The notes under the pieces were generated by a model, which worked only from the letters and a program-made list of their open reading frames with translations, searched no databases and was not told where the DNA came from. The translations under genes were made by a program, and so were the position numbers. From Squalus acanthias (lineage: Eukaryota), in assembly GCA_030390025.1 (NCBI GenBank), contig CM059434.1, positions 33,790,001 to 33,854,000 of the forward strand: DNA of 64,000 nucleotides, given 5' to 3'. Of the stretch, positions 1 to 64,000 are shown piece by piece. Within the stretch, counting starts at the first letter, position 1. Each line of letters opens with the position of its first letter.

Positions 1-155
1 TGATTAACTTTTTAACATATTTCTTCCCTGCCTTTTGCTGTTGGTTCTTTGAGTTATATTTATTTAAGCACATCAAGTAAACTAGCTTTGAGTAATTACA
101 GAGGCAGACAATGTGATGAAGCTGAATTGTCAGTAGAGATGCATTCATTAAACCA

Positions 156-360
156 TGATGCGGAGATGCTGGTGTTGGACTGGGGTGGACAAAAGTGAGA
201 AGTCGCACAACACCAGGTTATAGTCCAACAGTTTTATTTGAAATCACAAGCTTTCGGAGCTGCTGCCCCTTCATCTGACGAAGGAGCAGCAGCTCCGAAA
301 GCTTGTGATTTCAAATAAAACTGTTGGACTATAACCTGGTGTTGTGCGACTTCTCACTTT
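156..360. mobile_element. Penelope-derived fold-back element with hammerhead-ribozyme motif
   Basis: Inverted arms at about 192-273 and 275-360. TSD (TT)CATTAAACCA at 146-155 and 361-370. Core CTGACGA-aGGAGC-agca-GCTCC-GAAA-gctt at 275-305. Same family as the termini of the 38774-40362 element. Confidence 0.8.
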
Positions 361-854
361 CATTAAACCAGGTAGCTTCAAAATAATTCCATTGTAACTG
401 TGCAAGTTAATACTCCCAAACCAGTCTTTAAACAAGGTCATCAGCACTGAATGTTTAATCAATACTAATGGCGTGGTCCTATTCAAATTATTTTTTTAAA
501 TCGCTCCCAGTAGTTTCCAAATGACCTTGTGCAACTTTGCTAGACAGAAAAAAAATGTGAATAACACAAAATAGAGGCACTTTGTAGATATTTTCAAATT
601 TCTTTACATGATAGTAGTTTTGCTTATTTCATAGTATCTTGAATAATCAGCAACAGCACAACTTTTAGGTAAACATAAATCATCTATAAATTTCAATATA
701 AAACTGCAAATGCTCTTTAAAGAGCCTCCTCATGCACTCTTCCTCCTATATGCCAAAGAATTGCCTCTCTGCATAAAAACCCTGATAGTTATCACATTGC
801 AACTATACTGATAGCTAACTTATAACTCCTATCTGCTTCTAATTCAAAACTTGC

Positions 855-991
855 CTCCTCGTCATCCTGAGGCGGCCCTCCTCCTTTCTGTACAGAATTT
901 GCTGACACTTCACTCTGGACTAGATTGTTTCCAGCATCTTCTGCTATGCTGCCAACTTCTGGAGGCGATGCCTTTTGTTTCTTCAGGTCCT
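855..991 (-). CDS. IFTAP: IFTAP next coding exon (EDLKKQKASPPEVG...PPQDDEE)
   Basis: The acceptor ttttttcag (AG 993-992) completes the phase-1 codon G|AG (Glu), giving E-D as in human E-DHVSK. The frame is open for 137 nt to the donor GAG|GCAAGT (854-849). Downstream exons lie outside the window. Confidence 0.7.
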
Positions 992-1507
992 CTGAAAAAA
1001 GTGCAAGCTCACCAAATTTACACAGGGAAACATTAAAATTTCTCTTGTTCACAAGTCAATTCCATAAAACTGGGTACTAGAAGCGTGCAAAGTACCTTTT
1101 ACTGAATAATCCATTTGAAAAGGAAGCGGGCAGACCTCCAAATCTGCACTCTGAACCAAGGACACGCTTTCCAAACAGTAATTGCTTTTAACTTCAAACA
1201 GTAACATTTAGAAAATACATGAGGAATGGTGAAAGTTGCAGTGTAACATATAACAAGTACTGTCCAAGATAACCTTTTGAAGTAGACCCAAGAGGTAGCC
1301 ACAAATAGAATGTCCTTTGATTATTGCCAGAGGCTCTCTACTTGCTAGTCATAGCAGTGCAAAGTGCACTCAAATAACCACTTCCAGAGCTCCTGCTTTA
1401 TAACACGCTCTCTCAAACTGCAAACTTCCTAAGAATACATGACTTTGTGGTGTCTTTGATGTGATCCAAATATAAGAGTTCAACTAACATCTGTACAGTG
1501 AAACTAC

Positions 1508-2327
1508 GGGCTGGATTTTGCCAGCCCTGGGGAGGCGGGACTGCTGGGAAAATGGCAGAATTTGGGGGCGGGTGCCCAACCCGCCTCCATGACATCTTGC
1601 CAGGAGGCGGGTAGCCGTCCCGCGCTGGGTCCCGTCTCCTTGGAGGCGGGAAGGGATTACAGCCACTTAACTGCCTGCTAACAGGTAGTTAACAGGCAGA
1701 AAATAGGATTATCCCCATTTTGCCCACACAAGTGCGGGCTTCCCGAAGGCTCCGAAACCCGCCAGGGTCACCGAGGCGAGTAGTGGGTCTGCGGGGGTCG
1801 GAGGGGTCCAACAGTGTGCTGTGAAGGTAAGTGATGGGTGCAAGTGTGGAGAGGTGAGTATCTGAGGTAAGTGGAAAGTCTTAGAAAAAGTGTACTTACC
1901 TTTGTTTCTTCCTGCGGGCTTCAATCGGTGGGTATGCGGAGAGTCTCGCACCTCCGCGGTAGAGATGACAGATGGCCGTTGCATTCTCCAATGCAACAAC
2001 CATCTAATTTCTGCAAAAGAAAGAGGTTTGATGAGTTCTTGAAAAGAACTTATCAAACTACAGAGAATGTCACTGTTTGACAGCTTCACAGAGCTGTCAA
2101 ACGATGACAGTTCATCTGTCAAAAACTTTTGACAGATGAAACGTCATACGTTGACGTTCTCTGTAACCAGCTTTCCCTTAATTGGCCTGCTAAGCCCGCT
2201 AGGCGGGCGTAACAAGGTCAATCAAGGGAAAATAGCGTGGGTTGGCGAGAAGTTGATGGAGGCGAAACCGAAACCCGACAAGTGGGATTCCCGCTTCCAA
2301 AAGCTCCCCATTGGCAAAATCCAGCCC
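1508..2327. mobile_element. PIF/Harbinger-type MITE
   Basis: TIRs GGGCTGGATTTTGCCA / TGGCAAAATCCAGCCC; 3-bp TSD TAC. Confidence 0.85.
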
Positions 2328-2977
2328 TACATTCCACCTTCAAAGAGAAATAGGAAGATGTTGTGATGCCTTGAGACAAGCAGAATTCTAATGTCAAGAC
2401 TGAAATTCCTGCCTTTGGTAACTTTAGTGAAAAAGTAAACATAAGAATAAATGTAAATGGAAAGTGTTAATGGACTACTCCACATGTAGTGCTACCATGA
2501 CCATTCTTACTGCTCCAGAAATGGATTAGCCAAGGTCAGTGAACAGTTAGGGAAATAAACATTTTATGCTCGTCAAGGCTTAAATACGGCCATTGATGAG
2601 AAGCTTACACAATCATATTGAAAAAAGAGATTTTTACTGCAGGTCAGAACTGGAGTTAGTGGTCAGGATTTGCCTTCCATTGAAATGAAAAGGCAGATTT
2701 TGCAGACTGGGGAGCGTACAAGCAGAAACTCCTGACCAGTGTGCTTAATGAAAAGGAAAATTTAAAAGTATTATTTATGATAGCAGTGACAGCTGAATAA
2801 TACATAGGAGTTTTTTTGTCAACCCGCACACCTGCCATTACAGATATTTCACAGTGGAGGAGGAGGCACCAAGGAGGCACACAGGATATAGGACCCACAT
2901 AACACATAGTGCTTACTATGCCAGACAGTGGGTTTACCACTGCTGAGTCAACTACCTGGACATGAGGGAGGAACAAT

Positions 2978-3740
2978 GGCCCAAAAATTCGGCCGTTCTC
3001 GGGTGAGTACTCAGTGCGTACTCACCCGTATTCATTCCCGAAGTGCCAGTTTCCTGCATGCACTGCGCATGCGCGGGAAACCGGCACTTCCGGTATGGTG
3101 AAAGGGGCGGTTCCTAGGTGAACTGCGTGCACGCTAGAGGCTGTGCGCACGCAGCACACTTAGATTTTTTTTCAGGTTTCAACGCGAGGGTAAGTATGGA
3201 AGATTCTACGCTAGTAAAAAGGAGGCGTAAGACCCCTTTTGAACAATGTAAGTAGTTAATTAAGTATAATTTTAAATTTTTTTCAACAGGTTTATCTTTT
3301 TTAGATACTTTAAAGAAAGGTAAGTTTATTTTTATAACTTTTAAAAAGTACTTTAATCTTTTCAAAAATTTAAATTTTTGTTTAAAGTGGTTAATTTATT
3401 TAACTATAGTTATTTTATTAATGTGATGGTTTTTTTTAAATTTATTTGAGGTTTAGCTGTTCTTTTGGGGCCGATTTCAATTCACAGATTTGACAGGTCT
3501 CCTGTCAAATCTATGAATGAAAGATGGTCTGCTGCCATTGGCTCTCCATGGCCCACGTGATCCCAGGGGTCGCATCGCACTAACTGCGCCCCTGGAACAC
3601 GCAAGCACTGCGCGCCGGCACTAGGGAGAGGCCCAGGACCCGAAGTTCCTGTGGGCCCAAAACACAACGGCAGGCGCGGTGGGTAAGAGCGCGCGCGATC
3701 CTTACCCCCGCGGCAAGCCGGCCACGCGAATTTCTAGGCC
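2978..3740. mobile_element. Harbinger-type MITE (family A)
   Basis: TIRs GGCCCAAAAATTCG / CGAATTTCTAGGCC; TSD AAT; closely similar copy at 33773-34535. Confidence 0.85.
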
Positions 3741-4842
3741 AATATGTGAACAGGCTCAGACTCACAGGTAATCCATGGCTCATCCAGTCCATCAAGACAT
3801 GCAACTTGGATATACAACTCTCTATTCCTTCATCCAAGTCATTTATATAAATGGTGAAAAGCTGAGGCCTCAGTACAAAGCCCTGGAGAATACCACTTGT
3901 TACATCCCACCAATCAGAGAATGAACCTTTATTCCTACTCTCTGTATCCTATCTCCCAACCAATTACTGACCCATGTCCAATTCCATGCGCTCTCATATT
4001 TTTCTAATCCCCCCTTTAATTCTTTTTGTGATTAGCATAAATTTGTGTCCTCTCAAAAACACTTTGCCAACCAATGGAAACAATGGATCACTAATTATTT
4101 ATTCTATCATAACTCTTATTATTATTGAAGACATGGTCACCCCTAATCTTTCTCAGCTCCAGTGAAAAATAGCTTAACTTCTCAAGTCTCTCTTTATAAC
4201 TGTAACCCATTCATTCCTGGTAACATCCTAGTGAATCAACATAATTTTCACACTGAAGCTCGCCACAGTCAATGTAATCTATATTTTAAAAATCTTGCAT
4301 CTACGTACACTTCCTCTCTACAAAACCATCCTACCTGTTGTATAATTTTTGGCATACTTTTGTGTCAACTGATTCCATTGTAAATCCCATTTATAATGGA
4401 AACTGCCTATGTAAATTTGTCATGCAGTAATTACACTTTCGAGCTTCAGTATTGAGCTTCCCAGCTCCTCAGCTTGTACTGGAGGAAGATTCCTCTGCTC
4501 CAACCTACTACTTCCCAAGTTGCAGTCAGTCTTGCTATTTAACTATGAATAATATTAAATCAATATCTTATTAAAATAAGGACAGAAGGTATGACTTTAA
4601 AATAGGGACTGAATTATGTCTGCAAACTCTACTCCAATTATCCCCTGCACTCTAACCACACTTCACCTTAAGACTACACTTGGTTGTGACTCCCCGTGTG
4701 CAACACCACAGCAAACTGACTAGTGTTTTGAACCAAATCTTTATGTTACTTGTGCATGGAATTACCAGCTTTATTTAGATGATGATGAGCTTTGTCACCC
4801 ATGAATTCAGGTTTTCCTCACCTGCAGCAGAAGTTAGGCATA

Positions 4843-5790
4843 GGCCTGGAGTTTCTGCTCGATTGCGTTGGTTTCTTCAGACCAATTCCCGAGATCGGCT
4901 AAATTCCCCCGATAACGGCGTAACCGGCACAAAAGATCGCGGAATTTTAAGCGCAAATTGCATACGCGCAACTCGAGTTTCCGCGATCTTCTGCACTAGT
5001 TTAACAAACATTGCGTGAGAAGTAAGTCCCACCCACAAAACTAGCCCCCCCCCCCCCCCCCCCCGGGTGAATAAACCAGCATTGCGAATTTCCACTAATT
5101 GCGCTTGTTTGCAGACCTTCAAGGAGGTTCCAAAAGTTAACCTGGATCTATTGGACACTAATAGGTGCGTTTTGAAAGGTATTGAATGATTTTTTTATGA
5201 ATTTACAAAGGAACTGACTACTGCACCCCAATCTAACTAGAAAATAGATTTGTATATTTTTTTAAAGTCATTTTCAGTTGTTTAAAATCAGGTTACTCAC
5301 AGGTGGTGGATTGCCACTGTGATTTAAAATGCTTGTATTTTGTGATAAACCCATTTTCAGCTGTATTAATCAAACTTTACCAAGTTACCAATGTTCCCTG
5401 TAAGCTGCGCTTTGTTCTGTCCAGCCTGTTTCTTTTGGTGCGCGGTCCCTTTAAATTTCCGCGCATGCGCAGTATTTACAAAGAAGCCGGTGAGCGGTCT
5501 GCACGGGACCTTTCCCAATGCTGTGTTGCCGCGCGGCCTCAAGGCTAACAGGGAACATCGCAAGTTACCACTCTTAAATATATCAAGGAGTATTTTTTAA
5601 AGCAAAATTTTTTTTTTAAATTACATTTTAAGACGCTGCCCAATTGCGCTGATTCATGACAGATTTTGCATTTGCCAATATGCAAATGATATGCAAACTC
5701 AAGGGGAAAAAACACTTTTCAAAACGGGCGCAATTTTGGGCACAATTTGTGCCAGAATCGAAAATTGCGCCCAAAGTGGAAACTCTACTC
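4843..5790. mobile_element. Harbinger-type MITE (family B)
   Basis: Termini GGCCTGGAGTTTC / GAAACTCTACTC; a related copy in opposite orientation is split across 27205-32862. Confidence 0.65.
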
Positions 5791-5844
5791 TTCTATGCTT
5801 TCCCCGTCTTCATCCAAGAGTTGTCATCTGACAAAGTTGCTTAC

Positions 5845-5974
5845 CTTTTCTAAGGTGTATAAATGATTCCAGAAATTCATCATATGTTTGCTCATGGCTG
5901 CTGCAAAACTTTTCCAAAGCATCAAAGGTTATTCCTTCTTCCTCCATAGTTTGTGATCCTGACACAACAGGCAT
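5845..5974 (-). CDS. IFTAP: IFTAP/C11orf74/NWC first coding exon (exon about 5996-5845)
   Basis: It translates to MPVVSGSQTMEEEGITFDALEKFCSSHEQTYDEFLESFIHLRK, matching the conserved N-terminal motif of C11orf74/NWC ([23 protein letters not shown] in human). The acceptor is cttttctattctag (AG 5998-5997) and the phase-1 donor is AAAG|GTAAGC at 5844. The position antisense and upstream of RAG2 is syntenic. Confidence 0.9.
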
Positions 5975-6469
5975 ACCTAATGCAGCAGATATTATTCTAG
6001 AATAGAAAAGAGGCGCAGGAGTAGTTATGTGAAAGATATAACATATGATGATTTCATACCACAAATATAAAGTCACAGATATTTTAAGTACATGTAGGGG
6101 GATGGAAGTTTTCATAATATCAAATGCATAGTGCTAACCTGGTGTAGAACATATTTTAATACCAGAAGTTTTAGTGAAAGGTAAATTTAAAAAACATTTA
6201 ACAGGGATTGCTGACATATTGGTTATCTTGTAAATGGTTATCTTGGAGATAACGTGTAAAAGAAAGAAGAACAAACTTGCATTTATGTAGCACCATATCA
6301 TGATAACCAATACATTACTACTGAATTGCAGTCACTGTTGTTATGTAAGCAAATATAGCAGCCAATTTGTACACAAGATTTCACAAACAGCAAATGAGAT
6401 GAATGACCAGTTAATCTGTTTTTTGATGGCATTGGTTGGGGGCGAACACACTGCTCTTCTCTAAATTTT

Positions 6470-7820
6470 ACATCCAATTGGATGTGTGAGGTCATCCAAA
6501 TTGGACATAAGAAAGATAGGTCAGAGTATTTTCTAAATGGTGAGAAGCTAGGAACTGTGGACGAGCAGAGAGATTTAGGTCATACAATTATAGAATGGTT
6601 ACAGCACAGTAGAGGCCATTCGGCCCGTCGAGCCCGTGCCGGCTCTCTGCAAGAGCACTTCAGCTAGTCCCACTCCCCCACCCTTTCCCCGTAGCCCTGC
6701 AAATTTTTTTCTTTCAGGTACTTATCTAACTCCCTTTTGAAAGCCATGATTGAGTCTGCCTCCACCAGCCTTTCAGGCAGTGCATTCCAGATCCTAACCA
6801 CTCGCTGCATAAAAAGTTTTTTCTTAGGTCGCCTTTGGTTCTTTTGCCAATCACCTTAAATCTGTGTCCTCTGGTTCACGACCCTTCTGCCAATGGGAAC
6901 AGTTCTCTCTATCTACTCTGTCCAGACCCCTCATGATTTTGAACAGCTCTATCAAATCTCCTCTCAATCTTCTCTGCTCGAAGGAGAACAACCCCAGCTT
7001 CTGCAGTCTATCCACATAACTGAAGTCCCTCATCCCTGGAATCATTCTCGTAAATCTTTTCTGCACCCTCTCTAAGGCCTTTGCGTCCTTCCTAAAGTGC
7101 AGTGCCCAGAATTGGACACAATACTCCAGGTCCAAGTAAAAAAAATCATTAAAAGCTAGTGAATATGTACAAAAATAATTAAAAAGGCTAATAGAATGTT
7201 GGCCTTTATCTCAAGAGGGCTGGAATTCAAAGGGGTGTAAGTTATGTTACAGTTATATAAAGGTCTGGTTAGTCCCCATTTAGAGTACTGCATTCAGTTC
7301 TGGGCACCGCATCTCAGGAAGTATATATTGGCCTTGGAGGGGGAGCAGTACAGATTGACCAGAATGATACCGGGGCTAAAAGGGTTAAATTATGAGGACA
7401 GGTTGCATAGCCTAGGCTTGTATTCCCTTGAGTATAGAAGATTAAGGGGTGGTCTAATTGATGTGTCTAAGATGATTAAGGAGTTGATAGGATAGATAGA
7501 GAGAAACTATTTCCTCTGATGGGGGAGTCCAGAACAAGGGGGCATAGCTTTAAAATTTGAGCTGGGCCGTTCTGGGGTGATGTCAGGAAATACTTCTTCA
7601 CACAAAAGGGTAGTGGAAATCTGGAACACGCTCCCCCAAAAAGCTGTTGAGGCTAGGTCAATTGAAAATTTCAAAATAGAGATTGATAGATTTTTGTTAG
7701 GTAAAGGTATTAAAGGTTATGGAACCAAGGTGGGTAGATGGAGTTAAGATACAGATTAGCCATGATCTAACTGAATGGTGGAACAGGCTCCAGGGAATAC
7801 TTCTGTTCCTATGTTCCTAA
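6470..7820 (+). mobile_element. CR1 LINE 3' fragment (+) interrupted by a second CR1 fragment (-, about 6581-7128), all inside a SINE
   Basis: CR1 ORF2 C-terminal motifs (HLEYCIQFWAPHLRK; LEYCVQFW..RRLRGDLIE) occur on both strands, with CR1 3' tails. Confidence 0.85.
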
Positions 7821-7976
7821 GAGGTAGACAGGGTCTCATCTAAGAAACAGCACCTCCGACAATGCAGCATTCCCTCAGTACCGCAGTTAAGTGTCAACTT
7901 AACTATGGGGTCACATCCTGGCTCAAAAAGGTGAGAATACCACCAACTAAACAAAACTGACACTTGTGCAGACAAT

Positions 7977-8720
7977 GGCCCAGAAATTAATCTCGCTCTG
8001 TTCCCGCGGGGGTAAGGCTTTCCCGCGATCTCTCACCTCGCTTGTGCTTTTTCAGATCCAGCTCTCACGAACTTCATGTTCTAGAGATCAGCTGGGCAGT
8101 GCTTGCGTATCCCAGCGGCGTAGTGAATTCGTGCGAGCTGTGGGATCACGTGACTCAGTTAGAGCCAATGGCAGCACACCATCTTCCATTCATAAGTTTC
8201 ACAGCACGGCTATGAAATCTATGAATCTTACACCCCCCCAAAATAACAGCTAAACCTCAATTAAATTTAAAAAAAAAACCATCACATTAATAAAATAAGT
8301 ATAGTTAATTAAATTAACCATTTTAAATAAAAAATTAAACTTTTGAAAAAATTTAAAATCTTTTAAAAAGTTATAAAAATAAACTTACCTGTCTTTAAAG
8401 TCTCTAAAAAAGTTATACCTGTAAAAAAAAATTCAAAAAAATACTTAATTCACTACTTACCTTCTTAAAAGCGGGTCTTACTCCTCCTTTTTACATTTCC
8501 AAAATCTTCCGTACTTACCTGCGCGTCCAAAGCATGAAGTGCACAGCGTGCGCGCAGCCTGTAGCGCGCACGCGATGCACCCAGGACCCGCCCCCTTTTC
8601 AGAAGAGCAATTGCCGGTTTTCAGCGCATGCGCAGGGCATGCAGAAAACCGGCAATTGGAGTGGGAATACGTGAGAGTACGCAGTGCGTACTCTCGCGTC
8701 CCGGGATCAATTTTCGGCCC
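7977..8720. mobile_element. Harbinger-type MITE related to family A (reverse orientation)
   Basis: Termini GGCCCAGAAATT / AATTTTCGGCCC; internal sequence resembles the reverse complement of 2978-3740. Confidence 0.75.
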
Positions 8721-9604
8721 ATCGTGTATAACCCACTTGTGTCTAACTCTTCACAAGTTATAGAGCATAGTCTATTGCGGAGATATTGTCCATTCTTAAT
8801 CAATGGGTGGAAACTAGCCTAAACATAATTCATTTTTGGTAACTAGAATAAACTGTATTATACGAGAAGAGGAACAGTAGAGAAGTGAATAGGTTCATGA
8901 TTTGTTTAGACATCTAGATGTATAAGCTGAGGATGATTGCTGAGATATAAAGGCCAAATTTATGAATGCCTGCTACAGGTGGGAGGTCTCGCCTGCCAGT
9001 TGCACACAGCAGTAAATTTCAGGCTTGCTGGCCAAAGTTTTCTGTCAATTAAAATTAACAGAAGGAAAATCTTGGGCAGTGTGTTCTTGCTCTTCTGATG
9101 TGTGCGGCCAGCAGCTGAGGCTGTCCCACTGGTAGTAAGCATTTATAAAATCAGTCCTATGAGGAGAGGGATGGCAGGCACCAAACTGCACCAGAGATGT
9201 TCTGTGCCCATCTGTCAGTACCATCCCACCCACATCTACAGAATGTATGTACCTCACTTTAGTAGAGGATTAATGCACGAGGAGGCTCCGATTCCTGAGG
9301 CAGGCAGTGACAGCTGGTCCGATGGTACAAACACAATATTTGAATTTTTAACTAACTGCACTACTGCATAGTTCTTTAGAGGTACCCCAGTTACACAATG
9401 CCATGGTTTCAGTAGTACTACATGACAGAGTTATCAATAGACCAACTAGCGTATCTGTCAAGATGCACCAACCGTATGTTGGTGTACCTACTTGGCAATT
9501 TTCGTGGGGAAGTGTCTTTAAGGGATTTAGATCTGTGGCATCTGCTGCAAATATGCCAAGAAATTAGACCCTTATCAAAAAAAATCTACCTTCTGATTTA
9601 CATT

Positions 9605-10555
9605 GACCTAGAAATTTGATAGTGCCCCAAAGCAGACGCACAGAGGGTGGGGTGCACGCTGCACACGACTGTTCATGTAGTCCCAGGCAGCACGTTAAAT
9701 TCGTGCTGGACCTCATTAAAATGATTCTGACATTCAGCCAGTGCAACGTTTATTTGGGGGGGGGGGGGGGGTGGTCAGGAAATCGGACTTTCTGACACCA
9801 CATAAAGGTAGCCAGCACTTCTTAAAGAATAGCTGCACTTTGTCTGCAGACAGGAGGAATCATTCTCAAAGGACTAAAATGGCTGCAAGAGGTCAAAACA
9901 AGGCACCCAGGTTCTCCGCTGCCATGTTGGAGACCCTGGTAGTGGACAGGAGGAGGGAGATCCTGTTCCCCGCTTAGGGCAGAAAGAGCTGCAGGCAACA
10001 CTTCCGCCGCCAATGGGAAGAGGGCACTGAGGAGGTCAATGCCAGGAGCTCATCTTCCAGGATGTGGCTATAATGCTGGAAAAAAATTTCAATTACATCA
10101 CCAAGGTTGTCAAGGTAAGAATACTGCTCTCTTACTCTCTGCTCACACCTCCACCTTCACTACTCACAATACTCCCCTCCCTGCTTCCCTTCACTCTCCT
10201 ACAATCACTGCACCACACTTCACTCCACCTCCTTCTCCTCATATCCACACACTCACCACTATTGCAACCCTCGCTTCCCCACACCTCACACACTGCATAC
10301 CAACTATTCAACCATGACAAGCAGATTTTCTAAACACCCAACAAGATTGTCGCTAAAATAAGCATAGGAGCCTAATTTGAATATTTTATTCATCGTTTTA
10401 AATCGTTCTGGTGGGTACCCTGGACGGGGCTGCCCTATCCAATATGGCGGGCAGCACATTTCCAGCGCAGTAATGAGCCTCGCTCCCCGCCCGCCATATT
10501 GGATGACCCACTTAGCACCTGAAATACGGGCGCGGTGCCATCACATTTCTAGGCC
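9605..10555 (+). mobile_element. Internally deleted Harbinger element retaining a Myb/SANT gene fragment
   Basis: TIRs GACCTAGAAAT / ATTTCTAGGCC, TSD ATT. The peptide MAARGQNKAPRFSAAMLETLV..RREILFP is typical of Harbinger Myb-like ORFs. Confidence 0.75.
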
Positions 10556-11609
10556 ATTTTCTTTAGTTTACAGTTTGGTGCACAGCAAGGACATCTGTGA
10601 CTTTTTTTTTAAAATACCACAGCAAAAACTGTTGCATAAATGCAGCTAATAAAGCTAAGTAGAATCCCACGGACAGAAACACTGCACAAACAAGACTTAT
10701 GTGTCTCACTGAAATTGATCCCTATCGAACTTTTATTGAGAATGACAGTCTTGCCATTGTTTGTTGCCTACTGATGTAATTATGATTTACCACAAAAAGA
10801 GATAAAATTGAATTGTTTAAAAAAAACACATTTCTAGCATTTTAACTGAGAAACTCCCAAAGCAAAACATGAATGTGAATATGAATGGAAAGTAAAATAC
10901 TAACATGTTTCTGATATTTAAAAAGCTTTTTAACAATGAAACCTGGATGCTACATCACAAAGCATGCTGTCTAGCATTTTAAAACATAACAGTTAAAAGC
11001 TGTAATAGAGCAAAAACCCAACTTCTGCAAATCTGTTCTCTGGGGAATCTCAAATGAACCAGCACAAAATGTTTACACAAGGCAGTCTGAATGGTTTATG
11101 CAAAACTCAGTGGTTTTGTAACAGGAAACATTCTTGTTATCTATTGTTTTGACTTCTAGCACTGACAACTGAGTTAGGATACACACAAACTGCTGCAGAA
11201 TTTTATTATTCTTACCTGAAAAAACAGTTTGTAATACCTTTTGATCAATTATATAATTTATATATTTGTTGATGTGAAAACTGACACCCTGGAGTGAGAA
11301 ATGATACCCTGGAGAATGCAACTGTTATCAAGTAAGTGATCAGACAACTTAGTTGTAGTGCCATTGTGTTGTACAAATAATTGTGTGGGGATGCAAACTG
11401 AACTAAATTATGTTGTTCGGAGGTCTCTCATTGTGCTGTTTATTTTCGTACAAGTACCAGAGCAATTTTCCTATAGAAAGAATAAAAAACTTGTAATTAT
11501 ATACTGCCTTTCACGTTCTCATGATGTCCCAAAATGCTCCACAGCCAACAAATTGTAGGTTCCACAAACAGCAATTGAGATTCATGACTAGTTAATCTGT
11601 TTTCTGTAA

Positions 11610-12060
11610 TCTGTGCTCGCTGACCTACATTGGCTCCCGGTTAAGCAGCGCCTCAATTTCAAAATTCTCATCCTTGTTTTCAAACCCCTCTATGGCCTCG
11701 CCCCTCCCTATCTCTGTAATCTCCTTCAGCGCCACAACTCCCCCAAGATATCTGCGCTCCTCTAATTCTGCCCTCTTGAGCATCCCTGATTATAACCGCT
11801 CAACCTTTGGTGGCCGTGCCTTCTGTTGTCTAGGCCCTAAGCTCTGGAATTCCCTCCCTAAACCTCTCCGCCTCGTTACCTCTCTTTTCTCCTTTAAGAC
11901 GCTCCTTGAAACCTACCTCTTTGACCAAGCTTTTGGTCACCTGTCCTAATTTATCCTTATGCGGCTCAGTGTCAAATTTTTTGTCTTAAAATACTCCTGT
12001 GCAGCGTCTTGGGACGTTTTACTACCTTAAAGGCGCTATATAAATACAAGGTGTTGTTTT
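11610..12060 (+). mobile_element. L2 LINE 3' end
   Basis: Motifs LHWLPV..FKIL, GGRAF..GPKLWNSLP and an L2-type 3' tail; inserted in a SINE. Confidence 0.8.
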
Positions 12061-12764
12061 GATGCTGTCAGTTGAGGAAAGAATAATGGCCCGGACACTG
12101 GGAGAACTCGCTGCTCTTCTTCAGAAAAGTGTCATGGGATCTTTTAGGTCCACCTAAGCAGGCAGACCGGACCTTGGCTGACATTGAACTCCCCTTAGTT
12201 CACATCATCTGCAGTCATAGCTCATGAAAACTAAGTTAAGAAAGCGTTGATACTCTTTCCCTCATCAAGGCCTCCCACCATGCTCCCCGACACCCATGCA
12301 CACAGGGCCAGGCTCTCATGTGGATATATACAAAGTCGCCTGCAGTCAAAGAGAACACATAACTAGAGGCAGAAAATGCAGATGGGGAAGGGGGAAATCA
12401 CCAGAGCTGTGAGTGTGACCCTTGAAACTTTATGAGGAGAGTGCCATGGAGATTCTGGGAATGGTGGCAAAGAGAGAGTGGGATAGGGAAGATAGAAGGC
12501 CATCCACATGCTCACCTGGCTGGTATCCTTTGCTTTTTATTCCTTATCTCTTTTATAGTTCATCAAATGTAATGTCAGAAAGAGGGTGAAACAGTAGATG
12601 TGTGCCATCCAATCACCTGAGCCACCAGTCACCTTCAGTGAACATATGACCATGAGCTTTGAGGCTCCTTATGTTGACAGCGTACTTGGTGCTCCTTGGT
12701 TGTTACATTTAATGGGCCATATGGTCAACATTACTTGGCACAGAACAACATGAGCAATAGTGTG

Positions 12765-13180
12765 CATTTAAAAGAAGAACTCTCACAACCTCAGGACATC
12801 CCAAACTGCTTCACAGCCAATTAAGTACTTTTGAATTGGTAGTCACTGTTGTAATTTACAGAAATGTGACAACCAAATTGTGCATGGCTAGGTTCCACAA
12901 ACAGCAACAGATAACAAGCTTCAGTGATGTTGGTCAAGGGATAAATATTGGGCAGGACACTGGGAGAACACTACTTTTCATCAAATAGTGACATGGGATC
13001 TTTTATGTCCACTGGAGAAGGCAAATGGGGCCTCAATTTCATGTCTCATCCAAGCAGCACCTACAACAGTGCAGCACTTCTTCAAAATTGCATGGTAGTA
13101 TCAGCCTAGTACCTGGAACATAGCTTGAACCCATGATCTTCTGACTCAGAGGCGAGAGTGCCATCACCGAGCCAAGGCAA
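12765..13180 (-). repeat. tRNA-derived DeuSINE-like SINE
   Basis: tRNA-like head on minus (TTGGCTCGGTGATGGC...GGGTTCAAG); body shared with 36455-36722 and 55800-56850. Confidence 0.6.
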
Positions 13181-13284
13181 ACAACAATTTAGAAGGATGA
13201 TTAGTCAGCAAAGTGAAGTGTACTCTCCCTCTGTGATAATGCATCGTTTAGACTGAAGTGCAGTTGGAACAATCCTAAAGTACA

Positions 13285-15910
13285 TCATTGAGTTATATTC
13301 AGTCTACTGCACAGAAACAGCTGGTCTGTGACAGCATTCATGCGCCACGTGAGCCTCCTCCGACCCCTCTTCATCTAACCCTATCAGCATATCCTTCTAT
13401 TCCTTTCTCCTTCATGTGCTTGTCTAGCTTCCCCTTAAATGTATCTGTTATTTGTCTGAACTATTTCTTGTGGTAACGTGTTCCACATTCTTACCACTCT
13501 TTGGGTAAAGAAGTTTCTCCTGAATTCCCTAATGGATTTATTAGTGACTATCTAGTTTTGGTCTCCCCCACAAGTGGAAACATTTTCTCCATGCCTATCC
13601 TATCAAACCCTTTCATTATCTTAAAGACCTCTATCAGGTCACCCCTCAGCCTTCTCCTTTCTAGAGAAAAGAGCCCCAGCCTGTTCAATTTTTCCTGATA
13701 CTTATAACCTCTCAGTTCTGGTATCATCCTTGTGTTTGTTTTTTTTATGGCCTTATTATACTGTATCGCTACTTTTAGTGATTTGTATATCGGTACCCCT
13801 AGATCCTCTTGTTCCTCTACCCCATTTAGACTCTTATTATCCAAGCAGAATGTGGCCTTCTTATTCTTCCTCCCAAAATGCATCACCTCATACTTATCTA
13901 TATTGAAATTAATTTGCCAATTAAACGTCCATTCTGCAAGGTTATTAATGTCTTCTCGTATTTTGTCACATCTTCCTTTGTAATAACTACATCCCCAATT
14001 TGGTGTCATCCGCAAATTTAGAAATTGTACTTCCGATTCCAGAGTCCAAATCGTTAATGTAAATTATGAGCAACAGTGGTCCCAGCAATCCCTGTGGAAC
14101 ACCACTTCACACCTTTTGTCAGTCTAAGTAGCTACCCTTAACCCCTACTCTCTGTTTTCTGTTTTGTAGCCAGCTTGCTATTCATTCTGCTACCTGTCCC
14201 CTAACTCCACATGCTCTGACTTTAATCATGAGTCTACTATGCGGTACTTTATTGAAGGCCTTTTGAAAAATCTAACTATATTACATCTACTACATTACCC
14301 TTGTCTGCCCTTTCTGTTACTTCTTCAAAGAATTCAATAAGGTTGGTCAACCATGACCTTCCCTTTTGAAATCCGTGCTGACTTCTGTTTATTATACTTT
14401 CAGTTTCTAGATGTTTTTTATTACATCTTTGAGTATCATAAGAATCATAGAAACTTACAGCACAGAATGAGGCCATTCAGCTCATTGTGCCTGTGCTGGC
14501 TCTTTGAAAGAGCAGTCGTGCTTAGTCCCACACCCCCACCTTTTGTCTATAAACCTGTAAGTTCCTCATTCTCGGGTACTTGTCCAACTCCCTTTTAAAA
14601 TTATTTATGGAATCAGCTTCCACCACCTTTTCACGTAGAGTATTCCAGATCCCGACAACTCAGTGGAAAAAATTACTCATCTTCTGTCTAGATCTTTTGC
14701 CAATGATTTAAAATCTATGACCTCTGGTTATTGACCGACTCGCCAGAGGGAATAGCTTTTCTCTATCTACTCTATCAAAACCTCTCATCGTCTTGTAAAC
14801 CTCTATTAGGTCACCTGTTAACCATCTCTGTTCCAAGGAATACAGTCCTAACATTTCCAACCTCTCCTCATAACTGAAGTCCCTCATCCCTGGTAACATC
14901 CTAGTAAACCTCCTCTGTACCCTTTCTAAGGCCTTTACATCTTTTCTGAAGTGTGGTGCCCAGAATTGTCCATAATGCCCAATGGAGGCCTAACCAGTGA
15001 TTTATAAAGTGCTAGCATGATCTCTGCTTTTATATTCTATGCCTCTATTTATAAACCCAAGTCATCCTCATGGTTTTTTAACCATCTTATCAACTTGTCT
15101 TGCCACCTTTAAGGATTTGTGTATATGGACACCAAGGTCTCTCTGCTCATATACACGTCTCAAAATTGTGCCATTCATAGTATACTGGCTTTCCATAGTA
15201 GTTCTCCAAAAGTACATCACTTCACACTTCTCTGCATTGAACTTTATCTGCCATGCTTCTGCCCATTTCACTATCCTGTCTGTGTCGTCCTGAAGTCTAC
15301 AACTATCCTCATCACTATCTACTACATTGCCAAGTTTCGTATCATCAGCAAACTTTATAATGCTGCTCCCTACACCCGAATCTAGGTCATTTATAAAAAT
15401 TAAGAGTAATTGAACCAAAACTGACCCTTAGAGAACACCACTGCAAACCACCATCCAGTCTGAAAAACATCCATCCACCACCACCCTCTGCTTCCTATCA
15501 CTGAGCCAATTCCGTATCCATACCGTCACTTTCCCCTTAATTCCACAGGGTTCCATCTTCTAAACAAGCCTCCTGCATGGCACTTTGTCGAGTAAAAATG
15601 CCATTATCTTTCCTACCGCCAACTTTAAGCTAGCTGGTCTAGGGTTCCCTTTTTAAATATAAGAATAACATTAGCTGTCCGCCAGTCCTCTGACACTATT
15701 CCCTTTTCTAAAGAATTGTTATGTATGTAACAGTGCCTCTGCTATCTCTTCCCTAACTTCTTTTAATATGCACGGATGCAATTTTATCCTCTCTAGGTTT
15801 GATTAGTTTATCAATTATCTCCCCCTTTTCTATCTTAATTGTCTTTATATCTTTTTTTATCTCTTTTTCTAATGTCATGCCCACCTTGTTAGTCTCCCTG
15901 GTAAATACTA
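13285..15910 (-). mobile_element. CR1 LINE fragment interrupted by a second CR1 (14436-15589, TSD GAGTA)
   Basis: RT motifs FADDTK, QHGF.KGRS.LTNLIEFFE and RRLRGDLIE. GAGTA at 14431-14435 and 15590-15594 flanks the inner copy. Confidence 0.8.
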
Positions 15911-16739
15911 AAGTATCTTTATTTTTGTGTCTTGTTTTACCATAAAACCTTTAAAGTTTACAGTGTAGAAGGCGGCCATTTGGTTCAATTTCTGTGTCAA
16001 TTCTTTACTAGTTGGGTCGCAATTAGCTGGTGCATGCCCCGTTAAGTTAGATTTTATCCTGCACCTTTCAGCTCAAAAATGTTTTGCCTTGTAAGTTGCT
16101 GGATAACAGCGCGGTGAGGGCAAAGGGGCATCTGGAATCTTGATGAATGACGGGACGTGTATCTCCTTAGCCAATGAGATTTAAGGATTGAGAAATAAAC
16201 AGAGGAAGGACCGACAAGGAGGATGAATTAGACTGGGTGAATTCAAATCAGAATCAAGCACAGAAAGAGAAATAAAGAAAGATTGCATCAAATGAGAGAG
16301 AGAAAAAGAGACTGAAAGGAAAAGTAAGAAAAGAAAATTAAAAATCTGACATTTTTAAAATCTCCAACAACAATTCTCTTGTTGAAGGAATGAGACTCCA
16401 CACTTTTGTTCACTTTCTGGGCCAGAGAGGTTGATTGGCAGTCATTAACAATTATCGTGTCGTTAAAAGGGTATCAATTACGAGACTTAACTTTCTGTGG
16501 TGAGTTTAATGGGCAATTAATGTGCAAATGCAGCAACTTCATGAAACTCACAGGGAGGTTAAGGGCGAGATGCCATTCTCACGAAGCTAACGGTGGAGTG
16601 ATGCAAATTGTCCAACAATTTGTGGCGATTCGCAATTCATGGGGTATCTCTTCCTTGTCACAAGTGCTGGCCAATTTGCACATTAATAACAGCATGCGTC
16701 GTTCACACACCGTTATTTTTTCAGCAAATTCTGGCCTGA

Positions 16740-17870
16740 TGAATCCAAAACAAACTGACCGACTCTCCTCCTATAGCCTTGTATCTTTTTCTGCTTGAAA
16801 TGTTTAGCTACCCATCTTCTAAAAAATGCAATGGACTCTGCCTCAGCCACTCCCTGTAACGTAATATTCCAAGCTCCAACAACCCTCTGGGTAAAGTACT
16901 TTCTTCTAGTCTCTCTCCTTATTCTCAGTGACAATTTTAAATTGATGGTCCCTCATCACTGACTCCCCACCAGAGGAAATAGTCGTTCCTCATACACCCT
17001 ATCAAAATCCTCCAAAGTTAAAAAACTCAATTAAATCTGAGCTTAGCCTTCTCCATTCCAATGGAAATAGTAGCAGTACCTCAAATCTTTTCTCATAATT
17101 ATAGTTTTGCATTCCTGGTATCATCCTGGTGAGCCTATGTTGTGCACTTTTTATGACTTTTATGTCCTTTCTGTAATAGGCTGTCCAGTGCTGCACACAA
17201 TACTCCAACCCCAACCATTGCCTTGTACAAGTTTATCATCACTTCTTTGCTCTTGTACTCTATGACCCAAAATGCCTTTGTGGCTTTATCCAGTCACACT
17301 TGCAAGGAAATATGTATTTACACCCCTATAGTCTCTCTGCTCCTCCGCTCCCTTCAGCATCTTTCTATTGTGTTTATACTCGCATTCCTTGTTTTTTCTT
17401 TCAAAATAAATTACCTCACATTTCTCCATATCAAATTGCATCTGCCACCTCTCTGTCTTCCTAAAGTCTTTTACAATCTTCCATGCTGTTTGCCAAATTC
17501 CCTACTTTTGTGTCATCAGCGAATTTCAATATCATGCTCCATATGCCCAGGTTCAAGTCGTATATATACACAAGAGAGCCCAGCCTTGACCACTGAGGTA
17601 TACCACTTCCAGCCCTTCTCCAATCCGAACAACTATTAATGCTAACCCTTTCTTTCCTGTCTGTCTGTCAGCCAACTTAATATTCATTCTGCTACATTTT
17701 CTTATACCATACACCAGAATTTTTGTGACAAATTTTTTTTAGACACCTTATTGAATGAATGCCTTCTGAAAACCCATATATACTGCATTTCCTGCATTCC
17801 CCTTTATCTATACAATCAGTTCTTTCTTCACAAATCCTATTAAGTTTGTTAAACACGACTTGCTTTTAAC
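16740..17870 (-). mobile_element. Degraded CR1 LINE fragment
   Basis: Remnants LEYCVQHW..RRL.SDLIE and FTQRVV. Confidence 0.7.
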
Positions 17871-20094
17871 AAGGAATTAAGATGCCTTAGAAGCCAACAT
17901 TGTAAAATGAAGTCTCATATTAGTACACTTACCCAAGCAACGTTGCATAGCCCAGCAAATTTCTTCCTCACCTTCCATTTTTACCTGCAGTTGCAGGACA
18001 GCTTTAAAGTGGCCACCAGCCCCTTAGGAGCTGCTGTCATAGATTATCTGTCCCTTACCCTGTGGTGATCCCATTGAACACTAAGAGGACCGAATATTTC
18101 TTGTAATGAGCTGACCTCACATTACAACTTGCACCTGAACAGCAATGATCCTAGCATTGCTGCATCAGGACTCCATTTTCTGTCCCATAGTGAGAATGAT
18201 ATCCAAATACCTAATAAAAACATAAAGACAAGCTATAAACATACTAATCTAAATCTCCGGAGAAGAGTTTAATTGTGATGAATTAAACAGGGCACAGAGC
18301 CTCTTTTCTTTCTGTGGTTTGAACTGATGAAATGTAGGCATCTGTCAACTCCCTTTCTTGGAAGAGCTCTTCATACAGTAACAACCACAAAAAATGTAAC
18401 GTTTGGCAAAGTACAATATAAAGAATGTGAAACGGTCAGGGAGAGACAGTATACGTCCTTTATAGCCGTAACATTACAGAATAATGAGAATTCTATTCCT
18501 CAAACTAATTTTTGAAAGTGATCAGTTCACTAAATACTGTACATTTTAAAAACATGAGATTCAAAATTGTGTATTTCTTTGTATTTTTAGGTAAGTTTGT
18601 GATAATTCACAGAAGCGAGCTCACTATGGTGCCAAGTCAAACATTTGCAGTACAACAGCATGGAGCTCTGAACATACTTTGAACAAAGCCAGACTGGATT
18701 AGAAACAACACTCAGTAAATACTGGATTACAGCCATCAGATCATCCCAATTTTGCTTTGGACAAGAATTAAAGCATGCTCATCCTTATAAGTGAATTAGA
18801 GAGACAACTTTCTTTGAAAAAATGTAACCATCATCTGTTCTGAATTACTGTAAGACACCTTCAGGAAAGGAAAACAGGTAAGCGATTTAAAGTATCTTTA
18901 CCTTTGTTTCTTATTTTACCTTTGAACCATAGGGTGAGACCGTTTGGACCATTGTGTCTGTGCCAGCTCTTTGCTGGAGCAAGCCACTGCCCTTCTCTCT
19001 CTCCACAGTTCTGTATCTTCCTCTGCTTCAAACATTTATCAACTCTTCCCTTAAAGCATACAATGGCCTATGTCACAACTACTCCCTGTGGCAAAGCATT
19101 CCATGTTCCAACAACCTTCTGCATAAAACAATTTCTTCTAACCTCTCTCCTCACTCTGTTAACAAGTTTTAAATTGATGACTCCTCATCACTGACTCCCC
19201 AACCAGAGGAAATAGGGGCCAACTTTCCTCTATGAGAGTGCACTGGTCACCGAGCAGACTCAACGCATCTGTAATTACAAACAAGGATGCGATTTTCCTG
19301 CCCTAGGCGCAAGCCCAACCCATGATTGAACCCTATGCCTGAAAACTGAGCACTAAACAGGAGTGAAGACCTGAGAGGCCTTTGGTGGCGAGGGCTTGAA
19401 GGAAATTTCTTATCTGCCTGTAACATCTAAGGACTGTTCCTGAGAACCCCATGAACCTCACAAACCTTCTGGTCCAGGGGAGTCTTGAAGCAGGCCTTGT
19501 GCCAGGCTTCTTCAGACACCTCGCCACTGGTGTGGCCAATGATCATAGGGAGGGGATAGAGACCTGACAATGTTTTCTGCCCCCTTTTTCCTCCTCACTG
19601 CGTCTGGGGAATGACAAATTCCTAGGTGCAGTAAACAGGAAGTACCACCTCATAATCTTTCCCTTTTCACTTTATCAAAGTCTTTCATAATTTTTAAAAT
19701 TTCTATTAAATCTCAGAATAATTCTTTTCATGCAAATAGTAATATGAGAATTGTTGTACAGTAGAGGAATAATTCTGTAATTGAAATATTCTATTATAAT
19801 ATTCTATACAGCAAATGTAACTGTTAGTGGTGGGTGATGGACTCATCACAGAGTTACAAAAATCCCTGGACACTGGAAAATTACATGTTGCAGAATAGTG
19901 ATTCTAATTTTAACTGTAAAAAAAGAGCAAGATCTCATATTAAAAATGGTTTACAAGGTTCAATGTGCAACTTTCATGCTTTAGCCTTTCACTTAACGCC
20001 TGATGGTACCTGCACCAATTAAAAATGGGTGCTTCTATTGATCCACAGTGCCATCCTGATGCCCAAATGGTAACTCCCATAAGCGATCAGAGCC

Positions 20095-21320
20095 TACAGA
20101 ATCATAGAATGGTTACAGCACAGGAGGCCGCCATTCGGCCCGTCGAGCCTATGCCAGCTCGCTGCAAGAGCACTTCAGCTAGTCCCACTCTCCTGCCCTT
20201 TCCCCGTAGCCCTGCAAATTTTTTTCCTTCAGGTACTTATTGAGTCTGATTGAGTCTGCCTCCATCACCCTTGCAGGCAGTGCATTCCAGATCCTAACCA
20301 CTCGCTGCGTAAAAAAGTTTATCCTCATGTCGCCTTTGGTTCTTTTGCCAATCACCTTAAATCTGTGTCCTCTGGTTCGCGACCCCTCCACCAATGGAAA
20401 CAGTTTCTCTCTATCTACTCTGTCTAGACCCCTCATGATTTTGAACACCTCCATCAAATCTCCTCGCAACCTTTTCTGCTACCCCAGATTCTCTAGTTTA
20501 TCCACATAACTGAAGTCCCTCATCCCTGGAATAATTCTCGTAAATCTTTTCTGCACCCTCTCTAAGGCCTTCACATCCTTCCAAAAGTGCAGTGCCCAGA
20601 ATTCGACACAATACTCCAGTTGAGGCCAAACCAGTGTTTTATAAAGGTTCATCATAACTTCCTTGCTTTTGTACTCTATGCCTCTATTTACAAAGCCCAG
20701 GATCCCGTATATTTTTTTAACCGCTTTCTCAACCTGCCCTGCCACCTTCAACTATTTGTGCACATATAACCCCCAGGTCTCTCTGTTCATGCACCCCCTT
20801 TAGGATTGTATGCTTTAGTTTATATCGCCCCTCCTCGTTCTTCCTACTAAAATGAATCACTTCGCACTTTTCTGCGTTAAATTTCATCTGCCCTGTGTCC
20901 GCCCATTTCACCAGCCTGCCTATGTCTTCTTGAAGTCTATCACTCTCCTCCTCACTGTTCACTATACTTCCAAGTTTTGTGTCATCTGCAAATTTTGAAA
21001 TTGTGCCCTGTACACCCAAGTCCAAGTCATTAATATATATCAAGAAAAGCAGTGGTCCAATAACCGACCCCTAGGGAACTCCACTGTGTACCTTCCTCCA
21101 GTCCGAAAAACAACCGTTCACCACTACTCTCTGTTTCCTGTCACTTAACCAATTTCGTATCCATGCTGCCACTTTTATTCCATGGGCTTCAACTTTGCTG
21201 GCAAGCCTATTATGTGGCACTTTATCAAACGCCATTTGGAAGTCCATGTACACCACGTCAACCGCATTGCCCTCATCAATACTCTCTGTTACCTCATCAA
21301 AAAACTCGATCAAGTACATT
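20095..21320 (-). mobile_element. CR1 LINE 3' fragment
   Basis: Frameshifted RT ORFs ([33 protein letters not shown]) and a CR1 3' UTR. Confidence 0.9.
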
Positions 21321-21344
21321 CTACATTCAGAAGTGTGCTCATCC

Positions 21345-24300
21345 TAAGAACATAAGAACATAAGAAATAGGAGCAGGAGTAGACCAATCGGCCCCTCGAG
21401 CCTGCTCCGCCATTCAATGAGATCATGGCTGATCTGATCCAACCTCAACTCTAAAGAACACAAGAAGCAGGAGCAGGACCAGGCCACTCGGCCCCTGGGC
21501 CCGCTCCGCCACCCACAGGGCCTTGACCGATCCGAAGTCAAACTCATGTCCAATTTCCAGCCCGCTCCCCGTAACCCCTGATTCCCTTTACTTCTAGGAA
21601 ACGGTCTATTTCTGTTTTAAATTTATTTAATGAAGTAGCTTCCACAGCTTCCTGGGGTAGCAAATTCCACAGACCCACTACCCTCTGAGTGAAAAAGTTT
21701 CTCCTCATCTCAGTTTTGAAAGAGCAGCCCCTTATTCGAAGATTATGTCCCCTAGTTCTAGTTTCACCCATCATTGGGAACATCCTCACCGCGTCCACCC
21801 GATCAAGCCCCTTCACAATCTTCTATGTTTCAATAAGATCGCCTCTCATTCTTCTGAACTCCAATGAGTAGAGTCCCAATCTACTCAACCTCTCCTTGTA
21901 TGTCCACCCCCTCATCCCCGGAATTAACCGAGTGAACCTTCTTTGTACTGCCTCGAGAGCAAGTATGTCTTTTCTTAAGTATGGACACCAAAACTGTATG
22001 CAGTACTCCAGGTGCGGTCTCACCAATACCCTATACAACTGCAGCAATACCTCCCTGTTTTTATATTCTATCCCCCTAGCAATAAAAGCCAAAATTCTAT
22101 TGGCTTTCTTGATCACCTGCTGCACCTGCATACTAACTTTTTGATTTTCTTGCACCAAGACCCCCAGATCCCTTTGTACTGCAGTACTTTCCAGTTTCTT
22201 GCCATTAAGATAATAACTTGCTCTCTGATTTTTCCTGCCAAAGTGCATAACCTCACATTTTCCAATATTGTATTGCATCTGCCAAATCTCTGCCCACTCA
22301 CCCAGCCTGTCTATATCCCCTTGTAGGTTTTTTATGTCCTCCTCACTCTCTACTTTCCCTCCCATCTTTGTATCATCTGCAAACTTTGATATGTTACACT
22401 CGGTCCCCTCCTCCAAATCGTTAATATAGATTGTAAAGAGTTGGGGACCCAGCACCGACCCCTGCGGAACACCACTGGCTACTGGTTGCCAGTCCGAGAA
22501 TGAACCATTTATCCCAACTCTCTGCTTCCTGTTAGATAACCAATCCTCCACCCATGCCAGAATATTACCCCCAATACAGTGATTTTTTATCTTGAGTAGT
22601 AATCTTTTATGTGGCACCTTGTCGAATGCCTTCTGGAAGTCTAAATACACTACATCCACTGGTTCCCCTTTATCCACCCTGTACGTTATGTCCTCAAAGA
22701 ACTCGAGCAAATTTGTCAGACATGACTTCCCCTTCATAAAGCCATGCTGACTTTGTCCTATTAAATTATGTTTATCTAAATGTTCCGTTACTGTCTCCTT
22801 AATAATAGACTCCAAAATTTTACCCACCACAGATGTTAGGCTAACTGGTCTATAATTTCCAGCCTTCTGCCTACAACCCTTTTTAAATAAGGGTGTTACA
22901 TTAGCAGTTTTCCAATCTGCCGGGACCTTTGCTGAGTTCAGGGAGTTTTGGAAAATTATTACCAAAGCATCCACAATTCCTACTGCCACTTCCCTCAAGA
23001 CCCTAGGATGTAAGCCATCAGGTCCAGGGGATTTATCCGCCTTGAGTCCCATTATTTTACTGAGTACCAATTCCTTAGTAATTTTAATCGTATTTAGCTC
23101 CTCCCCCACTAGAGCCCCCTGTTTGTCCAGTGTTGGGATATTCTTAGTGTCCTCTACCGTAAGGAAGTGGCGGTAGGGATTGTAGATGCATTGGTAATAA
23201 TTTTTCAAAACTCCCTGGATTCCGCTAAGGTCCCGGCAGACTGGAAAACTGCTAATGTAACACCCTTATTTAAAAAGGGCAGTAGACAGAAGGCTGGTAA
23301 CTATAGACCGGTTAGCCTAACATCTGTGGTAGGTAAAATTTTGGAGTCCATTATTAAGGAAACAGTAACAGGACATTTGGATAATCATAATTTAATAGGA
23401 CAAAGTCAGCATGGTTTTACGAAGGGGAAGTCATGTTTGACAAATTTGCTGGAGTTCTTTGAGGAAGCAACATATAGAGTGGATAAAGGGGAACCAGTGG
23501 ACGTAGTGTATTTAGACTTCCAAAAGGCATTTGACAAGGTGCCACACAAAAGATTATTGCTTAAGGTAAAAAATCACGGGATTGGGGGTAATATTCTGGC
23601 ATGGATAGAGGATTGGCTATCTAACAGAAAGCAAAGAGTTGGGATAAATGGTTCATTCTCAGACTGGCAATCAGTAACTAGTGGTGTTCCACAGGGGTCA
23701 GTGCTGGGTCCCCAACTCTTTACAATCTATATTAACGATTTGGAGGAGGGGACCGAGTGTAACATATCAAAGTTTGCAGATGATACAAAGATGGGAGGGA
23801 AAGTAGAGAGTGAGGAGGACATAAAAAACCTACAAGGGGATATAGACAGGCTGGGTGAGTGGGCAGAGATTTGGCAGATGCAATACAATATTGGAAAATG
23901 TGAGGTTATGCACTTTGGCAGGAAAAATCAGAGAGCAAGTTATTATCTTAATGGCAAGAAACTGGAAAGTACTGCAGTACAAAGGGATCTGGGGGTCTTG
24001 GTGCAAGAAAATCAAAAAGTTAGTATGCAGGTGCAGCAGGTGATCAAGAAAGCCAATAGAATTTTGGCTTTTATTGCTAGGGGGATAGAATATAAAAACA
24101 GGGAGGTATTGCTGCAGTTGTATAGGGTATTGGTGAGACCGCACCTGGAGTACTGCATACAGTTTTGGTGTCCATACTTAAGAAAAGACATACTTGCTCT
24201 CGAGGCAGTACAAAGAAGGTTCACTCGGTTAATTCCGGGGATGAGGGGGTGGACATACAAGGAGAGGTTGAGTAGATTGGGACTCTACTCATTGGAGTTC

Positions 24301-25010
24301 AGAAGAATGAGAGGCGATCTTATTGAAACATATAAGATTGTGAAGGGGTTGGATCGGGTGGATGCGGGGAGGATGTTCCCAATGACGGGTGAGACGAGAA
24401 CTAGGGGACATAGTCTTAGAATAAGGGGCTGCTCTTTCAAAACTGAGATGAGGAGGAACTACTTCACTCAGAGGGTGGTAGGTCCATGGAATATGCTGCC
24501 ACAAAAAGCTGTAGAAGCTACAACATTAATTAAATTTAAAACAGAAATAGACAGTTTCCTAGAAGTAAAGGGCATTAAGGGTTACGGGGAGCGGGCAGGA
24601 ATTTGGACATGAGTCTAGGTTCGGATCGGTCATGGCCCTGTGGGTAGTGGAGCGGGCCCAGGGACTGTGTAGCCTGATTCTGCTCCTATTTTGTGTGTGC
24701 AATTCTGTTAGATGCAGGAGATGGTTCTGTGATAGATAGTAGATTGGCGGTTAGGATCAGATCAGCCATGATCTTATTGAATGGCGGAGCAGGCTCGAGG
24801 GGCCGATTGGCCTACTCCTGCTCCTATTTCTTATGTTCTTATGTTCTTATGTAAAGACTGAAACAAGATATTTGTTCAGCATTTTTGCCATCTCCATGTT
24901 TCCCACCATTAATTTCCCGGTCTCATCCTCTAAGGGACCTACGTTTGCCTTAACCACCCTTTTTCTTTTTATATAACTATAGAAACTCTTGCTATCTGTT
25001 TTTATATTTC
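21345..25010 (-). mobile_element. Young CR1 LINE copy A (5'-truncated), interrupted at about 23163 by copy B
   Basis: 461-aa RT ORF 21823-23208 and an (AAGAACAT)n tail at about 21345-21366. The sequence resumes after copy B at about 24851 (GTAA at both junctions). Confidence 0.9.
23164..24850 (+). mobile_element. Young CR1 LINE copy B (5'-truncated) with open RT ORF 23167-24612
   Basis: 481-aa uninterrupted CR1 ORF2 C-terminal part (GVPQGSVLGP, FADDTK) and a (TTCTTATG)n tail at about 24828-24852. Confidence 0.92.
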
Positions 25011-26696
25011 ATATCCTGACTAATATATCATCATAACCTGGGGGTGAAAAAAAGGGACTGCCATAAGATAAGAACTAGATATTGTGTCTTTCGCATGTGC
25101 CCTCATGTATGCTTCTCCAATTTTTTCAAAGGTAGACTAAAATAATTTGGAATATGAATCATTAAGCTGCTTTATTTTACAAATAGCAAGTGAACATACA
25201 GAGCGACAAATATAATCAAATCTCACATTGATACAACTAACGACAGAACCCACCTCATGAACAAGGAATAATAATTAAAAAATGCCACAATCTCCATAGT
25301 AATTGACTTGCTTAATTGTCTTGGTTAGCCCTTTGATCCTGACCAGCTCTGGACTTGAGATGAGCAAGTTTCCCCTCAATAGGCCATGCTTCCTCCTCAG
25401 GCTGAGATAGCTGATTGACTGCCCACAAGTCTCTTTGTCCTTTTCCATAGACAGAATCAGATAGTTTCCCAGAGAAATGAAGACGTCCCTTGACAGAATT
25501 TGGGTTTTGTCTTTTCCTCAAAAAAACAAAGGAACTCTTAATAATACAGCTATTAGAAATCCATTTTAAATTCACAATAAATTGGCTTATCCATACTTCA
25601 AAGATATCATACTGCCATCTTACACTTTGAGGGACACCCTTGAACACTTGTTACATTAAACAGTGGCTAAAGATATTGTCAGTCACTTTTGAAATATTAA
25701 AATAAGTTTAAGTGGGTCTATATACCCTCATTGGGGTTTTATAGACATTTGCACCAGAGTGTCTATGGACACCACTGTGTCAGCCAATGAGTTGGAGGCA
25801 AGGCAAGGCTTATGGCAGGACTTACAGCAAACATAAGAACATAAGAATTAGGAGCAGGAGTAGGCCATACGGCCCCTCGAGCCTGCTCTGCCATTGAATA
25901 AGATCATGGCTGATCTTTGACTCCACTTTCCCGCCAGATCCCCATGTCCCTGATTCCCCGAGAGTCCAAAAATCTATCTATCTCAGCCTTGAATATACTC
26001 AACGACACAGCATCCACAGCCCTTTAGGGTGGAGAATTCCAAAGATTCACAACCCTCTGAGTGAAGAAATTCCTCCTCATCTCAAACAAAGTCTACTTAC
26101 TCAGCAACAGTAAATCAAACAAAGTCTGTTTACAGAGTCTATTTAAAAAGAGTCTCTACGAACCACAGCAAACAGAACTCATGACTGAAACTGCAGCAAC
26201 TTCTCCGGATAAAAGCAAGGTGATTTCGCCAGCAAAATGCAGTGAGTGGAGGATAGTTAGATAGTACAAATTGATTATTTCACCAGAAAAATGCAGTGAG
26301 TGGAGAGTAGTTACAGACTACAAATTATGTGCGTAAAATCAATCCCAGTCATTTACAGCAGTGTGGTCTCCAGGCCTGATCGACGGGGGAATTACACATT
26401 CATCTCCATTCTGGCCAGGAATAGCGGTGCCATTATACGCAACCTATTTGCACTCAACTAGCCAATTTGCACATATTGACTGGTTAAGCACTAACAAATT
26501 TGTCTAACAAAGCATAGTGACTATTTCTGTGCAAAACAAGCCAAGAATGTTGCCATCAGAAGCCCCAAATTATGTCGTCATTCTATGAATATCCACAACG
26601 CATAAACAAGAGCACAATGTTTTTGAGAACTAATCCCGAGCCTCATCTATTATCTAGTTTACCACTATGTTAACTTGTCAACTTAACATCTGTTAA

Positions 26697-26987
26697 TAAA
26701 AACAGAAAATGCTGGAAATACTCAGCAGGTCAGGCAGCATCTGTGGAGAGAGAAACAGAGTTAACGTTTCAGGTCGATGACCTTTCGTCAGAACTTCGCC
26801 AAAAAAAATGCCACAATCTCCATAGTAATGGACTTGCTTAATTGTCTTGGTCAGTTCTGATGAAGAGTCATCGACCTGGAACGTTAACTCTGTTTCTCTC
26901 TCTACAGATGCTGCCTGACCTGCTGAGTATTTTCAGCATTTTCTGTTTTTATTTCAGATTTCCAGCATCCGTAGTATTTTGCTTTTG
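26697..26987. mobile_element. Penelope-derived fold-back element with hammerhead motifs and a captured local fragment
   Basis: Inverted arms at about 26697-26794 and 26854-26952. 13-bp TSD TAACATCTGTTAA (26684-26696, 26988-27000). Minus-strand core CTGACGA-aAGGTC-atc-GACCT-GAAA-cgtt. Confidence 0.8.
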
Positions 26988-27828
26988 TAACATCTGTTAA
27001 AGTCTGGTTACTGAATAAACATTAGTGTGTATTTGCATTGTAACACTGACATTTTGATATTAAGAGTGAGCTAAAATAGTCACCCAACAGGTTAGTCACC
27101 AGTTGACAACTTCATGTAAACAGAGCTACTGTCTTCTATAATATACAGCACGATTGGGTAATTTTTTTTAAGAAAATGTTCTGCTAGAAATAACATTAAA
27201 TTGTGATAGAGTTTCCACTTCGGGCGCAATCGGGAAATTGCGGCCACAATCCGCCCGAATTGCGCGGATTAGGATACAGTTCAAGTTTCTGCTAAAATTA
27301 ATTTGCATAATCACAAACGTAAAATCTTCTATGAACCAGCTAATCGGGCAGCGAAATAAATCGTTTTTTATTCTTCCCATTAAAAAGTATTCCTCGATGT
27401 ATTTAAGAGTGGTAACCTGGTGCAGATTATTAATACAGCTGAAAATGGGTTTAATCACCAAAAATAAGCATTTTTAATAAGGGTGTCCAGTCCTCCAACT
27501 GTGAGTAACCTGATTTTAAATCACTGAAAATAGGAACATAGGAACAGGAGTAGGCCATTTAGCCCCTCGACCCTGTTCCGCCATTCAATGAGATCATGGC
27601 TGATCTACAACCTTAATCCATGTACCCACCTTTGCCCCATATCCCTTAATAACATTGGTTAACAAAAATTTATCAATCTCAGATTTAAAATTAACAATTG
27701 ATCTAGCATCAATTGCTGTTTGCAGAAGAGAGTTCCAAACTTCTACCACCCTTTGTGTGTAGAAGTGTTTCCTAATTTCACTCCTGAAAGGTCTGGCTCT
27801 AATTTTTAGACTATGCCCCCTAGTCCTA

Positions 27829-30232
27829 GGGGGCAATTTTCCCACTGGAGGTGGGTTTCGGTTTGGGTGGGTTTGAAACCCACCTCCACTGATAGTTTTC
27901 AAAAAATTGCGATTTTCTCCTGATTGGCCACTTGATTTCAGAGGTGTGGGATGCCCTTGGTCAATTAGTGTTTTGGGACTGAAACCCGCCTCTGCTGACA
28001 TCACTTTTCCAGTCTGATTTCATGGCTTCTTGCTGCCTTGGCTCATTCCACAGGATTTCTGCCTATGCTGCACCACCTGCAACATACTCTGAGAAACCAC
28101 TATGTCCAATTCCAAGGCAAGGGCCTCCCCGAGGCTCTCGGATGAGGCGCTGCAAATGTTGTTTGAGGGGGTGACAGATAGCAGGGAAGTGCTCTTCCAC
28201 TCATCTGGGAGGAAGAGGCCTCCCAAATAAACCAAGGCTGTGTGGGTACAGCTGGCAAGGGATATAACCTCCAGATCTGTGTGCAGATTGGGAGAATGTT
28301 TCTGTGTATTGATGAAATGTTGGAAAGCTTTAAAATGGTTTGATGCCAAAATGTTGGCGTTATGGCATCTGTTCTTTCGCCTTAGGCAGCTCCACATTGC
28401 GGGCTCCGCCACACTTGCGTTGTCAGGTTGGTGGCCTGAGTGAAAGGAGGCCAGAGAGTCATGCCCATTGTCAATGATGTCTTAGGATGGAGCCAAGGAC
28501 ATGTGCCAACTTGGGCAACCTATGCAAATCTGGCCAGGATAAGTTCATCCCTTGCATCACGGGCAGCCATGTGCTCGCGTGCTGCCGCTGGTCGATACAC
28601 CGGCGCTCTGATCTCCTCCTGCTCCTCCTCCTCCTCCTCATCTGGGGAGGGCTGGAACTGAGCCACTTGCTCCTCAGGAAGCTGCAAGCCATGATGCTGT
28701 GCAATGTTGTGCAGTGCACAGCAGACCACAACCATTCTGGAGACCCTGTATGGTGTATACTGCAGGGCTCCACCTGATCGGTCAAGGCAACAGAAGCGCA
28801 TCTTCAACAACCCAATGGTTTGCTCGATGATGGGCCTGGTCGAAGTGTGGCTGGCGTTGTAGCGCTCTTCTGCCTCGTTAGCTGGCCTCCTGATCGGCAT
28901 CATTAGCCACTTCTTCAGGGGGTAGCCTTTGTCACCAAGGAGCCATCTGTTAAGTTGGTTTGGCGGATTGAAAAGCGGAGGCACACTAGAGTGCTGCAGG
29001 ATGAAAGAGTCATGGCAACTTCCACAGAACTTGGCGCAAACATGCAAGAATTCCTTCTTGTGGTTACACACCAGCTGAACGTTGAGGGAGTGGAAGCCCT
29101 TGCGGTTGACAAAGATAGCTGGGTTGTGATGGGGTGCCCTAAGGGTCACATGTGTGCAGTCTATGATGCCTTGCACCATTGGCATGCCTGCCATATTTGC
29201 AAAGCCAACCGAACGGGCGGTTATACTTGCTTGATCCCTTGAGAACTGGATGTAATTGTGGGCCTTAGCAAAAAGGGCATCGGTAACCTGCGTGATGCAA
29301 CTGTGGGCGGCCGACTGGGAGATGCCGCTGATGTCTGCTGATGATCCCTGGAAGGAGCCTGAGGCAAAGAAATTGAGTGCGGTGGTGACTTTGACAGCCT
29401 GGTAAGGGGTGTCCACCCGTTCCTCTGGGCACCAGGTCTTGCTGCAGCAGTCCGCAGATCTCTCGGACAACCTATCGCGAAAGTCTCAGCCTCCTTTGGC
29501 ACTGCTGCTCACTCATGTTGAGGTAGCTCATCCTCTGTCTGTAAAACCTTTTGTCGGGGGTATCTCCTGCGGCGAGGTGCCTCGATGCGCTGGCGCCTTC
29601 TGCCCTGTGCAGTATCAGGTGGCTGAGCAGGAGGTTGGGGCTCCTGCTGCTGTTGCTCCTGAGCTGCCTGGTTCTGCTGCTGCCGTGGCTGCTCCTCATC
29701 CTCATCTGAGGTCCATGGAGAAAGAGAACGAATGGTTCCCATGCTGCTTACAGATGCCTCTGTTGGGGAAGCGCTCATTGCAGGCGGGGAGAGGGTCTTC
29801 CAAGGAGGTCCCACAGTTGATAGATTCAAGCTGCCACACCTCCGACTTCAGAAGGCCTTCTAAAAGTGCTCAAAGACCTTTTAAAGCAAAGTTCTGGCAC
29901 CTGCAAGTAATCCCTGATGAAATAAACGATGTCTTGTTGGACCTGCAGCTGTGAGGAGACCACCCACGAGTCAACCCGCCAGGTTTAGCTGCCGTGGTTT
30001 AGGAGGGTCGTGGAACACGGCGAAATGCTCAAAAAATCACGAGGGCCTCTCAAAATAGGCTTAGAGAGGCCCTTAACGAGCATTTAATGATCTTAACTAG
30101 CGCTATGGCCAGCTGGAGGCGGAACCGTTTCCCGACCTCCAAAACCAGTTCCGAACTCGCCCTCATTGTTTCTGATTTTTCCGCCTTTCCCGCCTCCAAA
30201 TCCGCCTTCTCAGATGTCAGAAAATCGCCCCC
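27829..30232. mobile_element. PIF/Harbinger transposon with both TIRs, decayed transposase (-) and Myb/SANT fragment (+)
   Basis: TIRs GGGGGCAATTTTC / GAAAATCGCCCCC and TSD CTA (27826-27828, 30233-30235). The Myb-like ORF from 28102 (PRLSDEALQMLFEGV..REVLF) has an internal stop. Confidence 0.9.
28520..29745 (-). pseudogene. HARBI1-type DDE transposase, frameshifted near the N terminus
   Basis: The 316-aa ORF has [37 protein letters not shown] and [13 protein letters not shown]. The N terminus lies in overlapping ORFs 29472-29705 and 29509-29829. Confidence 0.9.
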
Positions 30233-31147
30233 CTAGACTCCCGACCAGCGGAAATAGTTTCTCCAACTACCCTATCTGTTCCCCTTAATATCTTGAAAAC
30301 TTCGATCAAATCACCACTTAATCTTCTAAATTCCAGGGAATACAACCCCAGTTTGTGTAATCTCTCCTCGTAAATTAACCCCTGTAGTCCAGGTATCATT
30401 CTCATAAACCAACGCTGCACTCCCTCCAAGGCCAACATATCCTTCCTAAGGTGTGGTGCCCAGAACTGCTGTCAGTACTCCAGGTGTGGTCTAATCAGGG
30501 TTTTGTATAGCTGCAGCATAACTTCTACCTCATTGTATTCTCGTCCTCTATAGATATAAAGGCCAGCACTCCATTAGTCTTTTTGATTATTTTCTGTACC
30601 TGTTCATGACATTTTAATCATCGATGTACCTGGACCCCCAAGTCTCTTTGGACCTCCACTGTTTTTAGCTTTTCACCATTTAGAAAGTACCCTGTTCTAT
30701 CCTTTTTAGGTCCAAAGTGGATGACCTCACATTTGCCTACATTGAAATCCATTTGCCACAGTTTTGCCCAGTCACTTAATCTATCTGTATCTCTTTGTAA
30801 TGTTGTGCTTTCATCTACACTGCCTACAATGACGGCCATCTTTGTGTCATCGGCAAATGTGGATATGTGGCTTTCTATCCCATCATCTATGTCGTTAATA
30901 AATACGGTGAATAGTTGAGGCCCCAACACAGATCCCTGCGGTCACATCCTGCCAATTAGAGTACCTGCCCATTATCCCTACTGCCTGTCTCCTACCACTC
31001 AGCCAATTTCCTAACCAGGTCAATAATTTGCCTTCATTTCCATGGGCTTCAACCTTAGTTAACAGTCTCTTATCAGGGACTTTATCAAATGCCTTCTGGA
31101 AGTCCATATAAATAACATCCAAATGACTTTAAAGAAAAACTATACTT

Positions 31148-32718
31148 CCTTTTCTGGCTCCCATGTTAGCTGACATTGTTAACGGTTCTCTCTCCTCAGG
31201 TACTGCCCCCCTCTCCCTCAAATCTGCCGTCATCATCCCTCTCCTCAAAAAAACATTTGACCCCTCTATCCTTACAAACTACCGCCCCATCTCCAACCTC
31301 CCTTTCCCCTACAAAGTCTTTGAACATGTTGTCGCCTCCCAAATCTGTGCCCATCTTTCCTGCAACTCCATGTTTGAATCACTCCAATCAGGTTTCCACC
31401 CCTGCCACAGTACCGAAACAGCTCTAATCAAAGTCACAAATTACATCCTTTGTGACTGTGACAAAGGTAAACTATCCCTCCTTGTCCTTCTTGACTTGTC
31501 TGTAGCCTTTGACACAGTTGACCACTCCATCCTCCTCCAACACCTCTCTGCCGTCATCCAGCTGGGTGGGACTGCACTTGCCTGGTTCCATTCTTATCTA
31601 TCTAATCGTAGCCAGAGAATCACCTGCAATGGGTTCTCTTCCCGCTTATCTCTGGTGTCCCCCAAGGATCTATCCTTGGCCCCCTCCTATTTCTCATCCA
31701 CATGCTGCCTCTTGGCGACATCATCCAAAAACACAGCGTCAGTTTCCACATGTACGCTGACGACACCCAGCTCTACCTCACCACCACTTCTCTCGACCCC
31801 TCCACGGTAACTAAATTGTCAGACTGTTTGTCTGACATCCAGTTCTGGATGAGCAGAAATTTTCTCCAATTAAATATTAGGAAGACCGAAGCCATTGTTT
31901 TCGGTCCTCACCACAAACTCCATTCCCTAGCCACTGACTCCATCCCTCTCCCTAACATCTGTCTGAGGCTGAATCACACTGTTCGCAACCTTGGTGTCAT
32001 ATTTGACCCTGAAATGAGCTTCCGACCACATATCCATGGCATAACTAAGACCGCCTACTTCCATCTCCGTAACATCGCCCGTCTCCGCCCTTGCCTCTGC
32101 TCATCCACTGCTGAAACCCTCATCCATGCCTTTGTTACCTCTTGACTATTCAAATGCACTCCTGGCTGGCCTCCCACATTCTACCCTATGTAAACTTGAG
32201 GTCATCCAAAACTCACCTGCCCGTGTCCTAATTGGCACTAAGTCCCGTTCCCCCATCATCCCTGTGCTCGCTGACCTTCATTGGCTCCCGGTTAAGCAAT
32301 GCCTCGATTTCAAAATTCTCATCCTTGTTTTCAAATCCCTCCATGGCCTTGCCCCTCCCTATCTCTGTAATCTCCTCCAGCCACCTCCCCCACTCCACCC
32401 CACCACCCCCCGCCGAAATATTTGCGTTCCTCTAATTTTGCCCTCTTGAGCATCCCTGATTAAAATCGCTCAACCATTGGTGACCGTGCCTTCTGTTGCC
32501 TAGGCCCTAAGCTCTGGAATTCCCTGCCTAAACCTCTCCACCTCACTACCTCTCTTTCCTCCTTTAAGATGCTCCTTAAAACCTACCTCTTTGACCAGGT
32601 TTTTGGTCACCTGCCCTAATTTCTCCTTATGCGGCTCAGTGTCAAATTTTTTGCCTTATAATACTCCTTTGAAGCACCTTGGGGTCTTTTACTATGTTAA
32701 AGGTACTATATAAATAAA
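31148..32718 (+). mobile_element. L2 LINE 3' part (RT, frameshifted)
   Basis: Motifs NYRPISNLP, QSGF..HSTETAL, LLDLSVAFDTVDH, YADDTQLY and LHWLPV; (GTT)n tail. Confidence 0.92.
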
Positions 32719-33029
32719 AGTTGTTCTTGTTGTTGTTGAACCATTTAATAGTTTCATTGGTGTACACTAGTCAGCTTCTTAGCAAATTAAATATTTTTTG
32801 ATATGAAAAACTTTTAAAATATGCCTGCTAGTACTGGCATAAACGAGCGGAAACTCTACCCCCTAATGTTTAAGCCCCAGTCTTAATTTAAAATGAGATT
32901 ACAGTGAGAAAACTAACCACAGGAATTTACTTTGAAGGATTTTATAAACTTTTGGGAGGAAGCGAGTGTTAATAAAGGACTTAAGAGTAGATAGTACCGA
33001 TATACAGTAATGTATGCATAGATGTATTG

Positions 33030-33253
33030 GTTATCTTGCACATTTGGAACATACCACGTCATTGCTGCATCTGTTATACGCCAGCAGTCAGACAGTTACT
33101 CTCATCAGGGAAGTGCTTGGTACCGTCTGCACCCAGCTGTAAACTCTCTCAAAAATCTCCTACGCTGCCTGTATGCTGCTTATTGACCAAGTGTTCTGCA
33201 CCTTCTAATTCTACAAGCAAGTTCAGTCTCTTAAAGTACTTTGTACTGTACAG
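33030..33253 (+). promoter_or_regulatory. Candidate RAG2 lymphoid promoter and non-coding exon 1
   Basis: Unique sequence with clustered GATA (33031), E-boxes (CATCTG 33068, CAGCTG 33134), Myb-type sites (CTGTTA 33071, CAGTTA 33093) and an Ets/Ikaros-type GGGAAGTG (33108). It is followed by the donor CAG|GTAATA at 33254. Confidence 0.35.
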
Positions 33254-33772
33254 GTAATATTGTTTGAAGAAATTGATTAGAATTCAGCACTACATTCATA
33301 TTAGAGGTAAGGATGCACTACTGTCACAGTGGTTGATCCAGCTAATAGCAAACCTGTGTGTAAAAAGATTATCTGCAGTATTATTGTAGTACAACTGTTT
33401 TCAAATTAAGGTTTGTGTCGTTGACTGATTTTCCACAGCCTTTTGAAGAGTAGAAAAGTTGCTGAGCGATAGCCAGAGGTTATTATAATCAGAGCCAGTA
33501 TCTGCATAGTTAACTTACTGTTAGTCTAGAAAAATATTAAATATGCTTTGATCGGCAAAATGTTATCCTAATGTTGTAGTTAAACAGAAAAAAAACTTGC
33601 TAATGTTATCATGTTATACATTTGAGAAGGAACAAACTGAAAAGAAAATTAGATTACTAAAGCAATTGCCATATGTTATTCATTGGCATGGTCCAGAAAA
33701 TTGAGTGGGGGAGAAACGTCATGTCCTATCCAGGTGATTAAAGCTGATGATCATATTAGTGATATATATACT

Positions 33773-34535
33773 GGCCCAAAAATTCGGCCGAATACGGGAG
33801 AGTACCCGCTGTGTACTCCCACTTATTCGGTCCCGAAGTGCCGGTTTCCTGCATGCACTGCGCATGCGCAGGAAACCGGCACTTCCGGTATGGCGAAGGG
33901 GGGGGTTCCTAGATGAACCGCGTGCGCACTACAGGCTGTGCGCACGCAGCACACTTAGGTTTTTTTTCAGGTTTCAACGCAAGGGTAAGTATGGAAGATT
34001 TTACACAAGAAAAAAGGAGGCGTAAGACCCCTTTTGAACAAGGTAAGTAGTTAATTAAGTATAATTTTTAATTTTTTTCAACAGGTTTATCTTTTTTAGA
34101 GACTTTAAAGAAAGGTAAGTTTATTTTTATAACTTTTTTTAAAAAAAATTAATTTTTTCAAAAATTTAAATTTTTGTTTAAAGTGGTTAATTTATTTAAC
34201 TATAGTTATTTTATTAATGTGATGGTTTTTTTTAATTTATTTGAGGTTTAGCTGTTCATTTGGGGTCTCTTTCAATTCACAGATTTGACAGGTCTCCTGT
34301 CAAATCTATGAATGAAAGATGGTGTGCTGCCATTGGCTCTCCATGGCCCACGTGATCCCAGAGGTCGCATCGCACTAACTGCGCCCCTGGGACACGCACA
34401 CACTGCGCGCCAGCACTAGGGAGAGGCCCAGGACCCGAAGTTCCTGTGGGCCCAAAACACAACGGCCGGCGCGGAGTGTGATATCGCGCGCGATCCTTAC
34501 CTCCGCAGCAAGCCTCCGAGTCAAATTTCTGGGCC
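33773..34535. mobile_element. Harbinger-type MITE (family A, second copy)
   Basis: Highly similar along its length to 2978-3740, with the same TIRs. Confidence 0.85.
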
Positions 34536-34694
34536 ATTATCTCTACATCTAAAAGGACAGTGAAGGGCTCCATGCTCTACTAATATACAAATGTCTTATA
34601 AATACCAATCAAGTGCAACTTCTGTATACAAAGGATGGTAAGGCAGTCAGCAAAATGGATCAGAGATACTATAACTTGGTAACTAATCTACTCA

Positions 34695-35113
34695 AGTTTG
34701 AGTCAAGGGAAAACTGGAATCAGAAAAGATATTGATTAAAAACCTATAATATTTCACAGCTGTCATTTTATTGGAAGAAAGCTAAGGTAACTTGAAATAC
34801 ATTTGGTGCAGAGGGAAGAGAGAAAAGGTGATCTGAAATAGATTTAACATGGACTATGGACAGTGGCAAGCAACCACTTTTTTACCTAGATTGTGAGAAT
34901 ATAAGTTTGATTTCTTATTTTAATTTGGTGATGTCATATCCTCTCTTGTTTTTGAAACACTATAATGCAATAAGATACTGTCATTTAGTTACCCGGGAAC
35001 TAACATTTTGAATTTAAACTCTCAAAATAGTTTGAGTCAAGGGAAAACTGGAATCAGAAAAGATATTGATTAAAAACCTATAATATTTCACAGCTGTCAT
35101 TTTATTGGAAGAA
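34695..35113 (+). repeat. 85-bp direct repeat (34695-34779 and 35029-35113)
   Basis: AGTTTGAGTCAAGGGAAAACTGG...TTTATTGGAAGAA occurs twice, about 250 bp apart. Confidence 0.85.
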
Positions 35114-36454
35114 TATTGTGGCTATCTCAGAATTCAAATCCAAATCCTATTAAAATGATAGCTGTAGTTGTTTTCACCCTGACAAGTTAGACATATGTGA
35201 TGCCCATCCATGATCAAGGCTGGGCTCATACATGAAGAATGGTCACATGAGTGAGGCACCAGAGAGCTCCTGGCCAATGTGGAACTGTACTCCAACCTGA
35301 ATCTCTGAGGAGGGGAAAAACAAAGAAGAAAACTGGAGGAGGAACAGGGAAGGAGAGACCACAAACTAACTTCAGTTTATATTAAGACTACAGTTAACAA
35401 AGACTAGATATCGGTTAGTTTGCTTTAAAAAAAAATCTGAAAAGTTTCCATGCATAGAGTAACCAAGGGTCCCAAACTCTCTGCATACAAAAGCCAAACT
35501 AGTTATAAATTTGGACAAAGACTGCTGTAAGCATGAATGTTGTCTTAACGTTAAATTTTAGCTAGTACTTGGGTGAAAGGGAAACATTATTTTTTTAATA
35601 TCAAATCTGCCTTGGTCATCATGAACCATGAAAACAGAAAAATCAATTTCTATATTTCTCTGCATACGGTCTCCATATTTTTCCATGTTCAAGTCTCTTC
35701 AGTCATTTCACTCAACATTGACAAATAGATGCAATTAGCACTGAAAGCCCCAGCTAAAACCACTAGATAGAACATCAACTACTGAAATTTAAATTTTTTT
35801 TTTTAAATATATCCTTAGATCATCTCAACTGCAGTAATTTCTCTTCTTGTTGACTCAGCTTTGGAGTAATACTAAATGTCAGGTGTCATTCAGTATAATT
35901 ACTATACAGCTGCAGCATAAGTCAACTTCACTAAAAACCAACATACATGAATTATGTAGAAAACCATTTTCAAAGCCCACTTTAACTCACCATAAAGTTA
36001 GCTGACAGCAAACGGTCTACCTGAGTATTAAAAGCATGCTTGTGCATCACAATGCAACTGTGCCTGAAGAGCATGTATGTATTTACATGTGCTATATAGG
36101 TTACTGCTGTTTTGTATCACATCAATCAAGTACCAATAACAAGAGGCAACACGGAGTGCTTACACACTAAACATAGACTGGCAGAAGAAATGGGACACTA
36201 CATGATCCACTGCATGTAATTACCAAAGAAAAACATTAAGATCAGCTGTTCACTGTCCCCACTTCAAACTACTGAAGGATTTAAGAGTGGTAAATAGCCA
36301 AAATCAAAATTGATTTGAAGGTTAATAAAAGCTGAAACTTGAAAGCATAACTGATTTTTCAGACAGTTAAATCCCACAAATCCAAATATTAAAATTGAGA
36401 CAGCAGCACTGAACAGGGAACGTGCCTACCCACAGCCACTTGGAGGAATTGGTT

Positions 36455-36722
36455 GGGGAATAAATGTTGGCCTGGACACCGGAAGAATGCCCCTGCTCTT
36501 CTTCAAATAGTACAGTGGGATCTTTAATGTCCACTTGAGAGGGTAGATGGGGCTTTGGTTTAAAATCTCATCTGAAAGACGACACCTCCAACAGTGCAGC
36601 ACTCCCTCAGTACTGTACTGAAGTGCTAGCCTAGATTAGGTGCTCAAGTCTCTGGAGTGGGACTTGAACCCAAAACTTTCTGACTCAGAGATGAGAGTGC
36701 TACAACTGAGCCAAGCCTGACA
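36455..36722 (-). repeat. tRNA-derived DeuSINE-like SINE
   Basis: Minus-strand head with A box (TGGCTCAGTTGTAG) and B box (GGTTCAAGTCCC), followed by a body shared with the other SINE copies. Confidence 0.7.
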
Positions 36723-38310
36723 CCTAATAAAGAAATTACACATAGAAAGAAATGCCAAACTACCCAATTCACCAATAAGTTGTTAGAAAATCCTGTAGAT
36801 TTCCTCATCATTTGCTTTTGCATACTAATGTTAATGAACAGCTCAATTAAAATCGTCAGCATTTCAGGTTTTACAACAATAAATACTGTTGTTTTTTAAA
36901 CCAAGCAAATAGATTTAAAGAGATGTTTAAAACATTGTACTCCTGGGATAAGACTACTTACTTAAAAAGCAGCCAAAATCCTCTCATTATACATTACTTC
37001 TGTAATAAGATTTTTTCCATGTTTATAAACACCTTCAGAATATTAAGGATTAGCATGGGACTCATGTTCTCCTATGACTATGGGAGGACCAAATTCCCTT
37101 TATTTAATATGCTGATTATGTTCAGTAGAAACATTTGCTGTAAAATTGAAGAATTTCCATCTAAATTCCATATTAAAAATAAATTCTAGAAACAGGCATA
37201 TACAATTCTAGAAATTATAGAGACATGGTATCGTCAGATTTACTGCACAAACTAGAAGAACAGGTGCTGCAGTAATGGTTTCTTAAAGCAAACCGGATTC
37301 TTTAAAAGAATGGTTTCAATACAAACAAAACCTGAAAATCGGATTACTCAGCAGTACAGGTGGCCCAGTGGTTAACACCATTTCTTTTTGCAACAAGTAC
37401 CTCGAAGGCCATGTTTCAATGAACTGTATTTAGGAGAAAACTTAGATTCACTTCACTTGCAACATACTGCCTTCTGAGGCCTGCGCATGCCCCAAGCCCA
37501 AGAGCAAGAGCAGCAATAGTAGGATTCAGAAGGGAAAGTGAAATGCCATAACAAAAATGTCTTTGCAAAATGTTAGAGATGGACAAATCACACTAGTACA
37601 GTAGTCTAGGACAATTAGAAAGGAAAATCTTTTTATGGCAGAGAAACTAAATGAGTACTTTGCTCTGTTTTCACAGAAAAATGTGGCAGTAGAGATGAAA
37701 AGGTACATGAGGAAGATAGATAAGGAAGTAGTGTTGAAAAAATAGTGCAACTCAAAAGTGGAAAACACACTGGGCCCTGATGGCACGCATCCTTGAATGT
37801 GTAGGGAAGTCAGAGAGGAAACAGCAGAGGCTCTGATCACAGTCTTCCTTTGGTTGCGCCAAAGAACAGGAGTATTCCCAATGTAATATACTTGTTCAAA
37901 AAGGGGAGAAAGGGATAAACTAGACAACTACAGACCAGTCAGCCTAACATTAGATGGGGTAAGCTTCTACTGGCCGTGAAACAAGATAGAATTAATACTA
38001 ACCTAGAAAGACAGATTTGTAAAAGGTAAGTTATATCTGACAAATTAAATCAAGTGGTGTACAGAAATAATAGTGTATTGTTAGAGGGAATGCAGCCAAT
38101 GTGGATTTTCAAAAGGAATTTGATAAGCTATTATATAAGAAACTTCTAGATAAAATTAAGGCACATGGTATTAAAGGGAATGTGGCCGCATGCCAATGGG
38201 ACAGAAAACAAAGTCGCAGTTAATGTATTTTTTTTGACTGGGGATGTAACAGTGCTGTGCAGTGGTCTGTATTACATATATTGCATAGAGGCACATATAC
38301 ATTATATCCT

Positions 38311-40600
38311 TCTTCTTAGGCAGTCCCTCGGAACCGAGGATGACTTGCTTCCACATTAAAAATGAGTTCTCAGGTGACTGATGGGTCCAATGCGGGACCT
38401 ACAGTCTCTGTCACAGGTGGGGCAGACGGTGGTTGAAGGGGCGGGTTGGTGGGGTGCTTGGGTCGACGTGCGCTGCTTGCGCTTGGCTTCTGCTTGCTCC
38501 CGGCGAAGAGACTCGAGGTGTTCGGCGCCTTCCCGGATACTTCTCCTCCACTTTGTGCGGTCTTGGGCCAGGGATTCCCAGGTGTCGGTGGGGATGTTGC
38601 ACTTTTTCAAGGAGGCTTTGAGGGTGTCCTTGAAGCATTTCCTCTGCCCACCTGGGGCTCTCTTGCCGTATCGGAGCTCCGAGTAGAGCGCTTGTTTTGG
38701 GAGTCTCGTATTGGGCATTCGGACGATGTGACCCTTCCATCGGAGTGGATCAAGCGTGGTCAAAGCTTCGATGATGTGGAGATGCCGGTGTTGGACTGGG
38801 GTGGACAAATGTGAGAAGTCGCACAACACCAGGTTATAGTCCAACAGCTTTATTTGAAATCACAAGCTTTTGGAGCGCTGCTCCTTCATCAGGTGAAGTG
38901 AAGAGATGCATATAGGCACAGCATATATAGTCAGAGAACACTGCCAGATGATTACAGTTAATCTTTCCAACTGCCCTTTATCACACCTCAGCAGAGAGAT
39001 AATCACGGCAATCAAAGGTGTGGATGGTGTCCAAACAGGTCAGTCAGGAAAACATTACATCAAAGACAATGTGGCAGATGCTGGGGTCTGCATGGAAAAC
39101 AAAAAACTTTTTTTGCTGGAAATCACAGCAGGTCCGGCCGCATCTGTGTAGAGAGAACAAGCCAACGACGACTCGAGTCTGGATGACTCTACGTCAGGTG
39201 GGGTTACATGTAGCGTGACATGAACCCAAGATCCTGGTTGAGGCCGTCCTCATGGGTGCGGAACTTGGCTATCAGTTTCTGCTCGACGATTTTGCGTTGT
39301 CGTGTGTCTCGAAGGCCGCCTTGGAGAACGCTTACCCGAAGATCGGAGGCTGAATGCCCTTGACTGCTGAAGTGTTCCCCGACTGGGAGGGAACACTCCT
39401 GCCTGGCGATTATTGCGCGGTGTCCGTTCATACGTTGTCGCAGTGTCTGCATGGTCTCACCGATGTACCATGCTCTGGGGCATCCTTTCCTGCAACGTAT
39501 GAGGTAGACAACGTTGGCCGAGTCACATGAGTATGTACCATGTACCTGGTGGGTGGTGTCCTCACATCTGATGATGGTATCTGTGTTGATGATCTGGCAT
39601 GTCTTGCAGAGGTTGCCGTGGCAGGGTTGTGTGGTGTCGTGGTCGCTGTTCTCCTGAAAGCTGGGTAATTTGTTGCGAATGATGGTCTGTTTGAGGTTAG
39701 GCGGCTGTTTGAAGGCGAGTAGTGGGAGGCGTGGGGATGGCCTTAGCGAGGTGTGCGCAACAATCGCCAGGCAGGAGTGTTCCCTCCCAGTTGGGGAACA
39801 CTTCAGCAGTCAAGGACATTCAGCCTCCAATCTTCGGGTAAGCGTTCTCCAAGGCTGCCTTCAAGACACATGACAACGTAAAATCGTCGAGCAGAAACTG
39901 ATAGCCAAGTTTCGCACCCATGAGGACGGCCTCAACCGGGATCTTGGGTTCATGTCACGCTACATGTAACCCCACCTGACGTAGAGTCATCCAGACTCGA
40001 GTTGTCGTTGGCTTGTTCTCTCCACACAGATGCGGCCGGACCTGCTGTGATTTCCAGCAAAAAATGTTTTTTGTTTTCCCATACAGACACCAACATCTGC
40101 CACATTGTCTTTGATGTAATGTTTTCCTGACTGACCTGTTTGGACACCATCCACACCTTTGATTGCCGTGATTATCTCTCTGCCGAGGTGTGATAAAGGG
40201 CAGTTGGAAAGATTAACTGTAAACATCTGGCAGTGTTCTCTGACTATATATGCTGTGCCTATATGCATCTCTTCACTTCACCCGACGAAGGAGCAGCGCT
40301 CCGAAAGCTTGTGATTTCAAATAAAACTGTTGGACTATAACCTGGTGTTGTGCGACTTCTCACAAAGCTTCGATGCTGGGGATATTGGCCTGAGCGAGAA
40401 CACTGACGTTGGTGCGCCTATCCTGCCAATGGATTTGCAGGATCTTGCGGAGACAGCGTTGGTGGTACCTCTCCAGTGCTTTGAGGTGCCTGCTGTACAT
40501 GGTCCATGTCTCTGAGGCATACAGGAGGGCCAGATCATCAACTTACAGACATTCAAATTGGAAGCATGGTTAACCTTGGAAAGGTCTGTGTCTTGGAAAG
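38311..40600 (-). mobile_element. RTE/BovB-like LINE 3' fragment interrupted by a Penelope element
   Basis: Peptide LRW.GHIVRMPNTRLPKQALYSEL..GKR.PGGQRK.FKDTLKASLK..CP.CDR.C.SRIG..SH; it continues after 40363. Confidence 0.85.
38774..40362. mobile_element. Penelope-like retroelement 3' part in inverted (tail-out) configuration
   Basis: GIY-YIG-type endonuclease C terminus (QTLRQRMNGHR..PVGEHF..H...LRVSVLQGG..EQKLIAKF.T..GLN.DLGF) on both strands. Inverted arms of about 600 bp. 13-bp TSD CAAAGCTTCGATG (38761-38773, 40363-40375). Confidence 0.9.
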
Positions 40601-41285
40601 GACTTCAGGAGGACAAAGGCAGGTTCGTAAACTGAATGGATTGATGGCAGATGAAATTTAATGCAGAGATATGTAGGGTGATACATGTTGGTAGGAAGAA
40701 TAAAGAGAGGATATATACATTAAATGGTAAAAAGGAAGTAAATAAATATTTGAAAAATAAAAAAAAACAGGGAACGAGCAAGGGACTGAGAGGCGGTGGA
40801 TAGCTTTCAGAAAACCAGTACAGGCAAAATCTGCCAAAAGACCTCCTTCTGTACAGTAAAATTATGATTCTACGATGATTCCTGGCTGATAGTGACCACT
40901 TGGAGCTCACTAGAACCCACGGGATTTTTTGCAAAAATGTGAATAATAGGGGAATCTCGGCTGCATCATACCCTTTAACCGTCCACTCTCCTGAAGGCTC
41001 CTTATTAGGGTATGGTTCTATGCGCATCAGGTGCCCTCTAGTACTTTTTCCAGGTGCCACTCTGTATGGGGGGGTGGGCTATTGAAGTGAGGAGAGCATC
41101 CCAGGCCAGCCTGATGCTGTTGACGACCACAGGTGGCTATATTCCGGTAGGAGTTATTGCAGGCGAGGAGTTTAAGAAGACATGGACCGCACTAAGTTAC
41201 AGCTTGTTGTTAAGGGGCCAGTTGCTAGAATTTTAAATAGTTGTAGCGAAGTTCCGCGCTGCCACTTTGATCAGGTTGTACTTAC

Positions 41286-41340
41286 TGGACTGACACTGTC
41301 CTCAGCCTCCTCCTCCTCCTGGCCCCTAGCAACGCCGAGC
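41286..41340 (-). other. IFTAP: Probable non-coding first exon of IFTAP/NWC (5' end approximate)
   Basis: A GC-rich segment just downstream (minus strand) of the ZNF143 motifs, ending in the donor CCA|GTAAGT (41285-41280). It could splice to the acceptor at 5996, giving an intron of about 35 kb. Confidence 0.6.
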
Positions 41341-41425
41341 GTCCGGGGTGGTGCACGCTGGGAGCTGTAGTCCGCCCTTCCGCCACCCAACAGGTTCGGG
41401 AACTACAACTCCCACAAGGCCAAGC
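41321..41425. promoter_or_regulatory. IFTAP/NWC promoter with two divergent ZNF143 (SBS) motifs, a GC box and an RFX X-box-like element
   Basis: ACTACAGCTCCCAGCGTGCAC on minus (41371-41351), ACTACAACTCCCACAAGGC on plus (41402-41420), CCGCCC at 41372-41377 and GGCCCCTAGCAAC at 41321-41333. The island is locally CpG-rich and non-repetitive. Confidence 0.8.
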
Positions 41426-42809
41426 GGCACTTTCCTCCACTGGAATTGCGCCCCCGAGGAATTATGCCCTGTTGGCCTTGGTTCCCCAACCAAATGTAAG
41501 AGGGAGCTTGGGGGGAGCACATGTATCATTTTATATCTCCTATAGCATCACATAGTCTTGAATATGTTGTTACTATCAGCGCTCCCGAATAATTAATCCC
41601 ACAACTATCGCGGCAGATAATGTTTAAAATGTGGTTTTGTCCCGCCGTAACTTCAAATCCGTAGTAAACAAGCCAGCTTTGAATAAGAGGATGAGTACTG
41701 TCATTGGTCCATATTCATACACTCATACATCAGACTCCCCATTCTTACATATTATACACCAATCTATACTCTTACATATTGGCCCAAATCTTTCTGGCAA
41801 AATAATGGCGAGTTCACGGCACACGCCGTTAATTGATGCGCAAATCATAAGGGTCGGTAACCTGAGGACACAGATTTAAGGTGATTGGCAAAAGAACCAG
41901 AGGTGACATGAGAAACATACATTTTATGCAGCGAGTTGTTATGATCTGGAATGCACTGCCTGAAAGGGTGCTGGAAGCAGATTCAATGGTAACTTTCAAA
42001 AGGGAATTGGATAAATATTTGAAGGGAAAAATTTGCAGGGCTACAGGTAAAGAGCAGAGAAGTGGGGCTAATTGGATAGCTCTTTCAAAGAGCTGGCACT
42101 AGCACAATGGGCCGAATAGCCTCCTTCTGTGCTGTATCATTCTATGATTCTGGGAGAAACTTCTTTACCCAAAGAATGTGGAACTTGCTACCACAAAGAG
42201 TTGTTGAGGCAAATAGCATAAATTATTTAAAGGAAAGCAAGATAAGCACGAGGGAGAAAGGAATAGAAGGATATGCTAAAAGGATTAGTTGAAGTAAGGT
42301 GGGAGGAGGCTCTTGTGGAGCATAGATCAATTGGGCCGAATGGCCTGATTCTGTGCTGTAAATTCCATATAATTTAATATATATAAAATCAGCCAGCAAG
42401 TTCAGGCGAAGAGGAGATATCCCATGAGTTGCGAATCGTCATAACTTGCTGGTTGATTTATGCCGTTTTACTCACACAGATGGCAGTGTGTCTTCAACCT
42501 CCCCATTATTTTTAAGATCTTTTTGGATTTACACATTAAACTCAAATTAAGCTCGCCGCAGAAAGTTAGGGCTCGTACTTAAGTACCCTTTTAATGATGT
42601 GATAATTGTTAATGCAATCAACCTCTCTGGAGCTGTATGTAATAAATATTCCTGGAGATTTAAAAAATTTAAAATGTTATTTTTTCTTACTTTTCCTTTC
42701 TGTCTCTTTTTTTCCTCTCTCTCACTCTATCTCTCTCTTAATCCAATCTTTCTTTCCCTCTCTATTTCTCTTTCTGTACCTGATTTGACTCTGATTCACC
42801 CTCTCTTCA

Positions 42810-43247
42810 TCATTGTGGAACCTGACGCTATATCCTCGGATGCTGTCGCCGAGGGGCAGCACATTGATGAGGAAGAGGAGGTGGCCAAGAATAGATGCTT
42901 AGGGGACTTAGAGGCAATGGTGTGGGACTGGAAGAGAAACCATTGCTGGAATTTGGATAGTTAAGAGTGGAACCAAGCGAGGGCAGTCCCACTCAGTTGG
43001 GCAATGAAGAAGGGATATTGGAGAAGGATAGTGTAGTCAACCATGTCAGAGGCTGCAGAGAGGTCAAGAAGGGTGAGGAGGGATAGTGTGCCATGGTCAC
43101 AGTCACAGAAGATGTCATTTGTGACTTTGATTGTAGCTGTATCAAGGCAGAAACTTGTAAAAATGAAGTTGTAGGAAAGGTGTGTACGCATTTGAGAGGC
43201 GACAACACATTCAAGGACTTTGGAGAGGAAAGGGAGATTGGAGATAG
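42810..43247 (-). mobile_element. L2 LINE fragment
   Basis: Peptide ISNLPFLSKVLE..LLDLSAASD in ORF 42961-43269. Confidence 0.75.
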
Positions 43248-46200
43248 TGTTGAGGCTGCCGCGAAACACGAATTAAAGCTGAATCCATGTGTGGAAAAAG
43301 AGAGACTTTAATGCAACTGCATGGTCCAAAATGGCTGACCGACTGCTCCCAGAATTCTCTGGAAAAATCCTGAGGCCCCGCCCACTCCTGCCTTAAAGGT
43401 AAGGTGCCTTAAAGGGAAGGTGCATCGAATTATTGTCCACGGACAGAAAAGTGCATAATGCCCGTTTAGGTGGCGATCCGCCACACAGCTCCCCCCAGAA
43501 TCCGCTTAGGAGGTGTGGACGAGACGGTGCGGCGGTCTGATGGGCCGGCCGGAGCGGCTCTTGTAGGACGCCGGTGGACGTGGAACGGCCGGGCATGGAG
43601 CAGCCGGGTGAACCGGCTTGAGGGCAGGTCGGCCGCGTGGAGGTGGACGAGCTACAGGGACCTGCTCACCGGGCTCCGAGTGTGCTGGCTTGAGTCGGTC
43701 AACCGACACTTTTTCGGTCCTGTCGCCCACTTGCAGGGTGAAAAATTTGTCCCCAGCCTGCAGCACCTTGTAGGGCCCGTCGTACGGGGGTTGAAGGGGT
43801 CCGCGGTGGGCGTCGTGCCGGACGAAAACGAACCGTACCTGGTGCAGGCTTAGTGGGACATGTGAGGTGGATTCGCCGTGTCGGGCAATGGGCACCGGGG
43901 CGAACAGCAGCGCCGGTGAGGCGAAGTCGTGGCGTTGCTGGTCGGCTCACCAGGGTGTCGTGGCGGTGGGCAGGAACTCGCCGGGTATGCGCAGCGGCTG
44001 ACCGTACACGAGCTCTGCTGCCAATGCGTGAAGGTCTTCTTTAACCGCGGTGCACAGGCCGAGGAGGACCCACGGAAGTCGGTCGGTCCAGGCGCCGTCT
44101 TGGAGGCTGGCTCGAAGAGATGCCTTCAAGGATCTGTGGAACCGCTCACACAGTCGGTTGGCTTGGGGGTGGTACGCTGTGGTGCGGTGAATGGTCACCC
44201 CAAGATTGCGTGCGACAGCAGTCCAGAGTTCAGAGGTAAATTGCGGACCTCTGTCCGACGTCATGTCGGAGGGGACGCCGAACCGTGCGAACCAGGTGCT
44301 GACGAAGGCTCTGGCAATGTCGGCGGTGGTGGTATAGGTCAGTGGAATTGCCTCGGGCCAGCGCGTGGTGCGGTCAACGATCATCAGCAAGTGCGTGTGG
44401 CCTTGCGACGGCGGCAGGGGCCCGATGATGTCCACGTGGATGTGGTCGAATCTCCACGAGGGGACGGTAAACTCCTCGAGGGGTGCTTTCGTGTGTTGCT
44501 GTACGTTGGCCCATTGGCAGGCTAGGCAGGAGTTGGCCCAAGTACGCATATCCTTGCGAAGGCCGCGCCAGACGAAGCGGTTGGCTACTAATTTGATGGA
44601 TGCGCGGGCGCCGGGGTGGGAGAGGTTGTGGAGAATGTCGAATACCCAGTGGCGCCAGGACGCTGGGACGACGGGCCGAAGTTGACATAGGGATGGATAT
44701 GTCGCACTTGACCGTGACTGCGGTCGGGCCACAGGCAACGTCGGCCAGGTGTAGACCTGGTAGGTTGGTGGGTGCGGAGAGCAGATCAGGGTCGGTGATC
44801 TGGTCTGCTGCGAGTTGAGCGTAGTCGACTGCTAGGTGTGCGGCGTGGATGGCGGGGCGGGAGAGGCAGTCAGCTACCACATTGTCTCGGCCGGAGACGT
44901 GTTGGATGTCCATGGTGAACTCGGACACTGCCGCGAGCTGGCGCTGCTGCCTGGCAGACCAGGGGTCGGTTGTCTTTGCCATTGCGAATGTCAGGGGCTT
45001 GTGGTCGACAAACGCAGTGAAGGGGTGGCCCTCAAGCAAAAACCGGAAATGGCGGACCGCCAGGAACAGCGCGAGGAGCTCGCGGTCGAAGGTGCTGTAC
45101 TTGACCTCCGGGGGGCGTAGTTGGCGGCTGAAGAAGGCAAGTGGTTGCCAGGCGCCATCGACCCACTGCTCATACACGGCGCCGACCGCGTGGTCGGAGG
45201 CGTCCGTGGTGAGCGCTACCCTGGCATTGGGCCATGGGTGCGCGAGCAGGGTGGCGTTGGCGAGCGCGGTCTTGGTGGAGTTGAAGGCGGCGGACGCGTC
45301 TGCCGTCCATTCGACCACCATCTTGCCGCTCCTGCCCCGGAGGGCTTCATACAGGGGCTGCATGAGGGACGCCGCTTTGGGGATGAAGCGGTTATAGAAA
45401 TTCACCATCCCGAGGAACTCCTGGAAGCCTTTGATGGTGGTGGGGCGGGGAAATTGTTGGGCGGCCTGCACCTTGGTGGGCAGGGGAATGGCCCCAGCAT
45501 GGGTGATGTGGTGGCTGAGGAAGTCGATCTTGTCCAGGCCGAACTGGCATTTGGCTGGGCTGAGGATGAGCCCGTGGTCGCTGAGGCGCCCGAACAGGAT
45601 GCGAAGGTGTTCGAGGTGTTCCTGCTTGGAGGAACTGGCTACCAGGATGTCGTCCAGGTAGACGAACAGGAACTTCAGGTCTCGAAGGAATGCCTGGGCC
45701 GCGTTTTTGAGGCCGAAGGGCATCCGCAGGAACTCGAACAGGCCGAAGGGGGCGATTACGGCCGTCTTGGGGACGTCCGCGGGGTGGACGGGGACTTGGT
45801 GGTAGCCGCGCACCAGGTCGACCTTGGAAAAGACTGAGCGGCCGGCCAGTCTAGCCGAGAAGTCCTGAATGTGCGGCACGGGGTACCGATCAGGGGTGGT
45901 GGCGTCGTTGAGGGGGCGGTAATCCCCGCAGGGGCGCCAACCCCCGCCTGGTTTGGGGGCGATGTGGAGTGGGGAGGCCCAGGGGCTGTTGGAGCGGCGG
46001 ATGATGCCGAGCTGTTCCATGGTGGCAAACTCGGTCCGCGCGATCTCCAGTTTGGTCGGGTCCAGCCTGCGGGCGTGGGCGTACACTGGGGGGCCTGTGG
46101 TGGGGATGAAGTGTTCCACCCCGTGTTTGGCAGCCTCCGCGGAGGAGGTTGGATTGGTAAGGGCCGGGAATTCGGCCAGGAGTGCCGAGTAGTCATCCGT

Positions 46201-47581
46201 GGCCCAGGCGTGGCACTGTGACGCCATGTCGGCGGGTTGACGGGGGGCCATGGCGCCCAGGATGGTGGACATGGTGTTCATGTCCACGAGGCGGTGACGA
46301 GGGATGTCTACCAGTAGGCCGTGGGCGCACAGGAAATCTGCACTGATGAGAGGGGAGAGCACCTTGGCAGTGATGAACTCCCATCGGTAGCGGCGACCAG
46401 CGAGGTCGAGGGTGACTGTCCGAGTGCCATACGTCCGGATTTCCGAGCCGTTAGCAGCAGCCAGCGCCGGTCATCGTTCGCCCTTTTGGATGTCGAGGGA
46501 GGAGGCCGGGATGATGCTGTGCTGAGCCCCAGTGTCGCACAGGAACCGGCGGCCGGTTTTGTCATCCGTGACGAACAGCAGGGAGCCCGCGCGGCCCACG
46601 GCCATCGCTGGGGCTGGTACGGGGGCGGACTTGAAAGAGCAGGGAGGTGTGCACCGTTCTGCCCTGGCGCCGAACCGTGCGTGGTAGTAACAGTGGCCCG
46701 GGTTAGTGGGGCGCGAAGGCCCCGTGGGCCTGGTGGCTGGTCCTTGTGGCTGCGTGGTGGCCGGTGAGGGGCGCGCCCAGGCATTGGCTGCCAGGTCCGG
46801 AGTGACGTCGCGGCTGGAGTGAGCGGACAGCAGCTTGTCGGCCTCATCGGCCAGGGCTTCCAGGTTCGTGAGGCCGGATGCCACGATCGCTGGGCGGATG
46901 CTGAGAGGGAGCTGGCGGTTGAACAGCGTGCGGAAGAGGGATCCGGGTGGGCTCTCGTCGGTGACGGAGAGCATGTGGGAGAGGAGGTCTGACGGTGAGG
47001 CATCACCGAGGCCTGGAAGGTCGAGGAGGTGGCAGTTTCGCTGATATGCCGAGGCCGTAAATTTTTTAAGGAGCGCTGTCTTGAGATGTGCGTACTTGCC
47101 TTCCTCTGGTGGGTTCTGCAGCGTTGTCCAAACCTTCGAAACTGTGGCGCTACCGAGTGATGTGACGAGATAGTCGTACTTCGTCCCATCTGTGGTGATG
47201 CTTCGCAGCCGGAAGCGCGATTCAGCTTGGAGAAACCAGGCTTCGGGCTGGTTTTCCCAAAACTCCGGCAGTTTCACGGAAACTGCGTTCGTGTCTGCCA
47301 TTGCAGTGCTCGGAATACATTCTGAGCGTCGGGGTCACCAATGTTGAGGCTGCCGCGAAACACGAATTAAAGCTGAATCCATGTGTGGAAAAAGAGAGAC
47401 TTTAATGCAACTGCATGGTCCAAAATGGCTGACCGACTGCCCCCAGAATTCTCTGGAAAAATCCTGAGGCCCCGCCCACTTCTGCCTTAAAGGTAAGGTG
47501 CCTTAAAGGGAAGGTGCATCGAATTATTGTCCACGGACGGAAAAGTGGAAAATGCCCGTTTAGGTGGCGATCTGCCACACA
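43248..47581 (-). mobile_element. Near-complete Gypsy/Ty3 LTR retrotransposon
   Basis: 240-bp LTRs at 43248-43487 and 47342-47581 (TG...CA, about 6 differences by eye). PBS TGGTGACCCCGACG (47340-47327) is complementary to the tRNA-Trp 3' end. A purine-rich PPT (GGGGGGAG) lies just inside the left LTR at about 43488-43497. Confidence 0.95.
43506..47301 (-). pseudogene. Gypsy gag-pol polyprotein broken by frameshifts
   Basis: Gag (VSVKLPEFWENQPEAWF; CYYHARFG..A.RC..PC), protease (FLCDTGAQHS), RT (WASPLH, RMPFGLKNA, YLDDIL), RNase H (TTDAS, YSTFDRELLA) and integrase (HVDIIGP, SDRGPQF, ERFHRSLK, PYDGPY) in the order PR-RT-RH-IN. Confidence 0.93.
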
Positions 47582-47630
47582 AGTACAATAGTTACAGCAT
47601 ATGTTAAAGCAAAATCAATCTCAATTTACA

Positions 47631-50276
47631 GGGCTCGATTTTTATAGAGGAGGCAGGTTGAGGGCGGGCCCGCTGCTCGGCATTTTTCGGACCCGCTCCC
47701 AGATGCCGCCGGCCCGCAGTTACGATTTTTACTTAATCGATACGGCCGACGTGTGGGTCCCTCAGGCAATTGCTTGGAGCATGTCAGTTTCTCGCATCTG
47801 ATGAAGCGTTTCTGGAGTAAAAAAAGGGGCCATGTCCCCTTTGCAAGAAATGTAAGTGGAATGGCTTGGTGCTGTATTATATAGAAAGGGGAGTTGACAG
47901 TGGCTGGTCTGAACACAAATAATGGATTGAAATTGTTGGTCATATTATTCCAGAAAGACATTTATGATTTTTTTATCTGTCAATGTAGTACGTGACTAAG
48001 AAATGAAAAAGATGCCAGATGTGTTCCAATCAGTGGCTTAGTAAAATTAATACTTTTTTCTCTTAAAGGTGCTGGCTGCTGCAGGAATGGCAGCCCCAAA
48101 CACTGTGGCTGCAGCCAGGTTCAATGAGGGCTCCCTCCATGCTCTTGTGGAGGGAGTTAGAGGACGTCAGGAGGTCCTCTTCCCTGGAAACGGAAGGAGG
48201 AGGCCTCCTCAGCAAACCAAGGCAGCTTGGCTGCAAATTGCTGAGGAGGTGAGTTTGAGGTCTGTGTGCAGACGCACATGGGTTGAGTGTGGAAAAAGGT
48301 TTAATGATCTGCTGAGATCCCCTAAAGTGTGGCCTCTGTGTTCTGGGAAATGGAAGTTCAAGAGTGAGGGCTCAGGGCGAATGCCATGTAGAATGTTTGT
48401 GGTGACACTGAGCGCTTTAGTAGACAGATGATGCCTGGGGTTTTGAGAATGTCGAACTTATATTCATCTCCATGTGCCAGCCACCTGTAGTTGAAGTGTA
48501 AGCTTACGCGAATCTGTCATGGATGAGCGCATCCCTTGCCTGACTGCCAGCAATGTGTTCGCCTGCTGCTGGATTGGCCACATCTGGCCTCGCAAAGCGT
48601 CACTCCCCATCCTCCTCCTCATCCTCTTCCTCATCCTCTTCCTCGTCCTCTTCCTCTTCCTCTGAGGAGGCTGTGCGCTGAGCCACTTGTTCCTCGGGCA
48701 GCACTAAGCCGCGCTGCTGTGCGATGTTGTGCAGGGCACTGCAGACCACGATGATTCTGGACACCCTGGCTGGTGCATACTGCAAGGCTCCTGCAGATCT
48801 GGCTAGGCATCGGATGCGCATTTTGAGCAAGCCGATGGTTTGTTCGATGATGCTTTTGGTGGATATGTGGCTCAAATTTACCGCTCCTCAGCATCGTTTG
48901 ATGGCCTCCTCATCGGTGTCATAAGCCATTTTTTCAGGGGATAGCCCTTGTCGCCAAGAAGCCATCAAACCAGCCAAGAAGCTGGTTTGGCGGATGGAAG
49001 AGCTGAGGCACAGTAGACTGGCGCAGGATGAAGGAGTCATGGCAACTGCCAGGGTACTTTGCACAAACATACAGGATGATCTTCCTATGGTTACACACCA
49101 GCTGGTTGACAAATACAGCTGGGTTGTGATAGGGGGCCCTAATGGCTACATGTGTGCAGTCAATGACGCCCTGCACCATTGGCAAGCCTGCCATATTGGC
49201 AAAGCCAACAGCACGCGCCGTCACACTTGGGCCATCCATGGAGAAGTGGATATAATTGTGGGCCTTTGCAAAGAGGGCGTTGGTGACCTACATGATGCAG
49301 GTGTGTGCGGCCGACTGGGAGATGCTGCTGATGTCTGCTGATGATCCCTGGAAGGAGCCCGAAGCAAAGGAATTGAGTGCGGTGGTGACTTTGACAGCAA
49401 CTGGTAAGGAGTGTCCACATGCTCCTCTGGGCTCCAGGTGTTGGTGCAGCATTGCGCAGATGTCTGCGCCTACATCTCTCGAAAGTCTCAGCCTCCTTTG
49501 GCACTGCTGCTCAGTCATACTGAGGTAGCTGATCCTTTGCCTGTAAACCCTGTGTTGGGGGTATCTCCTGCAGCGAGATGCAGCCCTATGCTGACGCCCT
49601 CCACCCTGTGCATCATCAGGTGGGTGAGGAGGAGGTTGGCGCTCCTGGTGCTGGTGCTGCTGTTGTGGCTGGTTGTGGTGCTGCCGCGGCTGCTCTTCCT
49701 CCGAATCTGACGACCAGGATGAGAGGATATAAATGTTTCCCATCCCGTACCTATAGATTTCACTTGAGGCAAGAAGCTTGCAAGCGCACAGTCAAAGTGG
49801 CCTGAAATTATTCCAATCAGGTCACACTGCAGATGGCTGTCAGCTTGAACAGTCAAGGTCAGTAGATTTGCAAAATTTTATACCAAACCTCCAACAACAA
49901 GGTTGTTGCATTTGAATGTCAGCCATGTTACAGAAGCGCTTTTAAAGTGCTGCACCAATTACTACAAATCATGTCCTCCAGCAACTCGTCTCCTTGCAGC
50001 TGGCCTGTTTCTGACAAGACAGGAAATAGGAGCCAGAGGCATGAAAATGGAAAACCACTATGAAAATAGGATTAGCAAGGCAGTTAACAGGCTGTTAACT
50101 GCCTTAACTACCTGTCCCAGCGGTTCCAGTCAGGTCAGTTTGGGAGCGGCTGAACAGACACGAAAATCGGGTGGGGGCGGGATGGAGGCGGGTTGGGGGT
50201 CTGAAGCCATTTTTTCCGATTTTCGCTGCTGACCCGCCTCCAAACCCGCCTCCTCAGGGCTATTAAAATCGTACTC
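47631..50276. mobile_element. Second PIF/Harbinger transposon (Myb/SANT gene +, transposase -), about 1.1 kb upstream of the RAG2 CDS
   Basis: Imperfect TIRs GGGCTCGATTTT / AAAATCGTACTC with TSD ACA. Myb ORF 48069-48431 (ARFNEGSLHALVEGV..EVLFP..AW.QIAEEV..RTW.ECGKRFNDL). Frameshifted transposase from 49743 to about 48500 ([27 protein letters not shown]). Confidence 0.9.
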
Positions 50277-50366
50277 ACAGGTTTTCTAGGAATGCTACTT
50301 TTAGACTTAAATCACTGTTTATTGCTAAAGGTTGATTTTTTTTTTTCAAATTGCAGTTGACAAATG

Positions 50367-50845
50367 GGCCTAGAAATTCGATGATGCCATGGCTGCTTTT
50401 CTGGCGCAAAACGGGCACCTAAGTTTCTAGTATGACAGGCTCCTCCTGGCTCCACATTAAAACCACAGGCAGCTGCCGGACACCACTCGCCCCTCCTCCC
50501 GAATAGCTCCTTCTCTTTCCTGATCACTGCCTCCCCCTCTCAGAGTCGCCCCCCCCCCCCCCCTCCTGAATGCTTCCTCCCCTCTCCCGGTCACCACCCT
50601 CCCGATCAATTCTCCTCTCTCCCGATCGCCCCCTCCCCGATTCCTCTCGCCCCCTCTCCTAGGACCTGCCTGAGGGCCGCTGCTTACAACACAGCAGCCT
50701 GAAATTCCAATCCTCTTTGTCGGCGAGACTGGGGATGCCCAGCAGGGATCTGCAGCTCGCCAGCCTCCTCTACCTGTTCCTCCGCAGGGATTGTTTCCTG
50801 CACCCATTTCGCAACGGCCTGCTGCCACAAGCCAACTTCTAGGCC
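50367..50845. mobile_element. Harbinger-type MITE
   Basis: TIRs GGCCTAGAAATT / AACTTCTAGGCC. Confidence 0.7.
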
Positions 50846-51396
50846 GCAGTCTCCAGCTGATGCAAGTTCAGCCCATATCAGGACTCAACAGTTTGAGAGT
50901 TCCATTGTAATTTTTACAACATCCCACTGCCCCCCCCCCCCCCCCCCAGATGTTCCAAAGAAAGAACAATACACAAAAACAGAAAATACCCAGAGGTGGA
51001 ATTGAAAAAAACCAAAGTGGGCTGAATGAAGATTTATTGAAACTCACTGCTGTACCAATGTTGGAAGCAATTACAGCTTGTGCATTACAAATAATTGATT
51101 TTTTTTTTTCAAATCAATGTAGTGCAATGTGTTCATCATTTAACAACATAAAAGAATTTCATCAACCCAAAGTAATTGAATTTTGAAATATAAAATGAAG
51201 GTCATTTTTAATCGTTGATTTATCAGACAAATTATAGCCAAAAAGTAGCGTTTGTACACCTATCAAAAAGTTGTAGAGTGGTTAGTTCTGCTTCATCACA
51301 ATCTGTGATAATCAATTTTGCTTTAAATCTTTCATTTCTAATATTATTTTATATTTCTTTTCCTTTCAAAGGTACTCTCTGCTTTCCACTGCAGCA

Positions 51397-52956
51397 ATGT
51401 CCCTAGAAATGGTTTCAGATAGCAGCAATACAGCCCTTATACATCCGGGATTCTCCTTATTGAATTTTCATGGTGAAGTCTTTCTTTTTGGCCAGAAAGG
51501 GTGGCCTAAAAGATCCTGCTGTACAGGTGTTTTTCTTCTTCATCTCAAAGATCACATTCTCAAACTGAAAGCTGTTTCATTTTCGTCTGACTCGTGCTAC
51601 CTTCCACCGTTGCGTTGCCCTGCAATAACTCATTACTCAGATCCCTCGGAAACAAAGAGCCTTTTTTATCTCATTCACGGTGGGAGAGCTCCAAATAATG
51701 AATTGCCTAATTTGCTTTACCTCATGATGGTTTACAGCAATGCTGGTTACAAGAGAACATCCCTTCGTTGCATTGAAAAAAATCTAAAAGGAGATGTCCC
51801 CCAAGGAAGATATGGTCATACCATCAATGTGATTCAGAGCAAGGGACAAACCACGTGTGTCTTGTTTGGGGGTAGATGTTACCGGCCTCCAGGGCAAAGA
51901 ACCACAGAAAACTGGAACAGTGTAGTGGACTGTTTGCCACAGGTTTTTCTGATTGATATAAACACCGGCCATTGCACATCCCACATGCTTCCAGAAATAG
52001 AAGATGGTTTTTCATTCCATGTCTCCATTGCAAAAATTGACACTGTCTATATATTAGGTGGACATTCCATTGAAACCAATCATCGCCCTGCAAGATTGCT
52101 CAGTCTAAAAGTTAATCTGTTAGGGAACTATCCAAGCGTAAACTGTACAATACTGCAGAGTGGTATCTCTGTATCAAGTGCAATAGTGACCCAGGCTGGC
52201 AAAGATGAATTCATAATTGTTGGTGGCTATGAATCCGAGAGCCAGAAGCGAATGATTTGTAACACCATCGTTTTGGAGAATGACAACATTCAGATTTTGG
52301 AAAAGGAGCCCCCAGCATGGGCTAGTGATATTAAAGCAAGCAAAACCTGGTTTGGTAGTGATATGGGAAGTAGTGCAGTGTTAATCGGCATTCCTGGAGA
52401 AAGCAAACAGGATACAGCTGAGGCAAACTACTTCTATATAGCAAATTTTGGAAAGTTAGAAGAAGAAAGCCAAGTTTCTGCCAGCCAGGAATCCTTTACT
52501 GATCCGGAAGAATGCAGCACATTTGAAGATTCAGAAGAATTTCACTTTATAGTGGATGCTGATGGCTCTGATGATGTTGAGAACTTGGATAATGGTGATG
52601 AGGAAGGTTACTGGATTAAATGCAGTGCCACCTGTAATGTGAATATCAACATCTGGGTGCCTTACTACTCCACAGAGCTCAATAAACCTGCTATGATCTT
52701 CTGCTCCAATGGAGGAGATGATGGGCACTGGGTACATGCCCAGTGCATGGATCTCGCAGAATCACAGCTGCTTCAGTTTTCTCAGGAGAACACAAAGTAT
52801 TTTTGCAATGAGCATCATATTGACAGAGGAATTCAAACTCCACCGAAGAAAAAACAGATAAAGCGAACGCCAATAAAATCCCCGCGTAAGAAATCACCAG
52901 CAACACTGAAAAGGACGCCAATGAAGAAGAGCTTTCTGAAGAGACTGTTTGATTGA
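51397..52956 (+). CDS. RAG2: V(D)J recombination-activating protein 2 (519 aa, single coding exon)
   Basis: The ORF matches RAG2 throughout. The beta-propeller core includes FGQKGWPKRSC..GVF, SCYLPPLRCPA, RYGHTINV and RTTENWNSVVDC. It is followed by an acidic hinge, the PHD finger (GYWIKC..C..WVPYYSTELNKPAMIFCS..GHWVHAQCMDL..KYFCNEH), a T490-equivalent QTPPKK and the C-terminal KKSFLKRLFD. A polypyrimidine tract and AG acceptors lie just upstream (51370-51371, or 51393-51394). Confidence 0.99.
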   Translation: MSLEMVSDSSNTALIHPGFSLLNFHGEVFLFGQKGWPKRSCCTGVFLLHLKDHILKLKAVSFSSDSCYLPPLRCPAITHYSDPSETKSLFYLIHGGRAPNNELPNLLYLMMVYSNAGYKRTSLRCIEKNLKGDVPQGRYGHTINVIQSKGQTTCVLFGGRCYRPPGQRTTENWNSVVDCLPQVFLIDINTGHCTSHMLPEIEDGFSFHVSIAKIDTVYILGGHSIETNHRPARLLSLKVNLLGNYPSVNCTILQSGISVSSAIVTQAGKDEFIIVGGYESESQKRMICNTIVLENDNIQILEKEPPAWASDIKASKTWFGSDMGSSAVLIGIPGESKQDTAEANYFYIANFGKLEEESQVSASQESFTDPEECSTFEDSEEFHFIVDADGSDDVENLDNGDEEGYWIKCSATCNVNINIWVPYYSTELNKPAMIFCSNGGDDGHWVHAQCMDLAESQLLQFSQENTKYFCNEHHIDRGIQTPPKKKQIKRTPIKSPRKKSPATLKRTPMKKSFLKRLFD

Positions 52957-53212
52957 AACTGCAAGACTTTTAGCAGTCATTCTAGACTTGGCAATGATTG
53001 ACAATGCAACATTTTAGAATTTAACATTTGGGGTCTTAGAAATATTTATGCAATCTGATATCTAGCTTATTTTAGACTTATTACTGTACAAAGATATCAG
53101 ACATAATTATACGGTCTATATACGCAGCATACAACAAATAGTGGGCCAAAAGCCAACTCTGCATTAGCATTGTATTGTCTACATGCACCAAGGTGTGAAT
53201 TCTTTCTTGTTA

Positions 53213-53353
53213 AATAAAGCTATGTTCATTTTCTTATTTAACAAAAGATCTAATCGAATTGCCATGTGGTCTAGTGGTACTACTATATTGTAAATTGCAG
53301 AAGATTCTCAGAATACAGTAGGCCAGAGTAGGACACATTTAAAATGCAATAAA
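53213..53353 (+). promoter_or_regulatory. Candidate RAG2 polyadenylation signals (AATAAA at 53213 and 53348)
   Basis: Canonical hexamers about 260 and 390 nt after the RAG2 stop, in non-repetitive AT-rich sequence. Confidence 0.5.
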
Positions 53354-53725
53354 CGCTGTTGTATAAACAGGAGCGAACATTTAAACGATGCTGTGCAGAA
53401 ACCTAGGAAGTTTGTTGTTTGATCTGTAGCTATTTTGTAATTTTAGCTCCAATGTTTCTTTGGTGTTACTGCTTTGAATGTAACATTTGATGCACAAGTC
53501 GGTTTTAAAGTGTCTGCTTGCAAATGTAATTTTGGTGCTATGCTTGTTAAAACAACCATTACTAACTTTACTCCTGTGGTGCTAATTTTGTAAGGAAATA
53601 AAAATAATAATTACAATCTTGAAAGTTTTCTTTGAGTCCAGAACAATAAATATCAACACAAACTCTGATACACACCATTCTATGGAGAGTATCATGTAAC
53701 TTAAAGCTCTAAGAAGCAGTGGTCT

Positions 53726-54715
53726 ACAGAAACATAGAAACATAGAAGATAGGAGCAGGAGTAGGCCATTCGGCCCTCGAGCCTGCTCCGCCATTCGATG
53801 AGATCATAGCTGATCATCCAAACTCAGTACCCTGTCCCTGCCTTCTCCCCATATCCCTTGATACCTTTAGCCTTAAGAAATATATCCAACTCCTTCTTGA
53901 ATATATTTACTGACTTGGCCTCAACTGCCTTCTGTGGTAGAGAATTCCACAGGTTCACCACTCTCTGGGTGAAGAAATTCCTCCTCATCTCTGTCCTAAA
54001 TGGCTTACCCCTTATCTTTAGACTGTGACCTCTTGTTCTGGACTCACCTGCCATCGGGAACATCCTTCCTGCATCCAGTCTGTCTAGCCCTGTTAGAATT
54101 TTATAAGTTTCAATGAGATCTCCTCTCATTCTTCTAAACTCCAGCGAGTATAAGCCCAATCGACCCAATCTCTCCTCATACGTCATTCCTGCCATCCCAG
54201 GTATCAGTCTGGTGAATCTTCGCTGCACACCCTCCATGGCAAGAACATCCTTCCTCAGATAAGGCGACCAAAACTGCACACAATACTCAAGGTGTGGTCT
54301 CACCAAGGCCCTGTACAGCTGCAGCAAGACATCTTTGTTCCTGTACTCAAACCCTCTCGCTACGAAGGCCAACATACCATTTGCCTTCTTAACCGCCTGC
54401 TGCACCTGCATGCTTACCTTCAGCGACTGGTGCACAAGGACACCCAGGTCTCGTTGCACTTCCCCTTCTCCCAATCTATTGCCGTTCAGATAATAATCTG
54501 CCTTTCTGTTTTTGCCACCAAAGTGGATAACCTCGCATTTATCCACATTATACTGCATCTGCCATGCTTCTGCCCAATCACCCAACCTGTCCAAATCATA
54601 CTGGAGTTTCTCGGCATCCTCCTTGCAGCACACACGCCCACCCAGCTTTGTGTCATCTGCAAACTTGGAGATATTACATCTAGTTCCCTCGTCTAGATCA
54701 TTAATATATATAGTG
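53726..54715 (-). mobile_element. Young CR1 LINE 3' fragment downstream of RAG2
   Basis: Open 269-aa CR1 ORF2 C terminus (53824-54633); (AGAAACAT)n tail. Confidence 0.92.
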
Positions 54716-54984
54716 AATATATATTAGTTATATTATAAATATATAAAGTTAACCTATGTGACAAATCCCCAAAATTGGATCCATGCCCATGCTCCACTTA
54801 ATCCTCGATACATCCTGAAGATACTACCCTAAAAAGTGGATTCTTTCATAATAGTTTCCTTATACAATTGCTGCATTACAGTTTTCTGTTTTTTTGCGCT
54901 AGATATTCTCTGTTCAGCATTGCCAGTCACAGCTGCAAGCAGACTTCACATCCCCTACAACCTAAAGTCACTCAAGCATTGTAA

Positions 54985-55415
54985 CAGTCTCTGCTGCCCA
55001 TATCCTAACTCGCACCAAGTCCTGTTAACCCATCACCCCTGTGCTCGCGGACCTACATTGGCTCCCAGTCCGGCAACGCCTCGATTTTAAAATTCTCATC
55101 CTTGTTTTCAAATCCCTCCATGGCCTCGCCCCTCCCTATTTCTGTAACCTCCTCCAGCCCTACACACTCCCCACCCCAAATCTCTGCTCTCCTCCAATTC
55201 TGGCCTCTTGGGCATCCCCAATTTTAATCGCTCCACCATTGGCGGCCGTGCTTTCAGCTGCCGAGGCCCTGTGCTATGGAATTCCCTCCCTAAACTACTC
55301 TGCCAAGCTTTTGATCACCTGTCCTAATGTCTCATTATATGGCTTGATGCCAAATTTTGTTTGAAAGCTCTACTATGAAGTGCCTTGGGACATTTAACTA
55401 CGTTGTTATTGTTGT
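54985..55415 (+). mobile_element. L2 LINE 3' end
   Basis: Peptide LADLHWLPVRQRLDFKILILVFKSLHGLAPPY and an L2 tail. Confidence 0.8.
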
Positions 55416-56014
55416 TGAGAACCCTTGCTCCTTATAGCACTTACTGAAATAATTCACATGCTGCTACATGTTTTTCTCGATGGAAGGTGGACTGAAAAGC
55501 ATTCTATTGAAACAGGCACAGCATCAAACCAACAACTAGTTTATTTTGCATAAAACACTTTATTAGCAGTATACAATTTTCATAATGAGAACAAACAATT
55601 TTCCTATACTCCTCAGTTGTAAAAATAATAAAGAAGTTGTCTTTTTATTGCTCCTTAAGACATCTCAAAATGTAGGGAGGTTATTTTCAACTTCGATGCC
55701 TGGGCAGTAACCTGATGGAGCAGATCACTCATCGTTGTCGAACCCGCCCGATCCCCTTTCCCAGGCTAGCACCTACGCGGCAAAGTTGAAAGTGACCCCT
55801 GTAATCACTGTTGTAATGTAGGCAAACAAAGCAGCCAATTTGCGAACAGCAAGTTCCCACAAATAGCAATGAGATAAATGAGCAGCTAATTTGTTTCAGT
55901 GATGTTGGTTAAGGAGAACACCCCCTGCTGCTCTTTGAATAGTACCATGGGATCTTTACATCCACCTAAGAGGGTAGATGGGACCTCGGTTTAACATTTC
56001 ATCTGAAAGACAAA

Positions 56015-56726
56015 GGGGGAAATATTGAGTCACTAACTCACCAGGGCGCTACTTTTAGCGCCCCGGAGAAATTAGTGCCCCCGCGGCCGAAACTGAGTGG
56101 TAGTGCCCCGAGAGGGAAGCGGGGCACTACTGGAAGCGCCCCGCCTCCCTCTTAGGGCGCTGCGAGGGAATATCACAGCACTACGTGCCACAGCGCCATG
56201 CGCGATATTGCAGGCCTTCCTCCCCTTCTTAAAGGGGAGGGGCCTTGTGCAGCGTGACCCGGGGCCCAGCTGGGCCACCGGAGATCGGAGTGCCGGCAAA
56301 AGAGCCCGGCACTCAAGAGAAGTGCCAGGCTCATGGAGCGCAGCTGGCACTCCGTGGGGGGGTGGGTCAGGAGGCCGGGGACAGCAACGGAGGCAGTTGC
56401 TGGCAGGCGGCCCGCAACAAAAATGGCCACCTGGCACCTCGCCTTTAAATAGCGCCGCCCCAGCCGCAGGTAGGCCCCCCCGACCCCGTCGGACATAACG
56501 TCCGGCGGTAAGTCAGGAGGCACTGCCACGGTGCTGCGCACGGCAATGACATCATCGTCGACGGCGCAGCGCCGTAGGGCACTAACGGTTACCGCAGCCG
56601 CTAACCTCCCGCTGAATTTCGCGGGAGGCATTGACGGCGAGGCACCCGGGCGATAGTTGCTTTGCGCCGCGTTAGTGCCCTAAGAGGGCGCTAACGGGAG
56701 GCGCAAAGCAACCGAATTTTTCCCCC
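56015..56726. mobile_element. GC-rich Harbinger-type MITE inserted in a DeuSINE-like SINE (about 55800-56850)
   Basis: TIRs GGGGGAAATATTG / CGAATTTTTCCCCC, TSD AAA. The SINE sequence is continuous across the insertion. Confidence 0.75.
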
Positions 56727-57906
56727 AAAACCTCCAACAGGGCAGCACTCCCTCAGCACTGAAGTGTGAGCCTAAATTATATGCAGAAGTCTCTGGGGTG
56801 GGGCTTGAACCCATGATCTCCTGACTCATAGGCAAGAGTGCTACCACTGATAATGATAAACTTGTGTCTGTGGAACACAAATCAAGAGTACAGACTTCCC
56901 AGTTTAAATGAGCTGGGTGGACTGAAAGGTCCTTTATTCTTTATTGTTTTCCTATATTCCGAGAGAAAACAAAATCACTAACAATGAACTTCTTTAAAGT
57001 TTACCATCTCTACCCTCATTGTTTTGATGATGAGAGATGGAAGGCACCATTTTATGGCAGACAATGGCACACTGATAAAGAATTCATACTGCATTATATT
57101 GTGTGAGCTGAGTGCCTTTCAGCAATCTCACCAAGACTGCTCAAACTGAGATCATTCTGAACACTGAACATATGTTCACTGACTTTGTGGTTTTGCCGTG
57201 TATTGTGGGTACAAGTCAAGCCATTGTTCCCGCTGAGAGATAGAATGAAAGATTGACAGAAACGCATTTCAATTGTGGCCGCTTGCAGCTTTGTGGCTGA
57301 GGTGATCGTCATCACTCGGTCCTCAATCAGACATAAGCCCAATGTTATAGACATTGAAAAACAAATCGTAGACTAGAACTTCTGCCCAAATACTTTTTGC
57401 TTGTGGTTCTAACAACCTGCAGCAAATGCTTACCCACACAGAAGGATCACAATAACGACAAGCTGCCAGCTGTGCCTTAGGTTAAGCATCTAATGCAACT
57501 GTATTAGACTAATGCTATCTAAACTACAGATGAACAATACTTATCTGAACCACTTAGAGTTCAGTTGCATCTTTAAGGTAGTTTTTTTTTTATATTGCTT
57601 TTGTATTGTGGATCCAATTGGCTTTGCACAAATAGAAATTAATGCTACTTCTTATTGCTTTCATTTAATTTATGTTACTTCATACAAGGGGGATGGACTT
57701 GGCTTGCTAGGACCCGCTTTTCTTCCTAAAATATATTTTAGCTCCTTTTAATGTTTTTTTTCCCCTCTTTTAAATCCTCTGCACTATTTTCTGGAAAATA
57801 GGAGGCAGGTGATCTATTCCCAGAACAATGCCACTACTTCTCAATCAGTTGCTAGGAATGAAAATTCCCCTCTAGATGTTCCACCCTCACTGCAGAAAAA
57901 GTCCTC

Positions 57907-58733
57907 GGGGGAAAAATTTGGTTGCTTTGCGTCTCCCGTTAGCACCCTAAGAGGGCGCTAACGGGGCGCAAAGCAACTAGCGGCCAGGCGCGGCGATGTT
58001 TGCGCCGCTCGCAAAATTGACCAGACATTTTGCAGCGGCACTAAACACTACCGCCACAATCTCCTGCACCCGCAGATCATGACGTCAGTCGAGCGTGCAA
58101 CGCCCCAGTAGTGCCCCGGACCGGATATTGAGTGGTGCCCCCTGCCTTTCCGCCTGCCGTTAGCAACAACAGGTAGAGGTGAATGTTTTGCAGTCGGGAA
58201 GGGACTGGGGGAGTGCTATTTAAAGGCGGCCACTTCCTGCCTTTTTTTGTCGGCGACATTTTTGCGCCACGCAACCTGAGAGAGAGAGAGAGAGACTTCT
58301 GGAGAGATTCAACGCTGTGTGAAGAAGTTTTGGGTACTGAGCAGCACTTTGCAGGTTCTTTTTGATTTGACCTTCCCTGCATCGATTTAGAAGAGACTAC
58401 GGGGGCTGCACTCTGAGCTCTTTCCCTGGGCCTCTCCATTGTTCTTTCCAGCAGAATTGATGTACAGGTCTCTCCAGGTCAAGATTCAAGGCTGCAATGA
58501 GCAGGGTGTGGATGGAAAGCAAGATCGACCCTCCCCTTTAAGAATTGGCCGGCGCCAGTGTGTATGTGTTCCATTGCTAACTGACATCACATCTCGCTCC
58601 TCGGCGTTAGCGCCTTAAGAGAGGTGTGTAGCGCCTGATTTAGCGCTCCAATCACCTCCAGGGTGCCAGGTGCTAAACTTTGCGCCCGGCCATTAATTGT
58701 GCCCCAAACGGGGTGATACTGAATTTCTCCCCC
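57907..58733. mobile_element. Harbinger-type MITE related to 56015-56726 (reverse orientation)
   Basis: TIRs GGGGGAAAAATT / AATTTCTCCCCC, TSD CTC. It shares the CCCTAAGAGGGCGCTAACGGG subterminal motif. Confidence 0.75.
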
Positions 58734-58782
58734 CTCTGATGTTCCAATTGAAATTGGGAATTAGCTGTGTTGAGAGTCATTA

Positions 58783-58957
58783 GAGCTGGAATTCATCTTG
58801 GGGAGTAATGCAAAACAGGCGATAGTGAATTGGCAACCAGTTTTACACACCGCCCGATTAACTTTTCAATTGGAAAAGAAAATCAAGTGGATTGTAAAAC
58901 AGGTTGTAGAGTTGTTATCGCCTGTTTTGCACTTCTGCCCAAGACAAATTTCACCCC
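58783..58957. mobile_element. Short palindromic MITE-like element
   Basis: Inverted arms GCAAAACAGGCGATA / TATCGCCTGTTTTGC. Confidence 0.6.
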
Positions 58958-58984
58958 CATAGCAACAAATCTGCACCCTATTAC

Positions 58985-60641
58985 TGTAAAATTCGCAAAT
59001 TATCGCGATTTCGAAATAACGAGAAAGAGACATACAGTTTCGTACAAACAGTTTTATTTCAGCAAAATGCTGTCAGGTTTCAAAATGGACACAAGAAGCC
59101 TGTAAAATGGCCGCCGTGCCTCGTGGCAGAAGTTTCTAGACTTTTCAGTAGGCAGACAAGATGGCGTTCCAATAAACATTTCAGCAAGATCGGACAATAC
59201 TCAGCATATATTGATATAAAACAAGACGCGATCGATTTGCATTTTGACACATAAGCAAGAAATATAAGTGCTGGAAGCGTTTTCCGGGCACAAGCAAGAG
59301 ACTATTGTACTGGGCAATCAGAGGCCCATCCAAAGACATTAATCCAAAATTCCCCGCAGCTCTACAATGAGAGAGCCATTTGCGGGTACTTACACACGAA
59401 TTCGGAGGCCCCCAAAACCCCTCCAGGGAGACTCCTAGCCGGTTCCACAATGGGAGAAACATTAACAGGTATTCAGCCAGTTACAAGTATCACCGAAACC
59501 CATTAAAGACAAGAACCACCCCATACAAGAAGTTTGAGCGCCAAAACATGACAAAAGATGAACATTAAGATTGGGCGGGAGATAAAGAATTACAGTACTA
59601 TAACTGTAGTGTACAAACGTCCATCTTTCTCTTATCCTCTCGACTCTTATCTCTGCTGACTATTGACTCGGGCCGAACTCTCGTGCTCTTGCTGCCCACC
59701 GAACTCTTGTTCCACGGATCTTTTCTGGAGTCAACCTCGTGGCTTGCCGCGAAGATCTGTGAAGAACTGGACTGCGAAGGCCGGTAAGCGGGTGCACCAT
59801 CCCGAGGGTCGGTAAACGGTGTAGGGACTCGAAGGCCCGACGAAACAAGACAAGGCAAGAAGAAGAAGAAGACGACTACACGTGCCGCTGCGGTCAGTAA
59901 ACCCCGACCGCAGCCTGAAAGATAAAGACCATTTTTGAACTTTACAGGTTACTACACGAACTGGCCTAAGAAGACTTTTCTTCGAGTTCTACCGACAACC
60001 GGTGTCTGGCACAGGAAGACTGTTCTTCGAGTTTTATCAGGAGTCCGAGGTCAACACAGATCTTCATGACAGCAGACGGTCCAGCCTGCTAGCCGGAGCA
60101 GAGCGAGTAAACAAGTGCGGTACAGAGACCCCTGATCAACATGTGAATAGTCAGGTGCTGTGGCGAAAACAGCCGAGCACCGTTGTAGAGTTCTCCGAGG
60201 TGTCACGAGTGGTGAGCATGTTTCTCGATCCTACAGATCTAGATTAGAGCAGGCATTGATAGGGGAGGGTGATTTTATTAAGGATAATTATAATGTGTGT
60301 CCCCTTTTACGATGTGTCGTGCGCTCCTCGTTTCCCTAAACCTAGTTTTATAAATGTATGTAAGCTTGTACTGTCATTAATCTGTGCTTATGACATGTAT
60401 TTCGTAATTTTGAACAATATGCAATAAAGATTTCCATTTCGTACTATTCAACCGGCTCTACCTGAGTTTTCTCTGCATTACTGCTCTCGCACCTAAGTCC
60501 AGTGTCAGAACCGTAAGGGCGAGTGGGTCGAACCACTCACAGGTGTCTAGTGCTACAAGGCTGGCTGGAGACCAGAACAGGCAATAAGGCCTAACCCCGC
60601 ACTAGCACCCAGGCTAAGCACAGAGCCGCAGACCCCTTACA
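58985..60641 (+). mobile_element. Long (1657 bp) solo LTR
   Basis: TGTAA...TTACA termini, 4-bp TSD TTAC (58981-58984, 60642-60645) and AATAAA at 60423. No recognisable retroelement ORF inside. Confidence 0.75.
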
Positions 60642-60779
60642 TTACACAAGCCACCCCAATGACTCGGCATATTTTTTCCAATGAGCAGCTAAAGCCATAC
60701 TGACCAGGATGAGCTCAGGTTCAATCCTCAGTCTGTGCCAGGATGTAGGGGATCGACAATTTTCTTCTGTACTTATGAG

Positions 60780-62476
60780 TTCATAGAATCATAGAAGTTT
60801 GCAGCACAAAAAGAGGCTATTCGGCCCATTGTGCCAGTGCTGGTCGAAAAAGAGCTATCCAGCCTAATCACACTTTCCAGCTCTTGGTTCATAGCCTTGC
60901 AGGTTACGGCACTTCAAGTGCATATCCAAGTACTTTTTAAATGCGATGAGGGTTTCTGCCTCTACCACCCTTTCAGGTAGTGAGTTCCAGACGCCCACCA
61001 CCCTCTGGGTGAACAAAGTTCTCCTCAACTCCCCTCTAATCCTTCTACCAATTACTTTAAATCTATGCCCTCTGGTTATTTACCTTTCTGCTAAGGGAAA
61101 TAGGTCCTTCCTATCCACTCTATCTAGGCCCCTCATAATTTTATACACATCAATTAAATCTCCCCTCAGCCTCCTCTGTTCCATAGAAAACAACCTCAGC
61201 CTATCCAATCTTTCTAATAGCTAAAATTCTCCAATCTTGGCAACATCCTCGTAAGTCTCCTTTGTATCACCTTTAGTGCAATCACTTCTTTCCTGTAATG
61301 TGGTGACCAGAACTGTACGCAGTACTCTAGCTGTGGCCTAACTAGTGTTTTATACAGTTGTAGCATAACCTCCCTGCTCTTATATTCTATGCCTCGGCTA
61401 ATAAAGGAAAGTATCCCATATGCCTTCTTAACCACCTTATCTGCCTGTCCTGCTACCTTCAAGGATCTGTGGACATGCATGCCAAGGTCTCTCTGTTCCT
61501 CTACACTTCTCAGTATCCTATCATTTATTGTGTATTCCCTTGCCTTGTTAGCGACCCCCCCGCCCCAAATGCATTACCTCACACTTCTGCGGATTGAATT
61601 TCATTTGCCACTTTTCTGCCCACCAGACCAGTCCATCGATATCTTCCTGCAGTCTACAGCTTTCTTCCTCACTATCAGCCACACGGACAATTTTTGTATC
61701 ATCTGCAAACTTCTGAATCATACCCCTTACACTGAAGTCTAAATCATTGATATATACCAAAAAAAGCAAGGGACCTAGTACTGAGCCCTGCGGAACCCCA
61801 CTGGAAACAGCCTTCCAGTCACAAAAACAACCGTTGACCATTACCTTTTGCTTCCTGCCACTGAGCCAATTTTGGATCCAACTTGTCACTTTCCATTGGA
61901 TCCCATGGGTTTTACTTTACTGACCAGTCTGCCATGTGGGACCTGGTCAAAAGACTTGCTAAAATCCATGTAGACTACATCAAACGTGCTACCCTCATCA
62001 ACCCTCCTTGTTACCTCCTCAAAAATTCAATCAAGTTAGTAAGACATGACCTTCCCTTAACAAATCCATGATGACTGTCCTTGATTATTCCGTGCCTTTC
62101 TAAATGACGATTAATACGGTCCCTCAGAGTTTTTTACCCACCACCGAGGTTAGGCTGACTGGCCTGTAATTACTCGGGCTATCCCTTTCTCCCTTCTTAA
62201 ACAATGGTACAACGTTAGCAGTCCTCCAGTCCTCCGGTACCACACCTGTAGCCAGAGAGGATTGGAAAATGATGGTCAAAGCCTCCGCTATTTCCTCCCT
62301 TGCTTCTCTTAATAGCTTGGGATACATTTCATCTGGGCCTGGCGCTTTATCTACTTTCAAAGATGCTAAACCCCTTAATATTTCCTCTCTCACTATGTTT
62401 ATCTCATCTAATATTTCACACTCCTCCTCCTTAACTATGTCTGCATCGTCCCCATATTTTGTGAAGAGAGACACAA
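60780..62476 (-). mobile_element. CR1 LINE fragment
   Basis: RT ORF pieces 61214-62474 ([31 protein letters not shown]) and a CR1 3' tail. Confidence 0.9.
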
Positions 62477-62477
62477 T

Positions 62478-64000
62478 GGCTGCGATTTTGCCGGCGCTCA
62501 GAGTGCGGGTTCGGAGGCGGGTCCACTGTCAAAATCGAACTGATTGATAGCGGGTTGGGAACCTACTCCAAACCCGCCTTCACGTAAGTTTCCAAAGTGT
62601 CGAGTCTGCGATTTCAGAACAGACCCGACACCAAGCGGCGGGGGAGACATTTAAGATAGCTAAATGCTTGTTAAATGCTGGTTAACTACTATTTTGCCAG
62701 CCCATTTCTATTTTCCCACTTTTTTAACGGGGTTCACATCGTTCGGAGATCACGTCAGGTAAGTAGGTCAGGTTCTCTATGTCTCCCCATTGCTGTGAAT
62801 AGGTGACAGCTGCAAAAGTGCTATGAAAGCTACCATTTCACAGCTGTTCATTTTCCAATGTCAGAAGCTTGAGCCTTCAGGACTTGGAAGACACTTTTGA
62901 GCTGAATGCAGTTTGGAAGTGTTTGGAGTAAACTCTTTATCCACTGTCACCTCCTTGGAGCAAGCTTCTGTCATCTCAACTTCAGCTGCCATCTATTCCA
63001 GCAACATCGGTACCCTTGAAAAAATCTCACATTGGTCCTCTGAATCCCTCCAACGATCAGCCCCAACACCAACATCACCAGGCACACCAACATCACCAAC
63101 AACAATACCAACTTTCTCCGCAATCACCTGATTCTGCACAGGACACAGGGCATCAGCACCTGACCACATTGCTGCCCAGGAGGCCAGCGATGGCATCACC
63201 ATGGCCAGATTTACTTCACTTAACGCTGTACACCCTGGCTGCCGCATAATGCGCCTGGTTGACACCACCCCACACCAGCACCATAAAGCATCCCTACAAT
63301 GTCCAAGCCATTCCTTTCACACTCATCACAATTGGGGTGGGGAAGTTATGTCTCAACATTCATTGGAACTCACTAAGACATTTCCAAAGGTGAGCACAGA
63401 TCTGTCCAATAAGGTAAGGTGTTGAAAATAAAGATTTCAATGTTTGACAACATATTAACAGAAACTTCACATGAACATTGGCTAAACCACCCAGGTGCCT
63501 ACCCTTGTGTGTTGTTAGTTCGTATGCTTGCAGTAGGTTAAGGGTGAGTGTGAGGGGTGGCTAGTGAGATGGGGAAGTGATAATGTAGATAGAGAGGGAT
63601 GGGTGGAGGTGCAAGGTAAGTAGGTGTGAGTAAAGATATGCAGGAGTAGAGTAGGGAAGGCAGAGTGATGGGGATGTGATGAGTGGCATAGCAGGATGTG
63701 GTTGAGTGTGGCTTGGCAGTAAGGTTTCGTGATCTGCTCAGATCATTGAAAGGTTTGTGCCACAGCAGCCTGGTCCTCCTGACAATATCCCTGCTTCTGC
63801 CCTCCTGTGCAATGTGCAACCAGGCTGCGTTGATCTCCTGGGGAGGTCTCTTCCACCCATGGGAAGAGAAGAGAACCTCCCTGCGAGCTGTGACTTGGTG
63901 GGAGAGCCTGGGTGCTGTCGTGCACATTTGTGCAGTGCTTGTCAGTGTTTGCAGCACCTCAATGCTGTAGAAGATTGACCCCAGAACTGTCAAGATCAAT
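62478..64000. mobile_element. Third Harbinger element (decayed; runs off the window end)
   Basis: TIR-like GGCTGCGATTTT at 62478. A transposase C-terminal remnant (MARFT, +) near 63200. A Myb/SANT remnant on minus (APRLS..RREVLF..AW.HIAQE..K.FNDL, 63538-63999). Confidence 0.75.

What the first reader, a model, noticed from the sequence alone, without database searches (positions are those of the whole stretch)
41280..41425. Divergent twin-ZNF143 promoter with X-box upstream of the RAG2 coding exon: the shark NWC/IFTAP bidirectional promoter
Seen: a short unique CpG-rich island carries two near-consensus ZNF143 motifs (ACTACAnnTCCCA) pointing in opposite directions around a GC box. It also has an RFX X-box-like element and a minus-strand GTAAGT donor, and lies 10 kb upstream of the RAG2 coding exon. 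Established: in mammals the NWC/IFTAP promoter sits in the RAG2 intron, depends on ZNF143 and is bidirectional, and it has been proposed to have helped domesticate the RAG transposon. RFX factors regulate ciliary/IFT genes. Inference: this is the orthologous promoter in an early-branching jawed vertebrate. A ciliary-gene promoter could thus drive RAG2-sense transcripts outside lymphocytes.
Basis: partly seen in the sequence, partly recalled or inferred. Interest (0 to 1): 0.85.

Follow-up and report, generated by a model that had tools for sequence, protein, structure and literature searches.

The report
Shark IFTAP/NWC promoter beside RAG2
A small single-copy GC-rich block upstream of the shark RAG2 coding exon carries two back-to-back ZNF143 sites, as in the published mouse and human NWC/IFTAP promoter, so it is most likely the shark version of that known promoter, although no RNA data could be had to show that it is active.

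Summary
The core observation holds. ACTACAnnTCCCA occurs twice in 64 kb, at 41359-41371(-) and 41402-41414(+), against 0.02 expected. The two sites point apart around a GC box.

The block is single copy amid repeats. Its core is less diverged than its flanks in DNA contigs of a relative about 5% diverged.

The gene context fits. RAG2 is at 51397-52956(+) and the first coding exon of IFTAP at 5996-5845(-), opening with a splice acceptor. The only good minus-strand donor below the sites ends an exon at 41286.

The layout matches the ZFP143-dependent bidirectional NWC promoter in the RAG2 intron of mouse, human, dog, Xenopus and Latimeria (PMC3439442).

Weaker parts: CpG enrichment is marginal and the X-box-like element is at chance level.

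Transcription was not tested.

A 2018 paper, seen by title only, claims conservation across jawed vertebrates. Verdict: a probable new member of a known kind, of modest interest. The scan has not noted this element on other DNA.

The parts
41348..41373 (-). IFTAP-side ZNF143/ZFP143 site (core ACTACAGCTCCCA at 41371-41359)
   Evidence: Exact core match. Matches 23 of 26 positions of the published consensus. The only listed change in the relative within the core, 41364 G>A, is at an N position.
41400..41425 (+). RAG2-side ZNF143/ZFP143 site (core ACTACAACTCCCA at 41402-41414)
   Evidence: Exact core match. Matches 23 of 26 positions. No listed change in the core in the relative; the changes at 41423, 41426 and 41429 lie in the loose 3' part.
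41372..41388 (.). GC box (CCGCCC) and CACCC-type box (CCGCCACCC) between the two sites
   Evidence: Read directly. The motif names are recalled, not tested.
41286..41338 (-). Putative non-coding IFTAP exon 1. The 5' end is inferred by analogy with mouse; the donor GT is at 41285-41284.
   Evidence: This is the only donor with 7 or more of 9 matches on the minus strand between 41345 and 40900. The mouse TSS lies 10-20 nt beyond the proximal site. There is no RNA evidence.
41319..41333 (+). X-box-like element, weak
   Evidence: One mismatch to the recalled consensus. 10 such matches in the window against 20-29 in shuffles.
41435..41495 (+). Hypothetical RAG2-sense first exon ending at donor AAT|GTAAGA. 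Inferred only.
   Evidence: 7 of 9 donor match at 41495. No RNA evidence.
40864..41848 (.). Single-copy block that holds the promoter, bounded by repeats
   Evidence: Depth is 6-53 in bins 40864-41651 of X1-X3 (256-1,112 in the last bin, 41652-41848) against 1e4-6e6 outside. One colinear contig per run. No intra-window copy of 40725-41845.
5845..5996 (-). First coding exon of IFTAP (acceptor AG 5998-5997, ATG 5974, donor GT 5844-5843)
   Evidence: Pfam PF17722 IFTAP at E 1.5e-11, 45.1 bits against a cut-off of 29.3, profile positions 5-44. Aligns to residues 1-43 of shark IFTAPs.
850..991 (-). Second coding exon of IFTAP (acceptor AG 993-992; 3' end approximate)
   Evidence: tblastn with P0121-P0124 and P0126. 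Acceptor and frame read.
51397..52956 (+). RAG2 coding exon ORF (alternative acceptors give exon starts at 51372 and 51395)
   Evidence: Pfam RAG2 1.3e-149 and RAG2_PHD 2e-41. 93% identity to Heptranchias perlo RAG2. Acceptors read.
43248..47581 (-). LTR retrotransposon inserted between the promoter and the RAG2 exon (context)
   Evidence: 240-bp LTRs 97.5% identical. Pfam hits to rve, RVT_1, RNase H and DUF7041.

Best explanation
The block at about 41286-41425 is the shark orthologue of the NWC/IFTAP promoter that in mammals sits just upstream of the RAG2 coding exon.

Inferred mechanism: two ZNF143 (ZFP143/Staf) sites in inverted orientation, helped by a GC box, recruit the activator to a TATA-less GC-rich core. 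Minus-strand transcription starts about 10-20 nt beyond the IFTAP-side site, near 41330-41340. It yields a short non-coding exon that ends at 41286 and splices across a TE-filled intron of about 35 kb to the first coding exon of IFTAP at 5996.

By analogy with mouse, the same core may also fire on the plus strand. That would give RAG2-sense transcripts that could use the donor at 41495 and the acceptors before the RAG2 ATG.

Shown here: the motifs and their rarity, the gene order and strands, the need for an upstream non-coding IFTAP exon, single-copy status, and lower divergence of the core. Inferred: ZNF143 binding, the start sites, both splices and bidirectionality.
For: - Twin motifs: 2 observed against 0.02 expected, with 0 of 100 shuffles reaching 2. 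Each matches 23 of 26 positions of the published consensus.
- Spacing: the 26-nt sites are 26 nt apart, 52 nt centre to centre. In mouse the sites are at -10/-37 and -74/-100, described as inverted repeats 40-50 bp apart. The same is reported for human, dog, Xenopus tropicalis and Latimeria.
- IFTAP first coding exon at 5996-5845(-) matches Pfam IFTAP at 1.5e-11. It aligns to residues 1-43 of IFTAP of Heterodontus and Hemiscyllium, 7-49 of Mustelus and 2-33 of Callorhinchus. It begins at a polypyrimidine-AG acceptor.
- RAG2 lies on the opposite strand, 10 kb away. About 7.5 kb of that gap is recognisable TE, which leaves about 2.5 kb of unique DNA.
- The single good minus-strand donor is at 41286.
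- The block is single copy in three DNA runs of a relative.
- In that relative, 4 of the 20 listed substitutions in 41072-41463 fall in the 246-nt core 41177-41422. The binomial P is 0.00012. The one change inside a motif core is at an N position.
- No snRNA, tRNA or other Rfam family lies within 39.5-43.5 kb.
Against: - There is no RNA evidence at all. No listed holder is on record as RNA. The small 'RNA?' run X4 has zero depth over 41061-41651.
- The contigs of X1-X3 run colinearly through 41286, so they are DNA and say nothing about splicing.
- CpG observed/expected is 0.57-0.62, barely above the window's 0.505. This is not a clear CpG island as described for mammals.
- A donor of 7 of 9 quality occurs about once per 450 nt on this strand (143 in 64 kb), so it is weak support alone.
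- The list of differences is truncated (447 rows not shown), so the footprint statistic assumes the list is complete up to 41463.
- No orthologous shark locus could be fetched.
- The putative intron 1 is very long, about 35 kb.
Confidence: 0.72

Rival explanations
1. The block binds ZNF143 but is not the main IFTAP start. It could be a secondary or alternative promoter, as the mouse has an exon 1b promoter. It could also be a ZNF143-marked regulatory or looping element of the RAG locus, with the main IFTAP 5' exon elsewhere between 6 and 51 kb.
For: Mouse has a second Nwc promoter in the same intron (PMC3035778 passages). Transcription was not tested here. The 35-kb intron leaves room for other exons. 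Many other GC-rich segments exist in the window.
Against: No other SBS motif exists in the window. The other CpG-rich segments that I classified are transposable elements. The geometry of the sites and a donor at the right distance fit the main mouse promoter.
Confidence: 0.13
2. The block is primarily the RAG2 promoter of this shark, or one promoter shared by both genes. Its plus-strand exon would be the regular RAG2 5' exon, not a by-product.
For: The RAG2 coding exon needs an upstream exon, since acceptors lie at 51372 and 51395. A plus-strand donor lies at 41495, 70 nt below the RAG2-side site. After removing TEs the block is only about 2.5 kb from the RAG2 exon. The other candidate RAG2 exon at 33030-33260 (note s1-889625) is unverified; I only read its sequence.
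Against: In mouse the lymphoid RAG2 promoter is separate and further upstream. It silences the NWC promoter by transcription through it (PMC4157847 abstract and passages). ZNF143-type GC-rich cores are typical of broadly expressed genes (general knowledge). No data here speak for lymphoid use.
Confidence: 0.1
3. The block is a chance or repeat-derived motif pair, or the distal element of an snRNA-type gene, with no role for IFTAP or RAG2.
For: ZNF143/Staf sites also serve snRNA-type genes (general knowledge). The function of the block is untested.
Against: 0 of 100 shuffles gave 2 motifs. Depth is single-copy and the core is less diverged than the flanks. No Rfam family at E up to 1 and no tRNA lies within 39.5-43.5 kb.
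Confidence: 0.04

Closest known systems
Mouse/human NWC (C11orf74, IFTAP) promoter in the RAG2 intron (Laszkiewicz et al. 2012, PMC3439442; 2014, PMC4157847)
   Same: - It lies upstream of the RAG2 coding exon and is divergent from it.
- It sits 5' of IFTAP, whose first coding exon needs a non-coding exon 1.
- It has two inverted ZFP143 consensus sites some tens of bp apart in a GC-rich TATA-less core.
- The same twin sites are reported for dog, Xenopus tropicalis and Latimeria.
   Different: - It is 10 kb from the RAG2 ATG rather than close to it, about 7.5 kb of that being TE insertions.
- CpG enrichment is marginal.
- The TCCCA cores read TGGGAG on the other strand, not the Ikaros-type TGGGAA reported for mouse and human. 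A CGGGAAC does overlap the 5' edge of the RAG2-side site.
- Activity, ZFP143 binding and bidirectionality are not shown here.
Generic ZNF143/SBS-driven bidirectional GC-rich promoters of vertebrate housekeeping genes
   Same: ACTACA-extended SBS motifs close to the start site, a GC box, no TATA box, and divergent gene partners.
   Different: The partner here is a domesticated transposase subunit gene (RAG2). Its coding exon lies kilobases away and must be reached by splicing.
Distal sequence elements of snRNA-type genes (Staf/ZNF143 sites)
   Same: The same factor motif.
   Different: No snRNA, 7SK, Y RNA or tRNA-Sec gene is nearby. No octamer or PSE arrangement was looked for or seen.

Membership tests
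NWC/IFTAP bidirectional promoter of the RAG locus | Lies 5' of IFTAP on the IFTAP strand, and IFTAP's first coding exon is preceded by a non-coding exon | tested here: met
   IFTAP exons lie at 5996-5845(-) and about 991-850(-). An acceptor sits directly before the exon that holds the ATG. The block lies upstream on the same strand.
NWC/IFTAP bidirectional promoter of the RAG locus | Lies upstream of the RAG2 coding exon, head to head with RAG2 | tested here: met
   RAG2 ORF at 51397-52956(+), 9,983 bases from the plus-strand site.
NWC/IFTAP bidirectional promoter of the RAG locus | Lies inside a RAG2 intron, so a RAG2 non-coding exon lies further upstream | not testable with these tools
   No RNA run holds the stretch. 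The candidate exon at 33030-33260 (note s1-889625) was only read.
NWC/IFTAP bidirectional promoter of the RAG locus | Two ZFP143 consensus sites as inverted repeats some 40-50 bp apart | tested here: met
   The gap between the 26-nt sites is 26 nt and the centres are 52 nt apart.
NWC/IFTAP bidirectional promoter of the RAG locus | Associated CpG island | tested here: inconclusive
   GC is 0.61-0.64 and CpG observed/expected 0.57-0.62 over 146-231 nt, against 0.505 window-wide.
NWC/IFTAP bidirectional promoter of the RAG locus | IFTAP transcripts start here and splice to the first coding exon | not testable with these tools
NWC/IFTAP bidirectional promoter of the RAG locus | Bidirectional activity giving RAG2-sense transcripts; dependence on ZFP143 | not testable with these tools
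   This needs reporter assays, EMSA or ChIP, and stranded RNA data.
NWC/IFTAP bidirectional promoter of the RAG locus | Ikaros TGGGAA cores overlapping both ZFP143 sites (the mouse/human silencing switch) | tested here: inconclusive
   Both cores read TGGGAG. One CGGGAAC lies at 41397-41403 (read).
RFX/X-box regulated ciliary gene promoter | A conserved X-box, better than chance, near the start site | tested here: not met
   There is a one-mismatch match only. The window holds 10 such matches and shuffles gave 20-29. No held paper links IFTAP/C11orf74 to RFX.

The most novel reading that the evidence does not exclude
In this early-branching shark the twin-SBS block may be the ancestral shared promoter of IFTAP and RAG2. 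Its plus-strand exon (about 41435-41495) would be a regular RAG2 5' exon. It would lack the mammalian Ikaros TGGGAA switch inside the ZNF143 cores. That would preserve the state proposed for the moment the RAG transposon settled beside a host bidirectional promoter.
Probability: 0.1. Interest if true: 0.6.

Novelty: new member of a known kind. Interest (0 to 1): 0.3.

Why it matters
If confirmed by RNA data, this places the RAG2-IFTAP head-to-head arrangement, with its twin ZNF143 sites, in an elasmobranch. That would date it to the common ancestor of jawed vertebrates. This is the premise of the published idea that a host bidirectional promoter helped the RAG transposon to survive and be domesticated.

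It adds a data point rather than a new concept. Conservation was shown for mammals, Xenopus and Latimeria in 2012, and a 2018 paper that I could not read claims it for jawed vertebrates in its title.

A possibly useful detail is that the Ikaros-type core of the mouse sites is not kept in the shark cores.

Tried and rejected
- Orthologous loci.
- RNA evidence. The look-up of sequencing runs found no RNA holder. The three holders (0.28 of the words) turned out to be DNA contigs of a relative about 5% diverged, colinear through 41286. X4 ('RNA?') had no depth on the block.
- X-box/RFX. Tested and rejected as above chance. Literature searches for C11orf74 or IFTAP with RFX gave nothing relevant.
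- snRNA-type gene or tRNA nearby. None found.
- Repeat origin. Rejected.
- CpG island. Only marginal.
- Literature on NWC in sharks. No relevant paper in the held library. Sniezewski et al. 2018 (Dev Comp Immunol 81:105) is not held. I saw its title only, in reference lists, and it may already cover cartilaginous fish.
- Supplements were not asked for. Those of PMC3439442 could hold alignments that bear on the spacing comparison.
- Joined exons. I searched the IFTAP model exon by exon (5846-5974 alone) and left out any joined-exon search.

Full report
**What is in the sequence**

The pattern ACTACAnnTCCCA occurs exactly twice in the 64-kb window, at 41359-41371 on the minus strand and 41402-41414 on the plus strand. 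Dinucleotide-preserving shuffles give a mean of 0.02, and 0 of 100 reach two matches. Extended to the 26-nt ZFP143 consensus printed in PMC3439442 (RRACTACANNTCCCRNNNNNCNNGCG), each site matches 23 of 26 positions, the misses lying in the 3' GCG part. The only other places in the window within 4 mismatches are two 4-mismatch hits that lack the ACTACA/TCCC core.

The two sites point away from each other, with CCGCCC (41372-41377) and CCGCCACCC (41380-41388) between them. On the minus strand a donor CCA|GTAAGT has its last exon base at 41286. It is the only donor with at least 7 of 9 consensus matches between 41345 and 40900 on that strand. Donors of that quality occur 143 times on the minus strand of the window, so this is only mild support. 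On the plus strand the first such donor is AAT|GTAAGA, with last exon base 41495.

The block is GC-rich (0.637 over 41280-41425), but its CpG observed/expected ratio is 0.57 (8 CpG), or 0.62 over 41250-41480. The whole window has 0.505. I would not call it a clear CpG island.

The X-box-like CTGGCCCCTAGCAAC (41319-41333) has one mismatch to GTNRCC-N0-3-RGYAAC, a consensus I recalled. The window holds 10 matches of that quality and five block shuffles gave 20-29. Two literature searches found no paper linking C11orf74/IFTAP to RFX. The RFX argument therefore has no support.

**Gene context**

- The ORF at 51397-52956(+) is RAG2: Pfam RAG2 1.3e-149 and RAG2_PHD 2e-41. It is 93% identical to Heptranchias perlo RAG2 and 75-85% to seven other chondrichthyans.
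- Just before its ATG lie two AG acceptors, giving exon starts at 51372 and 51395. RAG2 therefore has at least one upstream non-coding exon.
- On the minus strand, 5996-5845 is an exon with a polypyrimidine-AG acceptor, an ATG at 5974 and a GTAAGC donor.
- Its 43 residues match Pfam IFTAP (PF17722) at E 1.5e-11, 45.1 bits against a cut-off of 29.3, profile positions 5-44.
- In a search of 1.84 billion representatives, 12 proteins scored E up to 0.001. The exon aligns to the very N-terminus (1-43) in the two best hits and at or near it in the other named ones.
- The hits I looked up are named IFTAP in Heterodontus francisci (86% identity), Hemiscyllium ocellatum, Mustelus asterias, Callorhinchus milii and Latimeria.
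- A second coding exon lies at about 991-850(-), in frame across the junction. The rest of the gene lies beyond the window start.
- I searched the exon alone and did not join exons.

Thus IFTAP and RAG2 are head to head, and IFTAP needs a non-coding first exon somewhere upstream of 5996 on the minus strand. The twin-SBS block is the only SBS-bearing place in between.

**Is the block unique and conserved?**

Nothing else in the window matches 40725-41845.

Three runs of unknown kind hold 0.28 of the sampled words. Laid on 38500-44400 at 80% likeness, these runs show depths of 6-53 in the four bins covering 40864-41651. Depth is 256-1,112 in the next bin, which ends at 41848, and 1e4-6e6 in all 25 other bins. 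The block is therefore single copy amid repeats.

Each run gives one contig colinear with the window:
- X1: 959 nt on 40969-41878, with 39 substitutions.
- X2 and X3: 780 nt on 41072-41817, with 34 substitutions.

So they are genomic DNA of a relative about 5% diverged. Since they run straight through 41286, they say nothing about splicing.

Of the 20 listed substitutions shared by the three runs in 41072-41463:
- 11 fall in 41090-41176.
- 4 fall in the 246-nt core 41177-41422 (at 41228, 41247, 41299 and 41364).
- 5 fall in 41423-41463.

The binomial P for 4 or fewer of 20 in the core is 0.00012. It is 0.0044 if all 34 are counted and none of the unlisted ones is in the core. The caveat is that the table is truncated (447 rows not shown), so completeness up to 41463 is my assumption.

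The one change inside a motif, 41364 G>A, is at an N position. Both ACTACA...TCCCA cores, the donor GTAAGT and the GC box carry no listed change. The 'RNA?' run X4 (129 million letters) has zero depth over 41061-41651, which is no proof of silence.

**Distance to RAG2**

Of the 9,983 bases between the plus-strand site and the RAG2 ATG, about 7.5 kb are recognisable insertions:
- CR1-like and other repeats at 41846-43245.
- An LTR retrotransposon at 43248-47581, with 240-bp LTRs 97.5% identical and rve, RVT_1 and RNase H domains.
- A Harbinger-type copy at 48505-50257.

About 2.5 kb of unmatched DNA remains. That is compatible with the published statement that the NWC promoter lies near the RAG2 coding exon.

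**Comparison with what is known**

PMC3439442 (abstract, passages, and section 7 in full) reports the following:
- The non-coding first exon and promoter of NWC lie in the RAG2 intron, divergent from RAG2.
- The promoter is CpG-island associated, bidirectional and activated by ZFP143 through two sites.
- The sites are imperfect inverted repeats 40-50 bp apart, also present in human, dog, Xenopus tropicalis and Latimeria.
- The word 'shark' does not occur in that paper.

PMC4157847 (abstract and passages) places the mouse sites at -10/-37 and -74/-100 from the NWC start. It reports Ikaros TGGGAA cores overlapping them.

In the shark the 26-nt sites leave a 26-nt gap and their centres are 52 nt apart, which is the same class of layout. 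By analogy the IFTAP start would lie near 41330-41340, giving an exon 1 of about 45-55 nt. This is inference. The shark cores read TGGGAG rather than TGGGAA, though a CGGGAAC overlaps the 5' edge of the RAG2-side site. Conservation of the Ikaros switch is therefore open.

PMC3035778 (passages) describes a second Nwc promoter in the same mouse intron, which keeps a rival reading alive.

A 2018 paper by Sniezewski et al. is titled as showing conservation of the bidirectional NWC promoter in jawed vertebrates. I saw it only as a title in reference lists, and it is not held. Searches for NWC with shark, elephant shark, Callorhinchus or cartilaginous found no relevant held paper.

**Alternatives examined**

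- An snRNA-type gene served by Staf sites: no Rfam family at E up to 1 in 39.5-43.5 kb and no tRNA in 38-45 kb.
- Repeat-derived motifs: excluded by copy number.
- A separate or shared RAG2 promoter: cannot be excluded without RNA. The scan's other note of a RAG2 first exon at 33030-33260 was only read, not tested.

**Verdict**

The block is most likely (about 0.7) the shark orthologue of the known NWC/IFTAP promoter. Its motif architecture, position and strand relations were met on testing. Its activity, bidirectionality and factor binding are untested. It is a new member of a known kind.

Noticed in passing
window 43248-47581: An LTR retrotransposon on the minus strand with 240-bp LTRs 97.5% identical (43248-43487 and 47342-47581). 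Its ORFs carry a DUF7041 gag-like domain, RT/RNase H and integrase. It looks like a fairly young insertion between the promoter block and the RAG2 exon.
   Followed up: partly
window 28520-29742 and 48505-50257: Two Harbinger/PIF-type copies. The ORF at 28520-29470 has DDE_Tnp_4 at E 5e-36. The two copies are 78% alike over 1.1 kb and lie in the same orientation, on either side of the promoter block.
   Followed up: partly
window 38810-39173 and 40000-40364: An inverted duplicate of 365 bp at 96.4% identity just left of the single-copy block. Part of it (40276-40363) also matches 195-357.
   Followed up: no
P0121 (Heterodontus francisci XP_067901970.1) against window 1007-552: The 479-aa 'uncharacterized protein iftap' aligns to the window past the end of the second coding exon, through stop codons. 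It is about twice as long as the other shark IFTAPs (223-249 aa). This public gene model probably reads through an intron.
   Followed up: partly
window 51370-51396: Two AG acceptors lie 23 nt apart directly before the RAG2 ATG, giving exon starts at 51372 and 51395. This suggests alternative 5' UTR splice forms.
   Followed up: no
runs X1-X3 on window 40969-41878: The only public runs holding the block belong to two organism labels that share all 20 listed differences from the window. The window's own species seems to have no served run, and its RAG2 is not in the protein collection. The best hit is 93% to Heptranchias perlo.
   Followed up: partly
window 21823-24612: Two long CR1/RT-like ORFs lie head to head (461 aa on the minus strand and 481 aa on the plus strand) with near-identical protein stretches. 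The scan already noted this as s1-889626.
   Followed up: no
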